Shown here: one piece after another, positions 1-32,027 of the stretch | Position numbering within the stretch: the first letter of the stretch is position 1 | Layout: each line of letters opens with the position of its first letter | Source of the DNA: a bacterium | GTDB lineage: Bacteria > UBA9089 > CG2-30-40-21 > SBAY01 | DNA: 32,027 bases | Assembly: GCA_030018635.1 (NCBI GenBank) | Contig: JASEHU010000001.1 | Location: forward strand, 1-32,027 | Reading direction: 5' to 3' | Notes under the pieces: model-generated | The model's input: only the letters and a program-made list of their open reading frames with translations | What the model was told of the DNA's origin: nothing | The model's database searches: none | Translations under genes and position numbers: made by a program

Positions 1-83
1 GTTTGAAAAGAGGAACAAACTTTTGCAAAAGCCATTAGCGGTTTCCAATAAAAAGATTGGTTGCACAGCTTGAAAGATTTTGG

Positions 84-112
84 TTGACTTTTGAAGGATT
101 CTGGCGTATAAT
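84..112 (+). promoter_or_regulatory. Candidate sigma70-type promoter upstream of the HTH gene
   Basis: TTGACT at 84-89, a 17-nt spacer, then TATAAT at 107-112. RBS GAGGAGGTG at 118-126 precedes the ATG at 135. Confidence 0.45.
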
Positions 113-134
113 TTATTGAGGAGGTGAAAAGACA

Positions 135-404
135 ATGGAGATTCAAGAAAGAGCAGTTTATACCACTTCTGAGGCAGCCAGGATTCTAAAACTCTCTCCT
201 GTTACTGTGGAGAGAAAAATAAGGCGAGGGGAGATACCAGCCTCTAAAATAGGTAGAGAGTATCGACTTCTGGGAAATGATATATTAGGACTGTTTAGAT
301 GGAAAGACAAGGAGAAAAAAAAAGAAAAGATAAATTTTGGTATTTACGATTTGGGTATCATAAAAGGAGACTTGAGTCGAAAAGAGATATACAATGAACG
401 GTAA
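135..404 (+). CDS. Excisionase/MerR-like helix-turn-helix DNA-binding protein, likely the antitoxin partner of the downstream PIN remnant
   Basis: 89-aa ORF. The N-terminal string YTTSEAARILKLSPVTVERKIRRGEIPASKIGREYR is typical of excisionase-family HTH domains. It overlaps the next ORF by 11 nt, as toxin-antitoxin pairs often do. Confidence 0.65.
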   Translation: MEIQERAVYTTSEAARILKLSPVTVERKIRRGEIPASKIGREYRLLGNDILGLFRWKDKEKKKEKINFGIYDLGIIKGDLSRKEIYNER

Positions 405-630
405 CATCTGGATTCTATTAGATACCAATATCTTGGTTTATGCAGCCCACAAGACATCTCCCTTTTATAAGAACATGGTTATGTTCAGTGGACATATCCG
501 CCCAAAGATTTTAAAACCGGCGGAACAGTCATTTTCTATTCACTTAATCTTAAAACAAACGAAGGTGAAATTGTCGGCGTCTATGGTAACGCTGAAACTT
601 TCCGTTCCCCTGAAAAAACAAAACCTGTAA
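394..630 (+). pseudogene. PIN-domain (VapC-like) toxin remnant; only the N-terminal ~25 aa look PIN-like
   Basis: Starts IWILLDTNILVYAAHKTSPFY, the PIN first acidic-residue motif. The rest reads as nonsense low-complexity sequence and the ORF is about half normal PIN length. A different frame is open from about 474 onward. Confidence 0.45.
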
Positions 631-674
631 TTTTTATAACAACTGCCCCTTTCCAGGTTTTAGTAATAAGATTT

Positions 675-959
675 TTGGATAGGGTGGGTAAAGGAATAAG
701 AACATCCCCAAGAGATGCCTTAATAGCCGATTCTGTTGATAAAAAGGATTATGGTCAGGCATTTAGTTTTCAAAGGGCTTTAGACCATGCAGGTGCAGTT
801 TTTGGACCGGTAGTCGCCTTTGTTTTGCTCAATATATTTTTCTTAAATTTAAGGGTAGTCTTTGCCCTGCCAATAATTCCGGCGATTATAACTATTTTTA
901 TTTTAACATCCTTTCTAAACTTTTGTAAATTTTGTAGTTATTCACGGCTTGAAATTTGA
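675..959 (+). pseudogene. MFS-transporter fragment (TM2-TM3 loop region only)
   Basis: Contains DRVGKGIRTSPRDALIADS, an MFS loop motif, followed by two hydrophobic helices. The frame is open without a start codon back to about 474. The 3' end runs into the palindromic element and stops there. At 94 aa it is far too short for an MFS protein. Confidence 0.5.
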
Positions 960-1127
960 AATTGGAAAATAGAAATTAGAAATTAGGAAAAGACGAGGAG
1001 AATCGTATCTCTTTCCCCCAATTTCTAATTTCTAATTTCAATGTTCGGTGAACGGCTATATTTAATGAAAAGTGCTATTTTACTATGTTTCTACAAAATT
1101 TGCAAAAGTTCAGATCCTTTGTTAAAG
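901..1127. repeat. Long imperfect palindromic element with gaaatta heptad arms (core hairpin 951-1040)
   Basis: Left arm gaaatttgaaattggaaaatagaaattagaaattagg faces right arm ccccaatttctaatttctaatttc. The outer arms are also inverted: cttttgtaaattttgtag at 919-936 versus ctacaaaatttgcaaaag at 1091-1108. This is why ORFs on both strands end in LNFCKFC. Confidence 0.75.
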
Positions 1128-1319
1128 AGAAGAAAAAAGATATTAAAGAACTAACGCCTCCACCTAATCTTACCTTGAAGTACCTCTTCATTATTGATAT
1201 TATTGGTAAAAACAAAACACGGTGGTAGTGGTTCAAAGAAATGAATTTTTGAGGAAAAATAACCCTTTGGAAAGGGTTATTTCTCATTAGAAGACCTATT
1301 TTTTAAGGGGAGAAAAAAG

Positions 1320-4157
1320 ATGGACTCAAAGGATTTTATATTTATCAAAGGGGCACGAGAACATAATCTAAAAAATATCGATGTCCAGATACCGCGAAAT
1401 AAATTGGTCGTCATTACCGGTTTGTCAGGCTCGGGTAAGTCCTCGTTAGCCTTTGATACCATCTATGCCGAGGGTCAAAGACGATATGTCGAATCGTTAT
1501 CTGCCTATGCTCGCCAGTTTTTAGGTCAGATGGAAAAACCGGATGTGGATTATATCGAAGGACTATCCCCGGCTATCGCCATCGAACAACGAACCGCCAG
1601 TAAGAATCCACGCTCTACTGTTGGCACTGCAACCGAGATATATGATTACCTCCGCCTTATGTTTGCCAGAATTGGTCAACCCCATTGCTATAAATGTGGG
1701 AAACCGCTAACCAAACAAACCGTAGATGAGATAGTCAACCAGTTAATGAATCTTCCGGAGAAGACCCGCATCCAGATCCTTGCCCCAATAGTTCGTGGTC
1801 GAAAAGGTGAGTATCAAGAAATCCTTTCAACTATTCGCAAGGAAGGATTTGTCCGGGCAAGGGTAGATAAAAAAGTCTATGCCCTGGAAGAAGAAATCAA
1901 ACTCGATAAAAACAAAAAACATAATATTGAGGTGGTGGTCGATAGACTTGTCTTGAAAGCTGAACGAGGTAGATTGGCTGACTCAATTGAGACAGCATTT
2001 AAACTATCAACAGGGATAGTCTTTATTGAGGTAGATGAGAAAGAGGATTTAATCTTTTCAGCCGAATTGGCCTGCCTGTATTGTGGGATTAGCTATGAGG
2101 AAATCTCGCCCCGGATGTTTTCCTTTAACAGCCCTTATGGCGCCTGCCCTACCTGTAAGGGATTAGGGGTTAAATTAGAAATCGACCCTGAATTAGTCGT
2201 GCCAAATAAAAATTTAAGTGTCTATAATGGGGCAATTAGACCCTGGGGTATCCCCTGGGAGGGATTACAACGGATATTAGAACGATTGGCCAGACGATAT
2301 AATTTTAGATTGGATGTCCCATTTAAAGACCTGAAAAAGGAACATCAACAACTCTTGCTTTATGGGACACAAGGGGAATATTATCGGACTCGATACAAGA
2401 CGCAATATTTTGGGGAATATGAAGGGGTAATCCCTGCCTTAGAACGGCGATTCAAAGAGACAGATTCAGAGATGTCCCGTGATGAGATTTCAGAATTTAT
2501 GACCAAACAATATTGCCCTACCTGCGACGGTGCCAGATTGAAAAAGGAAAGTTTAGCGGTCATAATTCAGGATATGTCCATTGGCCAGGTGAGTAAATTA
2601 TCCATTAAAAAGGCCTATGAGTTCTTCCAGAATTTAAAATTAACCGAAAAAGAGACACTCATTGCTCATCAAATCCTGAAAGAGCTCAAAAGGCGATTAG
2701 AATTTTTAATCAATGTAGGTGTTGACTACCTGACCTTAGACCGTGCCGCTGGGACATTAGCCGGAGGAGAGGCTCAACGAATTCAATTAGCTACACAAAT
2801 CGGCTCTGGATTGATGGGCGTGCTTTATATCTTAGATGAGCCGAGTATTGGATTACATCAGCGGGATAATAAAAGACTTTTAGATACCTTATGTTGTCTG
2901 CGGGATTTAGGCAATACCCTGATTGTGGTTGAGCATGATGAGGCAACGATTAGAATGGCTGACTATGTGCTTGATTTAGGGCCCGGTGCAGGAGAAAAGG
3001 GGGGATTTATCGTTGCTCAAGGCACACCGTCAGAAATTATTGATAATAATGATTCTCTAACCGGTAAATATTTAAAGGGGGATCTAAGGATTCCTATCCC
3101 TAAAAATCGGCTTAAACCAAAATCAAAATTTATCGAGGTTCGGGGAGCGGCAGAACATAATTTAAAAAATATCAATGTCAAAATTCCCATTGGGCTTTTG
3201 ACCTGTATTACCGGCGTCTCAGGCTCTGGGAAAAGCACACTGATTAGTGAGATTTTATATCCTGCCTTGCGTCAACACCTTTTAAGAAGTCATGCTAAAC
3301 CGGGCAAACATAAAGGGATTGTGGGATTAAATCATTTAGATAAGGTCATTAATATTGACCAGTCCCCCATCGGTCGCACCCCACGGTCCAATCCAACTAC
3401 TTATACCGGGACATTTACCCATATTCGGGATTTTTTTTCTTTATTTCCAGAGGCAAAGATGCGGGGATATAAACCCGGCAGGTTTAGTTTTAATGTCAAG
3501 GGTGGCCGATGTGAGGCCTGCCAGGGGGATGGCATTATTAAGATAGAGATGCACTTTTTACCCGATGTCTATATTCCTTGTGAGGTATGCAAGGGTAAAA
3601 GATACAACCGCGAAACCCTGGAGATAAAATATAAAGGTAAAAATATCGCTGATGTTTTGGATATGACTGTAGATGAGGCATCAGGTTTTTTTGCCAATAT
3701 ACCGCTTATTAAACGAAAATTAGAGACGATATCAGATGTAGGCCTGGGCTATATTAAACTTGGTCAGTCGGCAACTACCCTGTCAGGTGGAGAGGCACAA
3801 CGGATAAAATTATCGGCGGAATTAAGTAAGCGGGCTACCGGCAAAACACTCTATCTTTTAGATGAACCAACAACAGGCTTACACTTTGCCGATATTCATA
3901 AATTATTAGATGTCCTGATGCGGCTGCGGGATGCAGGCAATACCATTGTGATTATCGAGCATAATTTAGATGTCATCAAGACCGCAGATTATATTATTGA
4001 TTTAGGTCCTGAAGGTGGGGATGCAGGGGGTGAAATAGTGGCTGTAGGCTCACCTGAGGAGGTATCGAGGAATAAAAACTCCTATACAGGGCAAATTTTA
4101 GCCTCAGACCTGTCCGATAAGTCTGACATCTCTGACAAAGAAAGGGAAAAACCATGA
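1320..4157 (+). CDS. uvrA: Excinuclease ABC subunit A
   Basis: 945-aa ORF with two Walker A motifs ([18 protein letters not shown]) and two [11 protein letters not shown] signatures. Zinc-finger Cys pairs are present ([25 protein letters not shown]). A low-complexity C-terminal tail ([17 protein letters not shown]) follows. Confidence 0.97.
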
Positions 4158-4172
4158 ACCACCAGAATAACT

Positions 4173-5063
4173 TTATGGATTAGGTATATTCACCAAATCT
4201 GACCTGGGCACTATTCTTTCCATTATTCTATCCAAATCTTCCAATGAATAAAATTCGATTTCTATCTTCCCTCCTCCTTTTGCATCCTGCCTAATTCTGA
4301 TCTTAGTCCCCAGCACCCGCATTAAATCTTCTTCGCAGGCAACAAGCATGACATCTGGTTCACTCACTTGTGATGTTTCACGTGAAACATCTACTTGAGG
4401 TGATACCTCCTTTTTCATTCGCTTGACCAATGATTCAACCTCGCGAACAGAGAGTCCTTTTTTAATAACCCGTTCGCAAGTCTCTAGTTGTTGAACCTCG
4501 GATTCTAAACTCAATATTGCCCGAGCATGTCCCATCGAGAGACTCCCGTTTGAAATCTGCTCCTGAATTTTAATGGGTAATTTTAATAATCGCAGGGTGT
4601 TTGTTACAGAGGTGCGGTCTTTACCTACCTCCTTGGCTAAATTCTCCTGGGTTAAACCAAACTCCCGAATCAACCTTTGATATGCATCTGCCTCTTCCAT
4701 AGGATTCAAATCCTCTCGTTGAATATTTTCAATCAAGGCAATCTCTAATGCCTCACTGTCAACTACATCCTTGACTACCGCCGGGATACGGTCTAATCCA
4801 ATTGACCTTGCCGCCTGAAGCCTTCGCTCACCAGCAATTAATTCATACCCTTCTTTAGACGGTCTTAATAAAATCGGCTGAATTACCCCTTTCTCCCTGA
4901 TTGAATCGGCCAACTCTTTCTGCTTCTCCGGGTCGAAATATCGCCTCGGTTGATAACGACTTACCTGAATCTCCGAAATCTTTACCTCCCGAATATTCTC
5001 CCCTTCTGATTTAACCTCCGGCAATAATGCCTCTAACCCTTTACCTAAAGCTATCCTTTGCAT
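4173..5063 (-). CDS. parB: Chromosome partitioning protein ParB/Spo0J
   Basis: 296-aa ORF with ParB-box motifs (LIAGERRLQAA, IENIQREDLNPMEEA) and the HTH segment LTQENLAKEVGKDRTSVTNTLRLLKL. Confidence 0.93.
   Translation of the reverse strand: MQRIALGKGLEALLPEVKSEGENIREVKISEIQVSRYQPRRYFDPEKQKELADSIREKGVIQPILLRPSKEGYELIAGERRLQAARSIGLDRIPAVVKDVVDSEALEIALIENIQREDLNPMEEADAYQRLIREFGLTQENLAKEVGKDRTSVTNTLRLLKLPIKIQEQISNGSLSMGHARAILSLESEVQQLETCERVIKKGLSVREVESLVKRMKKEVSPQVDVSRETSQVSEPDVMLVACEEDLMRVLGTKIRIRQDAKGGGKIEIEFYSLEDLDRIMERIVPRSDLVNIPNP
4374..4389. promoter_or_regulatory. parS centromere-like site inside parB
   Basis: TGTTTCACGTGAAACA is an exact match to the Firmicutes-type parS consensus as I recall it. 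It sits in a 20-bp perfect palindrome, gatgtttcacgtgaaacatc (4372-4391), and encodes DVSRETS of ParB. Confidence 0.85.
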
Positions 5064-5101
5064 TTCTAAATTCCTCCTTTTTCTGAAGTTTCGTTAATTT
5101 A

Positions 5102-5163
5102 GTAATCGGATTAAGCGGATTTTAATCTTATATTTATCCGTTTAATCCGCTAAATCCGATTAC
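5102..5163. repeat. Intergenic hairpin with tandem-repeat arms (ggatt-type units)
   Basis: gtaatcggattaagcggatt (5102-5121) faces aatccgctaaatccgattac (5144-5163), with one indel. It lies between the stop of the 698-aa gene and the parB start. Confidence 0.8.
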
Positions 5164-5183
5164 CCAAAAAGAAATAATCCACT

Positions 5184-7280
5184 TTATCCCTTTTGATAAA
5201 ACCAATAATGTGCCGAGAAACAAGTATAATGATGCCTTAATTCTCGGTATATCTCAAACCTCACCTTAGTTTTGTTTGAGGTTATATGGCTTCCGGCAAC
5301 ATTATAAACCGTCTCGGTCCAGTTATCCTCTGCATTTCGATGTGTCCAGACACCAAGTAACTTATCATTGATATAAACCTCTAACGGGGTAAAGGTATTG
5401 GTTCTCTTGATTATCCTCAAATCCTTTCCCGGCTCAGTCTCAATTACCATCCGTTCTCCAGCGGTAATCATTCTGCCGGCATCAATGACAATTTTATCCG
5501 GTGCCTCCAGACAAGGTAGTTTAATCGCCTGGTCCTGATAATTCATCCCATAATACATCCCCGGCTCTGATTCCCAAAATTTATATTTATGCCTTAACTC
5601 ATCCTCCACATCGGCCACATCAACCCTATCAACTAATTTATATTCGGCTAATTGTTGTAAAATATCCGGAGATTGAACCGCATCCCCTGAATGAGCCAAT
5701 TGCCAATCCACTTTATAGACTACCATCGGTGCCCCACTGCCGGCAATTGTCGGCTGAATCAATTTGAATTGAGCGACCTCATCCCCTAACATCCCCAGCC
5801 TATCAAAGACAAACCAATTAGGATAAATGATAAAATACTGGGGATAATGTTTGGCGTCTAAATTCTCAAGATATTCATAAACACTCCCGGCACCATTTAC
5901 CCATGACCGGGCCATGCCCTTAGTGCCCAGACCAAGCAAGTCAATGACATACCTATTGCCAAAATATTTTAATGCCCCCAGGTCATTTAAGGCAATAACC
6001 GCATCTTCCGGGATATTTTTATCTATCCATTCACCCAAGGTTATTTGCTGAAAATAAATATCTTTGCAGTTTTTCCCGTAGGCAACACCAAAATAGATGG
6101 TACTCATCAAGGTAAAACTTAATAAGAAGACGACTAATCCATAAAAGACATATTTGGACCCACCAACTACCTTGCCCATTAAATCACTAAAATAATAAAC
6201 CCCTAAAAGTGTAAAAATAAGAAACAGGGGATAGTAGGGGATAAGATACCGATGCCAATGCCATTTAAAGGGAAGGGCGACGGCGACCGCTAATGTCCCT
6301 GTAAAAAAACAGGCTAAACTGAGCATCCCAAATTTTGACCTTTCCTTAAGGATTAAAAAAAGACCACCCAACAAGAAAAAGATTAAAGAAAACGGGGCAA
6401 AATAGACACTAACCTGTCTTCCTTCATTTGTCTCCATTAAGGTTGAAAACTCACCATTAAAGCCACCAAAAATATCCTTTAAAATATAAATATAATATTT
6501 ACCCCCGGTAGCCAACATGTCCAATAAATCAACATTTGGTTTGGTCAGGACAGACTTGGCCGTCATCGTGTTAGCACTCAGGGTGCCATTAAATAAATAA
6601 TTTACCCCTATCTGCCCAATACCTAATCCAATTGGAATGAGGAAATAATAACTCTTTATCCCTTTTAACAAAAAGATGCCACCAAAGATAATTACGGATA
6701 GGACAAATCCTTCAGGTCGGGCTAAGGTCATCAATGAGGCAGACCAGATAGTCCGTCTGTATCGCTGTTCGTTATCATCTAACTCGATAAGGAGTGATAA
6801 CATTGTCGCCAGAATTGAGGTAGTAAATAATCCAGCATCCATACCACTTAAATGAACCCATAAGGTTGGTCCATTGAAAAGAAATAAAAGACTCATTAAA
6901 ACCCCAGCCTGATGATTAATTAACCTCTTCCCAATATTATACATCAACCAACCAGAAATGACTAAAAAGATTACCCCCAGGCTAAAGGTATAATAAAGTA
7001 TGGCTGTTTTACCCAGCCCGATTAAAAATCCAGGGATTAAGAAAAAGAGATAAATCAGACTGGTCGTTCCGGTTGTCGGAGGGTCACCTGTATTATATTG
7101 CCAGGGATGTCCATGGATAAACTGCCAGGTATATTGAAGAAAGATAAAGGTATCATCCAATGGGGCAGATAAATGTCCACTGGTATAATAAAACATTGTG
7201 CCTAAGTAAAAAATGGAAATGCTCACCGCCACAATTAAAATCCAAATTACCGGATAATAAATTTCTTTATATTTAAACAT
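5184..7280 (-). CDS. Polytopic membrane protein, GT-C-like N-terminal domain plus soluble C-terminal domain (paralog 1)
   Basis: 698-aa ORF with RBS AAGGAGGA. It has at least 10 hydrophobic helices. An early loop motif LDDTFIFLQY...GHPWQYNTGDPPTTG and a later RPEG motif recall GT-C glycosyl/arabinofuranosyl-transferase-like families. The last ~170 aa are hydrophilic. It is clearly paralogous to 7443-9554. The ORF call is secure; the function is tentative. Confidence 0.6.
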   Translation of the reverse strand: MFKYKEIYYPVIWILIVAVSISIFYLGTMFYYTSGHLSAPLDDTFIFLQYTWQFIHGHPWQYNTGDPPTTGTTSLIYLFFLIPGFLIGLGKTAILYYTFSLGVIFLVISGWLMYNIGKRLINHQAGVLMSLLFLFNGPTLWVHLSGMDAGLFTTSILATMLSLLIELDDNEQRYRRTIWSASLMTLARPEGFVLSVIIFGGIFLLKGIKSYYFLIPIGLGIGQIGVNYLFNGTLSANTMTAKSVLTKPNVDLLDMLATGGKYYIYILKDIFGGFNGEFSTLMETNEGRQVSVYFAPFSLIFFLLGGLFLILKERSKFGMLSLACFFTGTLAVAVALPFKWHWHRYLIPYYPLFLIFTLLGVYYFSDLMGKVVGGSKYVFYGLVVFLLSFTLMSTIYFGVAYGKNCKDIYFQQITLGEWIDKNIPEDAVIALNDLGALKYFGNRYVIDLLGLGTKGMARSWVNGAGSVYEYLENLDAKHYPQYFIIYPNWFVFDRLGMLGDEVAQFKLIQPTIAGSGAPMVVYKVDWQLAHSGDAVQSPDILQQLAEYKLVDRVDVADVEDELRHKYKFWESEPGMYYGMNYQDQAIKLPCLEAPDKIVIDAGRMITAGERMVIETEPGKDLRIIKRTNTFTPLEVYINDKLLGVWTHRNAEDNWTETVYNVAGSHITSNKTKVRFEIYRELRHHYTCFSAHYWFYQKG

Positions 7281-7310
7281 TCTTTTAAGTTAATCCTCCT
7301 TCTACTGGAG

Positions 7311-7427
7311 TTTCGTGAATTTATCTATAGTAGAATCACGAAATCACGAAAGGACGAAGGCACGAAATAGTTTTTAAATTAACTATCTATAAGTTTTCGT
7401 ACTTTCTATCTTTCGTGCTTTCGTGAT
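7311..7427. repeat. Intergenic hairpin with 8-nt cacgaa-type tandem arms
   Basis: Left arm atcacgaaatcacgaaaggacgaaggcacgaaatag (7335-7370) faces right arm ctataagttttcgtactttctatctttcgtgctttcgtgat (7387-7427). It lies between the two paralogous membrane-protein genes. Confidence 0.8.
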
Positions 7428-7442
7428 ATTATGCCATGCCAT

Positions 7443-9554
7443 TTATTTCTGGAAAAACCAATAATAACCCACTGAATAGGTATCTTGCTGTTTATCCCTG
7501 ACCTCAATATGTACCTTTGTCGAGTTTGATGTTACCCATTGGCCGGGGATAGTAACCAAAGACTCTGACCAGGTATTGCCGGGATTTGTTTCATCAATCC
7601 ACTTTCGGCAATATTTCCCGTTTATCAGCACATCCAACTTTAATGCCCCTGTTGTACGCATGACTATTTTCATTTCCTGCCCGGGCTGTGTTTTTACCAC
7701 CATATCCTCTCCACCCGAAAGGCTGCGGCCACCATCCATAATTTGTCTATCCAGACAAGGAAACGTATAAACATAAGTGGTGCTATTTAACCCTGGTTCT
7801 GCCTCCCAAAATCTATACTTGTGTTCGGCCTCACTATCTAAATTAGCCACATCAATCTTATCCACCAATTTATAGCCAGATAGAGAGGTCATCGGTTCAT
7901 CGCCCTTATTGGATAGACTCCAGTCTGCTTGATAGACATTTATCGGTTCAATAGGACGCACCCCCACTACCCTGGCTGAATAAAGCTCTGTTTTCAATAA
8001 TCCTGAACGAGTCAAATCTAAACGGTCAAGGACAAAACAGGCCGGATAAAGTTTTTTCTCCTCAAGCCATTCAAATATACTCCCCACACCATTTTGATAT
8101 GCCTTAGCTAACCCCTTAGTCCCCACCCCGCATAAATCAATAAAATTTCTATTCTCATAATACCTTAATGTATTTATCCCATTCATGGCTATGGTGACAT
8201 CAGCCGGGATATTTTCTCTTATCCATTTCACCAATCCCATCTTTTGATGATAATTATCCTTGCAAATCTTACCATAGGCAACGACAAAAAACGAGGTACT
8301 AAATAGTGAAAAAACGATGAAAAAAGAAGATAGTCCGTAAAAGGTTTGTTTTAAGGATATGGTCGTAACCATATTGGTTATCATGAGAGAAAAATGATAA
8401 ATACCCACAACCACGCCAAGGAGGAAGAGTGGATAATAGGGAATGAGTGTCATATTCCAGGAATAATCCGTGGGGAAGGTAATGGCCACCAGACCAATCC
8501 CCATAAAAAACCAGATAACCATCAGAAGATTAATGCCTAATCTCCTGGCATAGATCTCCTTAACGGCTAAAGGTAGTGAGCCGAATAAAAAGAAGAGAAA
8601 GGCAAACGGGGCAAAATAGGTGGCCGTCTGTCCGGCATCAGGACTTATCATCTCTGTGTAGGCACCGTTAAAGCCTCCAAATATCTCCTTTAAAAGATAG
8701 GCATAAAACTTAATCGACTTAGCTAAAATCTCCAGTAAAGGCATATTGGGGGAAAATAATGGGGATTTAGATTGCAGGAAGGTAGAAAAGAGACTGCCTA
8801 TTAGAATCAAGTTTAAGAAGACACAGCTAATTCCAATAATCGCAGGGATAAAAATGAGGATACTCTTTAATTTCGCCGCCCCTTGATTAAGGAGTAGGTT
8901 GATGATAAGGACAACGACCAACAAGATGGAAAGCACCGCCCCTTCTGGATGAGTCATGGCTAAGAGTGAACCTAAAATAACCGTCTTTTTGTAATCTCCA
9001 TCCTGCTCTCGCAAGAAGAAATAAAGGGTGGCTAAAATTACCGTACTAAAAAGCCCAATTTCGGTCCCACTTAAATATCCCCAGCTAATTGGTCCATTGA
9101 GAAGAAAAAGGAGACCGGCAATTATCCCTAACTCCCGACCAAAGAAACCCTCGGCTATCCGCAAGATTAACCAACCAGATAAAAAGAAAAATATCATCCC
9201 CAGGAGAAAGGCGTAACAAATCATTCCGTTGCCGGTTAGTCCAATGAAAAATCCCGGGGCCAAAATGATAGTGTAAAGAAGACTTCTAACACCAGTTGTA
9301 GGGGTATCTCCGAAGTTGTATTGAAAGGGATGTCCTGCGGATAATTGTTTAGCGTAATGAAAATATGAAAAGGAGTCATCCACTGGTAAGAAGAAATATC
9401 CGCCACTATAAAAGAGCGTAGAAATTACATACAAAATGGATATCCCCAGCACAAGGCCGATAAGGCTATAATTATATTTAGCCTCAACCCCTATTTTTTT
9501 TGCTTGAAGGATTTTTTCCCGTTTTTCTGATTTTTTCTTTTTTATCTTAGCCAT
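7443..9554 (-). CDS. Polytopic membrane protein, GT-C-like N-terminal domain plus soluble C-terminal domain (paralog 2)
   Basis: 703-aa ORF. It shares VDDSFSYFHY...GHPFQYNFGDTPTTG, HPEG, YFAPF, IPYYPLFL, YKLVDKIDVA and a YWFFQK C-terminus with the 698-aa neighbour. Its start overlaps the parA stop by 8 nt. Confidence 0.6.
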   Translation of the reverse strand: MAKIKKKKSEKREKILQAKKIGVEAKYNYSLIGLVLGISILYVISTLFYSGGYFFLPVDDSFSYFHYAKQLSAGHPFQYNFGDTPTTGVRSLLYTIILAPGFFIGLTGNGMICYAFLLGMIFFFLSGWLILRIAEGFFGRELGIIAGLLFLLNGPISWGYLSGTEIGLFSTVILATLYFFLREQDGDYKKTVILGSLLAMTHPEGAVLSILLVVVLIINLLLNQGAAKLKSILIFIPAIIGISCVFLNLILIGSLFSTFLQSKSPLFSPNMPLLEILAKSIKFYAYLLKEIFGGFNGAYTEMISPDAGQTATYFAPFAFLFFLFGSLPLAVKEIYARRLGINLLMVIWFFMGIGLVAITFPTDYSWNMTLIPYYPLFLLGVVVGIYHFSLMITNMVTTISLKQTFYGLSSFFIVFSLFSTSFFVVAYGKICKDNYHQKMGLVKWIRENIPADVTIAMNGINTLRYYENRNFIDLCGVGTKGLAKAYQNGVGSIFEWLEEKKLYPACFVLDRLDLTRSGLLKTELYSARVVGVRPIEPINVYQADWSLSNKGDEPMTSLSGYKLVDKIDVANLDSEAEHKYRFWEAEPGLNSTTYVYTFPCLDRQIMDGGRSLSGGEDMVVKTQPGQEMKIVMRTTGALKLDVLINGKYCRKWIDETNPGNTWSESLVTIPGQWVTSNSTKVHIEVRDKQQDTYSVGYYWFFQK

Positions 9555-10347
9555 TGGTTTTTACTACCTCCTCTATCACCAGACCACCATCACGGTTGAT
9601 TATTTCCCGGGCCAAACTTATATACGACTCTGCCCCTGTTGAATTTATATCATAAAGAATAATAGGCTTACCAAAACTTGGTGCCTCTGAAAGTCGGACA
9701 TTACACGGGATGATGGTTTGATAGACCTTATCCTTGAAACATTTTTTAATCTCGGCGGTAATCTGTTGGGAAAGGTTTGTTCGGGCATCAAACATAGTCA
9801 AAAGTATCCCTTCAACCTTCAGGTCAGGATTAATCTTACCCTGGACCAGGGTAATTGTTCCTAAAAGTTGCCCCAATCCTTCTAAGGCATAATATTCACA
9901 TTGAATAGGAATCAGAACCGTCTCCGCGGCAACTAAGGAATTCAAGGTAAGTAATCCTAAGGAAGGTGGGGTGTCAATAAAAATATACTTATAATTATCT
10001 TTAATCGAGGTGAGGACATTCTTTAATTGCAACTCCCTTTCTTCTATGTTCACTAATTCAATCTCTGCCCCGGTTAAGGTAACATTGGAAGGGATTAAAT
10101 CCAGATGTTCCATCTCGGTTTTCTGGATAGCCCTGTCAATTGGCGCCTTCCCAATCAAAACCTCATAAATGTTCGGCTCACATTTATGTTTATCAAACCC
10201 TAATCCACTTGTAGAATTACCTTGTGGGTCCATATCAACCAGCAGGCAATCCTGGCCTAACATAGCCAAACATGCGGCTACATTTACAGCCGTAGTGGTC
10301 TTCCCTACACCACCTTTTTGATTAGCAATAGTAATTATTCTACCCAT
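9547..10347 (-). CDS. parA: Chromosome partitioning ATPase ParA/Soj
   Basis: 266-aa ORF with the deviant Walker A NQKGGVGKTT, plus DMDPQGN and IDTPPSLG motifs. Confidence 0.95.
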   Translation of the reverse strand: MGRIITIANQKGGVGKTTTAVNVAACLAMLGQDCLLVDMDPQGNSTSGLGFDKHKCEPNIYEVLIGKAPIDRAIQKTEMEHLDLIPSNVTLTGAEIELVNIEERELQLKNVLTSIKDNYKYIFIDTPPSLGLLTLNSLVAAETVLIPIQCEYYALEGLGQLLGTITLVQGKINPDLKVEGILLTMFDARTNLSQQITAEIKKCFKDKVYQTIIPCNVRLSEAPSFGKPIILYDINSTGAESYISLAREIINRDGGLVIEEVVKTNG

Positions 10348-10373
10348 AATATTTTCCTCCTTAACTTTTTTAA

Positions 10374-10398
10374 GTCTGACGAGTCTGACAGGTCAGAC
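10374..10398. repeat. Small hairpin with duplicated gtctgac unit between rsmG and parA
   Basis: gtctgac-ga-gtctgac-ag-gtcagac. The 7-bp stem has its left arm duplicated in tandem. Confidence 0.6.
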
Positions 10399-10402
10399 TA
10401 AC

Positions 10403-11128
10403 TCATTTCAATGGTTTTCTTTGTGGAATTCCTGGCCTTCGAGGATATTCTAAAGGCGACGACTTGAGCTTTTCTATAATCACCAGGTTTCTCTCCTCAT
10501 GAAGGATTGGCAGGATTATTCGTTTTTGTTCCCTTATCCTGCCACCTAAAACCTCTATTGCCTTTTGTGCATGGCTTACCTCATTCTGGATATCAAACCC
10601 TTTTTGGGCAATGAATATCCCCCCTGCTTTTAAAAAAGGTAAGGCACACTCAACTAAGGTATTTAATTTAGCCACAGCCCTGGCCACGACAACATCATAT
10701 CTCTCTCGATATTCTACTTTCTTACCCAAATCTTCTGCTCTACCTATTAAAATTTCAAATTCTATGGATAGCTGATTTTTAAGGTGATACAGGAAATCTA
10801 CCTGTTTTTCGTTTGAATCCAGTAAAGTTAATTCAATCCCCGGGTGACAAATTTTTAGTGGTATACCCGGAAATCCCGCTCCAGTACCAAGGTCAATTAT
10901 CTTCATTCCCTTGTCTGGATTAAATCCACAAAAACAGGTCAATGAATCAAGGAAATGTTTAATAATGATTTCCTTTGAGGTTTTAATCCCGGTTAGATGC
11001 ACCTGTTGGTTATAACTCTTAAGTGTATCTAAATAGACAAAGAACAATCTTATTTGAGGGTCATTGAAGTTAATTTCTAACCCCTCTGCCCCTTGTTTTA
11101 GCAATTCTTGCAACCCATCTTTTTGCAT
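10403..11128 (-). CDS. rsmG: 16S rRNA (guanine527-N7)-methyltransferase RsmG/GidB
   Basis: 241-aa ORF with SAM-binding motif DLGTGAGFPGIPL, in the conserved position immediately upstream of parA. Confidence 0.9.
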   Translation of the reverse strand: MQKDGLQELLKQGAEGLEINFNDPQIRLFFVYLDTLKSYNQQVHLTGIKTSKEIIIKHFLDSLTCFCGFNPDKGMKIIDLGTGAGFPGIPLKICHPGIELTLLDSNEKQVDFLYHLKNQLSIEFEILIGRAEDLGKKVEYRERYDVVVARAVAKLNTLVECALPFLKAGGIFIAQKGFDIQNEVSHAQKAIEVLGGRIREQKRIILPILHEERNLVIIEKLKSSPLEYPRRPGIPQRKPLK

Positions 11129-11187
11129 CTTATTTTATTAGAGTGTAATACATTTTGGCTTATATGTCAAGAAAAAAATCCACCAAT

Positions 11188-11231
11188 GTCAATTAAGAAT
11201 TAAAAGTGGACACTTTTAATTCTTAATTGAC
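11188..11231. promoter_or_regulatory. Perfect 21+2+21 bp palindrome in the divergent rsmG/rpmF control region (candidate operator)
   Basis: gtcaattaagaattaaaagtg-ga-cacttttaattcttaattgac with no mismatch. Each arm ends in a TTGACA hexamer that reads outward on its own strand. Confidence 0.5.
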
Positions 11232-11247
11232 ATCCTAAAAAATCTTC

Positions 11248-11276
11248 TTGACATAAACCAAAAAATAGTGTATGAT
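11248..11276 (+). promoter_or_regulatory. Candidate sigma70-type promoter for the rpmF-plsX-fab operon
   Basis: TTGACA at 11248-11253, a 17-nt spacer, then TATGAT at 11271-11276, about 110 nt upstream of rpmF. Confidence 0.5.
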
Positions 11277-11386
11277 ACTTAATCACCCTATTACAAGTAA
11301 TTAAAAATTATGGATAATCAATTTGGGTGTGGATTGGGGAAATCCATAATCCGAAATCACAAATAGAAAAAGGAGGTTTTTGAAAA

Positions 11387-11581
11387 ATGGCAAATCCAAA
11401 ACGACAAACATCAAAATCAAAACGAGATAAAAGAAGAACACATTGGAAGATAACACCGGTAGATATTTCTACATGTTCACAATGTGGACATCCAAAATTA
11501 CCCCATCGGGTGTGTTTAGATTGTGGATTTTACGATGGCCGATTGGTATTAAGGATAGAGGAGAAAAAGGAGAAGAAATAA
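11387..11581 (+). CDS. rpmF: 50S ribosomal protein L32
   Basis: 64-aa ORF starting MANPKRQTSKSKRDKRRTHW, with a CSQCG...CLDCG zinc ribbon. RBS AAAGGAGG lies upstream. Confidence 0.95.
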   Translation: MANPKRQTSKSKRDKRRTHWKITPVDISTCSQCGHPKLPHRVCLDCGFYDGRLVLRIEEKKEKK

Positions 11582-11582
11582 T

Positions 11583-12578
11583 ATGCGCATTGCGGTTGAT
11601 GCTATGGGAGGAGACCATGCGCCAGAGGCTATTGTTGCCGGTGTAATCGAGGCATTGGGAGAGTTAAATGGGATTGCTCAAATAACCTTAGTTGGCAAAG
11701 AAGAGATAGTAGCTAAGGAATTATCCCGTTATTCCATAAAAGGGATGCCTGTTGTCATTAAAAATGCAGAGCAAATGATTGAAATGCATGAATCCCCGGC
11801 ACAGGCGGTTAAAACCAAGAAGGACTCCTCAATTGTTGTAGCCACAAGGGCTTTGAAAGAAGGTGAAGTGCAGGCTGTTGTCTCGGCTGGTAATACCGGC
11901 GCGGTTATGGCCTCCTCATTAATGGAATTAGGCAGATTAGAAGGGGTGAATAGACCGGCTATTGCTACCTTAATTCCTACATTAGAAGGGGTATCGATAC
12001 TTCTTGATGTTGGCGCTAATGTAGATTGTAAATCTAATCAGCTTCTACAATTTGCTATGATGGGTGATGTCTATGCCAGATATATCCTGAAAAAAACTAA
12101 TCCTAAAATAGGACTTTTGAGTATTGGTGAAGAAGAAGGTAAAGGAAATGCCTTGACCTGCGAGACATTTGACCTGTTGCAAAAAACCTCTTTGAATTTT
12201 ATTGGTAATGTCGAAGGAAGAGATATTATAAATGGTAAGGTAGATGTAATTGTCTGTGATGGTTTTGTAGGTAATGTGGTTTTGAAATTTGGTGAAAGTC
12301 TGGCCGAGATGATAATTGGTTTTTTAAAGCGGGAATTATCTAAAAATATTAGTTTAAAACTTGGGGCATTTCTTTCTAAACCTGCCTTTAAAAAATTTAA
12401 GAAATTACTCGATTATTCAGAATATGGCGGGGCACCTCTTTTAGGGGTAGATGGTGTTTGCATTATCTGCCATGGGGCATCCTCGGCTAAGGCAATAAAA
12501 AACGGTATCCGTGTTGCCTGCGAATTTATTGACCACCAGGTCAACCTCCATATCGAGGAAAGTATTAAAGGAAAGTAA
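11583..12578 (+). CDS. plsX: Phosphate acyltransferase PlsX
   Basis: 331-aa ORF starting MRIAVDAMGGDHAP, with SAGNTGA and GFVGNVVLK motifs. It begins 2 nt after rpmF. Confidence 0.95.
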   Translation: MRIAVDAMGGDHAPEAIVAGVIEALGELNGIAQITLVGKEEIVAKELSRYSIKGMPVVIKNAEQMIEMHESPAQAVKTKKDSSIVVATRALKEGEVQAVVSAGNTGAVMASSLMELGRLEGVNRPAIATLIPTLEGVSILLDVGANVDCKSNQLLQFAMMGDVYARYILKKTNPKIGLLSIGEEEGKGNALTCETFDLLQKTSLNFIGNVEGRDIINGKVDVIVCDGFVGNVVLKFGESLAEMIIGFLKRELSKNISLKLGAFLSKPAFKKFKKLLDYSEYGGAPLLGVDGVCIICHGASSAKAIKNGIRVACEFIDHQVNLHIEESIKGK

Positions 12579-12813
12579 GTGAGCAAGGAGCAAGGTTTTT
12601 CGTAAGCGTTCAGGTAAAATGTAGAATGTAGAATATTGAATGTAGAATGTAAAAGGAAGGCAGGAAAAATAGTAAAACTTCATAATTCTACATTCTACAT
12701 TCTACATTCAATATTCTACATTCAAGGTGAATTTCCGTTTGCACAGGTCGAGGTTTTTGCTTCAATTCTTCACCTTGATCCTCGTTCCTTGTTCCTTCCA
12801 CTGAGGAACAAGG
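12579..12813. repeat. Nested long hairpin complex between plsX and fabH (atgtaga heptad arms inside gagcaagg arms)
   Basis: Inner arms are aatgtagaatgtagaatattgaatgtagaatgt (12618-12650) and attctacattctacattctacattcaatattctacatt (12685-12722). Outer arms are gtgagcaaggagcaagg (12579-12595) and ccttgatcctcgttccttgttcc (about 12773-12797). A separate perfect 9-bp hairpin, ccttgttcc/ggaacaagg, lies at 12787-12813. Confidence 0.8.
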
Positions 12814-12855
12814 ACATAGGAGAGATCTGACACCTAACGCTGACAAAGGAAAATA

Positions 12856-13851
12856 ATGACAAAGGACAAATTAAGACCGGTAGGGATTGTTGGAACAGGC
12901 TCTTGGACACCTTCTAAGGTAGTGACTAATTTTGACTTAGAAAAGATAATCGATACCTCGGATGAGTGGATTCGACAAAGAACAGGGATAGTTGAACGGC
13001 GGATTGCTGAAGATGATGAGGCATCCTCTGATTTAGCTACCCGGGCCGCATTAATCGCTTTAAAGGATGCTAATGTCTTACCTACAAAGGTAGAGATGAT
13101 TATCGTAGCGACCGTTACCCCGGATATGACTTTTCCTACTACAGCGTGCATGGTGCAAAAAAATATAGGGGCAGAACATGCAGCTTGCTTTGACCTGTTA
13201 GCGGCTTGCAGTGGGTTTAGTTATGCCTTAGAGGTAGGCCGGCAGTTAATTGCCGCTCATACCTACAAAACGGTGTTGGTCATTTCTGCCGATACACTTT
13301 CTAAAATTACTGATTGGACAGACCGCAATACCTGTGTTTTATTTGGAGATGGGGCAGGGGCAGCGGTTTTGCAACCTGTAGAAAAAGGTAGGGGAATACT
13401 CAGTAGCTATTTAGGTGCAGATGGCTCGCAAAGTGATATCTTACAATTACCCGGTGGCGGAAGCAGGAATCCTGTTAGTCAAAAATTAATAGATGAACGG
13501 GGACATTATATAAAAATGCGTGGTCAGGAGGTCTTTAAAATTGCCGTGCCGACAATGTGTAAAGCGGCAAAAAAGGCACTTCATTTAGCTGGATTAGCTC
13601 TGTCTGATGTGGATTTGTTTATCCCTCATCAGGCTAATCTAAGAATTATTGAAGCCGTAGCTAAACGACTCCATCTCCCTATGGAAAAAATCTTTATAAA
13701 TTTACATAAGTATGGTAATTCCTCATCCGCCTCTACGGCTATTGCCATAGATGAAGCGAATAAAGAAGGCAGAATGAAAAAGGGGGATGTTGTTGTCTTA
13801 AGCTCATTTGGCGGCGGATTATGCTGGGGAGGAACGGTAATTAGATGGTAG
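12856..13851 (+). CDS. fabH: 3-oxoacyl-ACP synthase III
   Basis: 331-aa ORF carrying the Cys-His-Asn triad contexts AACSGF, PHQANLRI and GNSSSAS. Confidence 0.95.
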   Translation: MTKDKLRPVGIVGTGSWTPSKVVTNFDLEKIIDTSDEWIRQRTGIVERRIAEDDEASSDLATRAALIALKDANVLPTKVEMIIVATVTPDMTFPTTACMVQKNIGAEHAACFDLLAACSGFSYALEVGRQLIAAHTYKTVLVISADTLSKITDWTDRNTCVLFGDGAGAAVLQPVEKGRGILSSYLGADGSQSDILQLPGGGSRNPVSQKLIDERGHYIKMRGQEVFKIAVPTMCKAAKKALHLAGLALSDVDLFIPHQANLRIIEAVAKRLHLPMEKIFINLHKYGNSSSASTAIAIDEANKEGRMKKGDVVVLSSFGGGLCWGGTVIRW

Positions 13852-13882
13852 CGAAGATGTTTTAATAAGGATTAAAAGAGTA

Positions 13883-14077
13883 ATGAAAATCCGTGACATC
13901 ATTAAGATGATTGAATCTGATAACTGGTATTTAGTCGTAACAAAAGGTAGTCATCGACAATACAAACATCCTGTTAAATCTGGTCGGGTAACTATCGCTG
14001 GACATCTTAATGATGATTTAGCTCCTGGGACATGGAACAGTATATTAAAACAAGCAAAGTTGAAGGAGGTAGAATAA
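13883..14077 (+). CDS. hicA: HicA-family mRNA interferase toxin
   Basis: 64-aa ORF with the HicA/YcfA pattern GSHRQYKHP...VTIAGH...DLAPGTWNSILKQAKL. Confidence 0.85.
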   Translation: MKIRDIIKMIESDNWYLVVTKGSHRQYKHPVKSGRVTIAGHLNDDLAPGTWNSILKQAKLKEVE

Positions 14078-14079
14078 CG

Positions 14080-14292
14080 ATGTATCGCTTTCTTATAGTC
14101 ATTGAAAAGGCAAATGGAAATTATTCTGCCTATTCACCTGATTTACCAGGTTGTGTAGCTACTGGACGAACCCGTGAAGAAACTGAAGAAAATATGTATT
14201 TTGCAATTGAAATGCATATACAGGGATTAATTGAAGATAATCTATCGATACCTAAATCACAAACTTTTTCTGAATATCTGGTGGTGAGGTAA
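14080..14292 (+). CDS. hicB: HicB-family antitoxin (short form without DNA-binding domain)
   Basis: I place the start at ATG 14080, 10 nt after GGAGGT and 2 nt after the hicA stop. The track's upstream start at 14032 overlaps hicA. MYRFLIVIEKANGNYSAYSPDLPGCVATGRTREE is the typical HicB/UPF0150 N-terminal fold signature. Confidence 0.8.
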   Translation: MYRFLIVIEKANGNYSAYSPDLPGCVATGRTREETEENMYFAIEMHIQGLIEDNLSIPKSQTFSEYLVVR

Positions 14293-14295
14293 AAA

Positions 14296-15225
14296 TTGCA
14301 AAAAATAGCCTATGTTTTCCCAGGCCAGGGTTCACAATCTGTAGGTATGGGATATGATTTTTATCAGAATTTTGAGCCGGCAAAAAGGATTTTTGATGAG
14401 GCGGATAAGGTATTGGGTTATCCCTTAACCAGGTTATGCTTTGAGGGACCGATTGAGAAATTATCCCAAACACAATATTCCCAACCAGCCATATTGACTA
14501 CAAGTATTGCTTGTTTGGAAGTATTAAAGGAGAATTTATTACCTACTACCTATTACCTACTACCTACTTACTTGGCAGGGCATAGCTTAGGCGAATATAG
14601 TGCCTTGGTAGCCGCTGGTGGGATAGAATTTAAAGAGGCAGTGCACATTGTTCACCAAAGGGCGCTCTTTATGCAGGAAGAGGCAGAAAAATACCCTGCG
14701 GGAATGACAGCTATCCTCGGATTAGAAAGGGCTGAGGTAGAACGGATTTGCCGGGAAGAATCCGTAGAGGTAGCTAATATTAATTGTCCCGGGCAAATTG
14801 TTATTTCCGGGCTTAAAGAGTGTTTGGAAAAGGCAGGACAAAAGGCAGTTGCCGCAGGGGCAAAGAGGGCAATTTCATTAGCCGTAAACGGTGCCTTCCA
14901 TTCGAGTTATATGTTACCTGCTCAAGAGAAATTAGCCAGGGTTCTATCCGAGGCAGAGATTAAAAACCTTCAGATACCGGTGATAGCCAATATCACAGCC
15001 AAACCTATAACAAACCCGGATGAAATAAGGGAATCTCTAACAAAACAGATTAGTGGTTCAGTATTGTGGGAAGATAGTGTCCGATTTATGATAAAACAAG
15101 GGGTAACCACCTTTATTGAGATTGGACCAGAAAAGGTGCTAAAAGGATTGATTAGAAGAATAGCATCAAATATAAGTGTGAAAAATATAGAAAATATGGT
15201 TAGTCTTAAAGAATTTAATGTATAA
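14296..15225 (+). CDS. fabD: Malonyl-CoA:ACP transacylase
   Basis: 309-aa ORF with a TTG start. It has the FPGQGSQ and GHSLGEYSA active-site serine motifs. A short in-frame repeat insertion lies just before the active site. Confidence 0.93.
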   Translation: MQKIAYVFPGQGSQSVGMGYDFYQNFEPAKRIFDEADKVLGYPLTRLCFEGPIEKLSQTQYSQPAILTTSIACLEVLKENLLPTTYYLLPTYLAGHSLGEYSALVAAGGIEFKEAVHIVHQRALFMQEEAEKYPAGMTAILGLERAEVERICREESVEVANINCPGQIVISGLKECLEKAGQKAVAAGAKRAISLAVNGAFHSSYMLPAQEKLARVLSEAEIKNLQIPVIANITAKPITNPDEIRESLTKQISGSVLWEDSVRFMIKQGVTTFIEIGPEKVLKGLIRRIASNISVKNIENMVSLKEFNV

Positions 15226-15240
15226 AACGAGAAATAAATT

Positions 15241-15861
15241 ATGAACAATAACCAAATCAATAAAATTACAGAAGATATTAATTTTATCAAAAGCATTTAT
15301 AAGAAATTAATAACAATGCTTCCTTCTTTCGATATTACTGATAAAGATATATTGCCTTACGGACTGAAACCGCATACGAGGTCCGTTAGTTGGCTTGTTG
15401 AACAGGTTATTACCCAACAAACGAAATTTAGAGCAAAACAACTGGGTCTTGATGATGTCAGTTTTGATATGCCTGATACATGTTTGCATGACTGTGAAAT
15501 TAAAATCGATGAAAAAATTTACTATATTAATGTAAAAATTCATAATGTTGCCATGAAAGAAAACAAAAATGACATAGCAGCAGTTGAAAAACTTTACATG
15601 CAATATGCTGCTAATTCCTCCTATGATTTAATTTATACTTGTTTTGGGATAGGTTTTAAGGATATAAATATTAAATTTGATCCTGATTATTTATGTTTAT
15701 TTTCTCCACAATTTTTGCCAATTTATGTGAATCCCAGAAATGATAAAATTCAAGCATATTATCATCATGACCCAGTATATAGAACAAGAGAAGAATTTTT
15801 AAAACTGCTTCGTGATAGTTCAAAAAGCATAATATTGAAACCACAAAAGGAGAAAGATTGA
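15241..15861 (+). CDS. Putative type II restriction endonuclease (partner of the downstream methyltransferase)
   Basis: 206-aa ORF, very AT-rich, with a 4-nt overlap onto the methyltransferase gene. The segment MPDTCLHDCEIK may be a PD...ExK-like motif, but the spacing is short. I recognise no family, so the call rests mainly on context. Confidence 0.45.
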   Translation: MNNNQINKITEDINFIKSIYKKLITMLPSFDITDKDILPYGLKPHTRSVSWLVEQVITQQTKFRAKQLGLDDVSFDMPDTCLHDCEIKIDEKIYYINVKIHNVAMKENKNDIAAVEKLYMQYAANSSYDLIYTCFGIGFKDINIKFDPDYLCLFSPQFLPIYVNPRNDKIQAYYHHDPVYRTREEFLKLLRDSSKSIILKPQKEKD

Positions 15862-16727
15862 ATATGGAAGAGATTTTAAATAAAATCTTTAATGAGGATG
15901 TGCTGAAGGGAATATCTAAAATTCCTGATAATTTTGTGGATTTAGTTGTGGCTGACCCTCCATATTGTTTAGGAAAGGATTACGGAAATAATTCTGATAA
16001 ATTAAAACCAGAGGATTATATAAAATGGAGTAAAAAATGGATAGATGCAGTAATTCCAAAAATAAAAAATACTGGTAGTTTTTATATATTTTTAACATGG
16101 CAACATAGTCCAGAGATTTTTAGTTATATAAAAACAAAACTTATTATGATAAATGAAATTATATGGGATAGAAAAGTACCGAGTATGGGTGGAAGCACCA
16201 GAAAATTTTCCTCTGTTCATGATAATATTGGATTTTTTGTAAAAACAAAGGATTATTATTTTGATATTGACGCAGTAAGAATTCCTTATGATGCAGAAAC
16301 TAAAAAAGCAAGGACTCGTTCAATTTTTGTGGGTAAAAAATGGCTTGAAATTGGATACAACCCAAAAGATTTATGGAGTGTAACAAGGATTCACGCAGAA
16401 GATCCAGAAAGAGAAACCCACCCCACGCAAAAGCCACTGGAGATTGTAGAAAGAATTATTAACGCAAGTTGTCCAGAACAAGGAGTTGTTGTCGATCCAT
16501 TTATGGGTAGTGGAACAACAGCAATTGCTTGCATTAAACTCAAAAGAAATTACATTGGTTTTGAAATAAATTCTAATTACTGTGAAATGATAGAAGAAAG
16601 AATTAATAAAGCAACAAACCCACTCTTTCTTTTTATCATACCAGAAAGAAATAATGGTGGAAATGAACAACAGGATTTGTTTGATTATGAAGAACTTGTA
16701 ACAAAATATTTAAGTGAGGTGAAATAA
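15858..16727 (+). CDS. Beta-class N6-adenine/N4-cytosine DNA methyltransferase (N6_N4_Mtase type)
   Basis: 289-aa ORF. Motif IV VVADPPY is near the N-terminus and SAM motif I DPFMGSGTTAIAC is near the C-terminus, which is the beta-class order. HPTQKPLEIVERII is also present. DPPY favours m6A. In-frame ATG 15864, behind AAGGAG, is an alternative start. Confidence 0.88.
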   Translation: MNMEEILNKIFNEDVLKGISKIPDNFVDLVVADPPYCLGKDYGNNSDKLKPEDYIKWSKKWIDAVIPKIKNTGSFYIFLTWQHSPEIFSYIKTKLIMINEIIWDRKVPSMGGSTRKFSSVHDNIGFFVKTKDYYFDIDAVRIPYDAETKKARTRSIFVGKKWLEIGYNPKDLWSVTRIHAEDPERETHPTQKPLEIVERIINASCPEQGVVVDPFMGSGTTAIACIKLKRNYIGFEINSNYCEMIEERINKATNPLFLFIIPERNNGGNEQQDLFDYEELVTKYLSEVK

Positions 16728-16728
16728 A

Positions 16729-17481
16729 ATGTGTGAACGAATATTGGTAAATCAGGTGGCTATTGTTACCGGCGGGGCAAGAGGAATTGGCCGGGCAATT
16801 TGTGAGGCACTGGCAGAAGAAGGTGCAAATATTGTGGTTGTGGATATAAATCTTGACCAGGCAAATGAAACAGACCAGGCGTTAACGAAACAATTCGATG
16901 TCCAGACACTAAGTCTGCAGGTAAATGTAGCCGATATTTCACAAGTTGAAAAAATGGTAAAAAATGTTCTTGACAAATTTGGCAAGATTAATATACTTAT
17001 TAATAATGCGGGGATAACAAGAGATACCTTTCTTATTCGCATGAGTCCTGAAGATTTTAAGGCGGTATTGGATGTCAACCTCACCGGGACATTCAATTGC
17101 ACCAAAGAAATAGCCAAAATAATGGTTAAACAACGAACGGGCAAGATAGTTAATATTTCATCGACTGTGGGTATTCAAGGGAATATAGGACAGGTTAATT
17201 ATTCGGCATCAAAGGCCGGGGTTATTGGTCTAACTAAATCAGCCGCGAGGGAATTGGCTAAAAGAGGGATAAATGTAAATGCTGTTGCCCCGGGATTCAT
17301 AGAAACCGAGATGACGGCAAAATTAGCCGATGAAATCAAAAAGGAATATTTAGAAAAAATACCGCTTGAGCGATATGGTAAGCCACAAGATATTGCCCAG
17401 GCAGTTAAATTTTTGGTTTCCCCAGATGCAAATTATATCACCGGTCAGGTGATTGTCGTTGATGGTGGAATGGCAATGTAA
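16729..17481 (+). CDS. fabG: 3-oxoacyl-ACP reductase
   Basis: 250-aa SDR with the TGGARGIGRA, NNAG and YSASKAG motifs. Confidence 0.93.
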   Translation: MCERILVNQVAIVTGGARGIGRAICEALAEEGANIVVVDINLDQANETDQALTKQFDVQTLSLQVNVADISQVEKMVKNVLDKFGKINILINNAGITRDTFLIRMSPEDFKAVLDVNLTGTFNCTKEIAKIMVKQRTGKIVNISSTVGIQGNIGQVNYSASKAGVIGLTKSAARELAKRGINVNAVAPGFIETEMTAKLADEIKKEYLEKIPLERYGKPQDIAQAVKFLVSPDANYITGQVIVVDGGMAM

Positions 17482-17493
17482 AGAAGAAATTTT

Positions 17494-17648
17494 GGAATGG
17501 TTCACTTTAATTTGAAAGATTGCGGTTAAAAGATGGAGTTGGAAATTAGAAATTAGAAATTAGGTTTACAAGTCTCTCCCCAATTTCTAATTTCCAATTT
17601 CCAATTTCTAAAAGAAATCATAGTAAAAACGATAAAATGAACCGTCCC
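17494..17648. repeat. Complete palindromic element: TIR-like ends, 45-nt module and gaaatta heptad hairpin
   Basis: Left end ggaatggttcac (17494-17505) matches right end atgaaccgtccc (17637-17648) as an inverted pair. The core arms are ggaaattagaaattagaaattagg and ccccaatttctaatttccaatttccaatttct. The left flank is the reverse complement of the module found at 21905 and 24841. Confidence 0.8.
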
Positions 17649-17702
17649 GAAATTTTAAGGATAGGAAGAGTAGAGTAAAAATCAAGGAGGTGAAGAAAAA
17701 AA

Positions 17703-17939
17703 ATGGCAGAATCAGTATTTGAGAGAGTACAGAAGATTATTATAGATCAACTGGGAGTGAACGAGGGCCAGGTAGTCGCTGAGGCATCATTTGTTGATGA
17801 TTTGGGGGCAGATTCCCTGGATACCGTGGAGTTGGTTATGTCTTTTGAGGAGGAATTCGGGATAGAAATCCCAGATGAGGATGCAGAAAAGATACGCACT
17901 ATCGATAATGCTGTAACCTATATTGAGGAGCATAGTTAA
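17703..17939 (+). CDS. acpP: Acyl carrier protein
   Basis: 78-aa ORF with the phosphopantetheine attachment motif [24 protein letters not shown] lies upstream. Confidence 0.96.
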
Positions 17940-19210
17940 TGAAGAGGCTTGCCTCGTTGTTGAATATTAAAAATCGGGTAGTAGTTACAGGGATGGGGGT
18001 AGTTACGCCTATTGGAGTTGGCAAAGAGAAATTCTGGGAAGGTTTGGTCCGTGGCGAAAATGGTATTGGACCGATAACTTTATTTCCGGTAGATGATTAT
18101 GATTGCCGGATTGCAGGTGAGGTCAAGGATTTTGACCCCAGCCTCTACATGGATAAAAAAGAGGTGCGGCGTAGCGATAGATTTTGTCACCTGGCTATTG
18201 CCGCCGCTAAATTAGCTGTTGAAGATGCTAAGATTGACTTGCCTGGTAATGAAAACCCTGGCAATATAGGTGTTTATATCGGCTCAGGTATTGGTGGATT
18301 ATCAACAATCGAGCGTGAATATAAGGTTTTATTAGAAAAGGGACCAGGCAGGGTAAGCCCATTTGTTATCCCAAGTCTAATTATCGATATTGCCTCAGGA
18401 ATGGTTGCCATTCAATATGGTGCCAAAGGACCTAATTCTGCAGTCGTAACTGCTTGTGCCACCGGTGCTAATGCTATTGGTGATGCCTTTAGAATTATAG
18501 AAAGAGGCGAGGCAGAGGTGATGATAACTGGTGGGACAGAGGCCGCTATTACCCAGTTAGGTTTATCAGGTTTCTCAAATATGAAGGCACTTTCTACACG
18601 AAATGATGACCCCAAACATGCCTCCAGGCCATTTGATAAACTCCGTGATGGATTTATTATGGCTGAAGGGGCGGGGATAATTATCTTAGAATCACTTCCG
18701 CATGCTCAAGCAAGAAAAGCCCATATTTATGCCGAAATTGTTGGTTATGGGTTGTCCGGCGATGCCTACCATATTACTGCCCCTGCCCCTAATGGAGAAG
18801 GGGCAAGTCGGGCCATGCAGCGGGCATTACAAGGTGCTGGATTATCCCCAAAACAAATCGATTACATCAATGCCCATGGAACCTCTACTCAACTGAATGA
18901 TAAATGTGAAACTCAAGCCATTAAAACTGTTTTTGGTGAATATGCCTATTCTATTCCTATCAGCTCGACTAAGTCTATGACAGGACATATGTTGGGTGCG
19001 GCCGGTGCCGTAGAATTTATCGTCTGTTGCCTAACTATTGAAAAAGGAGTTGTTCATCCTACGATAAATTATGAATATGAAGACCCTGAGTGTGATTTAG
19101 ATTATGTGCCAAATCAGGCCAGAAGTCATGAGGTTAAAATTGCCTTATCTAATTCGCTGGGCTTTGGGGGACATAATGTCAGTTTGATAGTTAAAAAGTA
19201 TGAAGATTAA
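17939..19210 (+). CDS. fabF: 3-oxoacyl-ACP synthase II
   Basis: 423-aa ORF carrying the active-site contexts ACATGA (Cys), HGTSTQLND and GHMLGAAG (His), plus the GFGGHN C-terminal motif. Confidence 0.95.
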
Positions 19211-19304
19211 TTAAAAGTTAAAAGTTAAAAGTTAAAAGTTGAGGAAAGAGGAAAGAATTTATGATTTTCAATTCCTATATTTTTTCCTTTCTTAACTTTT
19301 AATT
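19211..19304. repeat. Intergenic hairpin with aaaagtt / gaggaaa heptad arms
   Basis: Left arm is (ttaaaag)x4 followed by ttgaggaaagaggaaagaat. Right arm is attcctatattttttcctttcttaacttttaatt. It starts immediately after the fabF stop. Confidence 0.8.
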
Positions 19305-19325
19305 ATACAAGGAGTATAAAGATTA

Positions 19326-20060
19326 ATGAATGAGACTCGAATTCAACAACTTAACGAAATGCAATCTGCCCTTAGTCTGGAATTTAAAAACATTGATTTG
19401 TTAAATCAGTCCTTGACCCATACATCTTATGCCTACGAATTAAGTAGTGACCGTAATAATGGCGGTATATTGCAGAATGAAAGAATGGAATTTCTTGGCG
19501 ATGTAGTTTTAGGTCTTATCGTCAGTGAGTATATTTACCAGAAATATCCTGATTATATGGAAGGGGATTTAGCTAAGATTCGGGCTAAGGTAGTTAGCCG
19601 ACCGATATTGGCCAAGCGGGCTAAACATTTAGAACTGGGTAAGTATCTACTTCTGGGTAAAGGCGAAGAGATAACAGAAGGAAGACACAGGCATTCTATT
19701 TTAGCCGATACTATGGAAGCCCTAATTGGTGCAATTTATTTAGATTCCGGCTTAGAAAAATCCCGCTATTTTATTTTAGCCCAATTTGAAGAAGAAATCG
19801 AAAAAATCACTGATAATGTTCATGTGCAGGATTATAAAACCGATTTTCAGGAATGGACCCAAAAGAAATTTAAAACCCTTCCTTTTTATAAGGTGATTAA
19901 TAGAGAGGGGCCTGACCATGAGCGAATTTTCGAGATAGCAGTTATGGTCAAAGGGGAAACATATGGCATAGGAAAGGGCGGAAGTAAAAAGGAGGCAGAA
20001 CAAAGAGCGGCTTACTTCGCCTTGCAACATGCAAAGGAAAGAGTGAAGAGTGAAAAGTGA
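19326..20060 (+). CDS. rnc: Ribonuclease III
   Basis: 244-aa ORF with the RNase III signature NERMEFLGDVVLG and a C-terminal dsRNA-binding domain (GPDHERIFEI...GSKKEAEQRAA). The last codons are encoded by the gagtgaa repeat. Confidence 0.95.
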   Translation: MNETRIQQLNEMQSALSLEFKNIDLLNQSLTHTSYAYELSSDRNNGGILQNERMEFLGDVVLGLIVSEYIYQKYPDYMEGDLAKIRAKVVSRPILAKRAKHLELGKYLLLGKGEEITEGRHRHSILADTMEALIGAIYLDSGLEKSRYFILAQFEEEIEKITDNVHVQDYKTDFQEWTQKKFKTLPFYKVINREGPDHERIFEIAVMVKGETYGIGKGGSKKEAEQRAAYFALQHAKERVKSEK

Positions 20061-20125
20061 AGAGTGAAGAGTGAAAAACTAAAAACTAATAATTTTCCAC
20101 TATTCACTATTCACTATTCACTTTT
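20037..20125. repeat. Hairpin with gagtgaa / cactatt heptad arms that overlaps the rnc 3' end
   Basis: Left arm is gagtgaagagtgaaaagtgaagagtgaagagtgaaaa. Right arm is ccactattcactattcactattcactttt. There is one periodic mismatch per heptad. Confidence 0.8.
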
Positions 20126-20142
20126 AAAAGGGGGAGACTAAA

Positions 20143-21297
20143 ATGAATTATTTTTTGACGGAAGAACAAGTTATGATTCGGGATTTAGCCCGACAGATAG
20201 CTGATGAAGTGATTAGACCCACAGCAGCCAAATTGGATGAGGAGGAAAAATTCCCATACGAAATAATGAAGACATTGGCCAATGCCGATTTGTTTGGTGT
20301 CTATATTCCGGAGGAATATGGTGGGCTGGGATTTGGCTGTTTTGAGTTATGCCTGGCGGTAGAGGAATTGAGTAAGGCGTGTGGTGGTGTAACAACTACT
20401 TATGCCGCCTCGGCCCTGGGGACATTTCCCATACTTTTATTTGGTAACGAGGCACAAAAGCAGAAATACCTGCCTGATGTAGCCAGGGGAACAAAATTAG
20501 CCGCCTTTGGACTAACCGAGGCTGATGCCGGCAGTGATGCCTCCGGCATACAAACTACCGCAGTTTCAGACGGTGATTACTACATCCTTAACGGCACAAA
20601 ACAATGGATTACCAATGGTGGTGAGGCGGAAATCTATGTGATTATTGCTATGACGGATAAAAACAAAGGGTCACGAGGGGCATCGGCAATTATTGTGGAA
20701 AAAGGAACACCTGGCTTTACCTTTGGTAAAAAAGAAAAAAAAATGGGTATCCGCTGTTCGGCTACGACGGAGTTAATCTTCCAGGATTGCCGGGTGCCGA
20801 AAGAAAATTTGTTAGCCAGAGAGGGATTTGGATTTATCGTTACCATGAAAACCCTTGACCGTGCCAGACCGGGCGTAGCCGCTCAATCCGTAGGTATTGC
20901 TCAAGGGTCATTGGATTTAGCGGTTAAATATGCGAAAGAGCGGGTTCAATTCGGCAAACCAATATCCTCATTTCAGGGGATACAATTTATGTTAGCCGAT
21001 TGCGCTACTCAAATAGAGGCGGCCAGGGCACTTACTTATTCTGTGGCTAGAATGATTGATGCCGGAGAAAAGGATATTTCAAAGGAGTCTGCGATGAGTA
21101 AACTTTTTGCCTCAGATGTGGCTATGAAGGTAACAACCGATGTTGTCCAGATATTTGGTGGTTATGGCTATATGCGGGAATACCCGGTTGAGAAGATGAT
21201 GCGTGATGCCAAAATCACACAAATCTATGAAGGAACTAACCAAATTCAACGCCATGTAATTGCCCTTGGATTAATCAAAGAATCCGGCTCTAATTAA
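20143..21297 (+). CDS. Acyl-CoA dehydrogenase (short/butyryl-CoA type)
   Basis: 384-aa ORF with the GLTEADAGSDASG, QIFGGYGY and IYEGTNQIQR motifs, the last including the catalytic Glu context. Confidence 0.9.
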   Translation: MNYFLTEEQVMIRDLARQIADEVIRPTAAKLDEEEKFPYEIMKTLANADLFGVYIPEEYGGLGFGCFELCLAVEELSKACGGVTTTYAASALGTFPILLFGNEAQKQKYLPDVARGTKLAAFGLTEADAGSDASGIQTTAVSDGDYYILNGTKQWITNGGEAEIYVIIAMTDKNKGSRGASAIIVEKGTPGFTFGKKEKKMGIRCSATTELIFQDCRVPKENLLAREGFGFIVTMKTLDRARPGVAAQSVGIAQGSLDLAVKYAKERVQFGKPISSFQGIQFMLADCATQIEAARALTYSVARMIDAGEKDISKESAMSKLFASDVAMKVTTDVVQIFGGYGYMREYPVEKMMRDAKITQIYEGTNQIQRHVIALGLIKESGSN

Positions 21298-21343
21298 AAG
21301 TTTTCTCAAATATAGGTCCTATAAGACTTATTATTTCAAAGGG

Positions 21344-21784
21344 GTGATGAAAATGAAGGGTTTAAAGGTAAAGGATGTTATGACGCGCGGGGTGATTACC
21401 ATTCCACAAGATGCCTCAGTCAGAGAGGCAGTGGAAATATTGGCGGATAACGATGTTAGTGGCTTAGCTGTTACTTCTGACGAAGGAGAATTGATTGGAG
21501 TCCTGTCTGAAACCGATATGGCCAGGGTAGTGAGTGAAAATATGGAAAGTGAAGAGGATTTGGGTAAGATAAGGGTTAGCGAGGTAATGGCTGCCCCAGC
21601 TATCACGGTCAATAGAGAAGATGATTTGAGAGAGGCCTGCCGGATAATGTATAGAAATAATATCCACCGATTGATAGTCCAACAGGAGGTAAAAAGGGGT
21701 GAACAAACTAAGTATTTCCCCAGTGGGATACTTTCTATTTCTGATATAGTCAAGGTATTAGCAGGCAGGAAATTACATGGATAA
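21344..21784 (+). CDS. CBS-domain pair protein
   Basis: 146-aa ORF with two CBS repeats (VKDVMTRGVITI... and VSEVMAAPAITV...HRLIV). Confidence 0.85.
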   Translation: MMKMKGLKVKDVMTRGVITIPQDASVREAVEILADNDVSGLAVTSDEGELIGVLSETDMARVVSENMESEEDLGKIRVSEVMAAPAITVNREDDLREACRIMYRNNIHRLIVQQEVKRGEQTKYFPSGILSISDIVKVLAGRKLHG

Positions 21785-21823
21785 ATTTGAGGTTAAAGAA
21801 AAAAATGTCACAAGACTGATGAT

Positions 21824-21850
21824 GTGCCTAATGTTTCGGCACACCATTTT
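21824..21850 (+). terminator. Weak candidate intrinsic terminator after the CBS gene
   Basis: gtgcc-taatgtttc-ggcac followed by accatttt. The stem is only 5 bp. Confidence 0.3.
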
Positions 21851-21904
21851 GCTACTACCGAAATAGAAAGTAGTAACCCCAATCTTCCCTTTTAAATTCT
21901 ATCC

Positions 21905-21949
21905 TCCATCTTTTAACCGCAATCTTTCAAACTAAAGTGAACCATCCCC
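21905..21949. repeat. Solo copy of the conserved ~45-nt module
   Basis: tccatcttttaaccgcaatctttcaaactaaagtgaaccatcccc is near-identical to 24841-24884 and to the reverse complement of 17494-17538. It is preceded by a degenerate pyrimidine arm (ccccaatcttccctttt) with no purine arm. Confidence 0.75.
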
Positions 21950-22044
21950 AAAAGTCCAGATTAATAATGGTTATAGAATCCAAGTTCCAATAGGGACGAC
22001 ATATTTATAGCAAGAATAATCTTCCCCTATGCCGAACTAACCCT

Positions 22045-22464
22045 TTATTGAATCTCGACTATTCTTGAAATTAATTTTCTTTTTAACCGATTTTTGGACA
22101 AATAAACTAATAAATAGGTTATGCCGGCTAATATCAGCCCGGAGGCAATGCCTATTAACTCTCCTGCCTTCTGGGAAAATCCATACCTGTTTGCCCAATA
22201 AATACCGCCTCCTATCCCACAAACAAGGGCAATAGTAGGCATGACAAAAAAGAGAATAGACCCTGTTATTCTCATGTAGGCTAAGGTTTGGAGTCTTACC
22301 TTTTGCCCTACCGAAGCCCCGATAGAGTTATCTGCCTCTAACAGTATCTTTCCCTCCTGAGTATCACATTTGTGCGAACAGTGCTCACATCTTTGTTGTC
22401 CTGCCTCAATCTGAACAGTAGCTTTGTTTCCCGCTATTGTTAGAACAATTCCCTCCTCTTCCAT
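22045..22464 (-). CDS. RseC/MucC-family (SoxR-reducing system) small membrane protein
   Basis: 139-aa ORF. The N-terminal beta-rich segment GIVLTIAGNKATVQIEAGQQRCEHCSHKC is followed by two hydrophobic helices, matching the family architecture as I recall it. Confidence 0.65.
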   Translation of the reverse strand: MEEEGIVLTIAGNKATVQIEAGQQRCEHCSHKCDTQEGKILLEADNSIGASVGQKVRLQTLAYMRITGSILFFVMPTIALVCGIGGGIYWANRYGFSQKAGELIGIASGLILAGITYLLVYLSKNRLKRKLISRIVEIQ

Positions 22465-22500
22465 ATTTTACTCCTTTGATTGCACAGGAAATTGTATTTA

Positions 22501-22581
22501 CCACGAAGGCACAAAGGCACGAAGAATTCTTTTGAATCTTCCATAAAATAATCTTTTCTTTGTGTCTTCGTGTCTTTGTGG
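22501..22581. repeat. Hairpin with cacgaagg/cacaaagg 8-nt arms
   Basis: ccacgaaggcacaaaggcacgaag faces ctttgtgtcttcgtgtctttgtgg. Confidence 0.8.
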
Positions 22582-22583
22582 TA

Positions 22584-22675
22584 GTAACCGCTCAGTGAAC
22601 GGTGGAAAGATGAAGTTGAGAGGATGAGAAGGTAAGAGGATAAGATAATCTTTCCCCCGACAACTGAGCGATTAC
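22584..22675. repeat. Palindromic element with gtaaccgctcag...TIR-like ends; pyrimidine arm largely missing
   Basis: Left end gtaaccgctcagtgaacggtgg faces right end cccccgacaactgagcgattac. The interior is a purine-rich repeat (gatgaagttgagaggatgagaaggtaagaggataag) with only ggaaagat/atctttcc pairing. Confidence 0.7.
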
Positions 22676-22683
22676 CACATGTT

Positions 22684-22831
22684 GTAACCGCTCAATAATT
22701 GGTGTAAAAAGTTGAGATTAGGTGGAGATAAAGTTGAGATTAGGTGGAGATTGGTAAAAAAAACAATAAATCTCTACCTGATCTCCACCCATCTCTACCA
22801 ATCTCTACCCCACCGTTAACTGAGCAGTTAC
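22684..22831. repeat. Palindromic element with gtaaccgctca...TIR-like ends and 22-nt tandem arms
   Basis: Left end gtaaccgctcaataattggtg faces right end caccgttaactgagcagttac. The arms are (gttgagattaggtggagat)x2 and atctccacccatctctaccaatctctacc. Confidence 0.8.
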
Positions 22832-22862
22832 AGGCAGCATGATTTTACCCACAAATTTTACA

Positions 22863-22947
22863 CGCACCCTTGGAGTGCGAAGGCTTGCCTTCGCTTTCAG
22901 CTAACGCAGTAACAAGTAAGTACGTCTGCTTGCCTACCGCACTCCAA
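22863..22947. other. GC-rich structured element with mutually exclusive stems (unclassified)
   Basis: Three pairings are possible: a long-range stem ttggagtgcg (22870-22879) with cgcactccaa (22938-22947); a perfect 7-bp hairpin gcgaagg-cttg-ccttcgc (22877-22894); and cgcac (22863-22867) with gtgcg (22875-22879). All three use nucleotides 22875-22879. Confidence 0.35.
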
Positions 22948-22967
22948 ATTGCAAAGAAAACTTTTGT

Positions 22968-23657
22968 TTAGAAATGGAATCTTGGTCCAAATCTAATCAG
23001 AAACCCACTCAGGTCTATCTCAGATGGGTCTCCTACCTTCTCACCTGCCCATTTCAAATCATCAATCTTAGCACAAAGATAGGTAATATCACCACCGAGA
23101 GTGAGTATTTTAGCGATTTTATATCCTCCTTCGATAAATAATTGGTAGCCAACGGTATCCCCTTCCATCCAGTAAAACTTCTGGGGGTCTTTACTGGTTT
23201 TATTAACCGAGGCTAGTTCAGCACATACTCCAAACAACCCTAACCCACCACCTACGGCTAAATCCCATTTATCACTCGGTAATTTTTCTTTGGGAATTTT
23301 GTAGGAGACAAGTATTCCATGGTAGCCACCGTAAAGACAAGCCACATTAGCTGCAGTCCCGACTGTCTTTTCTTTTGCACCATAAATCCCACCGCCATTG
23401 TAACCAATCTGCCAGTTAGGATTAATTTGCCAGCGAAGTGTCCCACCATTAAAGCCCAAATCCTTAATACCATCAAGTCCTAATTCTTTCTTGATGTAGT
23501 CATTGAACCTGGACATATCGGGATAGTAAATACCTATCTGTGGTCCTCCACCAAAGCCACCAACCGGACTTTCGTCTTCCTCCATATTCCCGGCTTTTAC
23601 CGATGTTGTCACCATAAGAAGCACTCCAACCACTATTAACGCTAATACCTTCCACAT
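22968..23657 (-). CDS. Small outer-membrane beta-barrel protein
   Basis: 229-aa ORF with a signal peptide (MWKVLALIVVGVLLMVTTSVKA). The body is Gly/Tyr-rich with alternating hydrophobicity. The C-terminus RFGPRFHF ends in Phe, a typical OMP sorting signal. Confidence 0.7.
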   Translation of the reverse strand: MWKVLALIVVGVLLMVTTSVKAGNMEEDESPVGGFGGGPQIGIYYPDMSRFNDYIKKELGLDGIKDLGFNGGTLRWQINPNWQIGYNGGGIYGAKEKTVGTAANVACLYGGYHGILVSYKIPKEKLPSDKWDLAVGGGLGLFGVCAELASVNKTSKDPQKFYWMEGDTVGYQLFIEGGYKIAKILTLGGDITYLCAKIDDLKWAGEKVGDPSEIDLSGFLIRFGPRFHF

Positions 23658-23674
23658 TTTTTATCACCTCCTTT

Positions 23675-23728
23675 GAGATTTTGGATTTTAGATTTTGGAT
23701 TGAGAAAAGATTTCAATCCGCAATCCCC
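23675..23728. repeat. Hairpin with gattttg heptad arm
   Basis: gagattttggattttagattttggattgag faces caatccgcaatcccc. It lies directly upstream of the OMP gene RBS. Confidence 0.65.
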
Positions 23729-23887
23729 AACTATATTTATTAAGTAAGCAAATCTTATGCCAGGACAGGTTGAATCTTTTATATCCATAGTATTTATGAG
23801 GAATCAGGTGATTTTAATAAGTTTTAAACATGGGATTAGCTGTCAGTTTTTTATGACAGAAATAGGTAGGAAGTGTCATTTTTATAA

Positions 23888-24009
23888 GTGAATAGTGAAT
23901 AGTGAATAGTGAATAGTGAATAGGAAATAGGAAATAGCTAATATTTCCTCTTCATTCTTCACTATTCACTATTCACTTTTCACTATTAACTATTCACTTT
24001 TCACTTTTC
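23888..24009. repeat. Hairpin with gtgaata / ggaaata heptad arms that overlaps the 3' end of the DUF3108-like gene
   Basis: Left arm is (gtgaata)x5 followed by (ggaaata)x2. Right arm is tttcctcttcattcttcactattcactattcacttttcactattaactattcacttttcactttt. Confidence 0.8.
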
Positions 24010-24728
24010 TTACACAAATAGGCGCTCAATAATCCTGCCTCAGTTTTTACCGCAATCTTAACCGGAGTATGTGTTTTATCGGTAGCAAACCAAATAACAA
24101 TATCTGTCTCTGCACCAACTTGTTTGGCCATTAGGGCTGTAAAATTCCCATAAGGTGTGGTCATCTTTTCTTCTTTAACTATCGCTACCTTAACCTGTTC
24201 TGTTCCAGACCTGGTTAATAGATTAAAATTATATAAATTCCCAACCTTCAACTCTTGATTTCTCAAATAATAGATTAAAGAAAGCGAATCTAAGGTATTG
24301 GCGGTAATATTTATCTCTTTAGTTTCTTGATTTTGTTTATTGAAGATGGTCGCCTTTTTATTGGTTTGGTTCACTGAAAATTCATAGTGTCTACGATATT
24401 TTCCTCTATCAATATCCGTTATTGTCCGCACTGGAAGTAGATTTGAGGTTCTTACCCAACTATCTATTTGTTCTGACAGGTAATAAAATTTTGAAAAAAA
24501 AGGATTGGTTTTAATCTCTGATTTGAGGTGATAGGTTTCCTCTGTATTTATTATCTCTTTCCCGAGCACCTGGTCTATTTGAGTTCCTATTTTAAACCCT
24601 AATAGTCGAACCTCGTAAGTAAATTTTTCACCTACACAAACAAAATCTTCCTGGGCAAAAACAATAGGAGTAATTAAAATAAATATGCTTATCAAAAATA
24701 TTCTTATACCGGAATGATTTATTTTCAT
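23994..24728 (-). CDS. DUF3108-like secreted/periplasmic protein
   Basis: 244-aa ORF with a signal peptide. GEKFTYEVRLLGFKIG near the N-terminus, DSLSLIYYLRNQELKVG in the middle and a VIWFATDKTHTPVKI C-terminal motif match my recollection of DUF3108. Confidence 0.6.
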   Translation of the reverse strand: MKINHSGIRIFLISIFILITPIVFAQEDFVCVGEKFTYEVRLLGFKIGTQIDQVLGKEIINTEETYHLKSEIKTNPFFSKFYYLSEQIDSWVRTSNLLPVRTITDIDRGKYRRHYEFSVNQTNKKATIFNKQNQETKEINITANTLDSLSLIYYLRNQELKVGNLYNFNLLTRSGTEQVKVAIVKEEKMTTPYGNFTALMAKQVGAETDIVIWFATDKTHTPVKIAVKTEAGLLSAYLCKKSEK

Positions 24729-24754
24729 CGTCTCTCCTGTGATTTTAAAATACT

Positions 24755-24884
24755 GAAATTAGAAATTGGAAATTAGAAAACAGGACTTCTCGTTTCCTCT
24801 CTCTCCCCACAGTTTCTAATTTCCAATTTCTAATTTCAACTCCATCTTTTACCCGCAATCTTTCACACTAAAGTGAACCATCCC
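24755..24884. repeat. gaaatta heptad hairpin plus right-hand 45-nt module
   Basis: Left arm gaaattagaaattggaaattagaaaa faces right arm ccccacagtttctaatttccaatttctaatttc. The module tccatcttttacccgcaatctttcacactaaagtgaaccatccc follows. Confidence 0.8.
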
Positions 24885-24892
24885 AGAACCTT

Positions 24893-26257
24893 TTATTCTT
24901 TATTTTCAACTTTCTTTACACCATATATAATAAGATATACTAAAACGCCAACCATTATAGTCAAAACAGCACTAAGTATTGCCTTAGAGGACAAAATTGG
25001 TTTCTTTCCCCTGGTATCTTTTGTATTCACCTGTTGTTTCCCAATATTCCAACGATTACCACCGACAGGTGAAGATTCAGCTAACACAGAAGAAACATCA
25101 TACCTTGGAACCTCAAACCCTTCTCCCCCATAGCAAACTTTTAGAGACTTTTTACCCCTGTGAAAAAATAGTATTTCATGGATTGGTCCCTTGCCTGCGG
25201 CTGAATCAATCTCAATCGGTGTATTGTCTTGATTGATTATTTTCATACGATATCGTAAATATCTACATATAAGTGGCAGATTAATCTCTATTTTTTCTTT
25301 GTGAAATTGCCCCGCACTTATATTGAATATTTCGCTTGAGACAACTCCGGACCAAATTGGGTTTGCAGTAGTATCATCTGTACCTTCAATGATGACTTTT
25401 CGTTTAAAATTTTTGCTTTTTACCTTAAGTGCTATTTTTTTTAAAGGCTGCCTATTGGAGCTTATATAAATTTCGCTTGTTTTTTTATCCTTATCAATAG
25501 AGGTTTCTATTATTCTCAGGGGGTATTTTAGTGTTTCTTCTCTCCCATAGATGAGATTCTCTTTCTTTCCAGAAAAGATAATATTATCAATATGTAAGGC
25601 ACCTTCGTACTGGATAAATGCCTCATATTTTTCTTGAATTTGCTCCTTGCTGTATTTAGTAAATATTTGTGAAAATGATGATTTTAATGGTTGCGAGACA
25701 TTATCTATCGTTATTTTATAATAGGTAAAAGGTACCTTCTCAAAGGAAATACTCATATTACGAAGATCAATAAATTTTGAATAATCAAAGATAGGTTGAT
25801 TCTCTACAATAAGATGCCATTGTTCTTTATCATTACTACCATATAGAGAAACACCCTTTTCAAAATTTTTATTTGGTGTTTGAATAATCATATCAGAAGG
25901 AACCAATTTCTTGTTCTTATTCTCCAGGATAATGTTTATACGGTTATCCGCCAATTCCTCAAAAGTCAAAGTAGTTAAGGGAACTGGATAGGTACTTATT
26001 ACTTTCTCATTGACCTTTCGGGTTCTAACTACATATGGTATAGTATTATTGTTTTCGTCAAATATCCTTAGATTAGCAAACGAATTATCTGTATTTTTGT
26101 AAATATCGGCATCCAGGGTGATAACACCAATTTCATCTTTGATTAGCGACGGCACCTCTGCTTGTTTATAATATAGGAGCTCTTCATCTGCTATACAGAT
26201 AGCAACCCTTACACCAACCACAACAAATAAAATTAATATCCATTTTATTACCTTCAT
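24893..26257 (-). CDS. DUF3999-like protein (signal peptide, large extracytoplasmic domain, C-terminal TM anchor)
   Basis: 454-aa ORF with N-terminal signal MKVIKWILILFVVVGVRVAIC and C-terminal helix AILSAVLTIMVGVLVYLIIYGV. The size and its pairing with a DUF2339-like gene (4-nt overlap) fit DUF3999 as I recall it. The family assignment is unverified. Confidence 0.5.
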   Translation of the reverse strand: MKVIKWILILFVVVGVRVAICIADEELLYYKQAEVPSLIKDEIGVITLDADIYKNTDNSFANLRIFDENNNTIPYVVRTRKVNEKVISTYPVPLTTLTFEELADNRINIILENKNKKLVPSDMIIQTPNKNFEKGVSLYGSNDKEQWHLIVENQPIFDYSKFIDLRNMSISFEKVPFTYYKITIDNVSQPLKSSFSQIFTKYSKEQIQEKYEAFIQYEGALHIDNIIFSGKKENLIYGREETLKYPLRIIETSIDKDKKTSEIYISSNRQPLKKIALKVKSKNFKRKVIIEGTDDTTANPIWSGVVSSEIFNISAGQFHKEKIEINLPLICRYLRYRMKIINQDNTPIEIDSAAGKGPIHEILFFHRGKKSLKVCYGGEGFEVPRYDVSSVLAESSPVGGNRWNIGKQQVNTKDTRGKKPILSSKAILSAVLTIMVGVLVYLIIYGVKKVENKE

Positions 26258-28716
26258 TTTGCATCCTCTTTTATTTCAAACTTTTTATTAGCCTTGATAT
26301 AGGCAAAAGCCCCTCCTATAAGCAATATGCCAAGTATCATGAAGGCTATTACACGATGAACTATTTCCATATCGGACATATCGATGAAGAACACCTTTCC
26401 CACAACAACAAGAAATAATATTAACCCACTGTAACGCCAGGCTTTACTTAATTTTCTAATACCAATGATTAAATATGCTATGGCAAAAATGGCCCATGCC
26501 ACTGATATAGAACCCTCTTGAAACTCAAGGATGTACCAATGAAAAAATGTATTTGTTTCTAACGAAACATAAACAAACAACAACACCGTACTCGCAATTG
26601 TAAATACTCTACCGTAATTAATCGGATCATCCTTACCATGTGTGGCTTTCATAAGTGCCATTAAAAAAAGAAAGATAAACCCATAATCTAAAAAACGCAT
26701 CAGCATATTTATAGTTCCAATTTCATAAACATACACTGCGTGGATAAATCCCCAGGTATCAAAATCAAAGATAAATAGCTTGCCTAAAATAATTAACATT
26801 ATCACTATAGATACAAATAGAAAAATATTTTTCCTTTTACTGGTAAAGTTATATATCAGATAGACTCCTAACCCGTACCATAACATAGTGAGTATCGGCA
26901 TTTGTAAAGGTAAACAGTAATAAAACATCTGAAAAAGTTCAAAGTACATCACGAAAAAGAAAGAAACTACCCCACACCAAAACATTATTTCACGAAATAC
27001 CGATTTGGATATCAACAATTTAGTATTACTACTTTCATCTACAGCGAAGGCAGAAATCTGTTTAATCTTATGTTTATGCAAAACAAAACCTCCGAAGAAT
27101 GTAGCGATAACCATTCCAAGGGTCCAAATCCTATCAAAAAATACCTTCCAATACTCAATCATTGGAACATTATCCCAACTGTAATTGGCAAAATTCCCTG
27201 GCATGTCTAAAAAAGTAAATCTTCCCATAACCAAAAAGTATAAAATAGAAGATAGCGTAACAAGTAAATTGCTGTTCATCTTCAGACCCATCCAAAGGAA
27301 GAAGAATGCCTGTAGTGCCCAACAAATAGTAAGTGTTTCCTTTTCAGTAATTAAAGGAACTGCCCAAACCGTAAAAAATCCTGCAATACCTATTAGAACA
27401 ATCAGAAGATTGCGATCATTAAATCGTTTTTTAAGAAATACAAAAACATGTATTATATAAAAAATGCCTAATCCAACAGCCATTACTGCCGGCCATGGCC
27501 TGTCATGTGCCTGGATTATCAACCAATAAGAAGTCATAGCGTATAAGAAAGAATTAAACGACAGATGTGTTATCTCCAGTGCTGTTGATTTTTTGCATTT
27601 TATTAAGTTGTAATAGTAAACAATCACTGAATGCAGAATGAATAACAGAGAAAGAAAGGTTATTGTTGTTACAAAATCCCGAGCTGGCACATATATTGAA
27701 AGACCCTGGGAAAAAATCAACCAGGTAAAAACAAACCCTAAATAATTTAGCAGACGCCAATTCTTTACATGAGCAATACCAAAGATGCCGATACTAAGTA
27801 ATAACAGATAACTATACAGAACCATAAGCCCTGCCGCGGGTATTTTTAAAATAATAGGTGTCCAGAAACCGCCTATAATGCTGAAAATAGCTATCAGTTG
27901 TGAGTTTGCTCTCAAGGCTAATACCCCGGCTACAATAGTTACCAGAATCATTAAAATAAAAGATGCCGGCAGTGAAATCCTATAATACATCAGGCCAGCT
28001 GCATAAATACTAAAATAAAGAGCAGCCAATCCTCCTCCTATAAACCCTTGAGCAAGAATATGGTATTTTTTTTGTAAGTTCCTTATACCCACACCCAACA
28101 TTGTAATTCCGGCTAATACAGAAAGCGCAATCCGTCCATCCGGTCCTAATAGCCCCTGATCAATTGTCCATTTCAAGAAATAACCTATACAAACCACCAA
28201 AGCGATAATCCCTAACCGCATCAGCCATGTACTTGCAACCGCATACTCCATAGAAACATTCTTTGGTCTATAGTCTTCACCTACCAGTATCCAACTCCAA
28301 ATTCTCTTTAAGATATCCCCTACAGTCTCCTCAAACTTTGTTTTTTCTCTTGGTGCTCTCTCCCGGAGTTCTCTTACCTCCACTGGCGTCGTAGGCATTA
28401 CAACTTCCGGCTCTTCCTCAACAAAAAGAATTTCTTCAACCTCTTTTTCCTCCAATTCCAGTTCCGGTTCCAGTTCCGGTTCAACATGAGACTCTTCATA
28501 CTCCTTAACCTCTTGGGGAATATCTTTTTCAACTATTTTCCGTATTGAATGAATCTGCATATCCATACGAGCTATCGCGTTTGTAATTTCACATAGATCG
28601 AGATTTAATCCACTCTGCATTTTTTTTAAACGGCTATTTATTTTAAAAATACAAATAACACCAACAACAGGGATACAAATAACACCAATAACGATAATAA
28701 AAACTATTACTTCCAT
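26254..28716 (-). CDS. DUF2339-like polytopic membrane protein
   Basis: I place the start at ATG 28716, behind AAGGAG, rather than at the track's TTG 28749. It has an N-terminal TM helix, an acidic repeat EPELEPELELEEKEVEE and then about 20 helices. The first core segment WLMRLGIIALVVCIGYFLKWTIDQGLLGPDGRIAL resembles the DUF2339 consensus as I recall it. Confidence 0.6.
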   Translation of the reverse strand: MEVIVFIIVIGVICIPVVGVICIFKINSRLKKMQSGLNLDLCEITNAIARMDMQIHSIRKIVEKDIPQEVKEYEESHVEPELEPELELEEKEVEEILFVEEEPEVVMPTTPVEVRELRERAPREKTKFEETVGDILKRIWSWILVGEDYRPKNVSMEYAVASTWLMRLGIIALVVCIGYFLKWTIDQGLLGPDGRIALSVLAGITMLGVGIRNLQKKYHILAQGFIGGGLAALYFSIYAAGLMYYRISLPASFILMILVTIVAGVLALRANSQLIAIFSIIGGFWTPIILKIPAAGLMVLYSYLLLLSIGIFGIAHVKNWRLLNYLGFVFTWLIFSQGLSIYVPARDFVTTITFLSLLFILHSVIVYYYNLIKCKKSTALEITHLSFNSFLYAMTSYWLIIQAHDRPWPAVMAVGLGIFYIIHVFVFLKKRFNDRNLLIVLIGIAGFFTVWAVPLITEKETLTICWALQAFFFLWMGLKMNSNLLVTLSSILYFLVMGRFTFLDMPGNFANYSWDNVPMIEYWKVFFDRIWTLGMVIATFFGGFVLHKHKIKQISAFAVDESSNTKLLISKSVFREIMFWCGVVSFFFVMYFELFQMFYYCLPLQMPILTMLWYGLGVYLIYNFTSKRKNIFLFVSIVIMLIILGKLFIFDFDTWGFIHAVYVYEIGTINMLMRFLDYGFIFLFLMALMKATHGKDDPINYGRVFTIASTVLLFVYVSLETNTFFHWYILEFQEGSISVAWAIFAIAYLIIGIRKLSKAWRYSGLILFLVVVGKVFFIDMSDMEIVHRVIAFMILGILLIGGAFAYIKANKKFEIKEDAK

Positions 28717-28885
28717 AACAACTCCTTTTTTATAGAATGGTAATGTCAAAAGTTTTACTGCAATTTTTTTCTAAGTCGCGATGATTAAAGAGGTTATTTA
28801 TCCTTTAGCCTCCTCCCCCCATTTGACCATAAGTTTACCGTCTTACCCACTCCAAGATATATCTAACCTTCTCCTCTAAAGGGTA

Positions 28886-29003
28886 AAATACCTTTCAGAG
28901 GACATACCTTGTATGTGGTCTGAAGGGCGCTCAGGTCGCTCTTCAGCGTTGCCCTATCCTCCCTTCAGAGGACAAAGATAGACTAATACATACCTTGGTG
29001 TGG
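28886..29003 (-). other. GC-enriched structured/direct-repeat element in the leader of the DUF2339-like gene (unclassified)
   Basis: A 9-bp stem tctgaaggg (28919-28927) pairs with cccttcaga (28961-28969). Alternative inner stems are agggc/gccct and cgct-cttc-agcg. The direct repeat ccYttcagaggaca...taccttgKtgtgg occurs at 28891-28918 and 28961-29003. Confidence 0.3.
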
Positions 29004-29036
29004 AAAAAAGCGATAAACTTTTCTTTCATATTTCTT

Positions 29037-30164
29037 TCATACTATTTTTGACACTACCTTATTATAACATTTATGGTATAATTTTTCAAGAGAAATTTTG
29101 GAAGGGCTCTTTTTCCCCAATACATAAACTTTATGAGCAATCTTTTTATTTTTAAATAAGAATTCCCATCTTAATCTTATTTTTAAATAGATGCAGACTA
29201 AATATGCAATAATAGGAATTCTCAGGAGTAACATTTTATTCTTATCTCTTGTAACTTGCTGCAAGTTTAATCTTGATTTCAATGAATTAATATATCCATA
29301 ATTTATTATTTCATACCCATTCTCTTCTATAATATCAATGAATTTATTTAGTTCTATCCCATCCTCATTGGATGAACTGTCTTTATTTAATGCAATGAAT
29401 AAATTACCCTCCCCATACCTCTTTTTAACCTCCTTTTGTATATGTTCTACGGTTATCTTTTCATAAATATCTGTTAAAGAAGTTGTCTCAATTTTATACT
29501 CATCTTCAAGTTTTAATTCGGTAATCTGTATAACGTTTTCATGCTCCTTTAATTTTTTGATAAGGAGGAGTCCTATCAGGTGAACTACATCTTCTAACTT
29601 CTTATCGATCTTAATTCCATAAAATTTAGCTAACCTATATACATTTATACCTGTAGATTCCAGTGAAGATCTTCTAATCTTAGGAAGCTTACACCCACTC
29701 TTATCTACTGCTCCACATTTGGTTAGATGGAGCAAGCATGGCCCAGCAATGAAACCTTGAACTTCATATCCATCCTTTTTAGCTATTCCTTCCAGTTTTA
29801 ATACCATTCTATGAAGTTTTCTTACATATTTTCGGACAAAGATTAACTGTAAGAAGAAAGCTATAAACGGTATCTTCATTAGACGAGGAGGAATGTCTTT
29901 TATACGGAGAACAAGCATTATTCCTAGTTCATAATCACTAATAATCTTTTTTGTCTTTTCTATTTTCCAGGAATAAGGAGGGCATGAATAGCAGTTATTA
30001 AAAGAATCACAGAGCTTACACGCATTTTTCACTCGCTGCTCTACCTGGATATCTTTTGTTCTTATAACTATTCCTTTACAAAATCCTTCTCTTTCTATTA
30101 TATCTATAAGTTCTGAAATATAGTCAAAAATATCATTCTTATATTTTAACTTGAATTGTTTCAT
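29037..30164 (-). CDS. DUF2284-like Cys-rich metal-binding protein with a degenerate internal duplication
   Basis: 375-aa AT-rich ORF. CKLCDSFNNCYSCPP and AGPCLLHLTKCGAVDKSGCKLPKIRRSSLESTGINVY resemble DUF2284. The second half repeats ELIDIIEREGF as KFIDIIEENGY, and KIPFIAFFLQLIFVRKY as RIPIIAYLVCIYLKIRL, but lacks the cysteines. Confidence 0.5.
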   Translation of the reverse strand: MKQFKLKYKNDIFDYISELIDIIEREGFCKGIVIRTKDIQVEQRVKNACKLCDSFNNCYSCPPYSWKIEKTKKIISDYELGIMLVLRIKDIPPRLMKIPFIAFFLQLIFVRKYVRKLHRMVLKLEGIAKKDGYEVQGFIAGPCLLHLTKCGAVDKSGCKLPKIRRSSLESTGINVYRLAKFYGIKIDKKLEDVVHLIGLLLIKKLKEHENVIQITELKLEDEYKIETTSLTDIYEKITVEHIQKEVKKRYGEGNLFIALNKDSSSNEDGIELNKFIDIIEENGYEIINYGYINSLKSRLNLQQVTRDKNKMLLLRIPIIAYLVCIYLKIRLRWEFLFKNKKIAHKVYVLGKKSPSKISLEKLYHKCYNKVVSKIV

Positions 30165-30201
30165 TCTATTATAACCTTAAGGCAGGATAAAGAAGGATTC
30201 T

Positions 30202-30462
30202 TTACACTTCGATAATTATTTCTTCAACCTTTATTCCTACATGTCTACTACCAGGATTAGTTATATGGGCTAACACTTTATCATCAGGCTTAAGTGTCGT
30301 TACATTTCTTGGTTCGCCATTGGCACCATGGACTCTAACATGCCAATCATCCTGTACAATAGAGTTAATAACTACATCATTATATTTTGCTTTGATTAAT
30401 AGTAGTGGTCTGACTTCTATCTTTATTCTTCCAAAGGTATACCTGGGAATATACTTATTGAC
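30202..30462 (-). pseudogene. Start-less 86-codon open frame (orphan fragment)
   Basis: The frame is open from 30462 to the TAA at 30204-30202. It translates VNKYIPRYTFGRIKIEVRPLLLIKAKYNDVVINSIVQDDWHVRVHGANGEPRNVTTLKPDDKVLAHITNPGSRHVGIKVEEIIIEV. There is no ATG/GTG/TTG until near the end, and it overlaps the ligase stop in another frame. Confidence 0.2.
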
Positions 30463-31187
30463 TTAGTTTTAATTATTCTGATAACCTCATGTGGGACAAA
30501 TCTATCCAAAAGAACAAGTGTAGCGCCTGTTTTAATAGAAGTTAACATACAATGTCCCAATCCATAAGAGTGAAATAGTGGTATAACCCCCAAAATATTA
30601 TCTTTATCTGTAATTCTTTCTGTACTTGCAACATTTTCTGCTTCATTAATAAGATTCCGATGCGTGCGTATTATACCTTTGGGTTTACCCGTTGAACCAG
30701 AAGTATAAAGATAAAGGGCTTTATCTTCGGTTTTAATATTTCTCTTTATATCCTGATAAGATTTTTGCTCTAGTAGTTTTTCAAAAGATAATATGTTATC
30801 TTCACGCTTTAGTCCACTTACAATAAAATTTTTAAGGTTACTTAATTTATTTACCTTATCTACAAACTCATTAGCTGTAATTAAGGTTTTTATATCACAA
30901 TGCTCGGAGATAAATTTCAATTCTTCTGGTTTGTATCTTATGTCTAACGGTATAGAAATTGCCCCGATTTTAGCTATAGCAAAGAAGCTAATGATAAACT
31001 CAAGGGAATTATTGAATAATAGACCAACTCTATCTCCATAACTTACATTAAGTGCACTTAAATTAGATGCGAAATTATTAATTTTACTTTGTAATTCGAA
31101 ATATGTCAAATCTTCATCTTTAAATGATATAGCAATTTTATTTGGGTTATCAGTAACTGTTTTATCTAACATTTCTTCTAATGTCAT
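30423..31187 (-). pseudogene. AMP-dependent synthetase/ligase, N-terminal half only (truncated)
   Basis: 254-aa ORF with the AMP-binding core motif LYTSGSTGKPKGI and the downstream PLFHSYGL. It stops after FPGIPLEE, about where full-length enzymes of ~500 aa continue. No C-terminal subdomain is encoded downstream. Confidence 0.7.
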
Positions 31188-31216
31188 TTTTCTTCAACCT
31201 GCCCCCTAATAAAAAG

Positions 31217-31244
31217 TTGACACTCTTTAATTAACAGGTATAAT
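31217..31244 (+). promoter_or_regulatory. Near-consensus sigma70-type promoter on the plus strand with no plus-strand gene downstream
   Basis: TTGACA at 31217-31222, a 16-nt spacer, then TATAAT at 31239-31244. Confidence 0.4.
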
Positions 31245-31250
31245 AAAGCC

Positions 31251-31337
31251 AGAGGGCACAGATATCACTTCCATTTGGTCTACCTGTTTGTCGCCCTCTA
31301 ATGGTCGCGGGATGCCAATTCAGAGCGGTCCTTTTTT
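31251..31337 (+). ncRNA. Candidate ~85-nt small RNA downstream of the consensus promoter (unclassified)
   Basis: Stem agagggc (31251-31257) pairs with gccctct (31293-31299). A wobble-containing stem ggtcgc/gcggtc follows, then a T6 run at 31332-31337. No ORF is present. Confidence 0.25.
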
Positions 31338-31396
31338 AGTGATAACCCATTGTAATCTGTGTAAAATCTTACAGAGTTCCTAATCACGCCAAAATT

Positions 31397-31753
31397 CTAT
31401 TTCTTACAGGCCTCTTTTCCCTCAAGCCATTTTTCTGTGCCTATTTCCTTCCTCTTCAAAAGTTCCTGATGTCGGGCAGAAACTGCTTTCTTTGCCTCTT
31501 CTTCGCTTAGAGATGGGTCATAGAAACCTGTAAATGTCTGGCATGGTAATTCATCACACAGTCCACAATGCTCTAACTGTTTCCTGTTAATACAGCAATC
31601 GTACAGAGGACAAACTTCAACCTTCATCTGAGTTGTCCAGAACGGCTTGCCATTCACATTACCACATCCTTGGCATTGCTTTCCAAAGTATTCGCAGGTT
31701 CCACAATACAATCCACATATAGGTGCTAACTTTTTGTCCAGCATGTTTTTCAC
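31397..31753 (-). CDS. DUF3795-like Cys-rich protein
   Basis: 118-aa ORF. The pattern CGLYCGTCEYFGKQCQGCG...CPLYDCCINRKQLEHCGLCDELPC matches the DUF3795 cysteine spacing as I recall it. Confidence 0.65.
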   Translation of the reverse strand: MKNMLDKKLAPICGLYCGTCEYFGKQCQGCGNVNGKPFWTTQMKVEVCPLYDCCINRKQLEHCGLCDELPCQTFTGFYDPSLSEEEAKKAVSARHQELLKRKEIGTEKWLEGKEACKK

Positions 31754-31765
31754 CTCCTTTTAATT

Positions 31766-32027
31766 TTAGTTATTCGACCTTTCATTGCATATTAAATAAT
31801 AGATTATTAAAGCCTTAAACTTTCCCCATTTTTCTGTAAACTTTCTAATATCTTTTTCGCTCATCAAATCTCTTGAAGCAAAATTTGATATTACCCGCCT
31901 TACTCCAAGATCTCCTGCTGGCAGCACTTCTTTATGGTCAGTGCATGTTACAATTACAAGTTCTGCTGTCCATCTGCCAACACCTTTAATCCGAACCAAT
32001 TTTTCAACTCCGTCAGAAATTGGAAGC
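31766..32027 (-). CDS. HhH-GPD DNA glycosylase (AlkA / 3-methyladenine glycosylase II-like), C-terminal part; 5' end lies outside the window
   Basis: The frame stays open to the window edge (LPISDGVEKLVRIKGVGRWTAELV...LPAGDLGVRR). The helix-hairpin-helix IKGVGRWTAE and a catalytic Asp context are present. Confidence 0.7.
   Translation of the reverse strand, partial: LPISDGVEKLVRIKGVGRWTAELVIVTCTDHKEVLPAGDLGVRRVISNFASRDLMSEKDIRKFTEKWGKFKALIIYYLICNERSNN

Follow-up and report, generated by a model that had tools for sequence, protein, structure and literature searches.

The parA and parB genes are almost always adjacent, and the levels of ParA and ParB are thought to be tightly balanced. Operons of the gidAB-parAB and parAB types are described in two papers (PMC13438810, PMC2346475), and the gidA-gidB(rsmG)-parA-parB operon of most bacteria shares with the locus analysed here the flanking genes, the common strand and a parS site within parB. 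Unlike that operon, the present one has parA and parB split by 4.5 kb, which consists of two membrane-protein genes (MemA and MemB) and their spacers. Another case that is not a simple two-gene operon is found in Borrelia, where a further gene also directly follows parA; there, however, parA and parB are arranged head-to-head, ParB has lost the motif that activates ParA and the soluble protein ParZ binds the centromere, whereas the present ParB keeps its LGKGL peptide and the intervening genes encode polytopic proteins of predicted GT-C fold (10.1101/2022.07.05.498848). In the literature searched, no description was found of parA and parB split by two membrane-protein genes. A lineage that keeps 4.5 kb of putative membrane-enzyme genes between them is a natural experiment on the importance of their adjacency.

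Among the closest known counterparts of the intervening proteins are the mycobacterial arabinofuranosyltransferases AftB, EmbA-EmbB and AftD, which share with the MemB model both the GT-C_A fold and a C-terminal domain of carbohydrate-binding type on the periplasmic side. The embA and embB genes are adjacent paralogues as MemA and MemB are, and their products form a heterodimer (EmbA-EmbB complexes are listed in the PDB under 7bvf and 7bvc). The Aft and Emb genes belong to a cell-wall cluster of an actinobacterium, whereas MemA and MemB lie inside a parAB operon of an uncultured Desantisbacteria-like bacterium, and the presence of LptF/LptG at the locus of a relative suggests a diderm host.

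Gene layout and the partition system

The five genes lie on the minus strand of the window (the whole 32,027-nt stretch of DNA that was analysed) in the order rsmG-parA-MemA-MemB-parB, each as an open reading frame, in agreement with the original prediction.

10403..11128, minus strand: rsmG (gidB), leading gene of the cluster, for the 16S rRNA m7G527 methyltransferase (PF02527, 2.4e-44; TIGR00138, 1.3e-48, which exceeds the curated cut-off)
9547..10347, minus strand: parA/soj, ATPase of chromosomal partition, whose deviant Walker A motif reads KGGVGKT (AAA_31, 3e-69)
7443..9554, minus strand: MemA, 703 aa, first-position paralogue of predicted GT-C_A fold, with DD kept and HPEG against the family RPEG
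5184..7280, minus strand: MemB, 698 aa, second-position paralogue of predicted GT-C_A fold, with both DD and RPEG kept
4173..5063, minus strand: parB/spo0J (ParB_N, 9e-34; HTH_ParB, 2e-40; ParB_C, 1.5e-12; TIGR00180, 1.5e-56), with LGKGL and a GERRLQAAR box
4374..4389, no strand assigned: parS within parB, perfect consensus TGTTTCACGTGAAACA, 0 mismatches
11142..11170, minus strand: candidate operon promoter by consensus match, sigma-70-like TTGACA-17-TACACT, the best match upstream of rsmG (10/12)
7335..7427, no strand assigned: hairpin in the MemA/MemB spacer, formed by tandem repeats of the CACGAAAG type and by their complement, a lineage-specific insertion
5102..5163, no strand assigned: hairpin in the MemB/parB spacer, 20-nt arms with 95% complementarity, a lineage-specific insertion

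As the original prediction had noted, the stop codon of parA is overlapped by the MemA start over 8 nt (ATGGCTAA). A Shine-Dalgarno sequence, GAGGAGG, lies upstream of this overlap. The operon-like packing is clearest in the relative L006, where the junctions from parA to parB measure -8, 5 and 19 nt, and we infer co-expression of the cluster from this spacing. In the window the two later gaps are 162 and 120 nt long and contain strong hairpins, which could attenuate read-through.

The partition components themselves look conventional. ParA matches chromosomal partition ATPases in the PDB over its full length (ParA 8ray, 5e-93; Soj 6iub, 2e-71; Thermus Soj 1wcv, 1e-63), and ParB contains its N-terminal, HTH and C-terminal domains together with the ParA-activating LGKGL peptide at residues 6-10. 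No second parS match turns up in the window even with a tolerance of 3 mismatches; at this relaxed setting, which does not give the chance of an exact match, shuffled sequences yielded a mean of 0.19 matches and 18 of 100 had at least one. Judged from these features, ParA, ParB and parS are canonical, and what sets the locus apart is that MemA and MemB intervene between parA and parB, both here and in no fewer than six further genomes.

Predicted fold and candidate catalytic motifs of MemA and MemB

MemA and MemB share 39% identity and 59% similarity across ~697 residues, that is, their full length (E 6e-159), and the alignment contains all the motifs on which their paralogy had originally been proposed. 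The AlphaFold (AF2) model of MemB (pLDDT 90.2, pTM 0.89) places a polytopic domain at residues ~1-422 and, at 423-698, a periplasmic alpha/beta subdomain followed by a CBM-like beta-sandwich. The soluble C-terminal part would thus comprise ~275 aa, of which the terminal beta-sandwich accounts for ~150 aa, and not ~170 aa as first estimated. In a Foldseek comparison of the model with the PDB each of the top 27 matches is a GT-C_A enzyme (probability 1.00, E 4e-8 to 1e-4), the set including STT3, AglB, PglB, AftD, EmbA/B/C, ArnT, AftB and ALG9/12, and the next matches of the C-terminal sandwich are CBM6, CBM35 and the carbohydrate-binding domain of BcsB. These matches, and the identity of MemA to MemB, bear out the GT-C resemblance that had been suspected and assign both proteins a predicted GT-C_A fold. 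The membrane domain of MemB is best matched by the oligosaccharyltransferases STT3/AglB/PglB and the lipid A aminoarabinose transferase ArnT (E 4e-8 to 2e-6, query-normalised TM-score ~0.44, identity 11-15%), all of which act on the periplasmic or lumenal side with donors linked to a lipid phosphate. In contrast to the oligosaccharyltransferases, MemB has a CBM-like C-terminal domain instead of their peptide-binding domain. Neither protein reached the threshold of any model in Pfam or NCBIfam; PMT_2 (PF13231) scored 17.0 bits with MemA (E 0.007; gathering threshold 26.1 bits) and did not match MemB at E<=1 in the Pfam search.

In GT-C_A enzymes the first juxtamembrane helix carries an essential catalytic Asp at its tip; for AftB the catalytic residue is reported to be D62, and the phosphate is reported to be stabilised by R221 and R372 as it leaves (PMC12041299). 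AftB was the sole match of the MemA/MemB family profile among PDB sequences, and it was a marginal one (E 0.039 over 200 positions); its structure (9dlh) aligns with the MemB model at E 1e-5 and rmsd 6.6 in Foldseek. In the profile alignment the family DD (D42-D43 in MemB, within VDDSF in MemA) falls on D61-D62 of AftB and the Arg of RPEG on R221. All MemB orthologues carry both DD and RPEG, and the P-E-G and the second Asp are at least 90% conserved in the family alignment of 31 sequences. The first-position proteins are less uniform. In the group of the window, MemA has HPEG or HPAG at the RPEG position, with DD kept in the window protein itself, and in the Desantisbacteria group SK replaces DD and RFEG replaces RPEG. 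On these alignments MemA evolves faster than MemB, and its loss of the catalytic Asp in the Desantisbacteria group suggests a pair in which MemB is catalytic. Adjacency, co-retention and the asymmetric decay of the motifs would fit a MemA-MemB heteromer, and it is probable that the two copies work jointly, MemB being the constant subunit with the catalytic role.

To our knowledge, all structurally characterised GT-C_A enzymes use a polyprenyl-phosphate-linked donor and have a periplasmic active site. By analogy, MemA and MemB would take a sugar from such a donor at a periplasmic site made up of the RPEG Arg and of the DD-motif Asp, which lies on the first periplasmic loop, and would pass it to an envelope glycan or protein held by the periplasmic CBM-like C-terminal domain.

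Conservation of the gene order and of the spacers

The survey of related genomes, which had been set beforehand as a test, found the order well beyond the window. The full cluster occurs in at least seven species-level genomes (the window, L006, L001, L002, L003, L014 and L016), and partial clusters in two others (L019 and L024) agree with it. The order is conserved as far as Ca. Desantisbacteria, where ParA is ~70% and MemA ~41% identical. The parA-MemA junction is the tightest, with gaps of -8, -8, -8, 1, 1, 1, 37, 37 and 110 nt. In a neighbour-joining tree the first-position and the second-position proteins each form a clade with 100% bootstrap, and the duplication is therefore older than the split of the two groups. 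Most likely, the pair has stood between parA and parB since the common ancestor of the window group and Ca. Desantisbacteria. The flanks past rsmG and uvrA are shuffled among relatives, and uvrA is inverted in the window compared with the others. Each junction is broken in one relative: L013 lacks MemB and parB, L015 lacks parB, and in L012, a close relative, no parA is found upstream and MemA-MemB follows its own promoter-like TTGACT-17-TAGAAT. Co-transcription with parA is therefore dispensable.

The hairpins do not share this conservation. Both fold well below shuffled controls (z-scores of -4.9 for 5102-5163 and -5.7 for 7335-7427), yet the latter is absent from L012 (9-nt gap) and L006 (5-nt gap), and the former is present in L012 and L026 and absent in L006. 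Both lack a T-run and belong to a class of tandem-repeat hairpins common to many intergenic regions of the window. The reading of the hairpins at 5102 and 7311 as conserved regulatory sites was not upheld; judged from these comparisons, the two are recent insertions of an intergenic repeat class, not conserved terminators.

Probable inheritance with the operon and competing explanations

The arrangement is more likely a case of operon hitch-hiking than of functional coupling, and we favour, with some reserve, an ancestral insertion of a GT-C pair that rides on a housekeeping operon, which implies no mechanistic link to segregation. The pair would be inherited inside a single transcription unit, rsmG-parA-MemA-MemB-parB, in which translation of MemA is coupled to that of parA, and its position between parA and parB most likely provides constitutive, origin-proximal housekeeping expression. 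A local rearrangement or an assembly artefact confined to this contig had to be considered, as the source is a metagenome-assembled contig with repeats at both window junctions and an inverted uvrA. However, L006 has the same order without the hairpin repeats, and the order recurs in GCA_040754115, GCA_043806395, GCA_043823455, GCA_017973795, MNYI01, JAHIZN01 and a Logan assembly, which are independent and come from different samples and depositors; the synteny survey rules this explanation out, and we give it hardly any weight. It is scarcely more credible that 'parA' encodes an ATPase of the BcsQ, MinD or BY-kinase type dedicated to the glycosyltransferase pair, as BcsQ serves cellulose synthase. 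Secondary matches of ParA to CBP_BcsQ (1.2e-9) and to tyrosine-autokinase models would fit, but the best PDB matches are full-length chromosomal partition proteins (5e-93 to 1e-63), and parA directly follows rsmG as in the gidB-parAB operons described in the two papers, with parB and its parS downstream (PMC13438810, PMC2346475). That MemA and MemB have a GT-C architecture but are polymerases, flippases or scaffold proteins is improbable. The sub-threshold Pfam and NCBIfam scores, the marginal similarity to a solved GT-C enzyme and the MemA subclade without the catalytic Asp are compatible with such a role; against it stand the retention in every MemB orthologue of DD and RPEG, aligned to catalytic and phosphate-binding residues of AftB, the conserved P-E-G and second Asp, and the homologues that sit within glycosyltransferase clusters.

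The long-kept order, despite its shuffled outer flanks, might just as well be the outcome of selection for a functional link, in which the pair is kept in parAB to coordinate envelope glycan synthesis with segregation in time, in space or by contact. The survival of the order across deep divergence and the tight parA-MemA junction are in its favour, as is the Borrelia precedent, in which parZ, beside parA, proved to be its functional partner (10.1101/2022.07.05.498848). A further argument comes from the N-terminus of MemA, a Lys-rich cytoplasmic tail of 28 aa. All first-position orthologues, even those without the catalytic Asp, keep such a tail of 22-30 aa with the motif M(A/G)K(I/V/T)KKK(K/R), whereas MemB has a cytoplasmic stretch of only 4-7 residues. 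In one version, ParA positions or regulates the enzymes via MemA. ParB-type and MinE-type partners have basic N-terminal peptides, and MemA might likewise be a membrane-anchored ParA partner whose tail tethers or stimulates ParA at sites of envelope glycan synthesis, which we also regard as improbable. The Lys-rich tails would, however, be accounted for as well by the positive-inside rule or by A-rich codons that aid translation initiation, and as ParB retains its LGKGL peptide and parS is present, no replacement partner for ParA is needed. The junctions broken in L012, L013 and L015 and the position of out-paralogues and distant homologues elsewhere also speak against coupling, which is unlikely overall. 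Nothing was found in support of the originally proposed link between segregation and envelope growth, and the locus is better described as an unusual inherited gene order, a functional connection of partition with envelope synthesis being unsupported. Were the coupling to ParA functional, segregation and envelope biogenesis would be linked in a new way, and with a MemA-ParA tether a GT-C (pseudo)enzyme would physically join segregation to envelope growth in a candidate phylum.

The family is large: at E<=1e-3 it comprises 36,148 cluster representatives, and at E<=1e-30 it still comprises 2,359. The members looked up are all named 'hypothetical protein', except for distant 510-aa relatives with the JGI name arabinofuranosyltransferase. 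Based on the model, these are most likely a large, unannotated family of membrane glycosyltransferases of GT-C_A fold. A very large family (~36,000 representatives) without a Pfam or NCBIfam model thereby gains a high-confidence model and candidate catalytic residues, and it includes an apparent pairing of a catalytic with a degenerating subunit. Neither the third (solo) clade nor any of the more distant homologues is located at a par locus; they are found in glycosyltransferase clusters and in other housekeeping or unrelated contexts. In L008 a 35%-identical homologue has a GT2 gene (237 aa) directly upstream and a GT87 gene on its other side, and six PMT_2 genes belong to its cluster. This GT2 gene and the alignment of the RPEG Arg with R221 of AftB are indirect hints of a polyprenyl-phosphate-linked donor. 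In L029 a solo-clade GT-C gene is found directly 3' of rplL, which, as another insertion into a housekeeping operon, speaks for hitch-hiking; so does a restriction-modification-like pair inserted between fabD and fabG in the window.

The interrupted rsmG-parA-parB cluster

Five ORFs on the minus strand bear out the original observation that the partition genes are split, in the order rsmG-parA-MemA-MemB-parB, where MemA is the first-position membrane protein gene after parA and MemB its second-position paralogue before parB. The identities of rsmG, parA and parB were confirmed by Pfam and NCBIfam on this 32,027-nt MAG contig, whose NCBI protein labels read only "bacterium".

Gene cluster of the window
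10403-11128, minus strand, rsmG (TIGR00138 match, 1e-48)
9547-10347, minus strand, parA (AAA_31 match, 3e-69)
7443-9554, minus strand, MemA, 703-aa ORF (NCBI locus tag QME42_00030)
5184-7280, minus strand, MemB, 698-aa ORF
4173-5063, minus strand, parB (ParB_N, HTH_ParB and ParB_C matches)

The 8-nt overlap noticed between the first membrane gene and the end of parA is seen in the sequence, the ATG of MemA lying 8 nt within parA (ATGGCTAA) downstream of the Shine-Dalgarno sequence GAGGAGG. A full-length alignment of MemA and MemB shows 39% identity (E 6e-159) and contains every motif that had been listed for them, confirming their paralogy.

The predicted ParABS system of the window is ordinary and canonical. 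ParA aligns over its full length with chromosomal ParA/Soj proteins of solved structure (E 5e-93 to 1e-63), while ParB contains GERRLQAAR and begins with MQRIALGKGLEALL, which includes the ParA-activating LG(R/K)GL motif. A perfect parS (TGTTTCACGTGAAACA) lies within parB at 4374-4389. The alternative identification of parA as a BcsQ-like ATPase was rejected. In Borrelia, the separation of parA and parB came with a ParB that has lost this motif and a ParA that has gained ParZ as a new partner (10.1101/2022.07.05.498848), whereas the ParB of the window keeps LG(R/K)GL.

Fold, motifs and asymmetry of MemA and MemB

When MemA, MemB and ten distant homologues were compared with Pfam and NCBIfam, no model matched at threshold. 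MemA had a sub-threshold PMT_2 hit (17 bits against a 26.1-bit cut-off), and MemB gave no PMT_2 match in the Pfam scan. Membership in any named family is not supported at the sequence level. The GT-C reading of both proteins is nevertheless supported by predicted fold and motif. An AlphaFold2 model of MemB, built from a 31-sequence alignment, reached a pLDDT of 90.2 and a pTM of 0.89, and its 27 best matches in a Foldseek search of the PDB were all GT-C_A enzymes (E 4e-8 to 1e-4), namely STT3, AglB, PglB, AftD, EmbA/B/C, ArnT, AftB and ALG9/ALG12. The next matches (CBM6, CBM35 and the BcsB carbohydrate-binding domain) concerned the C-terminal beta-sandwich; the same model corrects the length of the soluble C-terminal domain from about 170 aa, as originally estimated, to about 275 aa. 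Against all PDB sequences, the family profile had AftB as its sole match (E 0.039), and in that alignment the family DD motif coincides with AftB D61-D62 and the RPEG Arg with AftB R221. AftB D62 is reported to be the catalytic residue that GT-C_A enzymes share, and R221 to stabilise the leaving phosphate (PMC12041299). The GT-C-like resemblance noted from the sequence thus holds in both fold and motif. The Lys/Arg distribution of MemA, with 11 such residues in the 28-residue N-terminal tail and two in the next, DD-carrying loop of 54 residues, fits an N-terminus in the cytoplasm and an active site in the periplasm; counting membrane helices by simple Kyte-Doolittle hydropathy gave too much noise for a reliable number.

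The family extends well beyond the par locus. An exhaustive profile search returned 36,148 cluster representatives with a cut-off of E<=1e-3, of which 2,359 also passed E<=1e-30, and most of the best 150 representatives listed have the full-length MemA/MemB architecture. Those family members that were looked up all carry the name "hypothetical protein", and this unannotated GT-C family is part of what is new here. Three homologues in the 30-35% identity range have carbohydrate-related neighbours: one is flanked by a GT2 and a GT87 gene within a cluster that also holds six PMT_2 genes (contig L008), one adjoins a polysaccharide deacetylase (L010) and one neighbours a PMT_2-TPR protein and a GT9 (L011).

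The two copies differ in how well the motifs are kept. MemB orthologues retain DD and RPEG in every genome. Of the two groups of genomes that carry both genes between parA and parB, the group of the window keeps DD in MemA and has HPEG or HPAG in the RPEG position. In the Desantisbacteria group (L001 4816-6948; L003 10001-12151; P0014), MemA has SK for DD and RFEG for RPEG and has thus lost the residue on which GT-C_A enzymes rely for catalysis. MemA also has the longer branches in the tree. Every first-position orthologue starts with a Lys-rich N-terminal tail of 22-30 aa, M(A/G)K(I/V/T)KKK(K/R), which in the window comprises the presumably cytoplasmic MemA residues 1-28 (9471-9554); the MemB tail at the same place has just 4-7 residues. 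As an intact copy is co-retained with a decaying one, this would suggest that MemA and MemB work as a pair with MemB as the catalytic member, and that MemA of the Desantisbacteria group may be a pseudo-enzyme partner. A precedent for such a pair is embA-embB, adjacent genes encoding a GT-C heterodimer known from PDB complexes.

Conservation and origin of the arrangement

Relatives were surveyed by exact-protein look-ups and one scan of GTDB species-representative genomes, and all loci were re-annotated by tblastn with proteins of the window. The complete order was defined as (rsmG-)parA-MemA-MemB-parB-uvrA.

Loci of related genomes
L006 (GCA_040754115): complete order
L001, L002 (Ca. Desantisbacteria MAGs): complete order, with a small PDDEXK_3 gene added before parB
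L003/L004: complete order
L014 (Ca. Desantisbacteria CG2_30_40_21): complete order
L016: complete order
L019, L024: cut by contig ends, consistent with the complete order

Beyond rsmG and uvrA the gene content of these loci varies. Between the Desantisbacteria group and the window, identity is about 70% for ParA, 63% for ParB and 70% for UvrA, about 54% for MemB and about 41% for MemA. In a neighbour-joining tree the first-position genes form one clade and the second-position genes another (100% bootstrap each), and a third "solo" clade (100%) joins both in a group with 98% bootstrap. The separate position clades indicate that duplication and insertion are older than the split of the two groups and that each copy has kept its place. 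Together with the shared order they rule out an assembly artefact or a contig-specific rearrangement, which had been foreseen for the case that relatives carried the two genes elsewhere and parAB contiguous. Literature searches on Desantisbacteria, on genes between parA and parB and on separated parA/parB found no description of the arrangement, in line with the original impression. The new element is the conserved interleaving of a GT-C pair with parAB; GT-C_A enzymes and ParABS are themselves of known kinds.

The best-supported account is that a GT-C_A glycosyltransferase pair would have been inserted into an rsmG-parA-parB operon in an ancestor of the clade and inherited at that position ever since. 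The cluster genes appear packed like an operon, with parA-MemA gaps of -8 or 1 nt in six genomes, window included, and the pair would probably be expressed from a housekeeping promoter upstream of rsmG. A candidate by consensus match is TTGACA-17-TACACT at 11170-11142, in a scan whose totals of promoter-like and terminator-like sites equalled those of shuffled sequence. As to the polarity of the insertion, the next-closest ParB lineages (56-57% identity; L027 5792-7930, L028 177-2097) give no outgroup with contiguous parAB, having gidA-rsmG-parB with no parA between; parB is followed there by an Asp-dehydrogenase-like and an MptE-like gene.

Perhaps the interleaving reflects a mechanism that ties envelope synthesis to segregation, as originally proposed. 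The long retention of the order, the close spacing of parA and MemA and the conserved N-terminal tail of MemA leave room for such a link, but it is unsupported, and three broken junctions speak for a dispensable linkage, each cluster junction being broken once among relatives. In GCA_005239945, two contigs (L012/L026) overlap by about 99 identical nt, making MemA-MemB-parB contiguous; upstream of MemA there are a divergent FG-GAP gene and a promoter-like TTGACT-17-TAGAAT but no parA, and similarity to the window ends 19 nt before the ATG of MemA. On L013, parA-MemA gives way after 9 nt to a HEAT-repeat gene in convergent orientation. On L015, the genes beyond parA-MemA-MemB are, as read from the translation, a convergent one of 351 aa and next purL, with no parB after. 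Solo-clade genes occupy unrelated sites, after trpA (L020), after a Band_7 gene (L022), adjoining DUF362 (L005, L020) and 22 nt after rplL (L7/L12; L029 2708-5228), where rpoB would usually be expected. Within the window, a 206-aa ORF without Pfam match and an N6_N4 DNA methylase (15241-16727) separate fabD from fabG; they have a low GC of 0.30-0.33, leave only 15 nt and 1 nt at the junctions, and look like a restriction-modification-like insertion in the fatty-acid synthesis operon. Both this pair and the homologue after rplL fit hitch-hiking, and unrelated genes riding in housekeeping operons appear common in these genomes.

Some loci differ in further respects. The window and L026 have uvrA (window 1320-4157) in convergent orientation to parB, whereas L006 and the Desantisbacteria-group loci compared (L001, L003) have it co-directional and downstream of parB, which indicates a local inversion in the sub-lineage of the window. 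On L024 (1035-2908, a MAG labelled Omnitrophota), the MemB orthologue lies in two overlapping reading frames, either a frameshift or a sequencing error. Desantisbacteria-type loci also occur on contigs deposited under the unrelated names Nitrospira, Nitrospirota, Pseudobdellovibrionaceae, Omnitrophota and Marinifilum (L012, L013, L018, L024, L025), which suggests mis-binning or mislabelling of MAGs.

Intergenic hairpins and other genes

The two intergenic gaps around MemB fold at -33 and -40.5 kcal/mol (z-scores -4.9 and -5.7). Neither hairpin is followed by a T-run, and a terminator scan found no intrinsic-terminator-like site in either gap. The corresponding gaps are 5 nt (MemA-MemB) and 19 nt (MemB-parB) in L006, and the MemA-MemB gap is 9 nt in L012; both hairpins of the window are recent insertions. 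Hairpins of the same class recur across the window, each arm being made of 7-8-nt tandem repeats opposite their complement; the repeat unit differs from site to site (GTGAATA, GAATGTA, GAAATTA and CACGAAAG, for example).

Tandem-repeat hairpins of the window
7335-7427, MemA-MemB gap
5102-5163, MemB-parB gap
958-1046, 12609-12731, 17539-17604, 20053-20125, 23886-24009 and 24754-24838, further hairpins of the class

The sites include the plsX/fabH intergenic region and the 3' side of fabG. No Rfam family reached its gathering threshold anywhere in the window, and the elements look like a genome-wide intergenic class. The gap hairpins reveal nothing particular to the par locus.

A perfect 23-nt palindrome (11186-11233, 2 nt between arms) with TTGACA-like boxes could be an operator; it lies where rsmG and the plsX operon diverge, immediately upstream of the best match to an rsmG promoter. 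Near the left contig end, a 94-aa ORF (675-959) is probably what is left of a transporter gene, as its match to the MFS_1 profile is limited to positions 98-168; an HTH_17 gene adjoins it. At 23994-28749 on the minus strand, DUF3108, DUF3999 and DUF2339 genes in a row, the last encoding an 831-aa predicted membrane protein, form an uncharacterised membrane-associated cluster.

Follow-up and report, generated by a model that had tools for sequence, protein, structure and literature searches.

The spacer between the fabG and acpP genes, in the 32,027-nt stretch of DNA analysed here over its whole length (the window), is occupied by a complete copy of a short hairpin-bearing element that we call family 1. 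Elsewhere in the window lie a decayed copy of the same family, a solo end, two elements of a second family and a probable further element of IS66 type (Table 1). The source genome (G000) is a Candidatus Desantisbacteria draft of 2.4 Mb, 89% complete; a literature search found no work on repeats in Desantisbacteria, and no public sequencing run contained more than 8% of the words sampled from this genome.

Table 1. Positions in the window of the family-1 and IS66-type elements and of their parts.
Feature	Position	Strand	Remarks
Probable further IS66-type MITE	12602..12844	.	GTAAGCGTTCAGGT ... ACCTAACGCTGAC around GAATGTA-heptad hairpin; no duplication left
Target-site duplication of fabG-acpP MITE, copy 1	17486..17493		GAAATTTT on + strand; identical to 17649-17656
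Complete family-1 MITE, 155 nt	17494..17648	-	fabG-acpP spacer
Right module of fabG-acpP MITE	17494-17538		
GAAATTA-heptad hairpin of fabG-acpP MITE	17539-17612		
Left module of fabG-acpP MITE	17613-17648		
Target-site duplication of fabG-acpP MITE, copy 2	17649..17656		GAAATTTT
Solo right module of family 1	21906..21948	+	truncated; hairpin and left end lacking
Family-2 (IS66-type) MITE, 92 nt	22584..22675	.	ends GTAACCGCTCAGTGAACGGTGG / GTAATCGCTCAGTTGTCGGGGG
Family-2 (IS66-type) MITE, 148 nt	22684..22831	.	GGTGGAGA/TCTCCACC hairpin; 8 bp from 22584..22675 element
Complete but decayed family-1 MITE, 174 nt	24711..24884	+	no remaining duplication

The 45-nt module on which the original prediction was built is indeed present three times in the window, at 17497-17538 (-), 21906-21947 (+) and 24842-24883 (+), where dinucleotide shuffles expect none. 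It forms the right subterminal end of an element of 147-210 nt (median 172) that consists, in order, of GGGACGGTTCAT, a hairpin of GAAATTA heptads and GTGAACCATCCC. The terminal inverted repeats (TIRs), GGGACGGTTCAT / GGGATGGTTCAC, measure about 16 nt and are kept across copies; they are imperfect (GGGAYGGTTCAYTTTA), with a weak extension to about 40 nt. These miniature elements have no ORF and thus no transposase coding capacity. The fabG-acpP copy bears the inverted ends that had been claimed for it, ggaatggttcac / atgaaccgtccc, and is predicted to fold into a single rod (-45 kcal/mol, z -5.9). What had been taken for a solo half at about 21905-21949 is a truncated right end. The copy at 24.8 kb had been described as a module beside a hairpin and does have this arrangement, but it is really a whole decayed element; its left TIR, GGAATGATTTAT, has 3 mismatches, and in the same-genus G001 homology ends exactly at its left boundary.

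Copy number, target duplications and insertion events

The copies in the window have many counterparts elsewhere: an nhmmer search over the whole of G000 recovered 62-68 right modules and 59 left ends, that is, about 60-68 family-1 copies, the boundaries of which are sharp at both ends. Target-site duplications were scored on 39 complete copies for flank lengths of 4 to 10 bp, with shuffled flanks as the control. Perfect 8-bp duplications border 21 of the 39, and in 26 at least 7 of the 8 positions match, as against a mean of 1.0 and a maximum of 5 for shuffled flanks; of the other lengths none yielded more than one perfect match between flanks (one at 7 bp). The features that had been proposed as a check, namely further genomic copies, consistent boundaries and target duplications, are thus all found, the last at 8 bp only. 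The targets are AT-rich 8-bp sites of consensus (A/G)AAATTTC, duplicated upon insertion, and typically occupy the loop of a different hairpin element or a position a few bases past a stop codon.

One family-1 copy provides a clean paralogous empty-site case: in contig C192, TAAATCTC stands at both sides of the element and is single in the uninterrupted paralogues C230 and C77, the host of this insertion belonging with the uninterrupted relatives of the family-2 element at 22684..22831. Nested insertions of MITEs were seen in G003. The insertion polymorphism that the original prediction had suggested looking for takes the form of presence or absence between congeners, the fabG-acpP copy being found only in G000 and absent from the same-genus G001; it is absent from G002 as well. 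Within the phylum, family 1 occurs in 18 of 24 genomes, as against none of 16 outside it, and G002 and G017 have more than 200 family-1 ends each.

The MITE-like mobile origin first proposed is thus borne out by TIRs, a fixed 8-bp duplication, about 60 copies, nested insertions, a paralogous empty site and variation between congeners. Being short, with TIRs, a fixed-length duplication and multiple dispersed copies, family 1 is a MITE family. Its members would be non-autonomous cut-and-paste transposons, presumably of DDE type, and a transposase supplied in trans would bind their ends and insert the element.

IS66-type elements and the transposase partner

The neighbouring elements at 22584-22675 and 22684-22831 had been correctly delimited, with ends GTAACCGCTCA.. 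/ ..TGAGCrrTTAC. Genome-wide, family-2 ends number 96+96, and 7 of 33 pairs have perfect duplications at 8 bp, with essentially none at any other length (one chance match at 2 bp). IS66 DDE fragments are present in contigs C119 and C255 of G000. The fragment in C255 ends in ..CAACCGATAACTGAGGGATTAC, and the identical terminus opens C47 and C81; it matches the family-2 TIR at 21 of 22 positions, and this TIR is also common to G008:C86. The GTAACCGCTCAGT elements are MITEs derived from a resident IS66-family insertion sequence. IS66/ISBst12-like elements elsewhere have GTAACCGTTCAC termini and 8-bp duplications, the latter at L149, L166, L179 and L190, and among the paired termini counted at 80 metagenomic loci, 69 are GTAACCGTTCAC; this sequence marks a widespread IS66/ISBst12-like clade, in which it is the conserved terminus.

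A shared GTTCAC core had been thought to tie all these end types together. This is partly right: family 2 has a resident IS66 partner, but family 1 agrees with the C119 terminus GTAACCGTTCAC at only 9 of 12 positions, the GTTCAC core included, and no partner of it was found. Two attributions failed: at its left end, GTAACCGCTCAATAATTGG, the 22684 element is without the GTGAAC core ascribed to it, and cggtgaacggc at 1046-1056 belongs to another repeat, with inverted arms at 902-937 and 1091-1126. Family 2 and the 12.6-kb element begin GTAA, family 1 GGGA; its outermost three bases are GGG versus GTA, and position 2 is invariant in every IS66-like terminus examined. Like the single-ORF, ISBst12-like group of the IS66 family, families 1 and 2 both make 8-bp duplications; no IS66-like element with a GGGA terminus was found. 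From the 9/12 TIR and the common duplication length, an IS66-family enzyme might be the mover of family 1, a best guess to which we give somewhat less than even odds.

The search for an autonomous element bounded by GGGAYGGTTCAY gave no match in G000, in 24 relatives or among the 80 metagenomic IS66-like loci, none of which bears the family-1 terminus. Within G000, eight transposase-family searches run genome-wide had no match on contig C111, in agreement with the earlier statement that the window holds no transposase; the resident transposase loci have other inverted repeats or none, no long TIR-flanked element is present, no long pair of family-1 ends has a duplication, and self-BLAST of the assembly gave no multi-copy element of insertion-sequence size. 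Pattern scans of retrieved transposase loci yielded no family-1 end match, and G002, with more than 100 copies, gave no IS66 DDE match. Several candidate partners were rejected on their ends: those of an IS6-like locus (GGTAATGTCAAAAAC in C297) and of an ISKra4-like one (TIR GGGTGCAGATACTCTCAGCT in G017:C422) differ, IS1380-like C429 and IS1182-like C380 have different ends of their own, and neither the IS1595, IS256 and ISL3 loci of the phylum nor the DDE_Tnp_1 loci of the family carry family-1 ends. The more widely spaced end pairs are not autonomous elements either: the 703-nt pair in G003:C105 belongs to a MITE in which further MITEs are nested, and those in G002:C40 (2.1 kb) and G017:C178 (968 nt) are two MITEs around cstA and around a nucleotidyltransferase gene, respectively.

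A cassette with a PF05635 gene

A 503-bp cassette with family-1 ends, joined from contigs C237 and C209 through an exact 55-nt overlap, is flanked by TTCATATA / CTCATATA, a 7/8 duplication. The only protein that it encodes, of 118 aa, matches PF05635 (E 1.4e-20) and is, to judge by this match, a 23S rRNA intervening-sequence (IVS) protein, a predicted Avd-like four-helix bundle. Two heptad arms bracket the gene and its ribosome-binding site, and the S23p/PF05635 ORF thus lies within a long heptad inverted-repeat stem. One subfamily of MITEs, class C, corresponds to the cassette minus a single shared deletion of about 330 nt, the junction of which is common to the five aligned copies of about ten. 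Since class-C copies have common ends, common arms and one deletion junction, the whole shell has been amplified as a unit. Family 1 very probably descends from a cassette of about 500 bp, one internal deletion having removed the gene and the miniature having been amplified afterwards; a weak point of this argument is that the cassette spans two contigs joined by overlap. Leaving aside the identity of the transposase, we give a probability of about 0.85 to the reading as a whole, that family 1 is a MITE and a cassette derivative.

In these genomes the majority of PF05635 genes possess private heptad arms and no recognisable TIR shell, so that hairpin and gene together may also have another route of spread. 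In contig C115 an intact PF05635 gene is bordered by the GAATGTA heptad of the 12.6-kb element and by a GTAACCGTTCAGGT end, and one and the same PF05635 gene stands between different end modules in G011 and G002. The original prediction had not recognised the elements as reduced copies of a PF05635-gene cassette. One could go further and suppose that what really moves is the heptad hairpin, whether or not it contains the gene, the GGGAYGGTTCAY modules being a conserved landing site or a secondarily captured shell whose movement the 8-bp repeats mark only in a minority of cases. The private arms and the varied end modules would fit this, as would the hairpin loops, which occur in both orientations relative to the family-1 ends, and the many hairpins in the window that have no TIRs. 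But the duplications border the TIRs and not the hairpin, the class-C copies share shell and junction, and the same ends occur with different interiors in relatives; we consider such a mobile hairpin improbable.

23S rRNA IVSs with an S23p ORF are known from Coxiella burnetii and Leptospira, and a transposon origin was long ago proposed for them (PMC4990558). They resemble the cassette in having a PF05635/S23p four-helix-bundle ORF, prone to loss, inside a long inverted-repeat stem, whereas family-1 copies lie between protein genes and not in helix 25 or 45, have defined TIRs and 8-bp duplications, and number in the tens. The TIRs, the duplications and the one-step deletion derivatives offer direct evidence for the transposon origin of S23p-bearing intervening sequences that was proposed in the 1990s. 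A bolder view, which taken with all its parts we think unlikely, is that the classical IVSs have a free-living, transposing form in the heptad-armed PF05635 cassettes. The IVSs would be insertions of such cassettes into rDNA, and the long heptad stem would serve as an RNase III handle by which the host would cut the element from any transcript; hence operons would tolerate the elements in one orientation, and almost all intergenic hairpins of this genome would be relics of such elements. The Avd-like protein may, on the same view, act in mobility or RNA handling and not be a passenger.

Orientation and comparison with other repeats

The orientation of family 1 relative to the flanking genes is 31:4 (p 3.5e-6) in favour of the sense of the lost gene; with few exceptions, the surviving copies have the direction of the former gene aligned with host transcription. 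A run of at least four Ts lies directly past the hairpin in 38 of 39 copies, in one orientation only, and the reverse orientation would put a T-run right after the hairpin, much as in a terminator. Terminator avoidance may cause the bias, but the stems are AT-rich and much longer than those of classical terminators, which argues against this explanation. Because gene strand and GC skew are tightly linked, replication and transcription as causes of the bias are inseparable by GC skew. The strong bias offers a simple system in which to ask how a genome tolerates insertions in essential operons (e.g., fab).

The same bias, the very stable rod fold and the placement of family-1 elements directly past stop codons within operons are what one would expect of RNA elements under host selection (RNase III processing sites, terminators or stabilisers of transcripts) that are kept for their function and disseminated by recombination. 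Transposition is shown instead by the exact 8-bp duplications, the nested insertions and the empty site, and no Rfam family reaches threshold, the only matches being sub-threshold ones to plant/animal miRNA-like hairpins; we therefore hold this explanation to be very improbable, a function acquired after insertion being compatible with the MITE explanation. The REPIN-like origin that had also been suggested, in which a RAYT enzyme (IS200/IS605-type Y1) would move the elements on single-stranded hairpins, suits abundant, intergenic, palindromic repeats that are strongly oriented relative to genes. However, Y1 transposases make neither fixed target duplications nor terminal inverted repeats, and REPINs and RAYT elements create no target duplications and depend on a RAYT gene. 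Family 1 contradicts this mechanism on the first two counts, and in the 89%-complete G000 the RAYT/TnpA search proposed earlier gave as its sole Y1-transposase match a PF01797 hit of 21.1 bits, below the Pfam cut-off and with three stop codons. A REPIN-like origin is thus hardly tenable.

The nearest likeness is to the bacterial MITEs, among them the Correia elements of Neisseria and Chunjie of Geobacter uraniireducens (review PMC10969869). Family 1 shares with these its short, non-coding form, TIRs and fixed-length duplication, its tens of copies with size variants and truncated copies, and the ability to sit inside operons without breaking them. It differs in its interior, a long hairpin of tandem heptads, in its parent, a cassette for a small non-transposase gene and not an insertion sequence, and in that no autonomous partner was found. 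The hairpins with which this candidate-phylum genome is unusually loaded are, then, in part transposon debris and not host-designed structure. These repeats break short-read assemblies, many copies sitting at contig ends; for masking them there are two end signatures, GGGAYGGTTCAY and GTAAYCSCTCAG, each accompanied by an 8-bp duplication.

A miniature element family and the traces of its transposition

The ~45-nt module in which the original prediction had seen the mark of a mobile element is present three times in the window, as described (see table), and no match to its 24-nt core (at most three mismatches) is expected in shuffled sequence. An iterated nhmmer search of the draft assembly (2.40 Mb in 441 contigs, 37.5% G+C, 89% complete), to which the window belongs as contig C111, returned 68 such modules, E being below 1e-8 for 62, and in anchored listings the similarity is abruptly lost beyond ...GTGAACCATCCC, the outer edge of this right module. 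A hairpin of GAAATTA heptads precedes nearly all copies, and some 150-190 nt upstream of the right module lies a conserved left end, GGGACGGTTCATTTTATCGTTTTTMCTRTGATTTCTTTT, whose outer boundary is equally sharp. Left ends number 59, of which 39 are paired with a right module to give complete elements of 147-210 nt, here called family 1; since many of the unpaired ends are located at contig termini, the hairpins evidently break the assembly. The two ends are inverted repeats (GGGACGGTTCAT and GGGATGGTTCAC), with weaker similarity over ~40 nt, clearer in one relative. The predicted fold of the window copy at 17494-17648 is a single rod (-45 kcal/mol, z -5.9).

The 8-bp flanks are identical in 21 of the 39 complete copies and match at 7 or more of the 8 positions in 26, while random re-pairing of the flanks yielded 1.0 such matches on average and never more than 5; the other flank lengths tested, from 4 to 10 bp, yielded at most one perfect match each (one at 7 bp). 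The window copy at 17494-17648 is bordered on either side by GAAATTTT. The target consensus, (A/G)AAATTTC (76% A+T), resembles the heptad unit, and several copies are nested within other hairpin elements. On contig C192 one such copy stands between two repeats of TAAATCTC, and the uninterrupted paralogues of its host element on C230 and C77, which are 96-97% identical, have a single TAAATCTC: a clean empty site. In a relative, G003, a 703-nt copy has further elements nested inside its own hairpin. The fabG-acpP spacer contains a family-1 element only in the window genome among the three compared; G001, of the same genus (flanking genes 92-93% identical), and G002 carry different short hairpins at this site. 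At a second window copy, homology to G001 stops exactly at the element boundary, 24711.

The copy count and the target duplications, which had been proposed as the check on mobility, thus bear the idea out. Family 1 is a genuine family of MITEs, of an ordinary kind although the family itself is new, and it shows every structural hallmark of a MITE except a known autonomous partner. The REPIN alternative offered alongside was mistaken. Y1 transposases do not make target duplications, such as the 8-bp repeats found here, and the only PF01797 match in the draft genome is below the cut-off and interrupted by three stops.

Of 24 other genomes in the phylum, 18 contain family-1 matches; of 16 from outside the phylum, none does. 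The exact 12-nt ends occur 214 times in G002 and 208 times in G017, against 0-1 for a reversed control pattern. A public MAG contig labelled Nitrospirota, JBDRHR010000105.1, is the same contig as G003:C105; the search tool places G003 in the family of the Desantisbacteria genome, and the label is probably wrong.

Coordinates and composition of the principal features
Feature	Location	Strand	Detail
Family-1 module	17497-17538	-	sequence match in window
Family-1 module	21906-21947	+	sequence match in window
Family-1 module	24842-24883	+	sequence match in window
PF05635-gene heptad unit	C366 (3150-3950)		GTGAGCA
PF05635-gene heptad unit	C277 (7600-8420)		CTAAAGA
PF05635-gene unit	C229 (1-760)		CACCAG-type
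PF05635-gene unit	C115 and C237		GAATGTA
PF05635 gene within inverted arrays	C44:1-720		
503-bp cassette, part 1			GGGACGGTTCAT + left module
503-bp cassette, part 2			GAAATTA arm
503-bp cassette, part 3		opposite	118-aa PF05635 ORF, E 1.4e-20, GGGGGGAG ahead of ATG
503-bp cassette, part 4			second arm
503-bp cassette, part 5			right module, terminal CCATCCC
Flip/flop pair of loops	C277:11003-11157 vs C127:1751-1920		
Flip/flop pair of loops	C333:9989-10176 vs C428:6284-6452		
Non-family-1 inverted-repeat pair	902-937 / 1091-1126		..AACTTTTGYAAATTTTGTAG

A PF05635 cassette as parent

Genes of the PF05635 (IVS-protein/Avd-like) type give 11 matches in this genome and 11-39 in each of five relatives of the same family, against one of 14 control genomes. 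Every gene examined has, at both sides, inverted tandem arrays of a private 7-8-nt unit. Contigs C237 and C209 share an exact 55-nt overlap, and when joined they form a 503-bp element, flanked by TTCATATA and CTCATATA, in which such a gene lies between the end modules of family 1. The class-C MITEs, a subfamily whose loop derives from the PF05635 gene (five aligned of about ten with the same loop), are collinear with this cassette save for one common deletion of ~330 nt, and the first codons of the gene remain in their loop. Because the aligned members share this one deletion, it arose once, the miniature being amplified afterwards. The cassette gene recurs in G011 and G002 (91-93% nucleotide identity) between other end modules, and a TIR shell is lacking around most PF05635 genes; only a subset of the hairpin elements moves in this manner, as the title of the original prediction had it.

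The parent cassette has the same architecture as the S23p-bearing intervening sequences of 23S rRNA (PMC4990558). That of Coxiella carries a PF05635-type ORF within a long stem that RNase III cuts, with tandem heptamers, variable in number among strains, ahead of the start codon; its ORF is decaying, and a transposon origin was proposed long ago (PMC4990558). PF05635 is also related to the Avd protein of diversity-generating retroelements (PMC10053308). No description of repeats in Desantisbacteria was found in the literature searched, and neither IS66 nor interiors of the hairpin type are mentioned in a review of prokaryotic MITEs from 2024. The parentage of family 1 is informative and its orientation bias (see below) strong.

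In every MITE class the loops face either way with respect to the ends of the element, which implies that the heptad arms also drive inversion and module exchange. At 902-1126 of the window, a GAAATTA hairpin (949-1046) and the motif cggtgaacggc lie within a different inverted-repeat pair, and at C333:20225 the left part of this repeat continues into a right module of family 1, forming a module mosaic. At C139:3219-4236 a solitary family-1 left end and one heptad arm abut a toxin-antitoxin-like HTH_17 and PIN gene pair, the contig stopping before any right end.

Family 2, IS66 and the partner of family 1

The ends of family 2, GTAAYCSCTCAGT, occur 96 times per strand. Among 33 simple pairs, perfect flank identity is all but confined to 8 bp, where seven pairs show it; a single match at 2 bp is put down to chance. 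At C262:1154-1505 two elements are separated by 8 bp and have a common 8-mer to the left, in the middle and (7/8) to the right, which implies that the second landed in the target that the first had duplicated. The two window elements within 22584-22831 have the same 8-bp gap (22676-22683), but their 8-mers differ. Contig C255 starts with an IS66-family transposase fragment followed by the terminus ...CAACCGATAACTGAGGGATTAC, 55 nt of which also open C47 and C81 with different flanks, so that this is a multi-copy IS66 element. This resident end matches the GTAATCCCTCAGTTATCAGTTG subfamily of family 2 at 21 of 22 positions and, in G008:C86, GTAACTACTCAGG repeats flank a 522-aa IS66-like ORF; family 2 is therefore an IS66 MITE. 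On C119 an IS66-type terminus, GTAACCGTTCACAGGGGTGTTAGC.., is present in two direct copies (3803 and 4408), the second of which lies within an IS66 DDE reading frame where the contig ends; it is either a nested copy or a graph artefact.

For family 1, transposase-family searches of the 89% complete draft found no IS1595, ISL3 or IS256 member, the ends of its IS6-like, IS1380-like and IS1182-like elements differ from those of family 1, and GGGAYGGTTCAY ends were present at no fetched ISKra4-like, IS1595, IS256, ISL3, IS66 or DDE_Tnp_1 locus across the phylum. Long pairs of family-1 ends in relatives proved to be nested MITEs or two MITEs flanking a host gene. Termini are strongly conserved in an IS66/ISBst12-like clade (in the count of paired termini at 80 metagenomic loci, GTAACCGTTCAC has 69 occurrences and GTAGCCGTTCAC has 22), four of the 80 loci having perfect 8-bp duplications. 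Since the family-1 TIR agrees with this terminus at 9 of 12 positions, GTTCAC included, and the duplication length is the same, an IS66-family enzyme is our best guess, though a tentative one that we hold to be somewhat less probable than its converse. Against it, the terminal bases are GGG in family 1 and GTA at all of the 80 loci; G002 has no IS66 match, an absence that in a draft MAG is weak evidence.

A 320-nt repeat at 28739-29059 of the window, with a 93% copy at C186:2197-2517, begins with GTAATGTCAAAAGTTTTAC, a sequence similar to GGTAATGTCAAAAAC, the left end of the sole IS6-like transposase element (C297), from which it may derive.

Orientation bias and other repeats

Between tandem genes, 31 right modules are antisense to their neighbours and 4 are sense (p 3.5e-6); the numbers are 16 and 1 where a single flanking gene was called. 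In the favoured orientation the cassette gene would read in the sense direction. In the disfavoured one a run of 4-7 T follows the hairpin within 20 nt in 38 of 39 copies, and in the favoured one in none; we infer that an arrangement resembling a terminator is selected against within operons, which would explain the bias. It could instead reflect a bias of insertion. GC skew and gene strand are tightly linked here, so that replication and transcription are inseparable as its cause.

On C392 a 2.57-kb segment is repeated head to tail (1-2569 and 2489-5056, 99.9% identity), through tandem duplication or else through an error of assembly. Another dispersed element occupies ~20 sites of this genome (for example C31:4422, C36, C49, C61, C87 and C110); its inner ends, GGGATTATTCAT and ATGAATTTATCC, enclose a TTGCAAA-heptad hairpin, the whole is embedded within a longer conserved repeat (tctaaaaaagtataaaaagg ... 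ggtggtgtccgtgaatagc), and two of its copies adjoin tRNA genes.

Follow-up and report, generated by a model that had tools for sequence, protein, structure and literature searches.

At positions 22968 to 28716 of contig JASEHU010000001.1 (assembly GCA_030018635.1), four consecutive genes lie on the minus strand of a 32,027-nt window, which is the whole stretch of DNA analysed here. A first-pass annotation of this window proposed that the four products, none of them credited with an established function, together span the inner membrane, the periplasm, and the outer membrane as one trans-envelope system, raising the question of whether these genes work together at all and what any of them does. 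All four open reading frames are present where that annotation had placed them, and folding bears out the two hairpins that it had noted near 23888 and 24755:

26254..28716, minus strand: arc3A homologue (DUF2339; PF10101), encoding a predicted polytopic inner-membrane protein of 820 aa
24893..26257, minus strand: arc3B homologue (DUF3999; PF13163), encoding a 454-aa protein with a signal peptide, two predicted periplasmic jelly rolls, and a C-terminal transmembrane (TM) anchor
24754..24838, unstranded: perfect 26-bp heptamer-repeat hairpin in the gap that separates arc3B from the DUF3108 gene (-39.4 kcal/mol, z-score -5.6)
23994..24728, minus strand: gene for a secreted DUF3108 protein of 244 aa (PF11306), a neighbour and no conserved part of the arc3 pair
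23886..24009, unstranded: long hairpin with GTGAATA heptamer repeats between the DUF3108 and barrel genes (-57.2 kcal/mol, z-score -11.1)
22968..23657, minus strand: gene for a probable small outer-membrane beta-barrel of 229 aa from a rare family, likewise a neighbour and no conserved part of the arc3 pair

The stop of arc3A and the start of arc3B share 4 nt (ATGA), gaps of 164 nt and 336 nt separate arc3B from the DUF3108 gene and the latter from the barrel gene, respectively, and every gene comes with a ribosome-binding site of its own. The arc3A reading frame reaches an upstream TTG at 28749, but the ATG at 28716 is favoured as the start because an AAGGAG ribosome-binding site is found just upstream of it.

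Pfam searches bore out the three proposed family assignments. The first protein matched PF10101 (E 3.8e-75, 254.4 bits vs a gathering score of 33.6) over profile positions 3-656 of 659, and a full-length match above the gathering score is the basis on which we, like Ting et al. (PMC8926400), assign membership of the Arc3A family. The second matched PF13163 (E 5.5e-10, 39.4 bits vs a gathering score of 30), and the third, which carries a signal peptide, matched PF11306 from end to end (E 4e-29, 102.4 bits vs a gathering score of 26, profile positions 1-207 of 209). None of the four proteins is covered by an NCBIfam model. The best homologues of the first protein are encoded by Omnitrophota MAGs (56-71% identity).

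The statement that no member of the cluster has an established function proved outdated for the first two genes. DUF2339 and DUF3999 proteins are Arc3A and Arc3B, encoded in Pseudomonas aeruginosa by PA5114 and PA5113, the antagonism resistance cluster 3 (Ting et al., eLife 2022, PMC8926400), and genetic, lipidomic, and co-immunoprecipitation data indicate that they defend against phospholipase toxins (PMC8926400, PMC12663445). In P. aeruginosa, Arc3 protects against the type VI phospholipase effector Tle3 and prevents accumulation of LPE and MLCL, Arc3A and Arc3B associate as detected by co-immunoprecipitation, Arc3B has only an auxiliary role, and four heterologous Arc3A homologues from other proteobacteria complement (PMC8926400). 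Defence by Arc3 was independently confirmed against the lipases TseL and Tle1 (Nat Commun 2025, PMC12663445). The window pair shares with P. aeruginosa Arc3 the two Pfam families and their gene order, arc3B coming directly after arc3A. In both, the first protein is very large and polytopic, and the second has a periplasmic domain set between a hydrophobic N-terminus and a C-terminal TM helix; further common points are natural A-B fusions among relatives and, in a fraction of genomes, Aas/LplT genes close by. Unlike in P. aeruginosa, there is no estA-like esterase gene downstream of the pair in the window and no Gac/Rsm, which is restricted to gamma-proteobacteria. Judged by sequence, the window pair is an Omnitrophota copy of Arc3A/Arc3B, and as an orthologue it would have the same activity as its P. 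aeruginosa counterpart. The locus is thus no new four-gene trans-envelope machine, as the pair belongs to a system already described and the other two are unrelated envelope genes that adjoin it in this genome only; two genes annotated as unknown now have names, arc3A and arc3B, and their two downstream neighbours should not be annotated as parts of the system.

The topology of the window proteins was deduced from hydropathy and from AlphaFold2 models, which were of moderate confidence (pTM 0.51-0.58). Arc3A, in which the first-pass annotation had noted an acidic repeat, would start with an N-terminal TM helix, continue through an acidic linker, and end in a polytopic body. The Arc3A model (pLDDT 75.9) shows a disordered linker and, beyond it, approximately 22 TM helices; taken together, hydropathy scan and model give about 22 helices between residues 156 and 808 in addition to the N-terminal helix. 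Within the linker, pLDDT falls below 50 for residues 65-122, and the linker is poorly conserved in alignment A1. The resulting total of about 23 helices predicted for the 820-aa protein contrasts with the 35 TM segments reported for PA5114, and the N-terminal helix followed by an acidic disordered linker is a further difference from P. aeruginosa Arc3. We found no relative of Arc3A among solved structures, either in PDB searches by sequence and by profile or by fold using Foldseek; matches of the model to soluble helical-repeat proteins were insignificant (E>=0.027, TM-score<0.2) and were rejected as homology. Comparison of segments of alignment A1 with hhalign did, in turn, reveal three in-register two-helix repeats within Arc3A itself, given here together with the linker:

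28312..28611, minus strand: Arc3A acidic low-complexity linker (residues 36-135, 30 D/E vs 12 K/R), which contains EPELEPELELEE
27196..27345, minus strand: Arc3A repeat 1, spanning residues 458-507 and bearing R499 and D504 (hhalign probability 89-91.5%, E ~1e-6)
26755..26904, minus strand: Arc3A repeat 2, spanning residues 605-654 and bearing K646 and D651 (hhalign probability 91.5%, E 8.6e-7)
26371..26520, minus strand: Arc3A repeat 3, residues 733-782, with W741, G752, K774, and D779 (hhalign probability 89%, E 2.2e-6)

No repeat signal emerged when the N-terminal third of the protein was compared in this way with the middle and C-terminal thirds. Each repeat is closed by a near-invariant basic-x4-Asp pair (R499/D504, K646/D651, and K774/D779). 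Among 81 species-level Arc3A homologues, position 499 is R or K in 80 and position 504 is D or E in all 81, K646 and D651 are each found in 80, and in the third repeat W741 is present in 81/81 and G752, K774, and D779 in 80/81 each. All three charged pairs are predicted to lie at the periplasmic interface of the membrane, a placement obtained from the parity of the helix count rather than from a topology predictor, and they are candidate sites for binding the head groups of zwitterionic lysophospholipids or for contact with Arc3B or a lipase.

Arc3B had been described as an exported, C-terminally anchored protein of 454 aa whose gene overlaps its neighbour by 4 nt, and each element of this description held: the protein has an N-terminal signal sequence and a hydrophobic segment at residues 420-450, modelled as a C-terminal TM helix at 424-451. 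The AlphaFold2 model (pLDDT 71.7) contains beta-sandwich domains at residues 29-186 and 225-376, and a Foldseek search with this model returned 41 PDB matches at E<=1e-3 to galactose-binding-like domains of the CBM32, CBM22, and allantoicase type. The resemblance to galactose-binding-like/CBM32/discoidin jelly rolls (PDB 5zu5, 5k9h, and 1o59) reached E values down to 1.5e-5 and probabilities up to 1.0, but with only 6-12% sequence identity and with low whole-chain TM-scores, since only single domains superpose. Sequence and profile searches retrieved no PDB relative of Arc3B, and a look-up of the exact window sequence of this protein in public assemblies returned no record. The periplasmic part of Arc3B is therefore predicted, on the strength of the model, to comprise two galactose-binding-like jelly rolls.

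The membrane anchorage of Arc3B appears to differ from that proposed in P. aeruginosa, where Arc3B is a predicted outer-membrane-anchored lipoprotein; a lipid-anchored, periplasm-spanning Arc3B is a prediction for this one member and lies outside the Pfam definition. In a shallow alignment of nine Omnitrophota homologues, a lipobox was absent from the window protein and its relatives, with the Cys missing in 4 of the 9, and the conserved cleavage sites were instead of the signal-peptidase I type (A-x-A directly followed by [ND]E). Given the missing lipobox, nothing here points to an outer-membrane anchor, which suggests, at the level of sequence, that tethering to the outer membrane is not general in the Arc3B family and fits the published auxiliary role of Arc3B. 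The Arc3A repeats with their charged pairs, the Arc3B jelly rolls, and the ordinary signal peptide of Arc3B may be new observations, and no description of the repeats or of the Arc3B fold was found in the literature searched.

To what extent the four genes belong together was addressed by a census of gene neighbourhoods at 84 related Arc3 loci from PVC and other phyla. The DUF3999 gene was directly downstream of the DUF2339 gene on the same strand at 77 of the 84 loci, in agreement with the adjacency mentioned in the first-pass annotation and already published (PMC8926400), and at two of these 77 (L049 and L055) the genes were fused in the order A then B. Together with the ATGA overlap, these natural fusions lend indirect support to an association between Arc3A and Arc3B. 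The DUF3108 and barrel genes were each found at 0/84 Arc3 loci when searched for with phmmer and family profiles, and in Pfam scans neither family recurred at the first or second position downstream of arc3B, with the caveat that the DUF3108 profile is narrow and very divergent DUF3108 genes more than two genes away from arc3B could be missed. An incomplete gene that follows arc3B at locus L002 was ruled out as a DUF3108 gene. The proposed four-gene system thus failed the co-occurrence test by which it was to be judged.

Taken as a whole, these data make it quite likely, in our judgement, that arc3A-arc3B is a functional unit that limits lysophospholipids and that the DUF3108 and barrel genes are independent of it. 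Under this explanation, arc3A and arc3B would be translationally coupled through the ATGA overlap, and Arc3A would be a large polytopic inner-membrane protein. An ordinary signal peptide would direct the export of Arc3B and its C-terminal helix would keep it at the inner membrane, where it would present its two jelly rolls in the periplasm and probably dock on Arc3A. By homology with P. aeruginosa, the pair would limit the damage caused by detergent-like lysophospholipids arising from phospholipase A activity, whether from lipases secreted or injected by competitors or from endogenous turnover. The two downstream genes would be independent envelope genes brought beside the pair by lineage-specific rearrangement. 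A more specific proposal, that the charged pairs of the triple repeat are the functional sites of Arc3 and serve in the outer leaflet to capture either zwitterionic head groups of lysophospholipids or phospholipase toxins, with the aid of the Arc3B jelly rolls, is offered tentatively and is rather unlikely to hold in this exact form; the repeats with their charged pairs and the jelly-roll architecture do, in any event, offer well-defined targets that could be mutated at little cost in the Pseudomonas model.

The same problem, lysophospholipids generated by phospholipase A, is met by LplT/Aas (E. coli; PA3267 in P. aeruginosa) through flipping and re-acylation, and the Arc3 pair would prevent lysophospholipid build-up in parallel with, and independently of, this route. 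LplT/Aas has no sequence or fold relationship to Arc3A and is genetically additive with it in P. aeruginosa, where Arc3A, unlike LplT/Aas, made no contribution to regenerating PE from LPE (PMC8926400). That aas genes neighbour arc3 has been published (PMC8926400), and Aas/LplT-type genes were present within +/-10 kb at 14 of the 84 Arc3 loci. The window itself lacks LplT/Aas, with no acyltransferase or MFS domain beside arc3. Two genes upstream of the pair lies an AMP-binding ORF truncated to 254 aa and covering Pfam positions 2-264 of 384, which we considered as a possible Aas remnant, but its identity to Aas-type AMP-binding domains is a generic and uninformative 26-27%.

It is possible, though clearly the less likely reading, that Arc3A/B serves housekeeping membrane-lipid homeostasis, dealing with endogenous or environmental lysophospholipids or oxidative damage, rather than defence against type VI lipases. 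The family occurs in most phyla, Gram-positives included, and endogenous and environmental lysophospholipids have been named as ongoing threats (PMC8926400), while a possible link of Arc3 to lysophospholipids produced by reactive oxygen species has been raised (PMC12663445). In keeping with such a role, the pair is set among core genes (the fab cluster, rnc, and par genes) rather than in a defence island, and PADLOC returned no matches in the window. On the other hand, no change in LPE stability was detected in P. aeruginosa in the absence of antagonism (PMC8926400). The two roles are, moreover, not mutually exclusive and are inseparable by sequence.

An association of the pair with the DUF3108 gene alone, recruited in this lineage as an Arc3AB accessory such as a periplasmic or outer-membrane lipid-handling partner and with the barrel unrelated, is improbable. 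The DUF3108 gene does lie close downstream of arc3B on the same strand, may be co-transcribed with the pair, and shares with arc3A and arc3B a low GC and GC3 (33.5% and 0.30), and a DUF3108 protein rose in abundance along with MlaC in a gonococcal mlaA mutant, hinting at envelope lipid homeostasis. However, this arrangement was found in no other genome sampled, including the closest ones. The nearest DUF3108 homologues (55-83% identity) instead occupy another conserved context, VanZ / Phenol_MetA_deg (OMP) / Metallophos / DUF3108, in which Arc3 genes are absent, and by sequence the window gene is apparently orthologous (83% identity) to the one that normally follows the metallophosphatase gene. 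Assembly SBAY01 carries this 83% homologue on one contig and an arc3A homologue (68% identity) on another. DUF3108 genes in relatives have a similarly low GC that matches their own neighbours there, and in the window the perfect hairpin, followed by a U-rich tract, stands between arc3B and the DUF3108 gene. DUF3108 proteins have been linked to a YmcC-like fold (PDB 3FZX; PMC4364669); PDB searches with the sequence and a profile of the window protein gave no match, the narrow profile having missed 3FZX. In Burkholderiales, DUF3108 has been linked to DUF3567.

For the last gene, the reading as a small outer-membrane beta-barrel held in part and is considered probable. The protein has a signal peptide and ends in Phe (...GPRFHF), within a C-terminus, DLSG..[IV]R.GP.FHF, that is conserved in 18 family members, and the family profile weakly matched solved outer-membrane proteins (BamG, 4e-5; an OMP, 1e-4; Opa60, 0.02), but the match to Pfam OMP_b-brl (PF13505) fell short of the gathering score (19.9 vs 28.7 bits). 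The family is tiny, with matches at E<=1e-3 to just 20 of 1.84 billion representative clusters, and a metagenome scan with the single protein gave no matches. Relatives were placed at three loci (from a five-sequence alignment), where they adjoin cobalamin and two-component genes, and the family profile had no match in any Arc3 or DUF3108 locus examined.

The hairpins between these genes were not used to draw operon boundaries, since a hairpin of the same type is present within the fab cluster of the same window; they are accordingly no proof of termination or of separate transcription units. A consensus terminator scan did not flag these long AT-rich hairpins, and Rfam at gathering thresholds had no matches in the window. 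That all four genes form one trans-envelope system, with DUF2339 in the inner membrane, DUF3999 and DUF3108 in the periplasm, and the barrel in the outer membrane, is very improbable: their consecutive same-strand order, the coverage of all three compartments by their predicted locations, and hairpins compatible with read-through speak for it, but it is largely refuted by the census, is unsupported given the other context of DUF3108 homologues and barrel relatives that adjoin neither partner, and fits poorly with the intergenic gaps, separate ribosome-binding sites, and long hairpins, with the deviating GC of the barrel gene (42.8% vs 33-36% for the other three), and with a window Arc3B that has no lipobox to reach the outer membrane.

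The AT-richness ascribed to the first two genes was confirmed, with a GC of 35.6% for DUF2339 and 33.0% for DUF3999, compared to 38.1% for the window and 38-45% for core genes, which the barrel gene resembles. Low GC extends beyond the pair to the DUF3108 gene, DUF2284 (30.0%), and the AMP-binding fragment (29.7%). Horizontal transfer was considered as an explanation and is weakened by the low GC of DUF3108 genes in their usual context and of arc3A and arc3B elsewhere in Omnitrophota, both genes being slightly below their neighbours in GC in another genome of this phylum as well.

Four consecutive open reading frames on the minus strand, which the first-pass annotation had interpreted as a trans-envelope system, are present in the window:

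26254-28716, minus strand, arc3A (DUF2339 gene), 820 aa
24893-26257, minus strand, arc3B (DUF3999 gene), 454 aa
23994-24728, minus strand, DUF3108 gene, 244 aa
22968-23657, minus strand, gene for a putative outer-membrane beta-barrel, 229 aa

Three of the family assignments are supported by Pfam matches above the gathering score: DUF2339 (PF10101, E 3.8e-75, profile positions 3-656 of 659), DUF3999 (PF13163, 39.4 bits against a gathering score of 30) and DUF3108 (PF11306, E 4e-29). The fourth protein matches OMP_b-brl at 19.9 bits, below the gathering score of 28.7, but it begins with a signal peptide and ends in ...GPRFHF, a conserved beta-signal; its family profile gives weak matches to outer-membrane proteins of solved structure. 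Also confirmed were the signal peptides described previously, the ATGA overlap of the DUF2339 and DUF3999 genes, the acidic EPELEPELELEE tract of the DUF2339 protein and the anchor at the C-terminus of the DUF3999 protein. Translation of the DUF2339 gene more likely starts at the ATG at 28716, which has an AAGGAG site, than at a TTG further upstream.

Both families are treated by Ting et al. (eLife 2022; PMC8926400), a paper found by full-text literature search, in which the DUF2339 and DUF3999 proteins of P. aeruginosa are Arc3A (PA5114) and Arc3B (PA5113). In that work, no cellular factor was more critical than Arc3A when cells had to survive Tle3, a type VI phospholipase of B. thailandensis. 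Arc3A kept lysophosphatidylethanolamine and monolysocardiolipin from accumulating, an arc3A deletion was complemented by distant homologues, and Arc3A and Arc3B co-immunoprecipitated. The two genes were found to be adjacent across phyla, sometimes fused and often beside aas, and the authors suggested that the dense transmembrane segments of Arc3A sequester lysophospholipids or interfere with lipases. Protection by Arc3 against the lipases TseL and Tle1 was upheld in a 2025 CRISPRi study (PMC12663445). Given this literature, the earlier statement that no member of the cluster has an established function is out of date. Among the papers searched, there was no later mechanistic one on Arc3. The Arc3A-Arc3B family is already known, with the window pair a further member; our additions are modest, consisting of repeat and fold observations on the family, and the window itself is of low interest.

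Gene neighbourhoods were compared across 84 fetched loci carrying an Arc3A relative, spanning Omnitrophota, Fibrobacterota-related lineages, Edwardsbacteria, Verrucomicrobiota, Kiritimatiellia, Lentisphaerota, Planctomycetota, Cloacimonadota, Thiomargarita and Thermodesulfobacteriota. In 77 of these, arc3B lies directly downstream of arc3A on the same strand, two of the seven exceptions being contig ends, and A-then-B fusions occur in two loci. No homologue of the DUF3108 protein (phmmer; family profile at E<=10) or of the barrel protein (phmmer; 18-sequence family profile) was found at any of the 84 loci, the outcome that the first pass had itself set as refuting a four-gene trans-envelope system. 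Among the genes one and two positions downstream of arc3B (77 and 70 proteins, searched against Pfam), no family occurs in more than three loci, and the recurring families include neither DUF3108 nor an outer-membrane protein. The conserved unit is the A-B pair only. The original observation stands, and its interpretation is supported in part. Upstream of arc3A, the recurring families are Aas/LplT-type acyltransferases and alpha/beta-hydrolases, the latter (Abhydrolase_1, Hydrolase_4 or Peptidase_S9 matches) being the first upstream gene in 8 of 73 cases among homologue loci L011-L090; together with estA, which lies downstream of arc3 in P. aeruginosa (PMC8926400), these hydrolases hint that an esterase or lysophospholipase is a recurrent partner. 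Aas/LplT-type genes are present within +/-10 kb at 14 of the 84 loci. MarR regulators are the first upstream gene in three of the 73.

By sequence, neither Arc3A nor Arc3B has a relative among solved structures. The Arc3A model (27-sequence alignment; pLDDT 75.9, pTM 0.58) predicts a helix at the N-terminus, then an acidic, disordered linker and approximately 22 membrane helices, and Foldseek returned nothing significant for it in the PDB. Profile-profile comparison of alignment segments revealed internal repeats, with residues 462-559 matching 609-704 (probability 91.5%, E 8.6e-7) and 458-507 matching 733-782 (probability 89%). The repeat unit is a two-helix hairpin of ~50 residues in which W at position 9, [KR] at 42 and D at 47 are in register in all three copies; G at position 20 is found in repeats 1 and 3. 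In 81 species-level Arc3A homologues, the charged pairs are nearly invariant: R/K499 (80/81) and D/E504 (81/81) in repeat 1, and K646 and D651 in repeat 2 and K774 and D779 in repeat 3 (each 80/81). The A-then-B fusions imply that the Lys-rich C-terminus of Arc3A must be cytoplasmic, and counting helices from it would place all three pairs at the periplasmic end of their helix.

The Arc3B model (9 sequences; pLDDT 71.7) predicts two beta-sandwich domains followed by a C-terminal transmembrane helix, and has 41 matches in the PDB at E<=1e-3, to galactose-binding-like, CBM32, CBM22 and allantoicase jelly rolls. None of the aligned Omnitrophota sequences fits a lipobox, and the N-terminal Cys varies among them; what they conserve is an A-x-A|[ND]E site, which points to signal peptidase I as the cleaving enzyme. 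Judged from these features, Arc3B here would be a periplasmic protein tethered to the inner membrane, whereas P. aeruginosa Arc3B is a predicted outer-membrane lipoprotein.

The best-supported reading is that the window pair is an orthologous Arc3A-Arc3B inner-membrane complex, with a function presumed by homology with Pseudomonas, where alone it has been shown. Upon phospholipase A attack, such a complex would limit lysophospholipid accumulation, acting in parallel with LplT/Aas; the three basic/acidic pairs are candidate sites at which head groups or a partner may bind at the periplasmic leaflet, while the jelly rolls of Arc3B may form an auxiliary periplasmic module. In Omnitrophota the pair may serve anti-competitor defence or general lipid homeostasis, roles between which sequence does not discriminate.

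The closest DUF3108 homologues (55-83% identity) all occur in another conserved neighbourhood, in the order VanZ, Phenol_MetA_deg outer-membrane protein, metallophosphatase, DUF3108 and then rpsD/rpoA. The order is conserved in homologue loci L005-L010, often with stop and start codons that overlap or abut, and this suggests that DUF3108 and the metallophosphatase (244-256 aa) are genuinely linked in function; rpmB sometimes intervenes between the Phenol_MetA_deg and metallophosphatase genes. The barrel family is tiny, with 20 representative clusters at E<=1e-3 among 1.84 billion, and its three retrievable relatives (L091-L093) lie beside cobalamin, DUF4390 and two-component genes, that in L092 between cobalamin-synthesis genes and a DUF4390/histidine-kinase/response-regulator set. 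Family motifs are GGFGGGP near the mature N-terminus and DLSG..IRFGPRFHF at the C-terminus.

A lineage-specific link between Arc3AB and DUF3108 is of low probability. It would draw on the low GC common to the three genes, which belong to a block of ~7 kb (23994-31187; DUF3108, arc3B, arc3A, DUF2284 and an AMP-binding fragment) with 30-36% GC and GC3 of 0.20-0.33. The AT-richness reported for the first two genes was confirmed (33.0% GC for DUF3999 and 35.6% for DUF2339, against 38.1% for the window), and genes on either side of the block have 42-43%, the barrel gene resembling core genes at 42.8%. However, in another Omnitrophota genome too, arc3A/B have slightly lower GC than the genes around them, and DUF3108 has low GC in its usual context, so composition is weak evidence for joint acquisition. 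In SBAY01 (GCA_005239945.1; L009, L012), the DUF3108 gene (83% identical) and arc3A (68% identical) are on different contigs, and unrelated small ORFs follow arc3B. The genes for DUF3108 and the barrel protein are regarded as neighbours of the Arc3 pair that are independent of it. Each has a separate ribosome-binding site. The intergenic gaps (-4, 164, 336 and 503 nt) are occupied by long hairpins made of heptamer repeats. Long intergenic hairpins in the window are located at:

958-1046
5102-5163
7335-7427
11186-11233
12609-12731
17539-17604
20053-20125
22500-22600
22700-22830
23886-24009
24754-24838

The two hairpins noted in the first pass are genuine and very stable. Across the listed hairpins, the arms are tandem heptamers (GTGAATA, GAAATTA, GAATGTA, CACGAAA and others). 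The folding z-scores lie between -4 and -11, three of the sites share the GAAATTAGAAATT motif, and Rfam gave no match. Since some of them lie within the fab cluster itself, between plsX and fabH and after fabG, these hairpins are a genome-wide element, possibly acting as terminators, RNA stabilisers or REP-like sequences, and are therefore no guide to transcription termination between the four genes.

The best Arc3A homologues are from Candidatus Omnitrophota MAGs (56-71% identity). SBAY01, which holds the closest genome-collection relatives of the window Arc3A and DUF3108 proteins, is labelled 'Nitrospira sp. Bin_21_1'; close matches outside it are all from Omnitrophota, and this bin may be mislabelled or mixed. 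The rest of the window consists of core genes (uvrA, parB/parA/rsmG, the plsX-fabH-fabD-fabG-fabF cluster, rnc, an acyl-CoA dehydrogenase, a CBS protein and RseC), together with:

30423-31187, minus strand, truncated AMP-binding (acyl-activating) ORF, 254 aa, Pfam positions 2-264 of 384, GC3 0.20
15241-16727, plus strand, low-GC insert (29-31% GC) between fabD and fabG, 206-aa ORF and N6/N4 DNA methylase
5184-9554, minus strand, two large ORFs of 698 and 703 aa between parB and parA

The AMP-binding ORF lies two genes upstream of arc3A, and it matches Aas-type AMP-binding domains at a generic 26-27% identity only, too low to call it an aas remnant. The insert, whose 206-aa ORF has no match in Pfam or PADLOC, probably represents a cassette, of the restriction-modification or orphan-methylase kind, that interrupts the fatty-acid synthesis cluster. 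The 698- and 703-aa ORFs have no match in Pfam or PADLOC either; on a related Omnitrophota-like contig (L004), parA and parB likewise have two unannotated ORFs between them, much smaller and immediately upstream of arc3A.
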